Below are positions 1-64,000 of a stretch of 64,000 nucleotides of DNA, piece after piece. Positions within the stretch are counted from its first letter, which is position 1. Each line of letters starts with the position of its first letter. A program made the translations under genes and the position numbers. Below the pieces are notes generated by a model. The model was given only the letters and a program-made list of their open reading frames with translations. It did not search any database and was not told the DNA's origin. Location: assembly GCA_025603075.1 (NCBI GenBank), contig MU626298.1:62001-126000 (forward strand). Direction: 5' to 3'. The stretch comes from Neoconidiobolus thromboides FSU 785. Lineage: Eukaryota; Fungi; Entomophthoromycota.

Positions 1-272
1 AAATCTTTGTAAAGCTTTTATAGAGAAAGGATAATTCTAAAAATAAGTAAAATAAATAGCTAAAGGACATATTATAAAAACAATACAAAGAAAGTGTCTT
101 AATACTCAGTATAAATAAACCATATGTGCAAAATTATGTATAATATTGGGACAGAATTATTATTTTATGATATAAACGTAAAAAATAAAAGTAGAAAAAT
201 TATTCTGATATGGTTTTATTCTATTATTCATAGCTATTAAATGATAAACATTACAAATTGATCATTAAGTCA

Positions 273-1535
273 TTATAGTTCTATTAAATTTAATTTTGGG
301 ATGCTCTTTAGCCTCCTATAGGCACCTAAAGAGGTTACAGGATCAATACGAGTAACAAGCAGTATTAGGGTAGTAGGTAGATATTCAATTTCTGACAGTG
401 CATGTTGAAGAGTAAGACAGCTAACATTAATTAATTCAAGGTTTGGAAATAACTTGATAAAAGTTAATAGCTTGCCAATTGTAGTGTTGAAATTATTAAT
501 TGAAATTTTTTTTACATATTTACATTTATAAAAATCCAAATTCAAATAATTAAGATTAATTTCATTTAAAGCTATTTTACTAATATGAAGCATTTGGATA
601 TTTGGCAATCCTTGAATCCCTTTCAAGACTTCTTTTTTGAATTTTTTAATATGTATTTCTTTTAATGCTGGAGACTTAAAAAATTCATAACTAAGTAGAC
701 ATCCAGAGTTAGAGTACCCAAGTGAAGTAATATTACTTCCCTCAATAAATTTTATATTATCGTTGTCATTGAAAAAATTACGTGACAAATCCCTTAACTG
801 TATACTCTTGAGCTTTTTTAGGTCCCCAAAACTTTGAATACCTACTCCATTCTCAAACTTTCCGCTAATTGATAGTTCCAAATTTGAATTGAAATTCAAC
901 TTTGGATTTAGTTCAGCAGTTGTAAAAAAGCTCTTTGAAGCTAATAGTTCTAATTTTTCTAATTTGTTAAATTTTGATTTGATAATATCTAATCCGTCAA
1001 GATTAAAAAAAAGTTCTCTGCAAGCAATCTCGAGTGATCTTAGTTTGTTTGGATTTAAATGCTTAACAACATCTTTAATACTTTCACTATTTACACCAAT
1101 TATAATTATTTCCATCTGGCTTAAATAATTACTAAAACACTCTAAAATGTTTGCAACTTCACAGAAATCTATAGATAATTTCGTTAACTTTGGTAGTTCA
1201 ATATTAATATTAGATGGAATTGTATCATAACTTTGGTAAAATGCTATAATATTAATACACTTTAAATTGAGGCAGTTCTTTATAAATCCAATATTTTGAT
1301 CATCTAAAAGTAGCTCTTTCATCAATTTGCCATTTTCTTGAATAAACTTTACTTGTAACTCATCAAATCTTCCATCACTATAAAGAGAATAAGCTAAATT
1401 AGATCTGATGACCCGCTTTATTATACTGAATAAATATTTACTCAAAAAGCTAAGATCAATTAACTCTTCTGGTCTAATTAGTTGAAACACTCTTTCTAAT
1501 ACGATATCTGGTAAATAGTCGAACTGTATTTTCAT
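273..1535 (-). CDS. F-box / leucine-rich-repeat (RNI-like) protein, intronless
   Basis: The 420-aa ORF begins with an F-box-like motif (FDYLPDIVLERVFQLIRPEELIDLSFLSKYL). LxxLxL repeats follow (LPKLTKLSI, LEKLELL, LKKLKSIQL, LPNIQMLHI, FPNLELINV). Confidence 0.8.
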   Translation of the reverse strand: MKIQFDYLPDIVLERVFQLIRPEELIDLSFLSKYLFSIIKRVIRSNLAYSLYSDGRFDELQVKFIQENGKLMKELLLDDQNIGFIKNCLNLKCINIIAFYQSYDTIPSNINIELPKLTKLSIDFCEVANILECFSNYLSQMEIIIIGVNSESIKDVVKHLNPNKLRSLEIACRELFFNLDGLDIIKSKFNKLEKLELLASKSFFTTAELNPKLNFNSNLELSISGKFENGVGIQSFGDLKKLKSIQLRDLSRNFFNDNDNIKFIEGSNITSLGYSNSGCLLSYEFFKSPALKEIHIKKFKKEVLKGIQGLPNIQMLHISKIALNEINLNYLNLDFYKCKYVKKISINNFNTTIGKLLTFIKLFPNLELINVSCLTLQHALSEIEYLPTTLILLVTRIDPVTSLGAYRRLKSIPKLNLIEL

Positions 1536-2010
1536 TTAAATATGAATTTGATAAAATATTTGGCTTTTGGACTTTTTAGAAATTATTGATAATAGCAGAA
1601 TCATTCTACTTTTCTAACCAATAAAGTGTGAAGCTAGTCCAAAATTGGATCGAATTAGGAAGCCAAAAGGTTAGAAGATTAAAAACCTGTGTAAACTAAT
1701 AAAAATATTATTTTTTACCTAGTTTTTACTTTCACTTTACTTTTTTCTTTATTGTTCTTTAGCTTCTCTATCATTAAAAATAAACGTTATAACCTAAAGT
1801 TAAGCCAAACTTATTTGGAGTTATCTCTAACTAAACAATATTACTTTTTAAAGATAAATAAAATCTAAAAGCTAAATTATAAACTAGAAGCTAATTACAA
1901 AAAAAATATAGATATTCCAAAATTGAGTCTTAAAAAAATACGTGATCAAAAAATTAATCAAAGAACAGCTATAAATTTACAAAACTATTCTTTTGTAAAA
2001 AAAATTTGAG

Positions 2011-3924
2011 ATGCAGCTCAAAATACTAGAATATGAAGCTACAACAGCTGGGATATGCAAGAGGAAGGCAAAAACGAAGAAAAGAGCCTTAATAGAGGAT
2101 ATGAATGCTAGAATGACCGAATTGGATGCTACATTTGATCATCTAGTTCTTTATTTTAACCAGGTCAGCTCGATTTCAATACGGAGCAATTCAACTGAAT
2201 ATAATGCGCAAGATCTATTGAACTTAATTAAATTGAAGAATTATTTACAATGGATAATTAATCAATTAAGACAAATACAACATGCTAAATCAAACTCAAA
2301 ACTTCATCTTTTAAATCAAAAATGTATAGCGTTGACGGAATCCGAAATACAAAGCTTCGATATATTACTAAACGATTATTTCAAATTCAATGGAAGATAT
2401 ATCTATGACTTAAGAAATCGAGCAGGCCGTGGGGCTGAGCACGTGGGTATAGTATTAAAAAGTATGGATTTTGGAACTTTGCTACAGAGTGGCTTAAATG
2501 CACTTGAGTGTCGACTGTATGACACTGGACTCTATTTTAGTAGAGAAGAGGTACTCACTATATTAACAACTAAAGAACCAAACTTCCAATCTCATGCAAT
2601 GGTGGCCTCTTTTTGTGTATTTTATTTATCTCTTAATGATCCTGGGTTTCTGACTATGTTCAAAAAAAGCTATTATGAAGCGTGTAAATCCATTTATCAA
2701 GTTTATAATGAAGTTAGCTTTGTAAATTTGAAAAGCTTGATGGTGTTGACATCATTGACATTTTATGAATCAGATACTGCATTGCTAAAAAAGATTTCAA
2801 TGCCCTTATTAAATATGGCGTATTCATTAGGGCTGAACAAAAGGATTGAAAATAGGTTATTGGTGGATCAAAATGAGGATGTAGAACTTTATTTACATAA
2901 AAGGATAACATGGAATTGTATAAGAGCATTTTTTGTCACGAATAATATGCTGTTATCGTCTCTACCTTCAGTCGGGGATTTTGAAGTCAAAGGATTGGAG
3001 TTTGAGCAGTTGCGAGCTTTGATTCAAAGCCATTCAGTGGATACTTGGTTACTGAATTTTTTAGATTGCTTTCGCATTCAGTTACACGAAATTGTTATTG
3101 TACTGTCAAACCATATGAAGAACATTAAAAGAAGTTATAAACAATTAGAGGTTATAACCTACCATCAGGCTAGACTACCAATAGAAATTTATAATAAGAT
3201 GCAAAACACACTAAAAGTCTACTTCATACCTTCCATCCGATTCCTAAGAAAAGAGCTTAATGAGATGAATCAAGGGAGTATTACCATCACTAAATACTTT
3301 TGTCAGTTTAAAAATCAAGGTTGCAAAATTCATCCTACTTTTCATCAGTTTAAAGAAAGCGTTTTAATTTATTATTTACAAATCATTTTGATTTATCCGT
3401 TAATTAATTATCATCCACAGCCTATTGATTTGACAACAGAGGAACTACTCATATTATCAGAAGCTGCTATTCGAATGTTTCATTTACTTCAAGCAAATAC
3501 ATTTATCTATTTAAATCAGGTTTATCTCAGTTCTTCTCAAAACCATAATGAAAAGTCATTTCAACAACTTAAAGAATATCTAGCCACTTGTTTCCCACCG
3601 ATTGCAACTGACGAATTCGAGGCTATGATTTACTTAAATGTAGCTTCGTTACAATTTGATTGTTATCTGTATCCATTGTTTACTTTTCTATTACTTTTAT
3701 CTTCAAATCAATCATGCTTATTATCAGACATAAGCAAAGAATATAAACAAAATATTAAACATAAAATTATTCAAATCCTTAAAGTCTTAAAAATTATTAA
3801 CCATATCAAAAACCCCAAAGCGCAATTCGACATTACTCATGTGATTGATAAGATTCTAAAGTTCAGCAAGTACTTTCCATTGCAACAAGAGGATGGGATT
3901 GAGTGGGAGGAGTATCTAAATTAA
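2011..3924 (+). CDS. Fungal transcription-factor-like protein (middle-homology-region type) with no visible Zn2Cys6 finger; paralog A
   Basis: 637-aa intronless ORF with a basic N-terminus, a short coiled coil (RMTELDATF) and MHR-like motifs (LKSLMVL..MAYSLGLNK..RITWNCI). It shares blocks with the 3863..5773 ORF. Confidence 0.6.
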   Translation: MQLKILEYEATTAGICKRKAKTKKRALIEDMNARMTELDATFDHLVLYFNQVSSISIRSNSTEYNAQDLLNLIKLKNYLQWIINQLRQIQHAKSNSKLHLLNQKCIALTESEIQSFDILLNDYFKFNGRYIYDLRNRAGRGAEHVGIVLKSMDFGTLLQSGLNALECRLYDTGLYFSREEVLTILTTKEPNFQSHAMVASFCVFYLSLNDPGFLTMFKKSYYEACKSIYQVYNEVSFVNLKSLMVLTSLTFYESDTALLKKISMPLLNMAYSLGLNKRIENRLLVDQNEDVELYLHKRITWNCIRAFFVTNNMLLSSLPSVGDFEVKGLEFEQLRALIQSHSVDTWLLNFLDCFRIQLHEIVIVLSNHMKNIKRSYKQLEVITYHQARLPIEIYNKMQNTLKVYFIPSIRFLRKELNEMNQGSITITKYFCQFKNQGCKIHPTFHQFKESVLIYYLQIILIYPLINYHPQPIDLTTEELLILSEAAIRMFHLLQANTFIYLNQVYLSSSQNHNEKSFQQLKEYLATCFPPIATDEFEAMIYLNVASLQFDCYLYPLFTFLLLLSSNQSCLLSDISKEYKQNIKHKIIQILKVLKIINHIKNPKAQFDITHVIDKILKFSKYFPLQQEDGIEWEEYLN

Positions 3925-5773
3925 ATCTATATTGGATTTCCTTAGTAAACTCATCAGACAATTCAAACTTAGCAATTGAGTTTTTAATGGTAGCGTAAAT
4001 TGGAGCCATATTAAAGGTGCTTTGAGCACCTTGTAAATCAACTAAAAGTTGGATGATGGATATAATTTCAAGTATACAATGTTGAAAATACCGAATCTTT
4101 TCCAAAGAGAAGAGAGAGTTTAATTGATACTCTTTAACCGAAATGGCTATTAAAAAGATGTGGAATGCGTGTAAAAGAGAATCCAATTGAATTGTCTTAA
4201 AGATGAGTTGAGTTAAGTGGATAGACAGTCGAGTGTGAATTGAATTCTGTTGGCGGTTTAAATAAAATTGAATATTGTGAATTAGATTATTAGTTTTTGA
4301 GTGTGAATTTAGTCGATTTACTACTTGTTGAAAATAGTTGTAAATTATTATTAAATAAATGGTGTGTATTTTGATAGCTACTTCAATCAATATAAGTACA
4401 TTTTTATTAGTAATAAAATCAGGGGTAGGTGCTGTGATAATGCCAGGAGTAATGATATAAATTTGAATCATGTATATTAAAAGGCTATTTTTAATACTAT
4501 GGTAATAAATTAATGAATCAACAGTAGTGTCTTTAAAACGACATAAACAATTATCCAAGTTTTTAACCTTATATTTTAACTTCAATTGATAATCTAAATA
4601 ATTAACTGATGGTATAAAATAATTTGATAATATTATTTGTATTCTTTCAATATTATAATTCTTTTGATTTAAATTATATTGAGCCGTTAACTCGTGATCA
4701 ATATCACTGCAAATGATTAATAGCATTTCTTGAATATGCAATCGAACCAAAGAAGCATTATAGTTCAAATCGTTGATATATTGATTATTTAACTGATATA
4801 AACTATTCAGTTTCAAATTATATTCACTCAGCCGTATATTTAAACATTTATCCATCAAAAACTCTTGATTAGTAAAATAGAATATAATCATACTGTTCCA
4901 TACTTTCCATTTTTTAATAATCAATTCGCTTTCACTCTCTGAGCTCATTTCCAACTGTGATAAATGAACTTGGTCCAACTGCAAGGCATAAGCCATCCTA
5001 ACAGCAATTGGAAACAATTTCCGAGTTACTTTAATATCTCCTTCGTTACACGCCATCTCATTACATAACATCAACATTCTCAATGTATCAAATCCGACCT
5101 GATCAAAACTCTGATACATAAGCTTACATGCTTGTCCATAAACCATTTTAAATATAGATTGAAACTGTACATTATCATAATGGTATTGATTATAGCATCC
5201 AAATACTGCCAAAGTAGTATAGTTTGCAAAAGTAGCCTTTTTTTGGTATAAATTGGTTAATAACTCATCAGGCTCAAACTGAAGTCCTGAGCCTTGAAAT
5301 AGGAAGCGATAATGATGTAGACCAGACTCAAGATAAGTCCCATAATCAAAGCAGCTGTTCTTGACATCTATGTGCTCCCCGCTTCTTCCGCTACGCGTTC
5401 TTAATGTCATTATATTATCTATATTTTCAGTTGTATATGTTGTTAGTAAGCTATCTATATTAGTTATATACTTTTGCTGTTCTGAAGTAATCTCACTATT
5501 GGTATGGGTATTTAGCTGATTTATTATCCATATTAGATAGTCTTTGATCTGCTTTAAGTGTGAGAAATTAGATTGAATTGTAGCTTGAGAGGTAGAAGTG
5601 GTAAATATTATAGTTTGATATTGAGCTAACTTTTGTAGTGTTTGCTTTAATTCGGTTTCTAAGGCAGTTAGGCGATATCCAAGGAATTTGATATTAACTT
5701 TTTTAGTTGTTATAGATCTTAGTTTGTCTTTTTGGATATCATGGATGTACCTTTTGATTTTTAAAGGTTTCAT
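3863..5773 (-). CDS. Fungal transcription-factor-like protein with no Zn2Cys6 finger; paralog B, convergent with and overlapping paralog A
   Basis: 636-aa intronless ORF with RLTALETEL, DYLIWIINQL, LRTRSGRSGEH, DYGTYLESGL and MAYALQLDQ. These align by eye with paralog A (NYLQWIINQL, LRNRAGRGAEH, DFGTLLQSGL, MAYSLGLNK). Confidence 0.6.
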   Translation of the reverse strand: MKPLKIKRYIHDIQKDKLRSITTKKVNIKFLGYRLTALETELKQTLQKLAQYQTIIFTTSTSQATIQSNFSHLKQIKDYLIWIINQLNTHTNSEITSEQQKYITNIDSLLTTYTTENIDNIMTLRTRSGRSGEHIDVKNSCFDYGTYLESGLHHYRFLFQGSGLQFEPDELLTNLYQKKATFANYTTLAVFGCYNQYHYDNVQFQSIFKMVYGQACKLMYQSFDQVGFDTLRMLMLCNEMACNEGDIKVTRKLFPIAVRMAYALQLDQVHLSQLEMSSESESELIIKKWKVWNSMIIFYFTNQEFLMDKCLNIRLSEYNLKLNSLYQLNNQYINDLNYNASLVRLHIQEMLLIICSDIDHELTAQYNLNQKNYNIERIQIILSNYFIPSVNYLDYQLKLKYKVKNLDNCLCRFKDTTVDSLIYYHSIKNSLLIYMIQIYIITPGIITAPTPDFITNKNVLILIEVAIKIHTIYLIIIYNYFQQVVNRLNSHSKTNNLIHNIQFYLNRQQNSIHTRLSIHLTQLIFKTIQLDSLLHAFHIFLIAISVKEYQLNSLFSLEKIRYFQHCILEIISIIQLLVDLQGAQSTFNMAPIYATIKNSIAKFELSDEFTKEIQYRFNLDTPPTQSHPLVAMESTC

Positions 5774-6129
5774 TGTAATAGCTTGTGATGGTAGTTAGGT
5801 TTTGAAAAAGAATGAACGAGAAGTTCTAATTTTATTGATATTTAATACTTTCGGATAAATAGGATTTAGTAACTAAAATTGAGCTAATAAACTGACTTTA
5901 AATTTTAACTATTTCATGTTGATAGTATTTATCCAATTCTACAAAAACCATCCTATGCATAAACAATAAAGATGTTATAAATGTATCTTGGCTAGAACTC
6001 ACGATATAAATGCAAACTATAAAATAAAATCTTTGAAGCCGGAACCTATTTCCGAGCTAAATTTTCGCCAAAAGTGATGACATGTATAAAATTAAAAACT
6101 CATAAATATTTTTTAATTAAAAAGAAGTT

Positions 6130-7406
6130 ATGAGTTTAAAAGGAAAGACAATTTTTATATCTGGAGCATCAAGGTAATTCGATGGGATATAAAGAAGAGC
6201 AAAGGTTAATTAATTTAATTTTATAGAGGTATTGGCAAAGCAATAGCCTTGAGAGCAGCTAGAGATGGAGCAAATGTAGCAATAGCAGCAAAGACAACCA
6301 CCGCGCATCCAAAGGTAAGCGAATAAAATAAAAAAGAAACAGAAAGCTTATTAATGCCATTATCTAAGCTACCAGGAACAATCTACACAGCAGCTGAAGA
6401 AGTAGAAAAAGCAGGAGGAAAAGCATTGCCCATAATTTGTGATATTCGAAGCGAAGAACAGATTGCTGACGCCATTAGTCAAACAGTGAAACAGTTTGGT
6501 GGGCTTGATATTTTAGTTAATAATGGTAAGGCTAATCTGTTTTTTATTTGATAATAGGTGTTAATAATAAAAGCCTCCGCTATTAGTTTAACAAATACCG
6601 AAGAAACCACTTTGAAAAAGTTTGATTTGATGCATCAAATCAATACCCGTGGTACTTGGCTGGTATCTAAAGTTTGTTGCTAGCTCATTTATAAAACATC
6701 AATTTTATTTACTTTTAAACTACTCTTAGCACTCTATTCCTCACTTAAGAAAGAGTAGTAACCCACATATTTTAAACCTTGCTCCACCACTATACATGCA
6801 TCAAAAATGGTTTCAAAACCATAGTGCCTACACTATGGCAAAGTATGGTATTTTTCGTTTTTTACGAGCTATATTTAATGCGTTTTAGGTATGGTATGTC
6901 AATGTGTGTACTTGGTATGTCAGGAGAACTTAAAAAAGATGGTATTGCAGTGAATGCATTATGGCCACTTACTGCGATTATGACGGCAGCTTTACAGATG
7001 ATTGGTAGGCGGATTATTTCTTGTTAATATTATACTAAATTAGTTATTCAGAATCAATGAATAAACCAGAGCTTTGTCGGTAAGTAAATTGGATTTATTA
7101 TAAGCTGATTAAGTTGATGTTTTTTAGTACCCCAGAGATCATTGCTGATTCTGCACATATGGTATTTAATAAAGACAGCAAGAAATTTACGTAAGCAATC
7201 TTATCCAGTCCTTTATTATATGATACTAACTGGTTATGCTTTAATTCAGTGGTAATTTTTTAGTGGATGAATTATTTTTACGTGAGAATGGAGTAACTGA
7301 TATTGATCAATATTCCGTCGTTAAGGGAGCAACTGAATTTGTAGAAGATTTTTTTATCCCTGATGAAGTTAAAGAGAAAATTCAAAAGCTAAGAGAAAGT
7401 AGTTGA
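6130..7406 (+). CDS. HSDL2-like short-chain dehydrogenase/reductase, copy A (multi-exon)
   Basis: Manual splicing gives MSLKGKTIFISGASRGIGKAIALRAARDGANVAIAAKT..HPKLPGTIYTAAEEVEKAGGKALP..DILVNNASAI..YTMAKYGMSMCVLGM..NALWP. The GxxxGxG, NNAS and YxxxK motifs are present. ATG is at 6130 and TGA at 7404-7406. Confidence 0.9.
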
Positions 7407-7858
7407 AAATAGGACGGATTAAACCTGAGTTTTATTAATATAGTTGATAAACAATAGTAACTTGAAAGTTTTTTAAATATTTATTATTTATCACTAGTTC
7501 TAGTAAATTATTTGAAATAGCTAATTTTCGTATATAAAACATTGCACGTATAAATATTTCAACGCATATTAAAATTATTATATTCGAAAAAATGTCAATT
7601 TATGCTTAAGTATGAAATATTATAATACACTGATTGTTTTGATTTATTCAAATTATGTTTAAAATTGATCTGAAATTGTATTATTAATTAACTATGTATC
7701 CAATTCTTGTAATTTTATTACTTCAAAGCATCAAGTAATGCTATTAATGATTATGATCCAGTACTGGGAAAAACTTATCAATATGCCAGCTCTTTTTCCT
7801 ACATAGATAAAACTCTTATTACTTCTCTTGCTTGAGTAATTTGGATTTTCCGTTGATG

Positions 7859-7965
7859 ATATGGGGATATATTTTTGTGTTTAAGAGTTTTACTAACAAA
7901 TTTTCCGCTTAAACAGCGTTTAAAAAATGGAAGAAATAATGAAGTCAAAAAAGACATCCCCATAT
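7859..7965 (+). mobile_element. MITE family copy 1
   Basis: ATAT-GGGGATAT...ACATCCCC-ATAT with the family internal sequence. Confidence 0.85.
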
Positions 7966-8336
7966 TCTAAAATGATCCTAAACAACAAAGCAAGTTTATC
8001 TTAATTCAAATCGGTATTCCAGCTGAAAACCATTTTTGATGATACAAGTTTTTTTTTCTTTGGGACTTAGTCGTTCCAAACTGGAAAATAAGCAGTTATT
8101 GAAAGCCTTCTTTAATTATTTCACTACATATCAAAGCCTCCATTGTCCTTTATATAGTTCTTAATGTGTTGAGATTTTTATTATAATAGATCTAGTTTGG
8201 GCTACATATTTTCAAATATCAAAATTTTCATCAGTATTATTTTCCAATACGTCATCTTTTGCAAACAAAAACCTGCTTTTCTTTAGCACAAAAAATTCTT
8301 TGGTATCTTTCAACTTTTATTTGATTTCATTTTTAC

Positions 8337-9014
8337 ATGCTTGTACGCTTACTTAAACACTTTCCTAGAGTATCTTTTTTAACTAAATTTCAACCCATTA
8401 CCTTGTTATCAATTCGAAAAATGAGTGATGATAATTATATGAAAATGTTAAATAGTAACAATAATTTTGAGTTTAAAGAAACAACCGATTCAATTAGTAA
8501 TAAAAATGATAAATTTAGCGATATTAAAGAAGCCAAATGGTTAAATGGATTACTAAAAAAAGAAAAAGAGATTTCTGTTTCTAATGAAGACGATTTAGGC
8601 TTAAAAAACATCCTAGGATATTTAACTAAAGTATCTAATGGAGTAACCTATTATTCAGAAGCGGACTTTGAATTTGAAAAATTTAGTTTGTTAAATTTAA
8701 GATTAAATCAACTTCCAACAGAAATCGAGTTTTTGAAATTGGTTAAAGAAAAAGCTGGTAATGAAACTGAAAATTTGGAGCAATTTGATGTGAAAAAACA
8801 AAGTTTACAACAGTTTATTGATAAGTCTACAGAGGATGAAGAATTGACTGAATTGTTTGACAAATTAAAAGAGATGAGTAGTGAGGAAAATTTGGAAATT
8901 GCTGTTTATACATTAAATGATAAACAATCCGTTTATAGCTATCATTTTATATCAATGTTGATTAAAGAAGAAGAAGCTATTGTTGGTTTAGTTACTTTAG
9001 AGGTACAGAGTTAG
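8337..9014 (+). CDS. Nuclease A inhibitor (NuiA)-like protein with a predicted mitochondrial presequence
   Basis: NILGYLTKVSNGVTYYSEADFEFEKF resembles cyanobacterial NuiA EILEQLKQASDGLLFMSESEYPFEVF (recalled from memory). The C-terminus GLVTLEVQS* resembles GISTKVVET*. Residues 1-28 are rich in Arg/Lys/Leu/Ser and contain no Asp or Glu. Confidence 0.7.
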   Translation: MLVRLLKHFPRVSFLTKFQPITLLSIRKMSDDNYMKMLNSNNNFEFKETTDSISNKNDKFSDIKEAKWLNGLLKKEKEISVSNEDDLGLKNILGYLTKVSNGVTYYSEADFEFEKFSLLNLRLNQLPTEIEFLKLVKEKAGNETENLEQFDVKKQSLQQFIDKSTEDEELTELFDKLKEMSSEENLEIAVYTLNDKQSVYSYHFISMLIKEEEAIVGLVTLEVQS

Positions 9015-9104
9015 ATCATCATTAAATAAAATTTATTTAAATCAAGTGTTTATTTTTCATAAATTAGTTTTATTAATTTAATTTTCTACTAATAAAATTT
9101 TATA

Positions 9105-9207
9105 ATATGAGGTGTTTTCCTGGTTTCATTGCTTTTTCCATTTTTTAAGTGCTGGTTGAGCAAAAGATCGTTAGTAAAGCTCTTGAACAAAAAATACATC
9201 CCCATAC
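9105..9207 (-). mobile_element. MITE family copy 2, between the convergent NuiA-like and FIS1 3' ends
   Basis: ATAT-GAGG...CATCCCC-ATAC, with the family internal sequence in reverse orientation. Confidence 0.8.
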
Positions 9208-9284
9208 ATTTATTATTTTTAGTTATAATCAGATAACAAGCATATATAATACTATAAATTAAGCATTTATTCATAATGATTAAC

Positions 9285-9933
9285 CTAATTTTGTTTACGG
9301 AAGAGATAAGCAGCCCCTACACCAATAGCAGCTACTAAACCACCCACCATAAATAAGCCCATTAAGCCTTCTATAAAAGTATTATATTAAAACCCATTAA
9401 TTTCAATAATCATTTAATAAAATTTTACCTCTAGATACTCTTTTTTCAATTAAATTTTTTAATGCTAAAGCTTGAATATTATGAGGTTCTTGATCCAAAA
9501 TATAGGAATTCATCACTCTAGCTTCTGTATAATTGCCTAATTTATAATTCCCTAAAGCTATATAATATTGACACTCACGACGTCTGTCTGGGTATTCGAC
9601 AATGATACCTGATTTTTTGATTAGTTATAAGACTAAATTACAAAAGGTAAAGATAACTATAATAAAAACTTACTATTTAATATCTGAATACCTTCTTGTA
9701 CAAATTGTCTTTCACGACATTTAATAAGTCCCCAAGCTAAATTAAATTTGGTTTGTACATTGGCATCTTTACCTTCACTAGCGTATTGAGTACGAAGGAC
9801 CTAAAAGTTTAAAGTTTTAGTTAAATATTATAAATCAAATAGAAATTATTCTTTTTTGACTTACATTTAGTTCTGCTTCAGTGAGTGGATCTTCAGCTTC
9901 AGCTACAAAGGGTAAACGATCTCCAAGGGTCAT
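9285..9933 (-). CDS. FIS1: Mitochondrial fission protein Fis1 (multi-exon)
   Basis: Spliced translation includes LPFVAEAEDPLTEAELN, VLRTQYASEG, QTKFNLAWGLIK, YPDRRRECQYYIALGNYKLGNYTEAR and EPHNIQALALK, then a tail anchor GLMGLFMVGGLVAAIGVGAAYLFRKQN*. It is absent from the ORF track because the exons are short. Confidence 0.93.
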
Positions 9934-10359
9934 ATTTCTTGTATTGATAAATTTATTTATAAAAGTGATTCAACAACTAATTTAAGTTAATTCCTTTTTT
10001 ATAACCCTACTCAATCATGACGTAGGTATTTTTCAAGAAATCTATAAGCATTAGGTTTGGTTTGCAAATTAGTGAAAATAATGAGCAAATGGTTGGATTT
10101 GTTGGAATTACTAAATTCTCTGATTCTAGGCTCCTTTTTTTTGGTCAAGACTCCAAATGAAAAGAACTAAATCAATTTTAACAAAAAAATCATAGTAATA
10201 GAAAAAATCATATCTTATTTAACTACTAAGGTTCATAAAAATGGGCTTGGATTTTTCGATTGGAATTATATGAAACGTGGGCTAAAAAGTTTATCGGAGA
10301 TAATACATCGGAGGTGACTATAATCAAAAATATATTAAGCTTCCGCTTAATTAATGTTT

Positions 10360-10386
10360 AATTTTAGCAACTTAGTTGCTAAAATT
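10360..10386. repeat. Perfect palindrome with 13-bp arms and a 1-nt spacer
   Basis: AATTTTAGCAACT-T-AGTTGCTAAAATT. Confidence 0.8.
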
Positions 10387-11738
10387 CTAAGGAGGGGGCT
10401 ATTTGTTATTTTTTGATAAAAATTAAGTTTTAAATGAATAGAATTTGAAATTAATTCGTCATAACTCAACATTAATATTAATATTGAAAAAATAAGATGT
10501 GTCTATAACTTATCAATTGTATACTAAATGTATAAGCAATTGAAATATATTTTAGTTCACTGCGAGACATTAAACGTTTTCCAGTTTTTACATGAAAATC
10601 AATACCTAAATAGTAGTGTTTTTCTATTTCAATTATATAAAAAATAATCTAAATAGTTTAAATAGATGATGTTTATTCATCTTACCTTCTTTTAAAATAA
10701 AGAACTTGGCTAAGGCTTTCGCTCAACTTTTAAAAAATAGAGATTTAATTATACAAGATAAAAAGCATTTAAGTCATTATAGTTTCACTATCGAACAATG
10801 CCCCTTACTCAGTTTAATACGATTTATCTCATATTTAGTATCATTGATTACTTATATACAAATGTTTATAAATTTAAAGAATAAAAAAGCTCTATTTTAT
10901 ATACAGTTTATTAAGTTGAATAGAATAAGATTAAGTTAATAGTAAGTTGACTATAGATATAAGTATTTAAATGTAATTGGGATAATTACAGAAAACATTA
11001 GTCGAAAAAATTTGAAAAAAAGAAGAGGAAATGGTAGTTATTAGTCATTTCTATTGATAGGTCTCGGTGGTTGAAAATTGGAACTATCTTTAGAAATAGA
11101 GATGGGATCATGTGGGACTAATAAATAGTTATTTAGTATAAAAAGTTCAATAGTACTATATAAATAATTTTACCTTGATTTGAATTTAGAATATAACTCA
11201 TACAATTGAGTGTTAATAAAGATAATAATAACAAACCTAACACTGATTGACGCATATATATTTTATATTGTAATAAAATTGTATTTCAAAATGAATTATT
11301 ATTTTTTAATAGTACTTGAAATGGGATTCGATAAGTATTTATAATACTTTAAAATCTTCACAGCTGGTTGTTTTAAGATGAAATTCTTTCATGTTGAATC
11401 ATTTAGTAAGAGATCAACAAGATTAATTTTTAGATTATTAAAGTGAAATTGTTGGAATATTAATTTGAAGTTTGTTTTATATAACTTATTTGCTTATTTT
11501 GATATTGATGGTTCTATTCTATAGTTCTAGATTTTATTGTTTTATCATTTTTATTGATTTTATTAATTCTTATTTTCACATATTATTTAATTATATTTTA
11601 CATCTTTTTGATAAATGTTTAGAACGCCGAAATTGAACATTTGCAAACAAAAACTTAACAAATTGCTAAAGTTTCTAGTATTAAATTTTTGCTCTTAGTT
11701 CCCTAATCATCAGAGCTTTACACATCTTTCAAAAGGGT

Positions 11739-11844
11739 ATATGAGGATGGTTTTTTAGTTTTATTATTTTTTCCATCTTTTAAGCGCTATTTGAGCGGAA
11801 AAATTATTAGTAAAATTCTCAAACAAAAAATACATCCCCCATAT
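11739..11844 (-). mobile_element. MITE family copy 3, just downstream of the chitin synthase stop
   Basis: ATAT-GAGGATGG...CATCCCCC-ATAT. Confidence 0.85.
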
Positions 11845-12003
11845 TTTAATTTTAAATGAAATCGTATATCAAAATTTTTAATATATCATAATTAATGGAA
11901 AAAAAAGGTGAAAAAAAAGTAAGAAAATAACAAATAAAATATAAAAATTTATTAAAATTAAGATAATGAAAAATCGAAAAATATTGTTGTATAATTACTT
12001 GTG

Positions 12004-15000
12004 TTACCCTTGATTTTGTAATACTTTTTCGATACATCTATTAATCAATTCTTTATAAGGTTGCATATCTCTATTTAATTTATTTGCCACTTGATCTCTT
12101 ACTTGTTTTTTAGTAATTGCCATTAAATCCGCATTTTCTAAAATAATAGCTACTTCATCCATAATTTCGACTTCTAATTGTGTAGCAACGATTGGGCTAT
12201 TAGATGTAGTGTCATTTGGTGTATCATAACCTAATAACGGTTTTGGAGATTCGGTGCCTGGAACATAATGATGACCCAAATACCCTTGTTGATTTGTATT
12301 ATCAAACATACCACTACCGGATCGATTATTGACATTCCTTTGGTAAGGATTCGTTATATTATTATTATTATTAGTTGGCATTGGCATCATTTGATAAGAT
12401 TCATTTTGTATGTTATTATTATATTGACTCATTGTATTTTTATTTATTATTGTATTATTATTATTATTATTGTTATAAAATTCGGTACTTGGATTATTTA
12501 TATTTAATCTTGATCCTGGACGAGAAGCAATATTATTTGGTAACATATTGCCAATAATCATATTAGAAGATCTTGGACCTGAATTCATATTTTGATAAAT
12601 AGATTGAGTTGGATTTTGCAATTGATTAGGCTGATATAGCATTGAGTTTGTATTATTGATTGGTGGATAAAAACCAGATTGTGTTTTATTTTGTAAGTTT
12701 GATTTTTTACTTTCATTAGAATATTCCGTTCCTGCTTCCCAGATCTCTTCTTCATATTCGGTCCATTTCTTAGTTGGTATTGTTTTAATATCGAATTTAC
12801 CTTCATCTGCTCCAGATGCAACTATTACTTTTTTACGTTTTCCATTTTCACCAACTACAATTCTAGTTGATCCCCATGAAAAATCATCAAAATGCCAAAA
12901 GGAATAAATTGGTATAAAAAAGGCAAAGATTGGCAATGCTAATAAATAAACAATCATCCAACCAATGTGTTGCCATTGCCTTCTTAATATAAATACGGTC
13001 ATTTGTAATACATAAGGTGCTAATATAAATATCAAAGATATAATAGGTATATTACTTGAATCAGTAATTAATCGATATAATAAATAACCCAAATAACCCA
13101 ATGTAGCAGGCATTATAATTGTTGATAATAAATCCATAAATACAACAAATCTCATTGAAAAACAACAAAACCCACATAACCTCGGTAAAAATACTAGTTC
13201 TAATAAATTATGAACAGTTGAATTGATCCATCTTCTTCTTTGAGACAATAAAACATCCCAAGTATCTGGTGCATTAGTTAAACACATAGCATCTGGTGTA
13301 AATGTCATTTTTTGAAATGGAAAATGTTTTAACATTAAAGTAGTTAAATAACGATCTTCTCCTAAATGTAGCAAATTCTTTTTATGTAATGTATCTACTC
13401 GATTTTCGGAATAATCTGTAATTAATACATTATGTACTAATAAAGGCTGACCTGCTGGTGTCCTTAATCGATACATACAAAAACAACCTGGTAAACAAGT
13501 AACAGAACCAAATAAAGATTCGAATGCTTTAGCTAAATGATGGGATATATAATATTCATAAACTTGGATCATGGTAGCCCAAGTATCTTTTTCATTAGCT
13601 AATGCCGTTTCTCCACATAATCCCATAATCTTAGTATCATGTAACATAGCAGATACTAACCGATTTAATGAATCCGGCATAACTACAGTATCTGCATCTA
13701 CCATTAATACATATTCATAAAAATGTGGATCTACACCAATTACATTTTTAATTTGATGATACATTTCTAACTCTAAAGGTACCATTGGATGATCATAATG
13801 AACTTTATTAAAGAACTTCATTAAGATTAGTTGTGAATCTCTTTTTCCTCTGTTTCCTGGTTTAGCTCTTTCTGTAGGTTTACCTACTTTAACAACAACC
13901 AAATAAGGTACTACATGACCATAACATTCATATAAACCAGTATAAACTTTAGCCATATTATGTTGTTTTGAACCTTCCCCTAAAGAATGAAAAGATAATG
14001 CTTCAGGTTCATTATTGGGATCCGATCCTAATATATCCAATACAATTCTTGGTGTAGGTTTATCATTACCACCTCCCATTACCATACCATCAGCTACAAT
14101 AAATAATAATTTACGTTTATCATCGTATTTTAATACGGCTAATGAATCAATTGTTTTCTTTAAAGATTCTTCGCCTTCAGTATAACAAGGTACATTAATA
14201 ATAACAAATCGATCATGATCTTCAGGTTCTGGACGAGAACCTAATTGCAGAGATGCTAAAAATTTAACAAATAAAATAGCAAATAAAAAGATAGATAAAG
14301 CTAATAAGATATATTGTGCAAATACGCAACGGAAAGATTGTCGGTCATCTAAAACTCCTGAATAAAATACATTATTTAAACACTGCATTGTTAATGCTTT
14401 AGTTTGTGCATCATTTTGATATAGCTTATTGAATGCTAAAGTAATATCTTTCCCAGATCCAACACGAACCAAATCAATAAAATTAGGGTCCATAAAATCA
14501 TAACCTGAAGATGAAGGAGATTGACCAGGTGGTGTTAAAGTATATAAATTGCCAGTAACATAAGAATTTAAATCATATATTTTTTGATTTAATTCTACCC
14601 AAAAATAACCAGTTGCTGCTTTTTTAGATAATGTAGTTGGATCTACAGCTAAATCACCTGCTTTCATTGTTAATCTCATTCTTTGCATGGCATTTTGATA
14701 CCAGTCTGGTTGATAATAATCTGATCCTCGATAATATCGATGATCATGATATTGGGCATTTTTATCTTGAGCACCTAAAGTTGTATTTTGTAAAGAAACT
14801 GTTTCATCAATAGAGCTACCATCATATCGATTACATAAGGAACTTAGTTGCTGTGGAAATAAATAAGACACGTCATTACCAGCATAAACTTTAATTAACT
14901 GAGTTTGTTGAGTACCATAATGAGTAGATAAACCTTGTAAATTAAAGACTTGTCCATAAATGGATACCAATGGTTTACTTGCTGTATTAAAAGAATTCAC

Positions 15001-17751
15001 TTCATAACTTGAAAAAATTTGACGAGTTGGGCAGATTAAAGGATTAATACCAACAATAAATAAAACTACCAAGGCACATAAAAAGAAAATAAGTAAGCAT
15101 AAACTAACTTTTTCACGCCATGCCATACGAACTTCTTTTAATTTCATTCTTCCACAACAGGATAAAAAGGAAGTAGGCACCCACCAAGTCATTGCCCAAG
15201 TAAAACAAATCCAAGATTTTCTCACTTTTGTTTTTGGTATATCTTCTTCTTCTTCTTCTTCTTCTTCGATTGCATTTAAATTTAATTGATTTTCTGCTTT
15301 AGTTAAATGAATTTCCCCATCTTGAGATTGAGAAAATTTACTACCTTTTTCATAAAAAGATAATTGATCTTCATTTAAATTATCATCATCTGAGTAATAA
15401 GATTGATTGTCATTTAAAAACCCAGTAGGAGAATCTTTATTTAGAGCATTAACTCCTTGTGTTTCTATTACTTTTAAATTATCTTCTAAATCTCTCCAAA
15501 CACCATCACAAAGATAAGTAAATTTATGTCCAATTGCCATATGTTCCGTACCCCAACCAAAACTTTCTCTTGAATTAACTAAAACTGATAAAGGATCATT
15601 TTCATCCACTTCAATTCCCATAGCTATTAAAATTGAAGAATATCTTGTAACAAATTCATTATGCTGATAACAAACAGTATATTCAATTTCTTTACGTTCG
15701 GTCATGTAAACTAATCTATATCTTTCAATTTGTTGTAATATAATTTTACTATCAATATTATCAAACATTCGGTTTTGATTCGAATTAAAACATAATACAA
15801 ACCAAGCTTCAGTATTATCAAAAGTATCAAATAATTCATCTAATCCAGTTTGGAATTGAGCTAATGAACCTTGAGGTTTATCTTTGCTATTTTCTTTTAA
15901 ATTTGCTTCTTTTTTCTTTTTCATACTTGGTTTACGTAAAGGTACACTTGGTTGTTGTGCAGCTACAATAGCATTCCCATTTTTGGGATTCACTTCAGTA
16001 TAAACCGCATCCGAAGTAAATAATCCAGCTACAAATGGATTACCAACTAAAGCATCTGGACCACCACGAAATGTCTGAACAAAATCAGCACCAATAGATG
16101 CTCGATTTTGTTCCATAAAACCAGCTACTGAATAAGTTATTGGTTGAGTAAAGTGATGAACACAAAATTGGTTATTGCTACGATCTAATTGAAATAAATC
16201 TTGATGAGAATGATTTTTTGCTAAAGAAGTCATCAAGGAGGCATCAGTAGCTGGTCCCTTAACTTTATTGGCTAATTTATCCATAATAGCAACAATACCC
16301 GAACTTGGTTTACCAAGTAGTTGAATTAATGTATGATTATCAGGATATTCTACAATTGGAATAGTAATACCATCTTCTTGATAAGAAGTATTAGAAGCTT
16401 CAAATACTTGAAAACAACAATAATTAAATAATCTTTCATTAGCATAATTAACACAAAACTGTTCAAAGTTACAAGAAGAATCAGAATAATAAAAACCAGG
16501 TAAATCTAATAAACCAATAAAATTAGCTTGTATATCTTGACAATATTTAGTATTAATATGTTCAATCATCCAAGAAAATAATAAAGAATATAAACATTTA
16601 ACTAAATCATCTCGTTGAATTTTGGCATCTTTAGCATCTAAAAATATAGTACACATTTCTTTTTTAATCATTTGCGTTTTATATGTTAGTAAAGCTTCTA
16701 ATGTATTGGGTAATAAACCTAAAAAATCAGCACAAATATCTAAAATATCGATATTTTTTATCAAGGCAGGTTCATTATTATTGTTTCCATGATTAACAAA
16801 ATTCAAATTTCCTAAATGTAATATTGAAGCTAATAATTGAAAGATTTGACTTTGTGAACGCTGATGAAAACCTAATACTTTTAAAGATTTTTTAAGTTCA
16901 CTAAAACTTTGTTTCAATTCTTCTTGATTGAAATCATTATTAGTATGAGCCAAATAATTAAAACTCACAGCATCACCAAGTTTAAAATGTTCTTTTTCTT
17001 GAAGGTCAACACCAGCTAACAGCATATAAAACACTTTAAAATTACTTTCATTTCTAGGTACATTAACTACTCGGTTTTTAGCTAATAAATAATTTAAAAA
17101 TTTTAAACCATAAACTCGTCCCTTTTTGTCTAATTGTAATTCTAAATATTTGCCAACTTTGGAAGCATTTGGATTTTGAAATGTCTTACAACTACCAAAC
17201 GCTTGGAAAACAGCATCCGCTTCTTGAGATGCTTCTAATAACCGTGCTTCTTTACGATGCGTTTTTCGTAATTCAAAATAACAACGTAAAAATTGTTGAA
17301 ATAAATGCGATTTACCAGAGCCAGAATCACCGCTATTAGAAAGAAAAAGAATTAGTTTTAGTTACCAACAATAAAATATAAGAGTTTACTTAAAAATCAA
17401 GGTTTGATCAATACCTGATCGTTTTAAATGAAAATAAATTACTTTACACAATTGAAAGATATGAGGTTCTAATTCTTGTTGATGATTGACATTATTATTA
17501 TTTTTTAAATAATAACCCATCACATCTTCATGAAAGCAAGATAAATCATTATATGGATTAATATATAATAATAAGCGTGCTCCTACTTTAGTGAAATATT
17601 GTCGATCTTTGAAGCGTAAGTTAAGCGCTTGGTTTAAATACACATCCGTCTTGGGACTCAGAAAAGTTAAGTCTTGAATTTTACCTAGATCATCAATTGA
17701 GGACTTATCATCTTCGGCAGGGTTTGGGAAGTTAGATAAGTGCTTAGCCAT
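12004..17751 (-). CDS. Chitin synthase with N-terminal myosin motor-like domain (class V / myosin-17 type), cytochrome-b5-like domains and C-terminal DEK_C
   Basis: Exon 1 is 17390..17751, the intron is 17333..17389 and the long exon runs to 12004. Motifs: P-loop GDSGSGKS, AFG..KT..NPNASKVGK, DLPGF; GT2 motifs CLPGCF, LGEDRYLT and QRRRW; DEK_C-like ILENADLMAITKKQVRDQV. Confidence 0.95.
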
Positions 17752-19161
17752 CTAAAATTGGAGAATTGACACTTTTTTATGAAATATGAGAATGGGATGC
17801 TTTCGATATGAGTTCAAAGTATTTTTATGAAAGAATATAAATAAAAAAAGTATTATAAAATCTAAAGAAAAGATAGAATACTTTTTTTAATTAAAAAAAT
17901 TAAATAAAGGAAAATTAAAAGATAGTTATAAAAAAAATAACTACTTATTTAACAAAAAATAAAACTAAATAAAAGGAAATTTATTTTTTATTGATAACTT
18001 ATTTATAATCCATCTTAACTGCCCCACAGCTTCCTACATTTGGCCTTTTGATTGTAACGAACTGTTTTTTTTACTTTTTTTATTTTTAGCTAGAAAATAT
18101 ATAAAATGCCTGTTAGCTTTCTTATTTTGGTAGGTTTCAATTTCCATTTCAAAATTTTTTGGCTTTAAGGAGATTACTAAAACGTGGGTGGGGTTTGAAA
18201 ATAGAGAATTTATAAAAGATAAAATGAATAAAAAATGGATTGTAATTAAAAAATAGTGGAAAAAATTAGGATAAATTAATTAAAAGCACACTTTATTATT
18301 TTGTTATATACATATTATACTGTATATTGTTCATTGATACGGTCTTAGTAGCCCTATTGTATTTTTTTTAAAAATAATATCAACTCATTTTCAACTAAAT
18401 GCTAAGCTTTTCAATCTGTCTTGGCAAGTTTCTATTTATAAAATATCATTAGCAATAATTTTATTTTTATTAGACATAAATAGATTCTTATCTACTTTTA
18501 TAAAATACCATAAAATTAAATGAGAATTCACATAAATCAAGTTAGGTTCTTATTATTAAGTATAATATATCGAAGTCTTATGGCCTTTTTGCTATAAAAA
18601 AGCTGGTTAAGTATTAACATTTTTGATATGAAGTAATAGAGTACTGGAGCTTACATCTGTTAAACTTCAGCTATACAACAATTAGTAGTAGTATTTATAA
18701 TTAATGATCTGTTTAATTATATTGATTTAGGGCTTATTTATCAACTTTTTTTTTTAAAGATAATAGATGACTACTTCACAATTGAAGTTTAATAGCCATA
18801 TTTTCATAAAATTAATAGTTATCATCTGAATTTGTATAGAAAATAAACAATATTAAAACCAAAACTTCAAACAAAACATAGTTTTATTAACAGTAAAGTA
18901 TTTAAATATAAACTAATATATAAAAAGATAGTACGTGGTATATTGATTTTTGTTCTTATTTTTGAAATATCTAAAAGTAAAATTCAAATTAGTATTTGTT
19001 TTTAAAAGCCAAAAAAAAGTTAAATTCAAAATTGGGCCATCTTCTAACGGCTATTTTTCAATTTAAAGATCGGCATTTTTGGCTAAAAATTGGAGTTAGG
19101 AATTTGAGGTGTCATTTTTTTACTTGAAATTTTAAGCGGATTAGAAAGTGAACAAGATATT

Positions 19162-19268
19162 ATATGGGGATGTATTTTTGTGTTTAAGAATTTTACTAAC
19201 AATTTTTCCACGCAAATAGCGCTTAAAAGATGGAAAAAGTAATGAAGCCAAAAAAAACATCCCCATAT
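19162..19268 (+). mobile_element. MITE family copy 4 (near-consensus)
   Basis: ATAT-GGGGATGTATTTTTG...AAAAAAACATCCCC-ATAT. Confidence 0.9.
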
Positions 19269-19281
19269 AGATTAATATTTC

Positions 19282-19472
19282 ATAACTAATTACAAGGAAG
19301 TAAAGATATTTGACTCATTTAATCGAGAGAATTCGAAATACAAAATTATGGTGACCAGCTAGATATTTCAAATATCTCAATTTTGAGCTTTAATTGGTCA
19401 TCACTATTTTTACGCATTTTGAATTCTCCCAATCGAATGAGTTGAATATTCTTGTTTTTCGTAATTGATTAT
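19282..19472. repeat. Imperfect foldback element (~77-bp inverted arms with a palindromic spacer)
   Basis: The left arm ATAACTAATTAC..ACTCATT..GAGAATTC..TGACCA (19282-19357) matches the reverse complement of 19395-19472. The spacer contains AGATATTT-C-AAATATCT. Confidence 0.75.
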
Positions 19473-19773
19473 ATTAGTTCAAGTTGAATTTTGTTAAAAA
19501 TTCTTTTTTAACTTTTTTTAATCGAATATTTTACAAGGGTTAAAAATATTAATTTATAAATAGTTTGCTTTTAAATACTATTAGAGAAGGGCACAGTGTA
19601 TAAATGATCTATAAAGGAACAGCTAATATCATGTTAGATTTAGGGTAAAAGCTAGAACATTTCATGACTTGCTTCAAGAAAAGACAATTCAATTACCTTG
19701 ACTATTTCAATTTTATTAAACCCAAGTAATATTTGATTTAAAAGCTGATGGTATTTTACTAAATCCTTATAAA

Positions 19774-19879
19774 TAATGGGGATGTTTTTTTCGATTTCAT
19801 TACTTTTCCATTTTTTAAGCGCTATTTGAGTCGAAAGATTGTCAGTAAAATTCTTAAACACAAAAATACATCCCCATAT
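19774..19879 (-). mobile_element. MITE family copy 5
   Basis: GGGGATGTTTTTT...AAAAATACATCCCC-ATAT. Confidence 0.9.
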
Positions 19880-20181
19880 ATTGTAATTAATAATAGATTA
19901 TAGTTAACAATAGCTTATTTATAAATTCGCATCTACAGGTTGTAAAGTTATAAATGATTATAAGTTAAGATTTAAAAATACTTTATAATGATTTTATACT
20001 AAACTAAAATATATAAAGAAATAACAGTTTTATGGGAAGGGGTTACATATAAATGTTAAAATTTATTAAAAAGATACATATATAATTTTTAAAAAAGCGA
20101 CTTATTAATAAAACAAATGCTCAAATAAATAAAAGTGTGATATAAAGATAAAGTAGAAGCAATAAATGGATTCTACATAAT

Positions 20182-20286
20182 ATATGGGGATGTGTTTTTG
20201 TATTAAGAATTTTGCTAATAATTTTTCTGCTCAGATAGTGCTTAAAAGATGGAAAAAGTAATGAAGCCAAAAAAACATCCCCATAC
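20182..20286 (+). mobile_element. MITE family copy 6
   Basis: ATAT-GGGGATGTG...AAAAACATCCCC-ATAC. Confidence 0.9.
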
Positions 20287-20451
20287 AACTGATTATGCTC
20301 ATCAAAGAAAGTAAGTATAGAAAACTTTATATAAAAAACTATTAGCTTTAAGTAGTTAATTCAAATTAGTAATAAAATAAAAAAAGAAAAGCTTAAGTTA
20401 TAATTGTTTATTAACTATATTAATAAAACTCGGGTTTAATCCGTCTCATTT

Positions 20452-21733
20452 TCAACTACTTTCCTTAAGTTTTTGAATTTTTTCCTTAATTTCTTTTGAA
20501 ACAAATAAATCGTCTAAAAATTTGGTGGATCCTTTGACAGCAGAATATTGATCGATATCAGTTACTCCATTCTCACGTAAAAATAATTCATCCACTAAAA
20601 AATTACCACTAAATTAAAACACCGCCAGTCAATATCATATAATAAAGAGTTAGATGAGATACTTACGTAAATTTCTTACTATCTTTATTAAATACCATAT
20701 ATGCTGAGTCCGCCATAATCTCTGGGGTACTAGAAAATATCAATTTAATCAATTTACAATAGGCTTAATTTACTTACCGACAAAGCTCTGGTTTATTCAT
20801 TGGTCCTAGATAATCGATTTAATATAACACAGAAACTGAGATCAACCTACTTACCAAGCGCTTGTAAAGCTGCAGTCATGATAACGGTAAAAGGCCACAA
20901 TGCATTCACTGCAATACCATCTTTTTTAAGTTCGCTAGACATACCAAGTACGCACATTGACATGTTATATCTGAAAATTAATAAGGATAACAGCTTTAAA
21001 CCTGAAAAAATATATCCTACTTTGCCATAGTATAAGGACCATAACTCCGAAACCATTTTTGGTCCATGGTTAGTGGTGGAGCAAGGTTTAAAATATGTGG
21101 GTTACTACTCTTTCTTAAGTGAGGAATAGAGTGCTAAAAGTAGTTAAAAATTAAATAAAATTGATGTTTTATACATAAGCTAATAACAAACTTTAGATAC
21201 CAGCCAAGTACCACGGGTATTGATTTGATGCATCAAGTCATACTTTTCTATCGTAGTTTTTTCGGTATTTGTTAAATTAATGACAGAGGCTTAAAGTAAT
21301 CAACAAAATTAATAAATGAAATCATAAATTAAATTTACCATTATTAACTAAAATATCAAGCCCACCAAACTGTTTCACTGTTTGACTAATGGCGTCAGCA
21401 ATCTGTTCTTCACTTCGAATATCGCAAGCTATAGGTAATGCTTTTCCTCCAGCCTCTTCTACTTCTTCAGCTGTGGCATAGATTGTTCCTGGCATCTTTA
21501 TGGAAATAATTAATGAGTTCTTATTTATTTTTCATTTTGCTCACTTACTTTTGGATTCGTGGTGGTTGTCCTTGCTGCTATTGCTACATTTGCTCCATCT
21601 CTGGCTGCTCTTAAAGCTATTGCTTTACCAATCCCTCTATAAAATTGGTATCGTCATTTACTATTATCTCATATACTTTGTCAAGTTACCTTGATGCTCC
21701 AGTTACAAAAATTGTCTTTCCTTTTAAACTCAT
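20452..21733 (-). CDS. HSDL2-like short-chain dehydrogenase/reductase, copy B (inverted duplicate of 6130..7406)
   Basis: The introns I checked fall at the same positions as in copy A and the exons are near-identical (MSLKGKTIFVTGASR, YTMAK, MSMCVLGMSSELKKDGIAVNALWP, ...EKIQKLKESS*). The sequence just after the stop is also homologous. Confidence 0.9.
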
Positions 21734-22887
21734 TATACTTTAACAAAAAAGAATTTTTTGATTTTTGATTTTTTGATTTTATTGATGTCATTACTCTTAT
21801 GAAACTTCGTCACGTCATTAGCCCCTAGCCTAAGTGGCTTTGTATAATAATGGTTGAAAGTGATTCCACTGTATTTTTCGATTTTTTCTAAATAATACAA
21901 ATATTAGAAAATGAAAAAATCGGGAAAAAATGGCGGATTAGAAGTAGTACTACAAGCCATAATTAGCAAAAAAAATTCGATTTTTTGACTTTCCAATATT
22001 TTTGTTATTTGAAAAACTGAAAACACATTATAGAATACTTTTCGCCCCTGTTATATTACTATGACTTGTAAGTAGAGTAAGTTTGTAAAAATTTTATTGA
22101 ATTTTAATTAAACCTATAAGATTGATATATGTTACTATCAGGTATTTGTTTTTATTACTTATTATTTAATTAAAAGACACTTAAAATGTACAATTAAGGT
22201 TGAAATTCTTCTATCAGAAAATTTAATCATTGATATCCAACAACAGCAATTAAGCTATTAGATGTCAAACACTATATCCAAACGTCCCAAAAAATAAATT
22301 GAAATACATAGTGATTAATGAAAATAATATCAAGTCCTTTAAACTTCAGTTGTCCTAGGAATTGAGTTAAAATAAGCATTGTAAATGCCAGTACTATTTC
22401 AAATTGCGATTTTCGCTACTTCCATATTGTATCCCCTTTTATCTCATTTAAATCAAATAAAAGAATATAACAAAACAACATATTCATTATTGATTTTATG
22501 TCTAAACATAATTTAACTTTGTGTTTTCATATTATAGTGTTTTATCAGAGTTTCAATCAGCTATTAAAGTATGAAGAATTCAGTTGAGATAGCACTCTCA
22601 GTTCAACTACGCATCAAGTTCCAAACCAAACACAGCATACTCTAGGAATAAGATTTTAATTTGTTACAGCATAAGCCTTGACTAGTATGATGGTTTTCCT
22701 ACTTTAGTTAAAACATTTGTGAATTAGCTAATAAAGCACTTGTTTAATGGAATATCACAATAAATTGAGCTATATATCCAGCTAAAAAAAACCTTAATTT
22801 TAAAGCAAGGAATGAACAAGTGTTTTGTATCTGAATCCCCTCCCATAAGCAATAAAAGTGATGACTATAGAAACTATTATATTTTTT

Positions 22888-22993
22888 ATTTGAGGATGCT
22901 TTTTTAGCTTCATCACTTTTTCCATCTTTTAAGCGCTATTTGAGTGGAAAAATAGCTAATAAAATTCTTGAGTACAAAAATACATCTCTATTT
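22888..22993 (-). mobile_element. MITE family copy 7 (ATTT target duplication)
   Basis: ATTT-GAGGATGC...ACATCTCT-ATTT. Confidence 0.85.
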
Positions 22994-23255
22994 TTATTTT
23001 ATTTTTATTTTTATTTTTGGCAATTTAAAACAATGGAAATTGGTAAATTTTGAATTTCACCAGTAAAGAAAATAAATGATCAAATTAAAGTGATAGTTTA
23101 AGAATATTTTATAAAATTTAGCACTAATATTAGTATTTTATTAAGAAGCAATTATTAAATAAAGAGTCTAGAGTAGAAGGAAAGATAGATTATTAACAAT
23201 TAGATGACTGTACAAAGGAAAAAAATAAATCTCTACTTATGAATTGAGTCTACTC

Positions 23256-23307
23256 AGTATCTAGTGAGTATCTAGTGAGTATCTAGTGAGTATCTAGTGA
23301 GTATCTA
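23256..23307. repeat. 11-bp tandem minisatellite (AGTATCTAGTG, about 4.7 copies)
   Basis: Four perfect units plus a partial unit, read directly. Confidence 0.9.
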
Positions 23308-23851
23308 AAAACAGAAATAAGCGATCAAGGAAGGAAATGGAGAGGATCAATATGATAGGTTTATAAAGCAATAGGAATAGAAATATTAGAATGTGATAAA
23401 GATCTGGATATGGCTGAATGGAAGCTCAAAAAGTAAAAATAATGATAAGTTTAAGTAATCCAAAGGCAGTGAAAAATATAAAAACAATAATAATAATGAA
23501 ATAGATATCATAGACAGTGTTATAACTTAGAAAGTAAACTTTATTATATTTTTGCAGAGCTACTATTAATATAGTCGCAGCTTGTAAGCTTATATTTAGA
23601 TTTTGACTGTTATTTAGTCAAAACTCGTTTTAAAAAACTCGGCAATCATCATCCAAATCCTGTAGAAAAGTCCTTATAAACCAAACACTAGATCAGCGAT
23701 AGCTAAACGCAAACTAAAATCTATAGTAATTAGTAAAGAAAATTTACTTCTTTAAACATGGCTATTTTCGAATCTTATCTATAACGAATACACCAAAAGA
23801 ATAATCCAATCCACTATTCCCATTGATTCCCTCATTTTCATTTATTTGAAC

Positions 23852-23958
23852 ATATGGGGATATGTTTTTATGTTTAAGAGTTTTATTAACAAATTTTCCG
23901 CTTAAATAGCGCTTAAAAAATGGAAAAAACAATGAAGTCAAAAAAGATATCCCCATAC
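23852..23958 (+). mobile_element. MITE family copy 8
   Basis: ATAT-GGGGATATG...GATATCCCC-ATAC. Confidence 0.9.
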
Positions 23959-24597
23959 TAAGAATGGTTTATGAACAAATCAGTTGAATATATATATCAA
24001 CACGACGAGGCTACATTCGAATAATAAAAATATATAACTAATATAATAGTCCAATAAGAATCTTTATAGACGGAACTATAGATTTTACAATGATACTAAG
24101 GATACTCAACGAAAAAGCGGAGAACCCTTAGTTGTCAGATGCAGTTGCTTTGATTTTTATGGTTATTTCTAGTCTGATCTGAGCCACTATTACTTTCTTT
24201 TTCAAGGCTATATCAAGGCCCATTAAGTCACTTTCTTAATTCCTATTTAAGGCTATAAAATCCAAGATTAAATGAATTGAAAGTAGTCCCATATTGAGTA
24301 AAATATTATCGATAGTGATATTAAAATATGAAATATCTCAACTTGTCAACTTTTATTCTCATAGCGCCTAAAATGCGGATAAAAAAGTCATTTTGGCCCA
24401 AATTATCTTAATCGTGCCAATAGAATTTAAGCTTTAAGTTCAATTGAGGTGGAAAAAAAATATTCTAGCTAGGAGATGCAAAATGAGAGGGGGAAACTGC
24501 AAATTAAAGTGACATCAACCAGGTCATCTGAAAAAATAAATTTATAAAAAGGAAAACGCAAGCGTTGAAAAGGTTATTTTTCTTTATACATTTCAAA

Positions 24598-25122
24598 ATG
24601 TCGCCAGCAGAAAACCATTATTTAAACCGCATGCTACGCCATCAACATGGAGACCTTAAAGGTACATATGGTACTGGAAAAAATTTGACAAAAGATCAGA
24701 TGCTGATGGATTTAAGCTATCACCCTTGTTTAGGAAAAAATGAAGGGAAGCAGAATAAAGTATATCACCAAGATTTTGTAACACATATTACAGAGGATAA
24801 GGAAGAGATAAACGCAACTGAAAAAAGTGAAAATAAAACAATTGAGAAGGTCAGTATTAAGAATGAGAAGATTAAGTTCCCAGTTTATGGCAATTATGGT
24901 TCGATCAATGAGAAGATGGAACCTACTTTAATGGAACAGGGCATGGGTAAGTATATTAGTTATGTTAGTATAGTTTACTTTTTAAACCTTTAACTTTTAG
25001 TTACCAGCCCAATTAAACCAAGCAATGGCACCAAAAAGTTAGTATTTTTAGTTTTAGCAGGTTTGTTCTTCTTGGGCTCATTCTTTTATCTTTATTACTA
25101 TTATAATTATTGTATGAAATGA
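24598..25122 (+). CDS. Hypothetical tail-anchored membrane protein (2 exons)
   Basis: Starts MSPAENHYLNR in an AAAATG context, with intron 24947..25000 (GTAAG..TTTTAG). Exon 2 encodes KKLVFLVLAGLFFLGSFFYLYYYYNYCMK*. Confidence 0.6.
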
Positions 25123-25170
25123 ATAAAGTGTTTTAAATACACTTGTTTTGTTTTGTTATTTTATTTTATT

Positions 25171-26406
25171 TTAACATTTTGGTGCAAAATCCAACTTATC
25201 AAACCTTGAGTGTAACTTACGATCTAGATCAGGAATAGTAGCTAGAGAGCACGAAGGATCTTCCATAGCAAATATAGTGTTGATATTATTACATACTTTA
25301 ATCTCGAATCTATCATTAACAATATTAGATTGGAACAATTCCAATGAGTGATGGAAATACCCAAACAACCTTGGAGGTGCATGGGGGACTGGATCGTTAT
25401 AATTAACCATTCTGTAGTAAGTCAAGCCCAACTGATTCACATAGCTAGCATATTCCTTGTTTCCCAGCCTTGGTTGACCAAATGTGAATACTTTGATTCT
25501 TTCTTTTGGTAAATTCAATTTATAATAAGCTTTTACTGCACTCAAACCAGCGATTGCACCACCCAAACTATGGCCTGTAAAAATTAAAGTATACCCTTGA
25601 TCTTGTCTCAACAATTCCTGTAAACTTTGTACCATTGATTCAAACAAAGAATTGGTCATAGTAAGGAAACCATTGTGAACTTTTAAATTTCTTACTTTAA
25701 ATAAATTGTTATCAAAATCTAAAAAGTCATTCAAAACAATATTAATATCTTGAATTAAATTGATTTCCGTTTCTGTGCCTCGAAAACTTATTATGATTTC
25801 TTTTCTACCTTCATTGACCACAATTACACCTTTAGTTTGTAAGTTTGAATTACTTAGGACTTTATGAACCCTGTTTCCACTACCTAAAGACTGGCAGTAT
25901 CGACATTGCCAGTTAAATAATAGATCGTCGTTACATTTTGCTATACCTGCGTATTGGCCATAGTAGTTTATATTGTTCAATAAGTCAGGTGCTGCTAACT
26001 CATTAGCTACCTGTTCCTCTTTTGGTTGGATTGGGTGTTCTATCATCTCAGTAAGAAATGGAGGTAGATTTATTGTGTTGTTTGCTAACAACTCCTTCAA
26101 TACATTTGTATCTAAGGTTTTAGTTTGATTTAATTTTTCTATAATATTACTGTCAATAAGCTGTTTTATAAAATCACTGTCTTTGAGTTTGTCAACTATT
26201 TCAGTGTTTTTGATTTCTTCAGCTATTCCATTGTCTTTAATGTCTTTGATTATTTCACTGTTTTTGATGTCTTCTATAAACTTGTTGTGCTGAAGCTGAT
26301 CGATTATTTTTTCAGGATCGAATGAGTCACTGCTATTCACTGCTCCATTATTAAGGAAGGATAAAATGACACTTAATAGAAAAAATAATATAGAGTTCAA
26401 TAACAT
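25171..26406 (-). CDS. Secreted class 3 lipase with a repetitive pro-region
   Basis: Signal-peptide-like N-terminus, lid region IIISFRGT, VHNGF, nucleophile elbow GHSLGG, FTFGQPRLGN and RMVNYNDPVPHAPP. Confidence 0.92.
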   Translation of the reverse strand: MLLNSILFFLLSVILSFLNNGAVNSSDSFDPEKIIDQLQHNKFIEDIKNSEIIKDIKDNGIAEEIKNTEIVDKLKDSDFIKQLIDSNIIEKLNQTKTLDTNVLKELLANNTINLPPFLTEMIEHPIQPKEEQVANELAAPDLLNNINYYGQYAGIAKCNDDLLFNWQCRYCQSLGSGNRVHKVLSNSNLQTKGVIVVNEGRKEIIISFRGTETEINLIQDINIVLNDFLDFDNNLFKVRNLKVHNGFLTMTNSLFESMVQSLQELLRQDQGYTLIFTGHSLGGAIAGLSAVKAYYKLNLPKERIKVFTFGQPRLGNKEYASYVNQLGLTYYRMVNYNDPVPHAPPRLFGYFHHSLELFQSNIVNDRFEIKVCNNINTIFAMEDPSCSLATIPDLDRKLHSRFDKLDFAPKC

Positions 26407-26826
26407 TGCTTATATTTATGTTAATATATTATATGGATGTATATGATATATGAAAAGTAGTAAGAAGTATTAATTGAAAGTTCAATATTAAACCTTATTT
26501 ACATAAATAATAGATTTTCAGTTATTTTATTTTACTAGCGAATATCGCTACCCTTTTTACTCATTTGTTTAATACCCATATGTTCTTTGTTTACAAGTTG
26601 ATTTCATATAATAATAAAACTATCAGCACTTTCTTTTATAACGTTTTACTTTTTATTACGGATCTCAAAAATAGCCAGCAATTTAAAATTAACCGTTAAT
26701 TCATAACTTTAATTTGATAATTAAATGGACTAAATTTAAATTAAATTTTATTAAGTATTAGTAGTTAATTAATTAATAACATTAGCTATACAGGGGATTG
26801 GATTAAAATGACTGTAGAATAGTAAG

Positions 26827-27060
26827 TTAAACTTCTTTAGCAATGAGAGGGGTTATAGACAATCTTAGAGTTTCCACTTTTTGGCCATCTTTTAGTATAA
26901 AGCCCTCCTCAATCATTCTATCAAACTCTTCCTTTTTAATCCCTTCAAGTTTACTGCTTACTTCGATCCCAAGCTCTTCCTCAACTAACTTTGCACTTCT
27001 TCCCATCAACTTGGCGCTCAGTCTCCGACATTTTTTTATATTATCAATTAGCATAGACAT
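26827..27060 (-). CDS. Possible small hypothetical protein (77 aa)
   Basis: A GC-richer island with protein-like composition in an AT-rich intergenic region. No recognisable family. Confidence 0.35.
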   Translation of the reverse strand: MSMLIDNIKKCRRLSAKLMGRSAKLVEEELGIEVSSKLEGIKKEEFDRMIEEGFILKDGQKVETLRLSITPLIAKEV

Positions 27061-27828
27061 TATTAAAATAAATTAGTGTTTTTTTACGATTTAAAAGTGG
27101 GTATATGCTTTTTATATTCGTTTCTAAGAATTTAATTTATTTTTTGAAGGTGAAGAGAGTTCCCTATTTAAATTTTAATATATGTCTTTATTTTATTCTT
27201 ATTTTTGATCATTTTCCCTATTATGTAGTTTAATTATAGTTGCTAAAAATTCTAATGCAGCCTGTTACCCTTTTCATTTACTTGAATAAATTAGTAATCA
27301 TTGTTTAATCAGTGTTATTGAGTATTATAAATAACATGGTTGATTTTATTCCATATAATCGGATACTTTTATCTTTGCATTTTTTACAAAATTCTCTAAT
27401 AAGATCAAAATTAATTAGTTCCATTTAATTCATTAACTTATAATAAAATTCATAGGAATCAAATATCAATAAAGTCAGAATAATCGATTTACTTTTCTAT
27501 TTATTGACTTGCATTATTAATAAAATTAAAATGAAAATATTAATGTTTGTATGAAAAATGGGTGAAATAAATATTAATAGAATACTTTGTTTATTTTGAC
27601 TTAATAGCTAAATTATATTTAAATTTAAAACCTTAATTTTTAGATGGTTCGAATTTAATTTGGTTTCATATTAGTTATAATTAAAATAAACCCCATTTTT
27701 TGTGCTTTATTTCTTATAATTTTAGCTATTATCTCATATTAATAAAAGCAATCTCATTTAGTCCATTTTACATAAAAACGTCTCATTGCTTCACTTTTTT
27801 AATATACAAAAATGTCTTGTTTATTTTG

Positions 27829-29583
27829 TTAAAAATTTAACTTAATAGTAGGAGATTCTGGTAACGAATTATCTAAAGGAAGAGGAGGTTGATCATGATT
27901 GAGATGAAAAGAGTGAACAATAGTAGGTTTACTTTTACCTAAAAATAATACCCTTTTGACACTGTTTTTAACTTCTTTTTCATCAAAACTATCTATTGAA
28001 TCATTGAGTTCTGCTTCATTGTTAGTATGATTGTTGTGGCTGTAATTATTGTTAATATTCTCTATCTTATTTTGTGTTATTTGAAATACTGTTTTTGGCT
28101 GACTTTCTTCATAGTACTTTGAATAGTGCTCATACACTTTTTTGCCAAAATAATCTCTTACTTTTAAATTGAATATTAAGCTTATGATGCATACAGTAAG
28201 TGTTACGCTAACTATTAAAATATTTAAAGGAATTATTAGTGAAATACAAATTAACTTACGCAAATAAATGGTAGGAAATAAATAGCTACGATATAATGGC
28301 GGCAAACTTCCAGTAATATTTAATTTGATGTTTAACCCATTTAACTCTTTTTTGATATTTATAATACTTGCTAATGGGTTTAAAAATGGGTTGATATAGC
28401 TTTGTTCAGATAGTGGGACAGGTAACGGCTCAAAATCCTTATTTAGAAGAGGAGTTACATTTAATGAAAAACATTGAAATATTAGGATCAATGACAATAA
28501 TACAAATGTCATCAGATATAATATATACCCTACTATCATCTTTTTGTTTTCATTATAAATCTAGATAAAAAGATAATTAATATATTGCTATTATACTAAC
28601 ATTGATACTACTATTACCGAATAGAATCCAATTAAAGTAAACGCCAAACATAAATCAATGCTAATGGCTAATATAGCAATAACGTCTGGCAATGAACGAT
28701 ACCAAAATAAAGTAGATATTTGAAAGCAAGTGATTAAAATCAATCCTGCACTTAATTTGTGTAATAATATTGTACAATCATACCATTTTATCATGACTGA
28801 AATAATTAATTTTAGTCGAAACATACGATAATAATAAGTTTACTGTTTGTTTTAAAATCATTCATAGATAAGTTGTGATTATTATACCATCTTGGATCTA
28901 TATTGGCCAAAAATAACAGTGTCAATAGACAGGGAACGTAACACACATTTAAGATCAAAAATAAAATATCAATATAAATAAACAGTCGATAATATGTTAT
29001 ATTCATATTGGTTAGATGCTAATTGAAATTAAGATTAGTTCAATAATGTAATAGCAGATATTATTCTTGAGTTACTTCATATCCTCTGTTTAACTTTAAT
29101 ATGATATAACCATTGATAATAAAATCAAGGATTAGACTACTGAAAAGTTGTAAGTTTAATTTTTTTATACACTAAATAAAACATTAAATAAGTGATCCGA
29201 ATAAAGTATAATAGTAAGTTTACCCCATCCCAGATTAAAAACAGTTGAAACGAGAACAAAAAAAATAATTGTAAGTGAAAAAAATATTGAAAGTTATAAT
29301 TTGCAATATTTGTATCATAATTGTTATCATTAATGTAGAAGTAAATGCCTAGTATCAAGTTAGTTAATCCTAATAGCACATATCGTATTATATTCAAAAT
29401 CAATATCCTTTGTCCTTGTTTATTATTTGGTATCTATAATTAATTTATTAAACAAAAATATTATAGCATATGTTGTCTTACCATCCAGTAAAACCTGGGC
29501 CTTGATTCATCTAGGATAAAGTTGGACATTAAAGTGGCTGTGGAATTGGAATCCAGAGCATGTAGATAAGGATGTTGTAGCAT
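27829..29583 (-). CDS. Multi-exon, multi-pass membrane protein of unknown family
   Basis: Putative exon 1 MLQHPYLHALDSNSTATLMSNFILDESRPRFYWM|GTAAG is followed by hydrophobic ORF segments (29137..29403, 28812..29006, 28591..28824, 27829..28539) and a polar C-terminal tail. I could not fully resolve the splicing. Confidence 0.45.
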
Positions 29584-30770
29584 TAAAACTAAGATTTACA
29601 CACTATTTTAAAAAAATGAAATTAAAGAGAACTTTAGTTGCTTTTATGTCAAATTTACTTCTTTTTTATGGTTGGATTTAGCTGCTTTTTTCACATTGCT
29701 TTTTAACTTTGTTATAACGGCTTATTTATATTTTCATCTTGACTTTTGACTATTTTTTCTCACTTAAGTTGTATTTTAATTTCACCATTATCAGATAAAA
29801 AATAATATAAATAAACCCCTGACATAAATAATAAACTACAATGAAACAATAAAATATGAAATAACACTAATACTGTCAAATAAATTCTAGTATAGTATCT
29901 TTTATCTGAAGCTAAAAATAATATTTACTTGTAACTAAACTTTATGTTGCCTTAAAGTGCCATTTTTTAACGGCCTTTTAAAAGTTTGTAAAGTTTTCAA
30001 CTATACTAAATTTATTATTGATGAAGTAAATAGATATAATATTATAGTAATCTTTATTTAACAATATCTTTAAATTAATATTTCTTTTTTAACGGAAATT
30101 ATATGTATTTTGACATGCCTGGAGTATAAGTTTCGTATATTTTATTTTCTTAAATAGGAAGGAGTTTTAGTACTTAAATTTATGGCCAAATGGCCTGTGG
30201 GCCTTTTTTGATAAGTGAAAAAAACTCAAGGATTTTATTTATATTGCTCAATACAAATAAACAATTATATTAACATTTATGTAAATACCAAACAATCACT
30301 TATAATAATAAGTCTAAATTGTACTAAATTTCTTAAAGATAGTTGTTTAAATTTAATTTAAGTTCTTAATTCAACACTATGATATGAGGTAGATTTTTTG
30401 ACCCTTGGAAAAAAACTTGTGCTTAAATTGTGATGGCCTTTTAAAAACAGATCAAAATTTGGGTTTTAATCTAAGCTTTAAAAAAATATATATCCCAGTA
30501 TAGACCTGCCATAGCTTTATTGCGAACTTCTAATTCATTTAAAAATAATTATCTGCTGAAACTAGGATAAAAATTCTTTAATAGGCTCTTACGAGAAAAA
30601 CGAATAGCTAACTCTAAAGATTGCTGTAAATTATATCATAATAGAGTTACAATATTAAAATAAGTTTTTGGAATTTTCTCTAAAAAGGAATTAAATCAAG
30701 AACCCATAATAGTTCATAAACCAAAATTTAATAATCATAAAGTGAATCAGTGACTTTTTAAACTTACAAA

Positions 30771-33035
30771 ATGCCAAGTTTATTTAATAAGGATAGCTTA
30801 CCAGCTAGTGAGAACGAAATAGATTTTAGTGATTTGGAAAGAGAATATGCCTTAGAATTTGAAAACAACTTTGACAACTTGATCGTAGTGGACGGATTAC
30901 CAAAAGTAGACGAGAGCAAATATGACAAACTTATAACAGTTGTTCAAAAGATCTTCAAAAAATATGGTACTTTGGTTCAAGATAATATTGTTATGCCAAT
31001 GTCCGAAAAAGATGGTAAAAATACCTCTGAAGGGTAAACATATTTTCTATTTTCTATTTGCTATATTAAATCGCTTTTTAGTTTCCTTTTCTTGGAGTTT
31101 GAAAACGCTGAACAAGCAGCACTTGCTATCAAACATGTTAACGGCTATCCTTTTGATAAAAAACACACTTTAGCTGTAAATAAATTTACCGACGTAGAAA
31201 CCTATAGCGCTTTAAGTAATGACTACATTGAGCCAGAACTTGAAGAGTATGTTGAAAAAGAACATTTATTAAGCCATCTTTCAGATAGCCTTGCAAGAGA
31301 TCAATTTGTTACTTTGATTGGTGACAACACATCTATTGTATGGAACAACCGTACAGAAGCTCCAGAATCTCTATTCAGCCGTAAATTATGGACTGAAACT
31401 TATACCCAATGGTCTCCACAAGGTACTTATTTATGTAGTCTCCATCCTCAAGGTGTAGCTCTTTGGGGAGGTGCTAGTTGGAACAAAATTGTACGTTTCG
31501 TACATCCAGGTGTCAAATTAATTGATTTTTCACCAAGTGAACGTTATATTGTTACTTGGTCCAATGATCCTATAGTGGCTGGGTCGGGCGCTGCTCCAGG
31601 TGCTACTTCTCCTTTTGGTGAAGAAAATGAAGGTCATCAAATTTGTATATGGGATGTCAAAACTGGTGTACTTTTAAGATCTTTCCCTAACACTCAACAA
31701 ACTGTCCCTGATAGTGACTCCCCTACTAAGATCACCTGGCCTGTATTCAAATGGTCTCCTAATGATGTTTACTTTGCACGTGTTATACCTGGTCAAATGC
31801 TTTCAATTTATTCTGCTCCAGATATGGGCTTAGTAGATAAAAAATCCCTCAAAGTTGAAGGTATTATTGATTTTGAGTGGGCACCAGCACATAAAAAGGT
31901 AGATAAGAAAGGAGAAAGTAAAACTAAAGAAGGAGATGATATGCTTGCTTATTGGACCCCAGAGTTGGCCAATACACCAGCAAGAGTAACATTAATCTCT
32001 GTACCATCTAAAGAGATACTAAGGACTAAGAATCTTTTCAACGTAAGCGACTGTAAACTCCACTGGCATAAGAATGGTGAGCTCTTAGCAGTAAGAGTGA
32101 ATCGATTTACCAAGTCTAAAAAATCAACCTTTTCAAATGTTGAAATCTTCAGAGTTAGAGAAAAGGACATACCAGTTGAAGTTATTGAGATTAAAGACAC
32201 TATCTTACAATTCGCTTGGGAACCATCTAATAATCAACGTTTCGGTTTCATTGCTACTGGTGATGCTCCTCCAACTGCTCCTACCGCTCCTGGTATGGCT
32301 CCACCTACTCCAAAAACAAATGTCAGCTTTTATGGCCGTGAAATTAAAAAGGGAAGCAAAAATACAGTATCAAAGGATGAATTTAAATTGATTACTACCC
32401 TTGATAAAAAGACTGTAAATAGTTTAGTATGGTCACCAAAAGGACGTCACTTCGTTCTTGCCACCCTTCGTTCCAAGACAATGAGTAGTATTGAGTTCTG
32501 GGATATTGACTTTGAACTTGAAAGCAAAAAGGACAGTAGTTCCAACTTGCATATGATTGGTTCTCCTGAACATTATGGACTTACCGATATCGAATGGGAT
32601 CCTACTGGTCGCTATGTTATTACCAGTTCTTCAATGTGGCACCATGAAATAGAAAATGGTTTCTGTATTTGGGACTTTAAGGGTACTCCCTTATATAAGA
32701 AACCAATTGAAAACTTCAAACAAATCTTATGGCGCCCAAGACCTAAGTCTCTGTTATCTATGGAACAAAAACGTAAAGTGCGTAAGAACCTCAACACCTA
32801 CTCCAAACAATTTGATGAAGAGGATGCTATGTCCCGTAACGCTATTTCAGCTGCTGAACTTGCTCATCGCAAACGCCTTAATGATGAATGGAAGGCATGG
32901 CGTAGTATTATTGAAAAACAACTTGCCGATAAGAGGATGGATAGCTCTGCAACTCAACTTGATGATAAAGAAGAAGAAATTGAGGAATGGGTCGAAGAGG
33001 TTGTTGAAGAATTTGAAGAGGTTGTTGAGGAATAG
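30771..33035 (+). CDS. PRT1: Translation initiation factor eIF3 subunit B (Prt1)
   Basis: RRM (DNLIVVDGLPKV..GFLFLEF across intron 31034..31081), beta-propeller motifs WSPQGTYL, WSPKGRHF and EWDPTGRY, then FKQILWRPRP and an acidic C-terminus. Confidence 0.97.
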
Positions 33036-33092
33036 AGGCTTTGAAAATCGTATTGACTTATTAATAAAAGATAGTAATTATTTTCATTCAAA

Positions 33093-33215
33093 ATATGGTA
33101 TTTCCAATGTTTTTTTGGCTTCATCACTTTTTCCATCTTTCAAGCACCATTTGAGTGGAAAAATTGTTGACAAAATTGTTGATAAAATTGTTGAATACAA
33201 AAATTTTATTCCTAA
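33093..33215 (-). mobile_element. MITE family copy 9 (degenerate, with a small internal duplication), ~60 bp after the eIF3b stop
   Basis: GGCTTCATCACTTTTTCCATCTTTCAAGCACCATTTGAGTGGAAAAATTGTTGA matches the family core. The termini are decayed. Confidence 0.7.
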
Positions 33216-33680
33216 AAATATAAAGCTTTATAAAATATAGAAATTAAAAAGATATGCTTAAAAGTTAAATTAAAATTAAAATTGATATCATGAATAGTAA
33301 TTATACATAAATTATTTTAAAAAATTATCCAATAAAGATAATTTTCATGATAAAAGTGTTAAATTTCGTATGCGATTAAGCTAGTGTATTCGATGCTCTA
33401 TTTCATGACTTAATGACTTTATACTGTTTATTGATTTGAATTAAATTTAATAATACAAGAAAGACGAAATTCAAACAACTTATTTTTTTAAAGCAATATA
33501 AATCAAATTTAATTTTTAATATTCTATAATAATTTCTACAACTTTTATCTCTTACATAACACTTAGTTTAAGCCAATAAACTATCAACTATTACCACTTG
33601 TGTAAAAAAGGAAAGTGAGCTTCCAAAAATCGGGCTAGTAATTTCAAAACTTATCTTTTGATAAAATTCAAGTTATCAGG

Positions 33681-36600
33681 ATGGAAAGTAAAGGAGATAA
33701 AGCGGACAAAGGGAATAACGAGAACATATCGAGTACAAATTCTCCTATGAATGGAGCCCAGATTGATCTAACAAATGTTGAATGCATAGGAGGAACTAAT
33801 AAAGTAGAAAAAAGAAATAATAATATATATCTAAAATATAGTAATTATATGAAAAATTATGTATCCAAAGATAGGCCTGAGTTTGAGCAAGTCACTGAGG
33901 ATCAGTTACAAGAAATATTTAATAAAGTTTATACGGAGGTAAGTATAGAAAATTGATTGTTTTACAAAAAGTTCTCACTTTAAATTTTAGATTTTGGAAC
34001 AAAAAAAAGAGTTTTGGGAAATAGTTTTAAAACTGACAGATGAAGAAATCTTTATTGCAAGCGACTTCGAAGTTTCTGCTAAGAAAGATGTTAGAGAATC
34101 ACATCAACAAAGCACACCTACTTTGGTAAATAATGAATCTATGATATCCCCTTCGACAAATTTGGATGGAATAAATAATAAAAATAGGCACAGGGACCAA
34201 TCCAATACTGACGAAACACAAAATGATAGTAAAGTTTATTCAAATAGAAAACTTTTTAACTTAATTTTTAGATCAAGTAATTGACCTTTCACAAATAACG
34301 GTAATTAATTTATTTTAATCCGGTTCTATTACCAATTTGAATTTACGTATAATAAGCTAACTATAAATAGCCCAAAAAAAAGCAGGCCGCAGGAAACCTG
34401 TCAAGAACAGCATTGATAAATTTACAAGAAGCAGAGATTGACACTTATTCTCAATCTGCGATACGTGCTATGGTATATTTTTACTCATTCGTTTGATTTG
34501 CTAAAAATACATCTTGATAAAATTGATTACTTATCCTGTTTTAGCTTTCCGCTGCATTAACGCATCTTTCTACTGTTGAAACTGAAGCAAAGCTTGATCG
34601 AGCTACATTTAATAAAGAGGTAGTTAACAGGTTATGGATTAGATGAACGTGTATATTAATTTGTTTTTTATAGAAAGTCATAAAAGATAATATTATTGAA
34701 GACCTTAAAGCTGAAGTTGCAGGCTGTAAGCTTCTGTTACGATCAGTAAGAAATTCTAATTATTGTATCTATCTTTTAATACTTTTAGTACCAAGAAGGC
34801 ATCGAACTTAGAAATATTGAAGAAAAACTAAGGATGAAAGAAGTAGAAGTACTTCAAAGGAAATATACTGAATGTTTATATGAACTTAATAATTATAAGC
34901 TTTCAACTCAGAATTTCTCTCCTATAGTCAATACAAATTTACATAATAATGAATCAGATCAAGCTCCCCGAGAACCACAGTCTACCCAGTTTCATAAAGA
35001 AGTCCATGCTGAACCTCATAACGAAAGATATGAACCTGCAGAGTCAAGACCACAGTATCAAAATCAAGATGAAGTAGATAACAATTTTAATCCGAACCAA
35101 ACCTTTCCTGGATTGGTAAACTAGTTTATTTGTGATGTTGATAATTTATTTAACTAATTTCAAGAATGAAAATAAATCTATAAATATGGACGATACCTTT
35201 ACTTCAACAAGGAGCGTTCATTTTAATATACCTCCAAGGCAAATAAGTTCAATTTCTAATCCAGATCCTATATCATTAGATAATAGGACAAGGAGTAGAA
35301 ATAAAGGGTCTGTTCAATTACAGTCAACGTCATCGACACGCGTTCAAAAAAGTCCCCCAAATCGTTTAAAGACTAAGTCTCGACGTAAAACAAATGATCT
35401 TGATTTAAGTTTAAGCGAAATTGAAGATTTTGTTGAGGAAAATCCACCTATTCGTATAAGTGGTTTCCATAACGTATGATTTATAAATTGTTTAAAAAAA
35501 TTTACTAATTTTTCTAGGGAAATAATCATAAGGAGGTACCAGTATTCCATAAAGAAGTTATTAATCCTACTAGGCATATTTCACTCTTGAAAAGTTATGG
35601 ACAAAAAGAAAGTCAAACTTCAACTCATAATCAAAGGCGACTTCAATCTCAAATCAAAAACCAAAATCAACAACTTCAAAATCAAAACCATCGTCAGCCT
35701 CGTTCCCAATTTAATAAAAACGATCATGAAATAGAGGGTCAGGATTTGCGTTATAGTCACAAATCTATAAACAATGAGTATGAGCTTTTGATCAATAAAA
35801 CAAATCAGCAAAGGGATTATGCTCATTCATTAACAAGACATAAGACAGTAAATTATACAACCTCAAACGATATTCAAGCTAAAGTATCACTAACTCAACG
35901 TCCAACTACTGTCAGTCAGTACGATCCTGGCACGCATAGACATACAGAAGATAATTCACATATTGAGCAGCAAATGTACACAGATTTGCATACGGAACAT
36001 TCACAAAATCGATTTAGAGCCTTAAAACCGAAGCCTTACTATAGTAGCGCAAAAGCAGTCAGAATGGATGTTAGACGCCCTGAATTAACTCATCATCGCC
36101 CTCCTTACTTAGACTGTATTGCTTTTTGTTTTGTTATTTAATTTTATGTCCTAATATTTAATATAGTAGCTGAGCCAGTGATACCACAAATGCAAAAGAG
36201 AAGCCAAAATGCTCCAGTTGGTGCCTATTTCGATCCTAACAAAAGGATGGCGGTGGTCCATCCAGGAGTGGAGCTAGGGACAACCTATAGATCAGAAAAA
36301 GATATTCAAGGAGATCCGAAATTTGTTGACTTCCAAGGACCTGTAGGCCATCAGAACCACATAAATTATGGTCCAAATTCAGAAGTAATAATTAGTCGCC
36401 CAAATCACCAGCCAGTGGCTATGAATCCAAATCATCAGTTAACAAATATACGTCCAAGCCATCAACCGATATCTACAAATTCAAACCAACAACCAATAAA
36501 TATTCGGTCTAATAATCAGCCATTGCCCCCCAACCAAAATAATGAAGCAACTAGAAATCAGGCTCCAGCTACTGAAATAGGGTCAAAAAATACTTTTGTT

Positions 36601-36783
36601 CCAGAAGAAGCAAGTGCGAGTAAACAGAAGCAAAAGGAGGGATCCAATGAAGGTAAAAAAGCTAAAAAGAATAAGGTAATATCGTTTAAGAAGCAACGCG
36701 AAAAACAAAATGGTAAAGAAAAAGAGAATGAAAGGATTAATGACACATTGTTTGCCTCGGGGAAAAAAGGTATTAAGAAATAA
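33681..36783 (+). CDS. Multi-exon hypothetical protein (coiled-coil segment, Q/N-rich low complexity, basic C-terminus)
   Basis: A chain of same-strand ORF segments separated by short GT..AG introns. I recognise no domain, and it may be more than one gene. Confidence 0.5.
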
Positions 36784-37938
36784 GGAGCTGTAGGAAGGAT
36801 GTTTGATCTTTTAATGGCTATAAATAGTTGATGGTAGAATGGAAGCATTATGTGTTTATTATATGTTGAGAAATGAAATGTTGTGGCCGAAAAAGGAATA
36901 AAATGATATGTTTTATGCTCTTAAATTAAAAATGGCCTTTACTTATTTTACTGTTGAAAAGATGCTATTATTTGATACCACATGTATACTAATTCCTGCT
37001 TTGTTAATTTTAAACAAAAAACTTATCAATCCAAAATTGTAAATAAATTAAAACTATAAAATAAAAACAAGTAATAAGAAGCTTATAAAATATGGAGAAA
37101 AGCTGCTATTTTATTTTTTTAAAACTGATATCCCTATAAAAAAAATATCAGTAATTAATATAATTAAACTACAATCCAAATCCACTAAATAATTTTTAAT
37201 AATAATACAAGGAGTAGATAAAATAATAATAATGTTTTCAAAATAATAGTATAAACTTTAATACAATAATTAATTTTAAGTTATATCTTTGACTTTATTC
37301 TTAAGTTTGAATGTTTAGACCCAGTGTTTATATTTTAATTCAGTATTAAACATTGTATATTTGACAACAAGACTGAGTTGTTAATATTTATAAATTAAAA
37401 TTTTAAATATGAATACAAATTAGTTAAAATATTCAAAAATTCGAAAAAATGAATAAAAATTCAACTGTATCAAAAAGGACAACTTGAATTAAGCAAAGTC
37501 TGCAAAGAAGGATCGAATTAGGTGGGAATTCAAAATAAGTCTAAGAATTGAGAATAGTAGTTATCGTAAGTGATACTATCCTCTTTTTAACTCTGATTGC
37601 ATAAGGTAGGTGACATGCATCCATTTTAAAATTAGAATAAGAAGAATAAGAGGAGAAGACTTGATGGGTTAAAGAAAGGAAATTAAGAGGAAGAAAAGGA
37701 TCGAAAAGAAGTTATTTTAATATACCAAAATTGTGGGCGGCAGAGGTTAAATGTTAAAAGACAAAAGAAAACGAAGAAAAAACGGGAAACAATACATCCA
37801 AAAGTTATAACCCAGAAATATTAACCAGTCACATCAAATTGAGTCTATCTTATTCATCTTATTCGAAATTAGCTATAGTTAATCAACAAATTTATAAACA
37901 ATAAAACTGACATATTAATTAAAGGAGTCTTATTATCA

Positions 37939-38647
37939 ATGGCTGTATATTCTGCTATCCCTGCCAACCCAGAAAAATGTAATTTTTAATTTAAATCTTA
38001 ATCATCAAATTTTAATTCAAATTTCAGCTGCCCGTGCCAGAGGCTCCGATCTTCGTGTTCACTACAAGGTAAAAAAACTTTATAATTTTAAAGATTTTAA
38101 TTAATTTAAAATCAAAGAATACTCATGAAGCTGCCGTCGTACTCAAGGGTATGAAAGTACAAAAAGCTCTTGCTTACCTTGAAGCTGTTAAAGAACACAA
38201 GCGTTGCGTACCATTCCGTCGTTATAACGGTGGAGTTGGTCGTACCGCTCAAGCTAAAGAGTTCAATACCACTCAAGGTCGTTGGCCCGTAAAGAGTGTT
38301 AAGTATCTTTCCGATCTTTTAAAGAATTTAGTCTCCAACGCTGAACTTAAAGGTCTTGATGCTGAAGCTTTAGTTATTAAACACATTCAAGTTAACCAAG
38401 CCCGTCACCAACGTAGACGTACTTACCGTGCTCATGGTCGTGTTAACCGTAATTATTTTTATTATTTCTATGAGTTTTTTAGAGATTTATTTTTTTTTGA
38501 TTAATAGCATACATGTCTTCCCCATGTCATATTGAAATTATTGCTACTGAAGCAGGAAAAATCGTAGCTAAAGCTAAGGAACCAAAAGTACTTCGTAAGT
38601 TATCCGTACGTCAACTCGGAAACAAAGCTGCACGTTTCCAAAATTAG
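37939..38647 (+). CDS. RPL17: 60S ribosomal protein L17 (uL22), 4 exons
   Basis: [13 protein letters not shown]|[14 protein letters not shown]|[43 protein letters not shown]|[10 protein letters not shown]. Confidence 0.97.
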
Positions 38648-39932
38648 AAACGCTAAAAAATAAAATTCACTGACATAATTTAAGCTTTAAGATATTAAGT
38701 AAATAATAAATTTGTTTAAATGGTTTTTAGGAAGGTTTAAAGTTGTATTTGTAAGGTTTTATAGTTAGTGTTTAAAGGGCGATAAACTAGTAATACTATG
38801 TGTATCAGGATTATAGTATAAGCGTATTAGTGGATATATATTAATAATAAATAGGTTTTATATAAAGTAAATCAAATAATTGAAAAGAGGTTTTTCAATA
38901 AAAAAAAAAAACCATAGCCTTATTTGTACTATAAATAGAATCTATTTGAATCAACATATCAGAGTATTTATTAAAAGATAAAGCCATGTCCGCTTTTTAA
39001 ACATATAAATTGAATAGTATATTAGTTATTCTAAGTAAAAACATGTTTATAGAAACCAAAGTAAAATGGAACAGTAGCTGAACTAATTTTTCTCTTTGTT
39101 CCGAAATAAATATCTAATTTCCAGAAAATGTATAGGTTTATAAATTAGAAATAAAAGTACGCTTTGAAATATAATTAATCTTCCGTGATTTTTTTTAATG
39201 CTATAAAAAATTGTCATACAGCTGCATATTATCCCATGGACCTTAAGTTCTACAAAGTCATATTCACTTTTTGAAATTGAATTATTTAACAAATCTTTAT
39301 GTCTCAATTTGAATCATCAAATTAGCAAAGTAAAACGTTCAACCTTCTCTTATAGCTAATATTGTTAAGCTTATATGGTGATGTTTTTTACAATAATAAA
39401 TTACTTCAAAGCTTAAAGGGGTACATATGACTTTTCATTTAAAAATTTAACTAGGATTTATAAAAAAACTAAATAGCTTAAAAAAGAGATAAAATTTAAT
39501 AAACATCTTTAGTTTAGTTAATTTAAATAATCCTTTTTGGGACAACTCAAAAATATGCAATTAAATGTCTATTTTGGAACAGAAGTACCATTAGATATGT
39601 GATAATTATAAAATAAAATCTTATTTTTGGTGGCCTCTAAATTTATTAAAAGCTATATTTCCCTAAATAAATAAATACGAAAAATGCCTCATTAATTTAT
39701 TTAATAAAATGAAATTAGTTACTAAAAATGAAAAATTAAGATTAATTCAAGAAATTTTAAATATAAATTAGATAAAATATTCTAGTGATTGAAACTACTT
39801 TAGATATGAAATAGCTTTTATAAAATAAAACTATCATTTTATATAATAACCTTGTTCTTAGTTTTAATAAATTTATAAAAATGTTATTCTATAAACAGAA
39901 TAAAGAAATAAAAATATAATTTTTTTATTAAA

Positions 39933-40649
39933 TTAATTAAAATAAAAAATGGCTACTAAAAATAAACTAAAGCTGAAACTAGTCCAGTTTTTAAACACAT
40001 GCCTATGGTCTGAAGTAACAGTAGCTGTAATAGCGGTGTAAGTAGAAACACTAGGGGAATTATCTCCGCCGCTCTTAGTATTATCCCCCATCAGATCTTT
40101 AACTAAGACTTTCTTAATGGTTCCACAGATCAACCTTCTTTTATCAGCAGGATAATGAATAACTATGGACTTATTAATCACGGATAATTTCCCTTTAATT
40201 TTAATCTGATCATCAATAATAGTAAAACGAGAGTTATTACGGCCTTTTAGTTTACCATGTTTACCAGAAAGATCCCCGTGCTGACATGCTTCTACTTTGG
40301 CTGAAGTACATTTATAGTTTTCATTTTTATCATTTGGGTTTTTATTCGTTGGATCCCAATGACCACCTGCACTGTCACAATCATCATTTTTGATTGGTAG
40401 TTGATGTATATGATAAGGGTATTCTTGGCTTTTATCGGAGTCAATGAAATGATTTACAATGAAATCTAATTTGACACTGCCGTTTTTAAATTCGCTCATC
40501 AATATAGAAGCACTTATTGGGTTTTTATAAAATTCCACGTACCCTAAATAGTCTTCATTTTCTTGGTTTTCAACGGATTGAGGTAATATATATTGGATGT
40601 ATAGAAAAAGTAGTAAAGCAAGTCTTATTGGGTTCATTTGTTTTAACAT
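39933..40649 (-). CDS. Secreted, probably GPI-anchored Cu-only superoxide dismutase (SOD5-like)
   Basis: Signal peptide; Cu-ligand motifs YHIH, GGHWDP and SIVIH; CQHGDLSGKHG; a short loop before RLICGTI; S/T-rich linker and hydrophobic C-terminal tail. Confidence 0.88.
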   Translation of the reverse strand: MLKQMNPIRLALLLFLYIQYILPQSVENQENEDYLGYVEFYKNPISASILMSEFKNGSVKLDFIVNHFIDSDKSQEYPYHIHQLPIKNDDCDSAGGHWDPTNKNPNDKNENYKCTSAKVEACQHGDLSGKHGKLKGRNNSRFTIIDDQIKIKGKLSVINKSIVIHYPADKRRLICGTIKKVLVKDLMGDNTKSGGDNSPSVSTYTAITATVTSDHRHVFKNWTSFSFSLFLVAIFYFN

Positions 40650-41003
40650 TAATTAAAAAATAAATATGCTTATTTCTACTAAATTTAAATTTCTACTATT
40701 TTATATCTTTTTGTATTCTTTATTAAATGACATTGAACCGCATAATAATTATTAGTTAGTATGATTATGAAATCAACACAATTTGAATTTACTAGAGCTT
40801 AAAAAAATTTCAAGAAAATTCTCTTCTATTTAAATCTAAGATTAATTCAAGGCACATGTTTATTTCATATGATAAAATAATTTAAATATATTATTATTTG
40901 AATAGAGTTTATCAACTTTTGATATTAGAGCTAATACGACTAATGAAATAAGGAAATCATTCGCTACAAGCACTTGGCCATTTAAAGTATAACTGATTTG
41001 TTG

Positions 41004-42981
41004 TCAAGGTATCAAATTATCATTAGCCTCCTGTTGGAAATAATTACTTTTTACAGTATTAAAACTTTTACTTTTTATATCATAATTTAACATAACATCG
41101 TCCATAAAATCAAAGTTTAGCTTACTAATCATCTTTTTTTCGTTGTTCTTTAACTCTTTCTGTTCACTCACTTCCATGTTTTTACTCATTTGGTTTAATA
41201 AATGACAATATAAATAATGATATTCTTCTAAATAAATAAACTCCTTTTTTTCTAATATCTCTCTTGTTAATACATTATCCTGATCTGCAATCAAATTAGC
41301 TATTAATTTTTGATATATCTTACTCATTGCTACTAAATTGCATATTAGCTCGTCTTTATTATTATCATTTAATATGCTGTGATTGTTTTTTATTATTTCT
41401 GACTCAAAGTCTTTAACTAATTGTTCCCTAGTTTGGCTAAACTTGTTCTGTTGTAATTTAATTTTATAATTAGCATGAAGATTTTCTATCCTTTTATACA
41501 ATACAAAGGAGCCTAGTTCAGTGCCTATAGATATCAAATAGGTTGCTGCTACTAATCCTAGGAGTGCATACACAATAAACACAACTTTGCCATGCAAAGT
41601 CTTGGGAGTTATATTACCATACCCGATCGTTGTAAACGAGACAAAGCAAAAATTAAAAGATTCAAAATAGGTCCAATTTTCCGAGTACATAAAAATTACT
41701 CCACCTAAAAACCTAGATAAAAAAGTTAATATTGTACTACTATATATTGCTAAATTTATTATTATTTACCAAAATAATAATAAATAAATAATTGCAAAGA
41801 TAAATTGCCGTTTTATAATAATCAGTTTTTCCTTATTTACTAGTTTACGCTTTTTTCTTCGAATAAAACTAGCATTTTTATAATCCAATTTAGAGTTCAA
41901 TAAAGTAATGATTTGACATTGATTGCTATTATATTTAACATTATTGATTTGATCACTATCATTTATATTTTCACTTTCGTTATTGTCTCTTTCTTTAATG
42001 TCCTTAATCTTGTTTTTTTTCCTGTTATCTTCGATCTCTTTCAATTTCAATAAAAACTTTGTTTCTATTTTTTCAAGTAATGCAATTCTTATTGCATTAA
42101 TAAACAAACCCATAAATACGATACCAATAAGTGCATAAAAAAATAAGAATATTTGCGAACTTTGATTATTGGGAAATACGTCTCCAAATCCAATAGTTGT
42201 GTTTGTTACTATATAATAATATTAGTACATATATCAATTCATTATTGTTGCATGGGTTACCCAAAATAAAATAAAGTCCGTCAACAAAGCCCCAATCTTC
42301 AAGGATACAAAATATTATAGTGCCGATTTTACCCCAAACTGTGTTTAAAATTAAGTAAATTATAAACATTCTTTGTTTGTTTACTATTCCACTATTCTTA
42401 TTTATTAAATGATTGTTCTTGAAATAATCAATCATCAAAAATAATATTGATGTTGCTGATACTAATATACCAACTAAATTAAGTACAAGATTATAATAAT
42501 GTTTTTGCCATCTCTCATAATATATTATTATTGAAATTATTATGCATATTACTATAAATTTTAGTTAATATATTATCATATGGTGCTCTGTATTAAACTT
42601 ACCATGTAAAGATAAGAATACTACTGTTAGTAAGGTATTGCTTCGAATCTTTCTTTCCCAAAACCTAAATAGTAGCGTAATAGTACCAATTATTTGAAAT
42701 ATGATAGCTAATGATAAGCAAGCGATATTGGCTAATAGAAAAATGAATAAAGTTTACTACATTTATTGGAATAACCTACCATTATAGATCTGATATTGCT
42801 CCTCACTCAGACTTTCTAAACTGATCCAGTTACCTTCCAATGGCGGTATTGTCAATATAAGAGAAAGTGGTGTAACTATACCAACGAGCGTAGGTAAAAT
42901 TCTTAGTTCTGGGTGCTTTACCTTATAGTTGTCTTTATCATTATCATTATCATTATTATTTTTGAAATTGTAAAATAGCAT
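41004..42981 (-). CDS. TOK-like two-pore-domain K+ channel, copy A (5 exons)
   Basis: Four N-terminal TM segments, then P1 TNTTIGFGD and P2 FTTIGYGN. The introns splice in frame. Confidence 0.88.
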
Positions 42982-43563
42982 TTAAATAATCAAAAAGAAA
43001 ACCTTTCATTCTTTATAATGATTTTTATTACCAATCTTCTTATATATACTTAAAACATTGTTTCGGTTAATAAAAAATAGGCAATTTATGATCTAAACTA
43101 AATAGGCAATTTTAGTGATAAAATTAATTTTTGTATGTTACAAATAACAAGCTGACTTTAAAATGTCAGTATTCTAACCTCTTCTATATCTACTTCTAAA
43201 TTTCTATATAGTATATCTGTTAATGTGAGATATATAAAAATCCGTGTATTAGTTTTGCCAAGGATGGTTAAAGCGCTTAAACTTTAAACCATATGGGAAT
43301 GCCTTATCTGGTTTCATCTGTTTACTTTTTGTGCTACATGAATTTGAAAAATAATTATTAGTAAATACTGAAACGAGGAAGATGTTCCAATCAAAAACGA
43401 TATGATTTTTGAAGTCCAGAGTTTATATTCTGGGTGATTTTTTATTTTGGTTAGTTTTAAATTAGTGAGTACTTCAATTTAACCAAATTTATAGTATTTT
43501 CAGCTTTTCATGGTTATAGCAAGGAGAATTTTGAACAAGCTTAATTTTTTTAAATAACAATCT

Positions 43564-43645
43564 AAAACAAAAATAAAAACAAAAATAAAAACAAAAATAA
43601 AAACAAAAATAAAAACAAAAATAAAAATAAAAATAAAAACAAAAA
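43564..43645. repeat. 12-bp AT-rich tandem repeat (AAAAATAAAAAC)n
   Basis: About six units, read directly, between TOK copies A and B. Confidence 0.8.
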
Positions 43646-44024
43646 GTTTTAACAATATATTATTATTAAGCTGTGAAAATTCACACTATGAAAATTCATT
43701 CATATCTTTTAAATTTTAACTGGGTTATTGAAAATTTTTACTTTTAAGATAAATGTGATGGATCAAAAACTATATTGTAATAAAACATAGGTTGAAAAAA
43801 CTGGTAAAATTGAAAAAAGTAAAATTTTGTGTTTTTTAAACTACCCATTAAGAATATTTAGTAATCTTTGTTTAATTTTTTATTTATATGGGTAATATTT
43901 AACTTTTTAATAGTATTGAAAACTAATTTTCAATTATCAATGAATAATAGAAGAACAATAAAGAAAAGAATCAACGAAATGATATAGTTGACAGATTTGG
44001 GATTTGAACTAGCTTTTAAGTTTT

Positions 44025-46009
44025 TCAAGCTAAAGAGGAATTGATAGCTTGTTGAAAGTAATAACTCCTTTCAGAATAACAACTCATTCTTTCTGTATTA
44101 TAATTTAACAAAACATCATCCATAAAATCAAAATTTAACTTATTAACCATCTTCTCTTCACTATTTTTTAACTCTTTCCGTTCTTTTAGTTCCATTTTGT
44201 TACTCGTTTGACTTAATAAATGGCAATATAAATAATGATACTCTTCTAAATAAGCAAATTCTTTTTTATCTATTATTTCTTTTGTCAGCACGCTATCATG
44301 ATCTACAATTAAATTAGCTACTAACTTTTGATATATCTTACTCATCACTACTAAGTTTAATATCAATTCATCTTTATTATCATGATTCAATATGTTATCA
44401 TTATTTTTTAATATTTCTCTTTCAAACTCTTTAACTAACTGCTCTCTTGTTTGACCAAATTTATTCTGTTGCAATTTAATTTTATAATTAGTATGAAGAT
44501 TTTCTATCCTTTTATACAATACAAAGGAGCCTAGTTCAGTGCCTATAGATATCAAATAGGTTGCTGCTACTAACCCTAGTATTACATACGCAATAAATAT
44601 GACTTTTCCGTACGGTGTTTTGGGAGTTATATTACCATACCCGATCGTTGTAAACGAGACAAAGCAAAAATTAAAAGATTCAAAATAGGTCCAATTTTCC
44701 GAGTACATAAAAATTACTCCACCTAAAAACCTAGATAAAAAAGTTAATATTGTACTACTATATATTGCTAAATTTATTATTATTTACCAAAATAATAATA
44801 AATAAATAATTGCAAAGATAAATTGCCGTTTTATAATAATCAGTTTTTCCTTACTTACTAATCTATGCTGCTTTTTTCTGATATAAGTGGCATTTTTGTA
44901 GTCCCAATTTGAACTCAATAGAGCAATAATAGGATTTTGATCATTACCATCTAGGATATTACTATTTTGATCGTTATGGTCTACACCTCCATTTTCAACA
45001 CTTTTTCTTCCATTATTTTTTGTCTTATTTTTTTTCCTATTATCTTCTATCTCCTTTAATTTCAATAAAAACTTTATTTCTATTTTTTCAAGTATAACTA
45101 CTCTTATCGAGTTAATAAATAAACCCATAAATATAATGCCAATGATTGCATAAAAAAACAAAAATACTTGGGAATTAAGATTACTAGGGAACATGTCCCC
45201 AAATCCAATAGTCGTATTCGTTGCTACATAAGATAATATTAATACAAACGTTGTTTTGATTGTTATATAGCTCACCTAAAATAAAATAAAGTCCATCTAC
45301 AAAATTCCAATTTTCAATGGTACAGAATATGATGGTACCAATTTTACCCCAAATTGTATTTAGAATTAAATAAATGATTAACATTCTTTGATTATTTACT
45401 ATTCCACTGTTTTTATTCAACAAATAGTTGTTTTTAAAAAAATCAATTATTAGAAAAATTATTGATATAGCTGAAACTGATAGACCAATTAAATTGAATA
45501 CAAATCGGTCATTATATTTCCGCCAACTTTCATAGTATATCATTACTGATACTGAGATAAATGAAACTATATAAGACTGATTAACATTGTATTAAGTGGT
45601 ATAATATCTTAAGCTTACCATGTAAAAATAAGAATACTACTGTTAGTAAAGTATTGATCCTAACTTTCTTCTCCCAAAATCTAAGTAACAATGTAATCGT
45701 GCCAATTATTTGGAATATGATAGCTAAAGATAAACAAGCGATATTAACTAATATATAAATTAAAATAAGGCTATTGTATTATTCTTGTTATTTTAATTTA
45801 CTTTTGTAGTTGTAGTATTGGTCTGCATTCAAACTTTCCTTAACTAACCAGTTGCCCTCTAATGGGGGTATTGTGAGTATAAGAGAAAGTGGTGTAATTA
45901 TACCAACGACCATAGGCAAATACCTTAGCTCTGGATGTTTTATTTTATAGATATCCTTATCTTCATCTTTATGATTGTTACTTTCTTTTTTAAATTTACT
46001 AAATATCAT
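44025..46009 (-). CDS. TOK-like two-pore-domain K+ channel, copy B
   Basis: Same exon structure as copy A; KHPELRYLP, TNTTIGFGDM and FTTIGYGNITP. Confidence 0.88.
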
Positions 46010-46997
46010 TTTACTAATTAAATACTACTTTCTTGTTTTTGAGCATCTTTTATAATACTTATTACTATTCACGTTCTTATTTATATGCACCCCATCATTT
46101 TTTGGGCTAATAAAATAGTTGATTGTGGTCTAAACTTTAGATGTAAATTTAGTAAAAAAAACTACTTTGAGCACATTAAATAAACAATAGTTGACGATAA
46201 ATAGAACATTAAATTCGTTTTACCTTTGAACTAGTTAACTACGGCTTATGTACTTAAATATTTTTTAGCCGATTTTTTTAAAGCCTAGCTCTCATGCTTT
46301 AGTAGAATTTTAACATTGATTTTATCCTCAAATAAACGGTTAAAAATTTTGTAAAGGAATTGAAATACCTTTAGCTGCTCATTTAAAGGTAAAAGTGGAC
46401 TAAATTTTAGCTAAAGCCTAATGAGTTGCTTTGAAAAATTGGTGATACTATCTGTCAGTTTAAACGTCATCAGGCTTTACAATTTGCCACCTTGTTATTT
46501 TAGAATTTTAATAAGTTGATAGTATCTCTTATAATTAAAATCCTGAGTGAAAACAATAATATTTTAAAGATTTTAGTTGGATTTATACTGAATCAATAAT
46601 ACTAATAAAAAATAAAAGTTGTTCAAACCTAAATTTTAAGCAAGTATTTTAATTAAAACCACAACTTTACTATGATAAAGCTTTTAAGGTTTAAATCTTT
46701 TTAAAAATCTCTAAACTGGAGCATTTGTTTATTTAAGTTTTTAAATTAATATCACTAATAAGTCTACAAAAGTTAATATTGTTTTATGTAGATAAAACAT
46801 AAAAAGGTATAAATAAAATCCACTTTTAATTTAATAGCCTTTTTGTCTTGACAAAATTGTTAGCCAAGTAATCTGAATTGTATCTAATACAAATAACAAA
46901 ATGAAAATCTTTTAAAAATAAACTGACTTTATTTTTAAAATTATTATCATTATTTAATTTTTACAAATATATAAATATGAAGCAAACGTAAAGATAT

Positions 46998-48413
46998 TCA
47001 AAGCCCTCTAAGGAAGTGATCCAACGTAATGCCTGAATCAGATTCATGGAAAATCTCAGATTCATCATTTTTTACCATGTCTGTGTCTTCTTCAGATTGG
47101 GTACTAGATTCATCTTCCCACCTGTCATCTGCCAGAGGGGTGAATGAAGTGATGGTATTAGGTGTTATAGGAATAGCCGTGGATTGAAAACTATTGTCAG
47201 ATGTCGATGGATACTTTATTTCTCCCAAACTAATATCGACTTCTGGAATACTACATGCCAATGATCTAGCTACTTGATTTTCTTGATTAACGTCACTCAT
47301 ATGGTCGTCCTTTTCTGGAACAGGAGGGGGAAGCGGATCATCTGCAACATTTAAATAAACCGAGGACTTATGCATTTTTAACTCAATCGGCGGATTTTCT
47401 TCTTTCAGTGTCGTGCTTGAATGTGTTGAATGCATATTTCTTATTGATTTTATAGCAGCAAACAAGGAAGGATCTAGTAAAAATGCAAAAAGATTTAATA
47501 GTCCTGGAGAATCTAATTTGATAATTGTCAATACAGAATGTAGTATATATTATTTTTATAGTTACCAGTTCCAACAAAAGACCACCATACTAGAACTTCG
47601 TGTGGGCTGGTAGGGTTGTGATAACTGTAAATTTGAGAAGCAACATATCCAATCTGGGTTAAGACGGGGATAAGGCAATATAATGATCTATATATTTTGT
47701 TAGTATGCTGTAAATTAAAAATTAATTTAATATTACATTCTTCTTATTAACCTTTTTAAGCTTTTTTGCACTTTTTCATTGATATTAACTCTTTTTCCTT
47801 TTTCATCAGTGTAGTATTCTGGTTCACATATACGGTTTATGATTGTAACTTTGCGATTTAAATTAAAAATCACTATAATAACAATCAATGTACAATAAAA
47901 GCATCCAGCTAATACCCAACTATGATATGTAGCCCATATAAATATTTGTGTGTTGGGGGAAAGGGAATCTTTATAAGTACAGTATAGGGTATCTTCATCA
48001 AAGCCTAATTGATCCATAGCTAATGGTACCGCCATTATACCAAATGCACTGACTATAGAAACACACCAATACCACTTTTCCCATTTACTATTGAACCTCA
48101 AACCATTGACGAATGTAAGCTGTAAATTTAATGCTATACATATTGTCAAGAACATATATAATAATGTAAACACAGGTATTAAATAAGCCAATAGCACACA
48201 TTCAACTCCAGGGGTGTCAACAAATATATATATTAATATTGATACTGCTTTTAGGAAATCAACAATTGAAATAGCTAAAGTAAATCTCAAAGAGACACGA
48301 TCCATTAAACGACGATCGATTACATATACGAATACCATCATTGTAATTACTATTATACTAGCAACTGCAGATATCACATTTAGGGCAATGCTCAATCCCC
48401 CACCAAAATCCAT
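46998..48413 (-). CDS. 7-TM G-protein-coupled receptor-like protein (cAMP-receptor/Git3-like), 3 exons
   Basis: TM1-5 are in 47733..48413 (DRVSLRFTLAISIVDFL, FGIMAVPLAMDQLGFD). The spliced TM6 is RRISLYCLIPVLTQIG, after an intron with a CTAAC branch point. TM7 is SPGLLNLFAFLLDP, followed by an acidic tail. Confidence 0.8.
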
Positions 48414-49281
48414 TTCTGTACTTTGTTATATTTTAAACTAAAAATAAAATTCATCTCATGCTCATATGTATATTTATATATATTATTCAAAACAAATCTA
48501 AAAAGGTCTAAAGAATGAAGCTAAATCATATTAAAAAGTACTAGAACTATTAGCTCATTGCATATATTTTACTTTATTGTTTAATGGGTAGCAATTGTTG
48601 AATAACTTGGAACCTCTTTTTAATTTAAGATTTGGAGCTAAATTAACTTAAATTATAGGTACTTTGATATAAATATAATATTAATAGATTTTATTCTAAT
48701 AAACTTAGGTTTAATAAAAGTATTTATAACTACTTATAGGAACTGTGATATTTATGTTACTATTTATCAATCATGGTATATAATTTTTTCATAAATCAAC
48801 TACCCTGAAGTAAAACCCCAATTAGATAGTTATAAAGGTTTGAAAGAGTAAATCTAAACAGTTCTAGACAAATTTTCAAATTTTTCAATAAAAAATAAAC
48901 TTATTTGAACAAAAAACTAAGTAAATATTAACAGTTTTTACTATTTTAATTGTTTTTTGTAACTTTTGCTGATTCATTTAATCTACTTTAATGTTTTTCA
49001 TTCTAATAATGAAGTGTTTTTTAGAGGTGTTAAAAGATTGATGTTTAATTTCTATTTCTAAGTGTTCAGCTATGTTATCACTTCAGAAGACAGCTACTTT
49101 CTAAGAAAAGTGTAGATAGTTTTTTTGAGACTTATCCCTATTCAGGGATAAATTATAGTGTAAAAAAACATATAAACTATATTATTAACATTATTCATAA
49201 GAGCTCAATAGTTTGATTTCAAATAGAAATACCAGTATGAAGGAAACCTTGCCAAGGATGCTTCTAGCTTTTTTATCTTAT

Positions 49282-49388
49282 ATTTGGGGGTATTTTTTTT
49301 GATTTCATCACTTTTTTCATCTTTTAAGCTCTATTTGAGCGGGAAAATTGTTAGTAAAATTCTTAAACCCAAAAATACATCCTCATTT
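49282..49388 (-). mobile_element. MITE family copy 10 (ATTT target duplication)
   Basis: ATTT-GGGGGTAT...ATACATCCTC-ATTT. Confidence 0.88.
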
Positions 49389-49639
49389 GTTAAATCATTT
49401 TAGATTATAAAATAATCCACCTTAATTTATCATTGACAAACTTGGCACATTGACTTAAACTAACCTAAAAGTAATTTTTTATAATCAAGTATTTTTTGAA
49501 AATGATTTGATACTTATAATTGCCTAAAAATCTGAATAAGACATCGATAGAATATAAATATAGTGATCAAATTAATTTAAATAGATATCAAACCAAAATC
49601 AAAACTAAAGACACACTCTTTTTATTAATTAAACATTCA

Positions 49640-51653
49640 TTAAGGTACTAAATCATTATCCGCCTGATCCATATAACCACTCTCTGGATTATTATCATTG
49701 GAATGTAAAGTATCGTCCATGAAATCAAAATCTAACTTACTAATAATTTTATTTTCACTTTTTTTCAACCTTCTCTTTTTATTCAATTCCATTTTTTTAC
49801 TCGTTTGATTCAATAAATGGCAATATAAATAATGATATTCTTCTAAATACACAAACTCTTTCTTATCCGTTATTTCTTTTGTTAACACACTATCATGATC
49901 TGCTATCAAATTGGCTACTAGTTTTTGATATATTTTACTCATTGCTACTAAATTACATATCAACTCATCCTTATTATCACCATTTGTTGTACTATCATAA
50001 TCAGTCACAATTTCTCTTTCAAACTCTTTTATTAATTGTTTTCTTTTGTGATTAAACCTATTATGATGTAATTCCATTTTATAATCAGCATGGACATTTT
50101 CTATTTTCCTATGCATGGTAAAGGCTCCCAATTGAGTACCAACGGATATCAAATAGGTTGCTGCTACTAAACCCAATATAGCATAGCCAATAAATATGAT
50201 TTTACCGTGGAATGTCGTAGGTGTAATATTCCCATACCCAATTGTTGTAAATGAAATAAAACAAAAGTTAATGGCATCAAAGTAAGACCAATCTTCTGAA
50301 TACATAAAAATAACCCCACCCAAAAACCTATAGACTCAAATCAATTAGTTTTAACTTTAGGTTTAGTTTATAACATTATAGTCTTTACCAAAACAACAAT
50401 AAATAAATAACAGCAAAAAAAAACTGGCGCCTTATAATAGCTGACTTTTCTTTATGAGCTAACTCACGTTGTTTTTTTCGAATAGAACTAGCATTCTTAT
50501 AGTCAAAATTGAAATTTAATAGATTGACGACACCACTTTCTGTTTGATTTTTGATCCTTGTATTTATGTTATCATTTTGGCTACTACCTATTGCATTATC
50601 GCTGCTATTTTGATTATTTTTCATCGCATTTTCACTTTCATCACTTTCATTTTCATCGCTTTCATTTTCACTTTCATTGATACGTTCTTTGGTGCTCTTT
50701 TCAACCTCTTTCAGTTTTTTTAAAAATTTGTTTTCTATCTCTCCAAGTAGTACTATTCTTATTGAGTTAATAAAAAGACCCATAAATATAATTCCAATAA
50801 ATGCATAAAAAAACAAGAATAGTTGTGAACTTCGGTTGTTAGGTGTAATATCTCCGAACCCTATAGTTGCATTCGTTACTATACAAAATAGAAAACAATA
50901 AGTAAAGATTTGGATTGAGGTCATTCCGTAACTTACACAATACGAAATAAAGCCCATCCACAAACTCCCAGTCTTCAAGGATACAAAATATGATGGTACC
51001 GATTTTACCCCAGACAGTGTTTAATATAAAATAAATTATTAACATTCTTTGTTTATTTACTATTCCACTATTCTTGTTTATTAAATAATTGCTTTTAAAA
51101 TAATCTATTATTAAAAGTAATATCGATATTGCTGATATAGATATGCCAATTAAATTAAGTATTAATTTATAATAATACATTTGCCATCTTTCATAATATA
51201 TTACTATCGAAGCTATTATGAATAAGACTAAATAAAGTTGATTAGTGGTATTTATTGTATGATATACATTATATTTACCATGTAAAGTTAAGAATATTAT
51301 TGTTAATAATGTATTGATTCGAATCTTTTTCTCCCAAAATCGAAATAACAGTGCAATTGTGCCTATTACTTGAAATATAAAAGCTAATGATAAGCAAGCG
51401 ACATCAGCTAATAAAATAAATAAACCAATTGATACTAGTGTTATTATCATGATTTACCTTTAAAATCGTGATAATAATCAACGCTTAAGTTTTCCGTATT
51501 TACCCAATTACCTCTTAATGGTGGTATTGTAAGTATGAGTGAAAGTGGGGTTATTATGCCTACTAAAGTTGGTAGATACCTCACTTCTGGATGCTTTATT
51601 TCTTGATTTTCTTTGTTATCATGGGCCTTTTTATTTTTGAATTTATTTAACAT
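49640..51653 (-). CDS. TOK-like two-pore-domain K+ channel, copy C
   Basis: Same exon structure; KHPEVRYLP, TNATIGFGDI and FTTIGYGNITP. Confidence 0.88.
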
Positions 51654-52630
51654 TTGTTTTAAATTTTATTTTGTTTTTTACTACTATTCTCCTATTTAAA
51701 TACCCCATACATTTACCACCTTTTAATATAAAAAGTGGTCATTATGATATAACTTTAGTTTTATTGAAGTTGAAGTTTAAGATTTGTTTTTACAAGCTAA
51801 AAATTAATTAATTGATCATTGTAGTGTAATCAGAGTTTATTTTCAAATGTTTTATCCTAATTTACTATATTTGTTCATAATATGAACTTAACGCATACTG
51901 TTTTTTACAAAGTTAATAAAGCACTTAAGTCGAAAATAAACTGTGATATACTATTTTAACACCTTTTTAGGTTATTTTGATTGATAGTAACTTTAAAATA
52001 GTTGAGTATTTTTTTAGAACAATGATTTTTTTGTAAAGTTTCTGTTACTAGTTTGTCCTAGCTTAATTTTAAAATCAAATATCTTTAACATAATATCATC
52101 GTATCAATAATATAATAAAAAATTGATATACATAAAAGCTTAAGGTATATTGTAAAAAAGTAAATATAGAATTTTATTTTTCTAATTCTTGCATTGGCAA
52201 ATACTTATTTAATGGGCAAATTAATAAATTAAAATTTGATTTGTCAATATAACATTATTTTATTGATTAAACTACCAAATAGCAATAAAACTATTTTTGT
52301 GCCTTTAGTACAAAGTAGTGCATACTTTTTAAACTATAAATAAGGTTGAAGAATTAATAATATAATATAATATTAGTAATGGAAAATGGTTTAAAATAGT
52401 TAAATGATAATATTTTGCATAAAAATATCCAGTCACCTTCTGTTGAATATTGAATCAGAATTTACCGCAGTTTCAAACTCCTTAAATAGGTAATTTATGA
52501 TAAACCTTAATTGAATTATGATCATGTCATGCTTTAAGCTTTTAAAAGAGTATATAAAGGAAACAGTATCGATTTTTAATTTTACTTTTATTTTTGTGTA
52601 AAATATTTAAATTTAAATCTTACAATTAAA

Positions 52631-53788
52631 ATGATTGAGATTACCAAACTTATTGTTTACCCTATTAAATCATGTGCTGGACTTGAAATAGATGAGATTG
52701 AATTAGACAAGCGTAAGAATTGAAGAATAGTTGCCAAATATGAAAGTATATTAAAAATGATTAATTAGATGGCCTTAAGTTTGATAGATTATATACAATA
52801 ATTGACGAGAATAATACCATAATTAGAGCTACTGAATATCCAAAAGTAAAAAATAATGTAAATTGGATATCCAATTCATTAATAGTTTAAGTTATACAGC
52901 ATAAAACCTAAGTTGATTGAAGATAACGATCATACTTTAATTAAAGTATATGTGAAAGACGATGAAAATAATAGTATCATTTTAGACCCAAACACGAAGT
53001 AAATAAATTATGATGTAAAAGTTAAAAATTGACAATATATAATACCTATTTAAATAGTGAATATGGTGACGAGATTTATTTAGATTTTTACGAGGCTAAA
53101 AATATTCATGGATATAAATTAAATGACAAAATCGATGACTGGTTTTCAAGAAATTTAGGTATGAAAGTTAAGCTAATCATTAAGGGAGACAAGGTCCGTC
53201 CAGTTGATTATGTCAACTTTGATAAGGAAGAATTTAAGAATACTCCTACAGAGGTAAGTATATTATTATATTTGTGATAAAATTATAATACAAATACAAA
53301 CCATTAATATATTCAGATCGCTTTTTCTAACAGATACCCAATATTAATGTTAAGTGAAGAATCTGTAAAAGAATTACAGGACAAATTACGTGAAGAGAAT
53401 AAAGATGTGAATGTAGACTATCGAAATTTTCGACCAAACATAGTAATTAAAGGAGTCAATGAACCACATAAAGAGGATGATTTTTTAGTAGCAAATGTTA
53501 ATAATGATATAAAATTATATTTTGATCTTCCATGTGCCCGTTGTCCATTCCCTAATGTTAATCCAGATACTGGTATTAAGCATACGTTGGAACCCTCAAA
53601 GACACTGTCCACATATCGTCGAACTTTTAAGAATATCAACAAATATAGATCCTTCTTTGGAATTAATGCTATCCCATTGTCCTATGGTAAATAATAAACT
53701 ATTGAAAATATATATTCGATTAATTTCTATAGGTAATCTTAAAATCGGGCAAGATATTAACGTTGAATCTTGGTCAAAAAAGGACTGA
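52631..53788 (+). CDS. MOSC-domain (mARC/YcbX-like) protein, copy 1 (multi-exon)
   Basis: MIEITKLIVYPIKSCAG (MOSC_N), FDRLY, NFRPNIVI and PCARCPFPNVNPDTG. Confidence 0.88.
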
Positions 53789-54139
53789 TTTAGGTTTTAT
53801 AAAATAGTATCTTGGAGCTTTAAATAAAATATTTTTAAATATTGGTAACTTTTAGTAAATGTTATATACGGAAACATTTATATACTGTATAAATAATAAA
53901 AATCAAAATAGAAAATATAAGGATAAAAGAAAGGAATTATGAATAAATTTGTTAATTTTGATGGTTTAAAAAAATTATTTCGAAAGTCAATTTCACTTTT
54001 CTTTGACTTTTTACTTTTGGAAACACTTATATTATTTAATTTAGTCAGTATATTTAGATAGATGTTAAGGATAAATGGATAGTTTATATTAAAAAGCCAT
54101 ATCTACACCAGCTATATCCAAAAAACTACCGAAATTAAA

Positions 54140-55790
54140 CTTAGGAGTTTCCCATTGTTTACAATTAAGACCAAGTTAGATAGTATGTTTTTGTAATAAC
54201 ATTAAGGGTATGACTCTTTGTTCAATTAAAGAAAAGCTTAATATAATGCCTAGAAACTCAATTAATATTTATATATTTATACTAAAATTTAAAATCATAC
54301 ATGTTCTTATTCTAATGCCAAATGGTACCTGCACAGTTGATTTAACGGTGCGAGGGTCTCTAAATATATCCAGATTAAATTTTTTGGGCTTTGGAAAATA
54401 CCTGGGGTTTTGGTCATGAAAGTATATAGGCAATGTAACCATATTCCCCTTTTTAACTTATGTACCATCACTTAAAGTTACATTTTTAAGAGCATATTCC
54501 CTTACTAAAATTACAACTAAAGATATATGGATACTCTCTTTAATGACACAGTTAATGTACTCTGACTTTTTTGTTGATAATTAGCTGGAGCTTTAATTTC
54601 ACTTGAATCTTCTAAAATGTTTAAGGCTTCTTGGTGAGCTTTATTCTGAATATCTTAAAAAAACCAAATATCTATATAATTTAGAAAAAATATTGTTTAT
54701 TTGATGTTTAGGTAAACAACATGGTGTTGAGTTAAGTGTGCTAACAGTGGTGCCTGACCAGAAACAAAAAGAACAGTCAGGTCATTTAAAGTCTCTTTGT
54801 TAGTTAAATCATTTACATCATTTTCTATGGGATCACGAATCACCAAAGAAACAATATCATCTTCTACTAGACCAGACTTAACTTCCTTTCGTTTAACATT
54901 TATAATTCCTTCTAAGAAAACTTTAAAATGTTGCCCTTCCTGATAACCATGCTTATGCGAGTCTATAAACTTGGGTACAAAGGGACTAGGGAAAGAGAAT
55001 GTAAAGAAAGTGAGATTAAAAGTGCCAAATATAGTTTCTTTATAATAAAGTAAACTTTCATCTTTTCAACTATTTTTTAGAGCAAAAGAGTCATAGCTAA
55101 ATATCCCACAACCTAAAACATTTAGAGCCAGTTGCTGCAGCATATTATCTATATCTGGAGGCAGTCTATTTTAAGATTCGATTTTATCAATAAGTTCATA
55201 CTCACTTTTAGTAAAAACTTTTATATCCAAAGACTTTTTAAAAGCTGGGTTAACTGTTCTACAATGATATCTCGATTTACTTTATCTGATAAAACAATAT
55301 TTAATTTACCAAAGAGTTTGTACCTTGATTCTCCAAAATCAACCTGGTTTATTAGGTTCTTATAAAAAACAAGAGTATGCATTGCAACTTCTTTAATTAT
55401 CATATAATCAGATATCATCAAATGTCGATATTTTATATATTTATATATCGTCTACTATTTCTATTGGTTTTATGAATTAATGAATTTTAGGTTGACATGG
55501 GCTTTGTCCAAAAAACATAGGGGTGTCTTTTTTCATTACTTTTTCCATTTCTTAAATACTATTTAAGGTAGATAAACTTACTAGTAAAATTCTTCAACAA
55601 AAAATATATCCCCATATATATATTTATACAAAGCTGATAAGATCAAAGCAAAAGCTTTTCAATACGAATTCTGGATTGGAAGCCAATATCAATTTCTTCA
55701 AAATTCAATAGCTAAATCATCGTGGTTTATTAGTAAATACAAAATTCAGTTTAATCTGAGGAAAAATAGCAATGCCATTAATTAGAAGTA
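54140..55790 (-). pseudogene. Cytochrome P450 pseudogene
   Basis: Manual translation gives VNPAFKK, QLALNVLGCGIFSYD, a degenerate I-helix LTVLFVSGQ, VTLSDGT*VKKG, HDQNPRYFPKPKKFN (PERF region) and a decayed heme motif PFGIRIRT|CIILSFSLIEQR. In-frame stops lie at 54458, 55066 and 55171. The 5' boundary is uncertain. Confidence 0.8.
55515..55617 (-). mobile_element. MITE family copy 11 (degenerate)
   Basis: GGGGTGTC...ATATATCCCC-ATAT with the reverse family core. Confidence 0.75.
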
Positions 55791-55804
55791 TAAAACAAAT
55801 GAGG

Positions 55805-56001
55805 GTATGGGGGTGTATTTTTTTGTTTAAGAATTTTATTACATCTTTCCACTCAAGTAGCGCTTAAAAAATGGAAAAATAATGAAACCAAAAAAAACAG
55901 TCCCATATATTTATGTTTAAGAATTTTACTAAGAATTTTTCGATTTAGATAGCGCTTAAAAAAATGGAAAAGTAATGAAATCAAAAAAAACATCCCCAAA
56001 T
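55805..56001 (+). mobile_element. MITE family copies 12 and 13 (a full copy plus a tandem 5'-truncated copy)
   Basis: 55805..55908 GGGGGTGT...CAGTCCC-ATAT is followed immediately by a second core ending CATCCCC-AAAT. Confidence 0.8.
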
Positions 56002-57294
56002 TATTTTTTCCGGTTCAAATTCGATTTAGAGTTCTAATCTTTGAATTAACTTAAGTTTTTGATACCAGGTGTTAAAAACTGAGGTGCCTATAGTTTGGGT
56101 TAAAGCTAAATAACTCAACTTATAATAAAGCTATATAAAAAACGAGCAAGGAAATGAGATGGAAAAGCTTCTATGAATATATTCTTTAGAATTCCTTTAC
56201 TTGATACTCAAACTAATCTAATCTAAGATGTAATAAAAAAGATAGGATTTTTTTAAAGATCTATGTCAAAAACTCTCTTTTACAATGTAATAAGACCTTG
56301 ACAGTAATCGAAAGTCAAGTCAAATTATTACGTATACGAGCGTCTTTTTTGTAGTATTATTTTATCCCTTTTTCTGAAGCGTAAACTCTCGAAGAATCAA
56401 TAGTTGTTGAAAAAGCATCCACATCCAACTTTTTACAACATTTTTGTTAAACTATTGAGCAATAGGAGTTTTTATATTTTACATTCTAATACAATATAAA
56501 ACCTATTATATTAAATTTTAAACCATATAAAAGTACTAATAATTTAATGTATGCTAGTTATATTTAAGTTTATTATAAGCTTAATAAAGCATAAGTTTGA
56601 AGAAACGGATTAAGTTGAATTAAGATTCAACTACTCTCCAATTTTAATTGATTGCAAAGTTCGAATTTAAGCGTATGTGCTAAGGAAACTCTCGTTTTTT
56701 TGATAAAATTGAAATTAGTAGAATAGTGGAGTTTTAAAACTAAATTAAGCTGTAGATTTTATATTTTAATTTTTTCTAATTTTTATAACTATTTGTCCAG
56801 ATTTTGATATTTGAAAAAAATATTTCTAGTTTCAAAATGTTTAGTAATAGAACTTGCATTAAGCTTTATTAAGATCATAATGTTGTGCTTTAAGCCTTAT
56901 AATTTTTTTTTGAAGGAAGTTATAATTACCATTTGTTTTAGTAAAACAATCTATACATCATACTGAAATTATGTTTCAATTTAAATGACTAAAGGTTCAA
57001 AACTTAGTATTTATCCCATCAAATTTTGTATTGATGAAGTATACAAGTATATGAGATTGAAGTGCAAAAAGTAAACATTAGACGGATGCCTTTGTATATG
57101 AATGTATAATAACTATTAACTAAAATTATTGTAGTTGGTATCAGGTATGATAAGTTATATATTCTAATTGACGGGAATAAGAATATTGTATTAGCTGTTG
57201 ATTATCTGAAGTAATACTAATATGATGAATATTATTCAATTTCTTAAATGATAATTTATGTGGACATTACCCAAATTAACTAAAGATGATAACA

Positions 57295-57392
57295 ATATGG
57301 GGATGTTTTGATTTCATTACTTTCCATTTTTTTAAGCACTATTTGAGTGGAAAGATTGTTAGTAAAATTCTTAAAAAAATACATCCCTATAT
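57295..57392 (-). mobile_element. MITE family copy 14, inside a MOSC pseudogene exon
   Basis: ATAT-GGGGATG...ACATCCCT-ATAT. Removing the element plus 4 bp restores the reading frame. Confidence 0.9.
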
Positions 57393-57548
57393 ATTAATTA
57401 AAGAATTTATCAAAGATAATAAAGATAGTTTACTATTTTGGATTCAAACATAACGTAAAAATTGCATAGTATAATGATATAATAGCAATACATTCTATAC
57501 AGTGAATATGGTGAAGAGATTTATATAGGCTTATACGTATCTTTAAAT

Positions 57549-57655
57549 ATATGGGGATGTATTTTTGTGCTTAAGGGCTTTACTAATAAATTTTCCACTC
57601 AAATAGCGCTTAAAAAATGGAAAAAATAATGAAATAAAAAAAAACATTCCCATAT
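57549..57655 (+). mobile_element. MITE family copy 15, inside a MOSC pseudogene exon
   Basis: ATAT-GGGGATG...ACATTCCC-ATAT. Removing the element plus 4 bp restores colinearity with MOSC copy 1. Confidence 0.9.
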
Positions 57656-58752
57656 ATCAATATAAATAAGCAAAATGAGGTTATTAATTAGTTTTCAAAA
57701 TACTTGGGGATAAAGTTGAGTTTAGTCGTGAGAGGAGAAAAATTTCGTCTAATTAAATGTACCAACTTTGATAAACAGATACATAAAAATGCTTTTATTC
57801 AATAAGACACATATATATTATTAATATTATTATATTAATAGATTCGGATCGCTTTTTCTAGTAAATACTCGATATTAATGTCAAACGAAGAGTATGTAAA
57901 GGATTTACAAGATAAATTACATAAAGAAAATAAAGACATGGATACAGATTATCATAGTTTTCAACTAAACGTAGTGATTAAAGGAGTTGATAAACCACAT
58001 AAACAAGGCAATTTTTAGTAGTATATATTGATAATAATATAAAACTACATACTGATATTTCATATGGTCATTGTCCTTATCTTAATGTTAATCTAGATGC
58101 CGGTATTATACATGAACAAGAACCTACCAAAATTATGTTCAAATATTATTGAGGTTTTCAAAACATCGTTAATATATATCTTTGTTTGGAGTTAGTGTTA
58201 TCTCTTTTCTTATGATAAATAAGATTGATTTAAATTTTGTTGTATATTTTAACTGTTTTTATATAATTAATCTTAAGATTGGACAAAACATTAGTATTAA
58301 GTCTTGTTCAAAAAAGAACCGGTTTAAAGTTCATAAAACAACCTTTTGAAATTTCAAATAAATTATTACTAAACATTAGTAATCTTTGTTTTTTTAAATG
58401 TTATATATATGGAATATATTCGCTTTTTTTGATAAAAAATAAAAGTGTAAGGTACAAATAAAGTCTATAATTAAAGGAAAGAAAAACATCAATTTAAGTG
58501 ATATAAAATACCAGTTTATTATGTAATTTATTGATAATATTTGCTATGATTTAATTGAAAATTTGTTATTAAATAACTTTAAAGTGATTTGGTGTTAAGG
58601 AAATAAACAAATACATCTTAACTTTTAAATAATGTCAAATAAATCGAATTTCATACTTTATGAATAAAATGAAAGATAACAAAATGCATTTATTCTCTAA
58701 AAGTATATATAAATAACAAAAAGGACTAAAAACAAAATAGCTTAAACTTAAA

Positions 58753-59904
58753 ATGATAACTATCTCTAAATTAATTATTTATCCTATTAAATCCTGTGCT
58801 GGTATTGAAGTAGAAGAAGCCAATTTGATAAAAAGTAATAATATATAAATAAAAATATAGTAAAATATAATTCATTTTATTAGGTGGTTTACAATATGAT
58901 CGTTTATTTACTATAATTGATAATGAAGATAAAATTATTACTGCAAGAACACATCCAAAAGTAAATATTATTAACTATTAGCAATAAAGTTAACTCAATG
59001 TTGTTAGTTAGTTACTATTCATCCCTCCTTTATTAAAAGAGACAATAAACAATATCTCAAAGTAATAACTTTGGAAAACAAAGACAACGAGTTATTGATT
59101 GACCTTGATGACGACCAGTAATTGATATAAAAATTATAAATGATGTAATAAATATACTAAATATATTAAAAGTGAACCAAAAGAGGGTGAAGAAGTAAGT
59201 TTAGATTTATGGGAAAGCAAAGATATTCAAGGGTATAGATTGAATGAGAAAGCAAATACTTGGTTTTCAACTTATTTAAATGAGCCTGTTTCTTTAGTTA
59301 GAAAAGGAAGTAAGCCACGTCCAGTAATTGATTTTTATTTACAAAAATCAGGCTTATTAGACGTAAACAGTGAGGTAAATTAGTAATAGTAGTAGTAATC
59401 AGTATGAATATTAATACGTTGTTTGTCAAGACTTCCTTTGCAGATGGGTTCCCATTATTAATTATAAGTGAAGAATCAGTTTTTGAATTAAAAGATCAGT
59501 TGCCTAAAGATAGCGGCATAAACGTAGATTATCGTAATTTCAGACCAAATATATTAATTAAAGGGGTAACTTCAGCAAATAAAGAAGATGAGTTCTCATT
59601 AATTAGTATTGACAATAATATTAAAATACATTGTGATATTCCATGCGAACGTTGTTCTTTGCCCAATGTCAATCCAGATACTGGTATTAAACATTCATTA
59701 GAACCTTCAAAAACATTATCAAAATATCGTAGAAATTTCAAAGATATTAATAAATATAAAAGCTTTTTTGGAATCAATGCTATCCCACTTTCTTATGGTA
59801 AATAACAATACTATTCAATATTCAATATTTAATATTTAATACTTTATTTAGGTAATATTAAAATTGGCCAAACAATCCATGTTGACTCACTATTAATCAA
59901 ATAA
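58753..59904 (+). CDS. MOSC-domain (mARC/YcbX-like) protein, copy 2 (multi-exon)
   Basis: MITISKLIIYPIKSCAG, YDRLF, TARTHPK, SFADGFP, NFRPNILI and PCERCSLPNVNPDTG. Confidence 0.9.
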
Positions 59905-59922
59905 ATATAATAAGAATAAAAT

Positions 59923-61264
59923 TTATTTTTGTATTAACAAATCTTTTGATTCAATTTGTTCTACAATTAAGGTATCTGGTGAACTGGCTTCCGAGTTAAT
60001 GTTTAAAGGTATATTACTATGGGTTATATGGTCATTAACATTATTTTTGTTAGATAACTTAATATAACCAAAGAATAGTAAACCAATCAAAGTAATTACA
60101 GATAACCAAATGGGTACCCAATAAACGTCTGGGAAGATCTTTAAACCAAAAATGAAATTGATCATTGCTAAAGTATAAGTAAAACGACCTAAATACCAAT
60201 GCAATTTATCATACCAGGGTATTTCACTACGATTATTATCATACAATTTATCAATAACGAAACCTAAAGTTAATTGTATAAAAAATAATAATGTAACTAA
60301 ATAACCTAAAAACTAAAAAAATAGATATTAATTTTACTTTCTTATTATAATTAAATTAAATTAACTTACTGAATGTGGATCATTAATAACAAACCCAGTA
60401 TGCACATTCATTAACACAATAGCTAAAATTGAAAACAACAGAGTAAATGAAAAGCACATTATATGACAACGGAACCACCACACACCTAATTGACTTTTAT
60501 AAAATTTAGCAATTGCTATAGCTATTGGTGGCAATACAACCCAAGCAATAAACATAAAAAAGCCATGCAACAAAATCAAAGTTGGTATTGAGTTGTCTTC
60601 TTCTTCTTCTTCTTCTGAAAAATGGGTGTGGTCCAATTCTTCCCCTTCTTTTTCCAATTCAGAAGATAAAACAAGGTCAAACATCCCCTTCTCTTGTTTT
60701 GAATTATTGTTATCTTTTAGGTTATATTTATACTCTAAAGTTAAAGAAGCTGTTTCTCCTTCAACTTCTCCTTCTATACCTTGAATTTGATTTAACTGTA
60801 AATCATTTAACAATAATTGATAATAGTAAGTATGGTTTTTAAATAGTTGGATAACATTGTCTAATTTTAATTTTTGAGAAGTTGAATTAGATTGTAAATA
60901 AACGGTATGATTTATAGAAGGAGAAGGCTTAGGCTCAATAAACTATAAAAAAGGAGAAGAGGTTAATGTTTGTTATTTAATATTTAAGACAAAGTTTTAC
61001 TATCTTTTGAGTTTCAAGCTGACATTCGAAGTAGCTAAAAGAAGAAGCATTATTAACATATTATTGTACTATGTAAATATCAATATCAACCTACCTAACA
61101 TTTTCAGCAAGTTGGATATTTAACTGGGAAGAAGTTAATAAATCTAAATTTATTAATTCAAAACAAAAATGTTGATTTAATGTACAGTTCTTTATGTTTG
61201 GTAAAAAAGCTGCTAGTTGAGTTATATGAAATAATACAATGAAAAATCGTTTCAAAAGGCTCAT
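59923..61264 (-). CDS. Cytochrome b561-domain membrane protein with an N-terminal extracellular region
   Basis: LILLHGFFMFIAWVVLPPIAIAIAKF..WWFRCHIM..DPHS..WYDKLHWYLGR gives the four heme-ligand His positions of the b561 fold. The putative signal exon starts MSLLKRFFIVLFHI; the 5' exon structure is tentative. Confidence 0.8.
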
Positions 61265-62108
61265 TCTTGGGATGAGTGTAATAAAAAATGAAGATATCAA
61301 ATAATTGAGATATTAAAAGCTTTTTAATGGATTTATTCTGGATGAGTATTTATATTCCTCTACTTTCTAAATACTAACTTGTTTAATGATACCTCATGCT
61401 CATTCTTCAACTTCTATTATGAATTTCTAATTTCAAGCTTAATTATTGTTAGTAAGTATTTCAATTACTCTAACTTCCATACTTTTTAAAAATTTTCTTT
61501 ATTGTGAATTACCGTTAGTCATTAAAAGACATTGTTTGGAATTCAAATTTGAAGTTGCTTTGTTTTCACATGAGTGAAAAAAGTAACGTATAAATAATGA
61601 TAAAAAACATAACGGTTATTGATAGTGAACTGATATTTCAATGTTAAAAAATAAAGCTGTTTTGTTTTCAGTAACTAACTAATGTTTTTTAACAATTTTA
61701 TGTTGCGAGAAAATGATCATAGTAAATCCATTTTTCAACTATAGCATTACCTTTTTGAAAGGTAATGAAACAAGTTGTTCAAAAGGACGTAATTAGTTTT
61801 GTAATACTATCAATAAAGCTTAAATTTATTAAAAACTTAGATTGTTTACTTTCCTTGTTTTATCAATATTAATAAATCATTAATATAGTAAAACTTAATA
61901 TATATCCCTCCATTTATTTTAACAATAAGAAAGCAAACTATGCAAACTATGATATCTAAAACATACCAATAATATAATAGCAATAGATGATATAACACTG
62001 ATATTTAAAAGATATTAATATAATTTATGCTAAAAATAATTTATTAGATGATTTATATCTTTTATACTTGGTTAAAGGGAATTAGAAAACTTATTAACAA
62101 CGCTAAAG

Positions 62109-62648
62109 TTAACAGCATTTAGATTTGGAGCTGCAACAGGCTGAGGTGGTTTTATCAGTGGTACATTCACATGTTTTTGAATCAGATTTGCAGGTTTCGC
62201 ACTTACACCCTACTTCACAGTTACATCCTTCTTTGGCACAGGCACATTTAGATTTGGAGCTGCAACAGGCTGATTTGGTTTTATTAGTAGTACATTCACA
62301 TACCTTTGAATCAGATTTGCAGGTTTCACAGTTACATCCTTCTTCACAATTACATCCTTCTTTGGCACAAGCACAACTAGTTCCTTTGTTTTCTACTTTG
62401 CGAGTTTCACAGTTGCAAGAAGCATCACATTTACAACCATCTTTGCTTCCAGTGCAGGCACAGATCTTGGCTAAAGCTTGAGCCTTTCTGGTTTCACAAC
62501 TGCATGAGCTGTCACAATTACAACCACCTTGGCTACCTGTACAGGCGCAGACCAATTCAGCTACTTGGGCTTGGCGAGTGGAGCAGTTGCATGCAGATTG
62601 GCAATTACAGCCATTGGTGTTTCCAGTACATTTACAAGTTTGAGGCAT
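62109..62648 (-). CDS. Long modular metallothionein (179 aa, 42 Cys)
   Basis: CxC-x4/7-CxC-x3-CxC modules with no aromatic residues or His. A TATATAAA box lies ~70 bp upstream on the minus strand. Confidence 0.9.
   Translation of the reverse strand: MPQTCKCTGNTNGCNCQSACNCSTRQAQVAELVCACTGSQGGCNCDSSCSCETRKAQALAKICACTGSKDGCKCDASCNCETRKVENKGTSCACAKEGCNCEEGCNCETCKSDSKVCECTTNKTKSACCSSKSKCACAKEGCNCEVGCKCETCKSDSKTCECTTDKTTSACCSSKSKCC
62116..62373. repeat. 129-bp direct tandem repeat (two copies) within the metallothionein
   Basis: 62116..62244 and 62245..62373 are near-identical and encode the two 43-aa modules. Confidence 0.92.
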
Positions 62649-63905
62649 TGGGTTATTATTTAATTGTTGGATTGATTTAAATTGAGATTTTTTAAAGTTA
62701 ATGACTATTCATTTGTTTGCTTTATATACCTAACGTTGCCTTGGGGAACCAATTTATCCAATCATTGATGACGATAAAAGATGGGAATGGTGTCGTAAAG
62801 CACAAATAATGATTGGCTTAATCCAGGTTTTAGTTGCTTTAAATAAGTCGAGAGGTTAATGCTATTGGTTGGAATAGGAATTGAGTTTGTAAAAAAATGA
62901 GTGACAAATTATCTAAATGTGAGTTAATATGGAATCCAGCCAATAGCATAAAATTCTCGGTCACTTTTTTCCCCAGCTCAAATGTAAAGATGAAATTGAT
63001 AACTTATTCTCTGTAATAGGGAAAAACAGTTAGATTGATTATTTATGGTTAAAATCCCCTTAGCAGTATGGTTTAGGTTTACTTTATAGGAGCTTAAACA
63101 TCTTGGTTTTGTTTTAGTTTAATACAATTTTTTGATTTCTTTTCTAAGATTGTATCAAATAGCTTATTATTATTTATGATATTCGTCTTAGCTTATTCAA
63201 ACTTCTAGTATTTTCGATCTAATAGGCATTATTAACCAAGTTTTAATAAATCATAAACATCATGTTTATCATTTAACGAAAATAACCTATACATTCTTCT
63301 TCCGCTCAGTAATTTATTAGTTTCATACTAATTACTATCACTTGGTATTTCTAATCTCATACTATTCGGCAAAAATAGTTCGTTTTTCACAAGTAAACTG
63401 AATATAACTTCTTTGCGCTATAATCTTAACTAAGATTGAATAGACAATTCAGGTTAAATAATGCAACAATAAGTATTATTTTTGTTAAATGCAGGGATAA
63501 CTAACTCCAATCAAACAGGCAATTCTGGGCAGAATGCATGTATTTAACTTTTTATTCAATAATAGTAACTGTTAATAAATCTCAAATCGTCATAGATTAA
63601 GAAACTTTAAAAGGAAATGGATTAAATAGTAGTAGTAATAAATACTTTGAATTTTTTTATTTAAACAGGTACTTTTACCCTTCTCTTTTCAAAAATAGTA
63701 AAGTTACTAACAGCGAGCTTATCATAAAGCTTTATTTGCACCTTCTCCGATATGTTTTAAACCATATAAATTGTTTTTGAATAATAAAATAAAGTGATAT
63801 AAAACATAAAAATGTGAAAATCCCTTACTTAAAATATTAACCTTCCCTTACCTTTCCTGGCTTTACTAAAGAGTTTTTGTTTTTTGAGAATTCCAGAAAA
63901 TAAGT

Positions 63906-64000
63906 ATATCGGGATGTTTTTTTGTCTTCGTTACTTTTTCCATTTTTAAGCACTATTTGAGTGGAAAGATTATCAGCAAAATTCTTAAGCGAAAAAATAC
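63906..64000 (-). mobile_element. MITE family copy 16 (cut by the window end)
   Basis: ATAT-CGGGATGTTTTTTTG..AAGCACTATTTGAGTGGAAAG..AAAATAC. Confidence 0.85.

What the first reader, a model, noticed from the sequence alone, without database searches (positions are those of the whole stretch)
8337..9014. Fungal NuiA-like nuclease inhibitor with a mitochondrial presequence: a candidate inhibitor of Nuc1/EndoG
Seen: an intronless ORF whose C-terminal ~140 aa match cyanobacterial NuiA at both functional ends as I recall them. The match includes YSEADF vs MSESEY, and GLVTLEVQS* vs GISTKVVET* ending at the same register. The first 28 aa are basic, hydroxylated and acid-free, ending in IRKMS. Known: NuiA inhibits the beta-beta-alpha-metal nuclease NucA through Glu24 and the C-terminal Thr, which bridges the active-site Mg2+. 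Mitochondrial Nuc1/EndoG belongs to the same nuclease family. Inference: a bacterial-type immunity protein reused to restrain a mitochondrial or secreted nuclease. No cognate nuclease gene is in this window.
Basis: partly seen in the sequence, partly recalled or inferred. Interest (0 to 1): 0.82.

Follow-up and report, generated by a model that had tools for sequence, protein, structure and literature searches.

The report
Fungal NuiA-like protein, possible mitochondrial leader
This intronless fungal gene encodes a real relative of the cyanobacterial nuclease inhibitor NuiA and belongs to a fungal family already in Pfam, but its mitochondrial-looking leader is missing from the main transcript in most RNA data and no target nuclease has been identified.

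Summary
The ORF at 8337-9014 (+) is real: 225 aa, intronless, transcribed, with 5 of 5 strain SNPs synonymous.

**NuiA homology is solid.**
- Pfam PF23151 NuiA_2 scores 39.6 bits (cut-off 27).
- A family profile finds PDB NuiA first, and hhalign against real bacterial NuiA gives E 1.2e-6.
- The predicted fold matches NuiA chain 2o3b_B at Z 10.5.
YSEADF aligns with MSESEY, so E108 corresponds to NuiA Glu24. GLVTLEVQS* aligns with GISTKVVET* to the last residue.

**It is not new as a family.** NuiA_2 is a catalogued, mostly ascomycete family that includes S. pombe C21B10.02. I found no paper on any eukaryotic member.

**The presequence is only partly supported.**
- For: the 28-aa extension is unusual for this DNA (1 of 2080 ATGs; amphipathic helix in the top 0.1%). 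The Entomophthora muscae homolog has an analogous 29-aa extension.
- Against: all homologs share a conserved start at our M29. RNA contigs from three of four runs begin at 8414-8446, downstream of M1.
- The main product is therefore probably the leaderless, cytosolic form, with at most a minor mitochondrial isoform.

No nuclease gene lies in the window, so Nuc1/EndoG as target remains inference. The scan had also noted the two in-frame starts on this window (s1-063491).

The parts
8337..9014 (+). Whole ORF, 225 codons plus stop; intronless NuiA-like gene
   Evidence: RNA contigs span it without joints. 5 of 5 strain SNPs are synonymous. It is present in NCBI nr as a 225-aa protein.
8337..8420 (+). 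28-codon N-terminal extension (M1-K28): basic, acid-free and amphipathic, with R at -2 before M29. Candidate mitochondrial presequence, present only in a long mRNA.
   Evidence: Composition. Only 1 of 2080 ATGs in the window has such an upstream stretch. The hydrophobic moment of residues 1-11 is 0.86, in the top 0.1%. Analogous extension in E. muscae P0004. RNA contigs of X2-X4 do not cover it.
8421..8423 (+). Conserved internal start codon M29 in a good context (A at -3). It is the start of all homologs and of the Pfam NuiA_2 profile.
8400..8446 (+). Apparent major 5' end of the transcript in organism B. Contigs start at 8414, 8429 and 8446, and depth jumps more than 40-fold.
   Evidence: depth table and contig pieces
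8421..8588 (+). Residues 29-84: N-terminal segment specific to the fungal family (MSDDxYLxMLN ... W68), absent from bacterial NuiA; low model confidence
8589..9011 (+). Residues 85-225: NuiA-fold core
   Evidence: VIA-align Z 10.5, model 85..225 = 2o3b_B 1..135. Foldseek E 5.2e-5. hhalign E 1.2e-6.
8652..8678 (+). Motif Y106-S-E108-A-D110-F-E-F-E114, aligned with NuiA M-S-E24-S-E-Y-P-F-E. E108 is the Glu24 equivalent and is invariant in the four fungal relatives.
8985..9011 (+). C-terminal G217-LVTLEVQ-S225, in register with NuiA G-ISTKVVE-T(C-terminus). The terminal Ser corresponds to the metal-bridging Thr.
   Evidence: The role of the C-terminal Thr is from PMC2790893 and PMC5587815.

Best explanation
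The gene encodes a eukaryotic member of the NuiA nuclease-inhibitor superfamily (Pfam NuiA_2). It is an acidic protein of about 23 kDa (pI 4.5) whose NuiA-fold core occupies residues 85-225.

It most likely acts as a stoichiometric protein inhibitor, or guard, of a DNA/RNA-nonspecific beta-beta-alpha-metal nuclease. By analogy with NuiA, the acidic loop S107-E108-x-D110 would enter the active site. The free C-terminal Ser225 would ligate the catalytic Mg2+.

The main product starts at the conserved M29 and is translated from an mRNA beginning near 8400-8415. It should sit in the cytosol or nucleus, where it would neutralise mis-sorted or leaked nuclease, as NuiA does in Anabaena and EndoGI does in Drosophila.

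A minor long mRNA that includes M1 could add a 28-aa amphipathic presequence. This would be cut after R27-K28 and would send a fraction of the protein into mitochondria.

Shown: the ORF, its transcription, purifying selection, homology, fold, motif conservation and the leader's composition. Inferred: inhibition, the identity of the nuclease, import and the use of two starts.
For: Family and fold:
- Pfam NuiA_2 scores 39.6 bits over the full profile.
- The closest relatives P0002-P0004 pass the gathering score of NuiA proper, PF07924.
- PDB NuiA is the top profile hit, E 4e-4.
- hhalign gives 90.8% probability and E 1.2e-6 over 126 columns, reaching both C-termini.
- Foldseek gives E 5.2e-5 and VIA-align Z 10.5 to 2o3b_B, against 5.1 for the next chain.
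- In AlphaFold DB relatives the domain ends at or within a few residues of the protein's C-terminus in 27 of 30 hits. This fits a functional free C-terminus.

Gene status:
- The mature part has 40 D/E against 23 K/R and pI 4.51.
- 5 of 5 SNPs are synonymous.

Start codons and leader:
- RNA 5' ends lie at 8414-8446 in X2-X4. Upstream depth is 3-5% in X2. A long contig that includes M1 is present in X1.
- M29 has A at -3, whereas M1 has T at -3.
- The leader's statistics are unusual for this DNA.
- E. muscae has an analogous leader. It is conserved with L003, where 0 of 5000 shuffles reached the observed score.

Background on the mechanism: the C-terminal Thr of NuiA bridges the catalytic metal ion (PMC2790893, PMC5587815).
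Against: - No inhibition, binding or localisation data exist for any eukaryotic family member (0 papers).
- No nuclease gene is nearby, neither in the window nor in the E. muscae locus. In contrast, 9 of 20 bacterial nuiA loci have a DRGH nuclease next door.
- The second NuiA contact site (Asp75/Trp76, invariant W75 in bacteria) has no counterpart.
- E133 of NuiA corresponds to Q224 here, and P0002 carries one extra residue after the Thr.
- NuiA-like domains also occur fused to HIT or pentapeptide-repeat domains in bacteria, so the fold is not tied to one function.
- The model's confidence is modest, with mean pLDDT 61.
Confidence: 0.45

Rival explanations
1. The 225-aa protein is the main product. 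It is imported into mitochondria through the 28-aa presequence, where it restrains Nuc1/EndoG.
For: - The leader is acid-free and basic. Residues 1-11 form a strongly amphipathic helix (muH 0.86, top 0.1%). It has a phi-x-x-phi-phi motif (LVRLL) and R at -2 before M29.
- The E. muscae homolog is annotated with a similar 29-aa leader.
- The X1 RNA contig 7923-8988 contains M1.
- The NCBI annotation uses M1.
Against: - Contigs in X2, X3 and X4 start at 8414, 8429 and 8446, and depth upstream is 0-10% of the body.
- The X1 contig extends 414 nt upstream with three uATGs. It may be read-through from the same-strand SDR gene that ends at 7406.
- M1 has a poor initiation context.
- The closest relative L001/L002 has no ATG in 166 nt upstream, and L003 has GTG where E. 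muscae has ATG.
- The S. pombe member has no leader.
- The similarity of our leader to that of Entomophthora is not significant, p 0.04-0.3.
- A picomolar inhibitor placed together with its nuclease would simply silence it.
Confidence: 0.2
2. It is a cytosolic guard against a secreted Serratia/NucA-type nuclease of the fungus, which would be the direct analogue of the Anabaena NucA/NuiA pair, and not against mitochondrial Nuc1.
For: - In NuiA's native system it is an intracellular inhibitor of a secreted nuclease (PMC2790893, PMC5587815).
- The main transcript encodes the leaderless form.
- An unchecked scan note reports a secreted NucA/NucB-type nuclease elsewhere in this genome (s1-062736).
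- From my own knowledge, early-diverging fungi such as Cunninghamella and Syncephalastrum secrete Serratia-family nucleases.
Against: - The scan note is unverified and may refer to the unrelated Bacillus NucB family.
- This model gives no explanation for the leader-like extension.
- No linkage to any nuclease gene was seen.
Confidence: 0.2
3. It has a NuiA-like fold but another function, for example a protein-protein adaptor or chaperone, or a nucleotide or nucleic-acid mimic unrelated to nuclease control. The fungal family would have been recruited to a new role.
For: - The family has an extra conserved N-terminal segment of about 55 aa, absent from NuiA.
- The second NuiA interface (D75/W76) is lost.
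- Bacterial NuiA domains are fused to HIT/DcpS or pentapeptide repeats.
- The fold resembles Mog1/PsbP/EagT6-type binders at Z about 5.
- There is no gene linkage to a nuclease.
Against: The residues conserved across the bacteria-fungi divide are precisely those NuiA uses in the nuclease active site: the SE.[ED][YF].FE loop and the terminal hydroxyl residue at the chain end. The domain also stays C-terminal in most relatives.
Confidence: 0.15

Closest known systems
Anabaena/Nostoc NuiA (Pfam PF07924; PDB 2O3B chain B, 1J57), inhibitor of the nonspecific nuclease NucA
   Same: - Same alpha/beta fold: Z 10.5, with 122 of 135 residues aligned.
- Same acidic loop: S-E-x-[ED]-[YF]-x-F-E, with E108 corresponding to Glu24.
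- The chain ends in register on a hydroxyl residue (S225 versus the C-terminal Thr).
- Both are acidic proteins.
   Different: - Only 19-22% identity, and below the PF07924 gathering score (18.3 versus 22.1).
- About 55 extra conserved residues precede the core, plus a 28-aa leader-like extension.
- No counterpart of the invariant D74/W75 site.
- Q replaces the penultimate E.
- No adjacent nuclease gene, whereas 9 of 20 bacterial loci have one.
- Eukaryotic host.
Pfam PF23151 NuiA_2 ('NuiA-like'), including S. pombe uncharacterized protein C21B10.02 (Q9USW0) and many Ascomycota proteins
   Same: It scores above the gathering cut-off over the whole profile, residues 29-223 = 1-154. The S. pombe protein aligns 1-141 with our 29-225. 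Atlas clusters of this family are the nearest by features.
   Different: - Our protein is very divergent: exhaustive phmmer reaches only two relatives, at 31-34% identity.
- It comes from a lineage whose nearest named relative is Entomophthora.
- It carries the extra 28-aa extension that S. pombe lacks.
- No member has a published function.
Entomophthora muscae hypothetical protein DSO57_1022892 (P0004, 235 aa)
   Same: Same architecture: a basic, acid-free leader of 29 aa, then a conserved Met followed by [SA]DD.YL.MLN, then the NuiA core ending in ...GL.T..[VI]Q[ST]. It is also intronless.
   Different: Only 23-25% identity. The similarity between the two leaders is not above shuffles.
Drosophila EndoGI, nuclear inhibitor of mitochondrial EndoG (PDB 3ISM)
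   Same: It is a possible functional analogue: a protein kept outside mitochondria that neutralises leaked EndoG, acting through the metal ion's hydration shell (PMC2790893).
   Different: The fold is unrelated (a tandem helical-repeat fold) and the origin is independent. It is known only from Drosophila species. The analogy of function is inference only.

Membership tests
Pfam PF23151 NuiA_2 (NuiA-like, fungal) | HMM score above the curated gathering score, with full-length profile coverage | tested here: met
   39.6 bits versus 27; residues 29-223 = profile 1-154 of 154
NuiA (PF07924) | HMM score above the curated gathering score | tested here: not met
   18.3 bits versus 22.1 for this protein. 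Its three closest relatives do pass, at 28.3, 25.1 and 23.7 bits.
NuiA (PF07924) | NuiA alpha/beta fold | tested here: met
   Foldseek top hit 2o3b_B, E 5.2e-5. VIA-align Z 10.5, rmsd 3.1, 122 residues, next chain 5.1. The model has only pLDDT 61.
NuiA (PF07924) | Glu24-equivalent acidic residue in the conserved SESEYPFE loop | tested here: met
   E108 in YSEADFEFE aligns with the E of MSESEY. It is invariant in the four fungal relatives and in ten bacterial NuiA sequences.
NuiA (PF07924) | C-terminal hydroxyl residue at the very end of the chain (the metal-bridging Thr) | tested here: met
   S225 is the last residue. hhalign and VIA-align both run to the last residue of both proteins. All bacterial NuiA end in ET*. 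P0002 has one extra residue, ending ..QTS.
NuiA (PF07924) | Second interface site Asp75/Trp76 (its role is recalled from the 2O3B paper; the invariance was tested here) | tested here: not met
   D74/W75 are nearly invariant or invariant in bacterial NuiA. They align to a gapped, W-free acidic stretch in the fungal family.
NuiA (PF07924) | Genetic linkage to a NucA-type (DRGH) nuclease gene | tested here: not met
   9 of 20 bacterial loci have a DRGH ORF beside nuiA. None is present in the 64-kb window or in the 12.7-kb E. muscae locus.
NuiA (PF07924) | Tight inhibition of a beta-beta-alpha-metal nonspecific nuclease | not testable with these tools
   This needs biochemistry.
Mitochondrial matrix-targeting presequence | N-terminal basic, acid-free, amphipathic helix with an MPP-type Arg at -2 or -3 | tested here: met
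   6 K/R and 0 D/E in 28 aa. muH 0.86 for residues 1-11, top 0.1% of open windows. R27 lies at -2 before M29. Only 1 of 2080 ATGs in the window has such an upstream stretch. No dedicated predictor was available.
Mitochondrial matrix-targeting presequence | The presequence is part of the expressed mRNA and protein | tested here: inconclusive
   One RNA contig (X1) includes M1. Contigs of X2-X4 start at 8414-8446, with 0-10% depth upstream. The contigs carry no strand information, and read-through from the upstream gene is possible.
Mitochondrial matrix-targeting presequence | Conservation of the extension in homologs | tested here: inconclusive
   - It is present and conserved in Entomophthorales: for L003 versus L004, 0 of 5000 shuffles reached the observed score.
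- L003 has GTG in place of the ATG.
- L001/L002 have an open, basic, acid-free frame but no ATG.
- S. pombe has none.
- The similarity of our leader to the others gives p 0.04-0.3.

The most novel reading that the evidence does not exclude
Fungi keep a bacterial-type NuiA inhibitor as the long-sought endogenous inhibitor of Nuc1/EndoG. In some early-diverging lineages it would be made in two forms from two starts. A leaderless cytosolic or nuclear guard would start at the conserved M29. A presequence-bearing mitochondrial form would start at M1. Together they would set how much EndoG activity is available for mtDNA maintenance and cell death.
Probability: 0.2. Interest if true: 0.7.

Novelty: new member of a known kind. 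Interest (0 to 1): 0.45.

Why it matters
Protein inhibitors of EndoG-type nucleases are known only from cyanobacteria (NuiA) and Drosophila (EndoGI). In the literature searched here, none has been described in fungi, or in most other eukaryotes.

A whole fungal family (PF23151) keeps the two active-site-directed elements of NuiA but has never been tested. This gene and its Entomophthora homolog add a leader-like extension in front of a conserved internal start.

That makes a simple question testable: is fungal Nuc1/EndoG, or a secreted Serratia-type nuclease, held in check by a NuiA-type inhibitor, and in which compartment? If not, the gene remains an ordinary member of an uncharacterised domain family.

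Tried and rejected
- **Word-index protein searches** and the exhaustive phmmer search gave only three relatives. I therefore could not collect ascomycete NuiA_2 sequences or examine their N-termini.
- **The search for related loci in metagenome contigs** found nothing.
- **A PDB search with the C-terminal 66 residues alone** did not retrieve NuiA. The C-terminal match is visible only in whole-domain profile or structure alignments.
- **Signal peptide instead of presequence:** rejected, because the extension has no hydrophobic core of 8 or more residues.
- **The extension as a chance open frame in AT-rich DNA:** considered, then judged unlikely. An open frame of 33 codons is expected about 5% of the time from base composition, but only 1 of 2080 ATGs shows the full pattern.
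- **Homology of our leader to the Entomophthora leader:** not demonstrable.
- **NCBIfam** gave nothing.
- **Organism identity:** could not be established. The cluster look-up returns only the window's own masked record. A class V/VII myosin-chitin synthase shows that it is a fungus.
- **Complex modelling with a nuclease:** not possible with the tools.

Full report
**Observation**

The ORF 8337-9014 (+) exists as described: 225 codons, ATG start, and an in-frame stop five codons upstream. The window has 24-32% G+C. It carries a class V/VII chitin synthase with a myosin motor head, cytochrome b5 and DEK_C domains at 12004-17034 (-), so it is fungal DNA.

RNA-derived contigs from four public runs cover the ORF without any splice joint. 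The neighbouring convergent gene at about 9280-9970 (called FIS1 in scan notes) shows three clean introns in the same runs, so the gene is expressed and intronless. All five differences between the window and the second strain or allele inside the ORF are third-position synonymous changes. This argues for purifying selection. The exact 225-aa protein is already in NCBI nr.

**Is it NuiA-like?**

Yes, by five independent routes.

1. Pfam NuiA_2 (PF23151, 'NuiA-like') scores 39.6 bits against a cut-off of 27 and covers the whole profile with residues 29-223. NuiA proper (PF07924) scores 18.3 bits, just under its cut-off of 22.1.
2. Exhaustive phmmer against 1.8 billion representatives finds only two relatives: P0002 (207 aa, soil metagenome) and P0003 (204 aa). 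A profile search adds P0004, a hypothetical protein of Entomophthora muscae. All three pass the gathering score of NuiA proper, so this clade bridges the two Pfam families.
3. A profile of the family finds the PDB NuiA chains 1j57 and 2o3b_B as its best hits, E 4e-4.
4. I fetched 20 real bacterial NuiA genes from Nostoc, Calothrix, Chlorogloeopsis, Acidobacteriota and others. The profile-profile alignment gives 90.8% probability and E 1.2e-6 over 126 columns, ending at the last residue of both families.
5. An AlphaFold2 model (pLDDT 61, modest) has 2o3b_B as top Foldseek hit, E 5.2e-5. VIA-align gives Z 10.5 with model residues 85-225 on chain residues 1-135, and the next chain scores 5.1.

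**The two 'functional ends'**

NuiA's M-S-E-S-E-Y-P-F-E loop is invariant in ten bacterial sequences. It aligns with Y106-S-E108-A-D-F-E-F-E114, which is invariant at S, E, D, F, F and E in the four fungal relatives.

All bacterial NuiA sequences end ...G[IL]ST.V[VI]ET*. The fungal proteins end GLVTLEVQS*, GLVTTEVQTS*, GLATAGVQT* and GLATAGIQT*.

Two papers state that the C-terminal residue (Thr) of NuiA binds the catalytic Mg2+ of NucA directly (PMC2790893, PMC5587815). That Glu24 mimics the scissile phosphate is my recollection of the 2O3B paper. PMC5374557 mentions an E24-D121 hydrogen bond in that complex.

In AlphaFold DB fold clusters, the NuiA-like domain ends at or within a few residues of the hit protein's C-terminus in 27 of 30 hits, whatever the length of the N-terminal part. 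This fits a functional free C-terminus.

Differences from NuiA:
- The invariant D74/W75 of bacterial NuiA has no counterpart.
- The penultimate E is Q here.
- About 55 conserved residues precede the core, starting MSDDxYLxMLN.

**The presequence**

*Evidence for it*
- Residues 1-28 have 6 K/R and no D/E. Residues 1-11 have a helical hydrophobic moment of 0.86, in the top 0.1% of open 28-aa windows of this DNA.
- There is an LVRLL (phi-x-x-phi-phi) motif, and R27 lies at -2 from M29.
- Among 2080 ATGs in the window, only this one is preceded by an open, acid-free, basic 28-codon stretch with a Met at its far end.
- The E. muscae homolog has an analogous annotated leader, MFFSRLISRSLNKRYLKPIINRRYLSSQK, directly before its conserved MADD.
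- That leader is conserved at protein level in the related contig L003. None of 5000 shuffles reached the observed score.

*Evidence against it as the main form*
- All homologs, the S. pombe member C21B10.02 and the Pfam profile begin at the Met equivalent to M29.
- L003 has GTG where E. muscae has ATG.
- L001/L002 have an open, basic, acid-free upstream frame, but no ATG in 166 nt.
- Our leader is not significantly similar to the others, p 0.04-0.3.
- In runs X2, X3 and X4 the contigs begin at 8414, 8429 and 8446. Depth in the preceding bin is 5 against 207, 35 against 343, and 0 against 422.
- Only X1 has a contig (7923-8988) that includes M1. It runs 414 nt further upstream across three uATGs, up to a repeat. 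The upstream SDR gene is on the same strand and ends at 7406, so read-through is possible.
- M1 has T at -3, whereas M29 has A at -3.

*My reading.* The major mRNA starts near 8400 and yields the leaderless protein from M29. A minor long mRNA may yield a mitochondrial isoform, with leaky scanning also possible. This agrees with the scan's separate note on two in-frame starts (s1-063491), which I tested only in part.

**Target and mechanism**

No Endonuclease_NS (DRGH) gene lies in the 64-kb window or in the 12.7-kb E. muscae locus. In contrast, 9 of 20 bacterial nuiA loci have a DRGH ORF of about 280 aa next door.

The nuclease is therefore unknown. Candidates are the mitochondrial Nuc1/EndoG ortholog and a secreted Serratia/NucA-type nuclease. 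An unchecked scan note (s1-062736) reports a secreted 'NucA/NucB-type' nuclease elsewhere in the genome.

A leaderless cytosolic form matches the logic of both known systems. NuiA is intracellular against a secreted NucA, and EndoGI is nuclear against mitochondrial EndoG (PMC2790893).

**Novelty**

The family is catalogued in Pfam as 'NuiA-like'. Atlas clusters of 247, 467 and 92 members are mostly from Ascomycota. This gene is a divergent new member, not a new kind.

I found no paper that mentions NuiA-like proteins, PF23151, PF07924 or SPBC21B10.02, and none describing a fungal EndoG inhibitor. The function of the eukaryotic family is therefore open and easily testable.

**Verdict**

- NuiA homology is firmly supported.
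- The presequence is plausible but probably belongs to a minor isoform.
- The Nuc1 target is unproven.
- Interest is moderate.

Noticed in passing
window 7859-7963: A short repeat with very high summed RNA depth (8104 in X1, against 200-600 beside it). Contigs from all four runs break here and continue into unrelated sequence. It is probably a dispersed MITE-like element carried in many transcripts. A 54-aa minus-strand ORF at 7799-7963 overlaps it.
   Followed up: no
window 9280-9970 (-): The convergent neighbour (called FIS1 in scan notes) has three introns confirmed by RNA joints: 9371-9428, 9606-9670 and 9799-9862 (CT..AC on +, so GT..AG on -). Its transcript and that of the NuiA-like gene overlap or abut at their 3' ends; one X2 contig runs from 8414 into the spliced neighbour.
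   Followed up: partly
window 8870-8981: In runs X3 and X4, two contig versions coexist that differ at four synonymous sites (8900, 8930, 8939, 8951), at depths of about 130-165 against 320-370. This points to two alleles or nuclear genotypes in one culture.
   Followed up: partly
window 41004-41690, 44025-44708, 49640-50323 (-): Three tandem minus-strand ORFs of about 227 aa each carry an Ion_trans_2 (K+ channel pore) domain. They form a local array of paralogs.
   Followed up: no
window 12004-17034 (-): A 1676-codon ORF encodes a class V/VII chitin synthase with myosin head, cytochrome b5, Chitin_synth_2 and DEK_C domains. The myosin head match starts at profile position 194, so the true start lies in an upstream exon.
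   Followed up: no
window 2011-3924 (+), 3863-5773 (-), 273-1535 (-): Three long ORFs (637, 636 and 420 aa) have no Pfam match at E <= 0.001. The first two overlap tail to tail by about 60 nt.
   Followed up: no
L003:179-268 versus L004:6001-6087: The leader of the Entomophthora-type homolog is conserved at protein level in L003, but L003 has GTG where E. muscae has ATG. This could be a non-AUG start, a lost start or an assembly variant.
   Followed up: partly
L010, L011, L014, L017, L019, L020, L023, L024, L005: In 9 of 20 bacterial nuiA loci, a DRGH-motif ORF (190-516 codons, typically about 284) lies within about 0.5 kb of nuiA, often convergent. One pair is on a Chlorogloeopsis plasmid (L020). 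Atlas and AFDB also show NuiA domains fused to HIT/DcpS or pentapeptide-repeat domains in bacteria.
   Followed up: partly
window 25171-26406 (-), 31092-33035 (+), 39933-40649 (-): Other recognisable genes in the window are a class 3 lipase, an eIF2A-like WD40 protein and a Cu/Zn superoxide-dismutase-like ORF.
   Followed up: no
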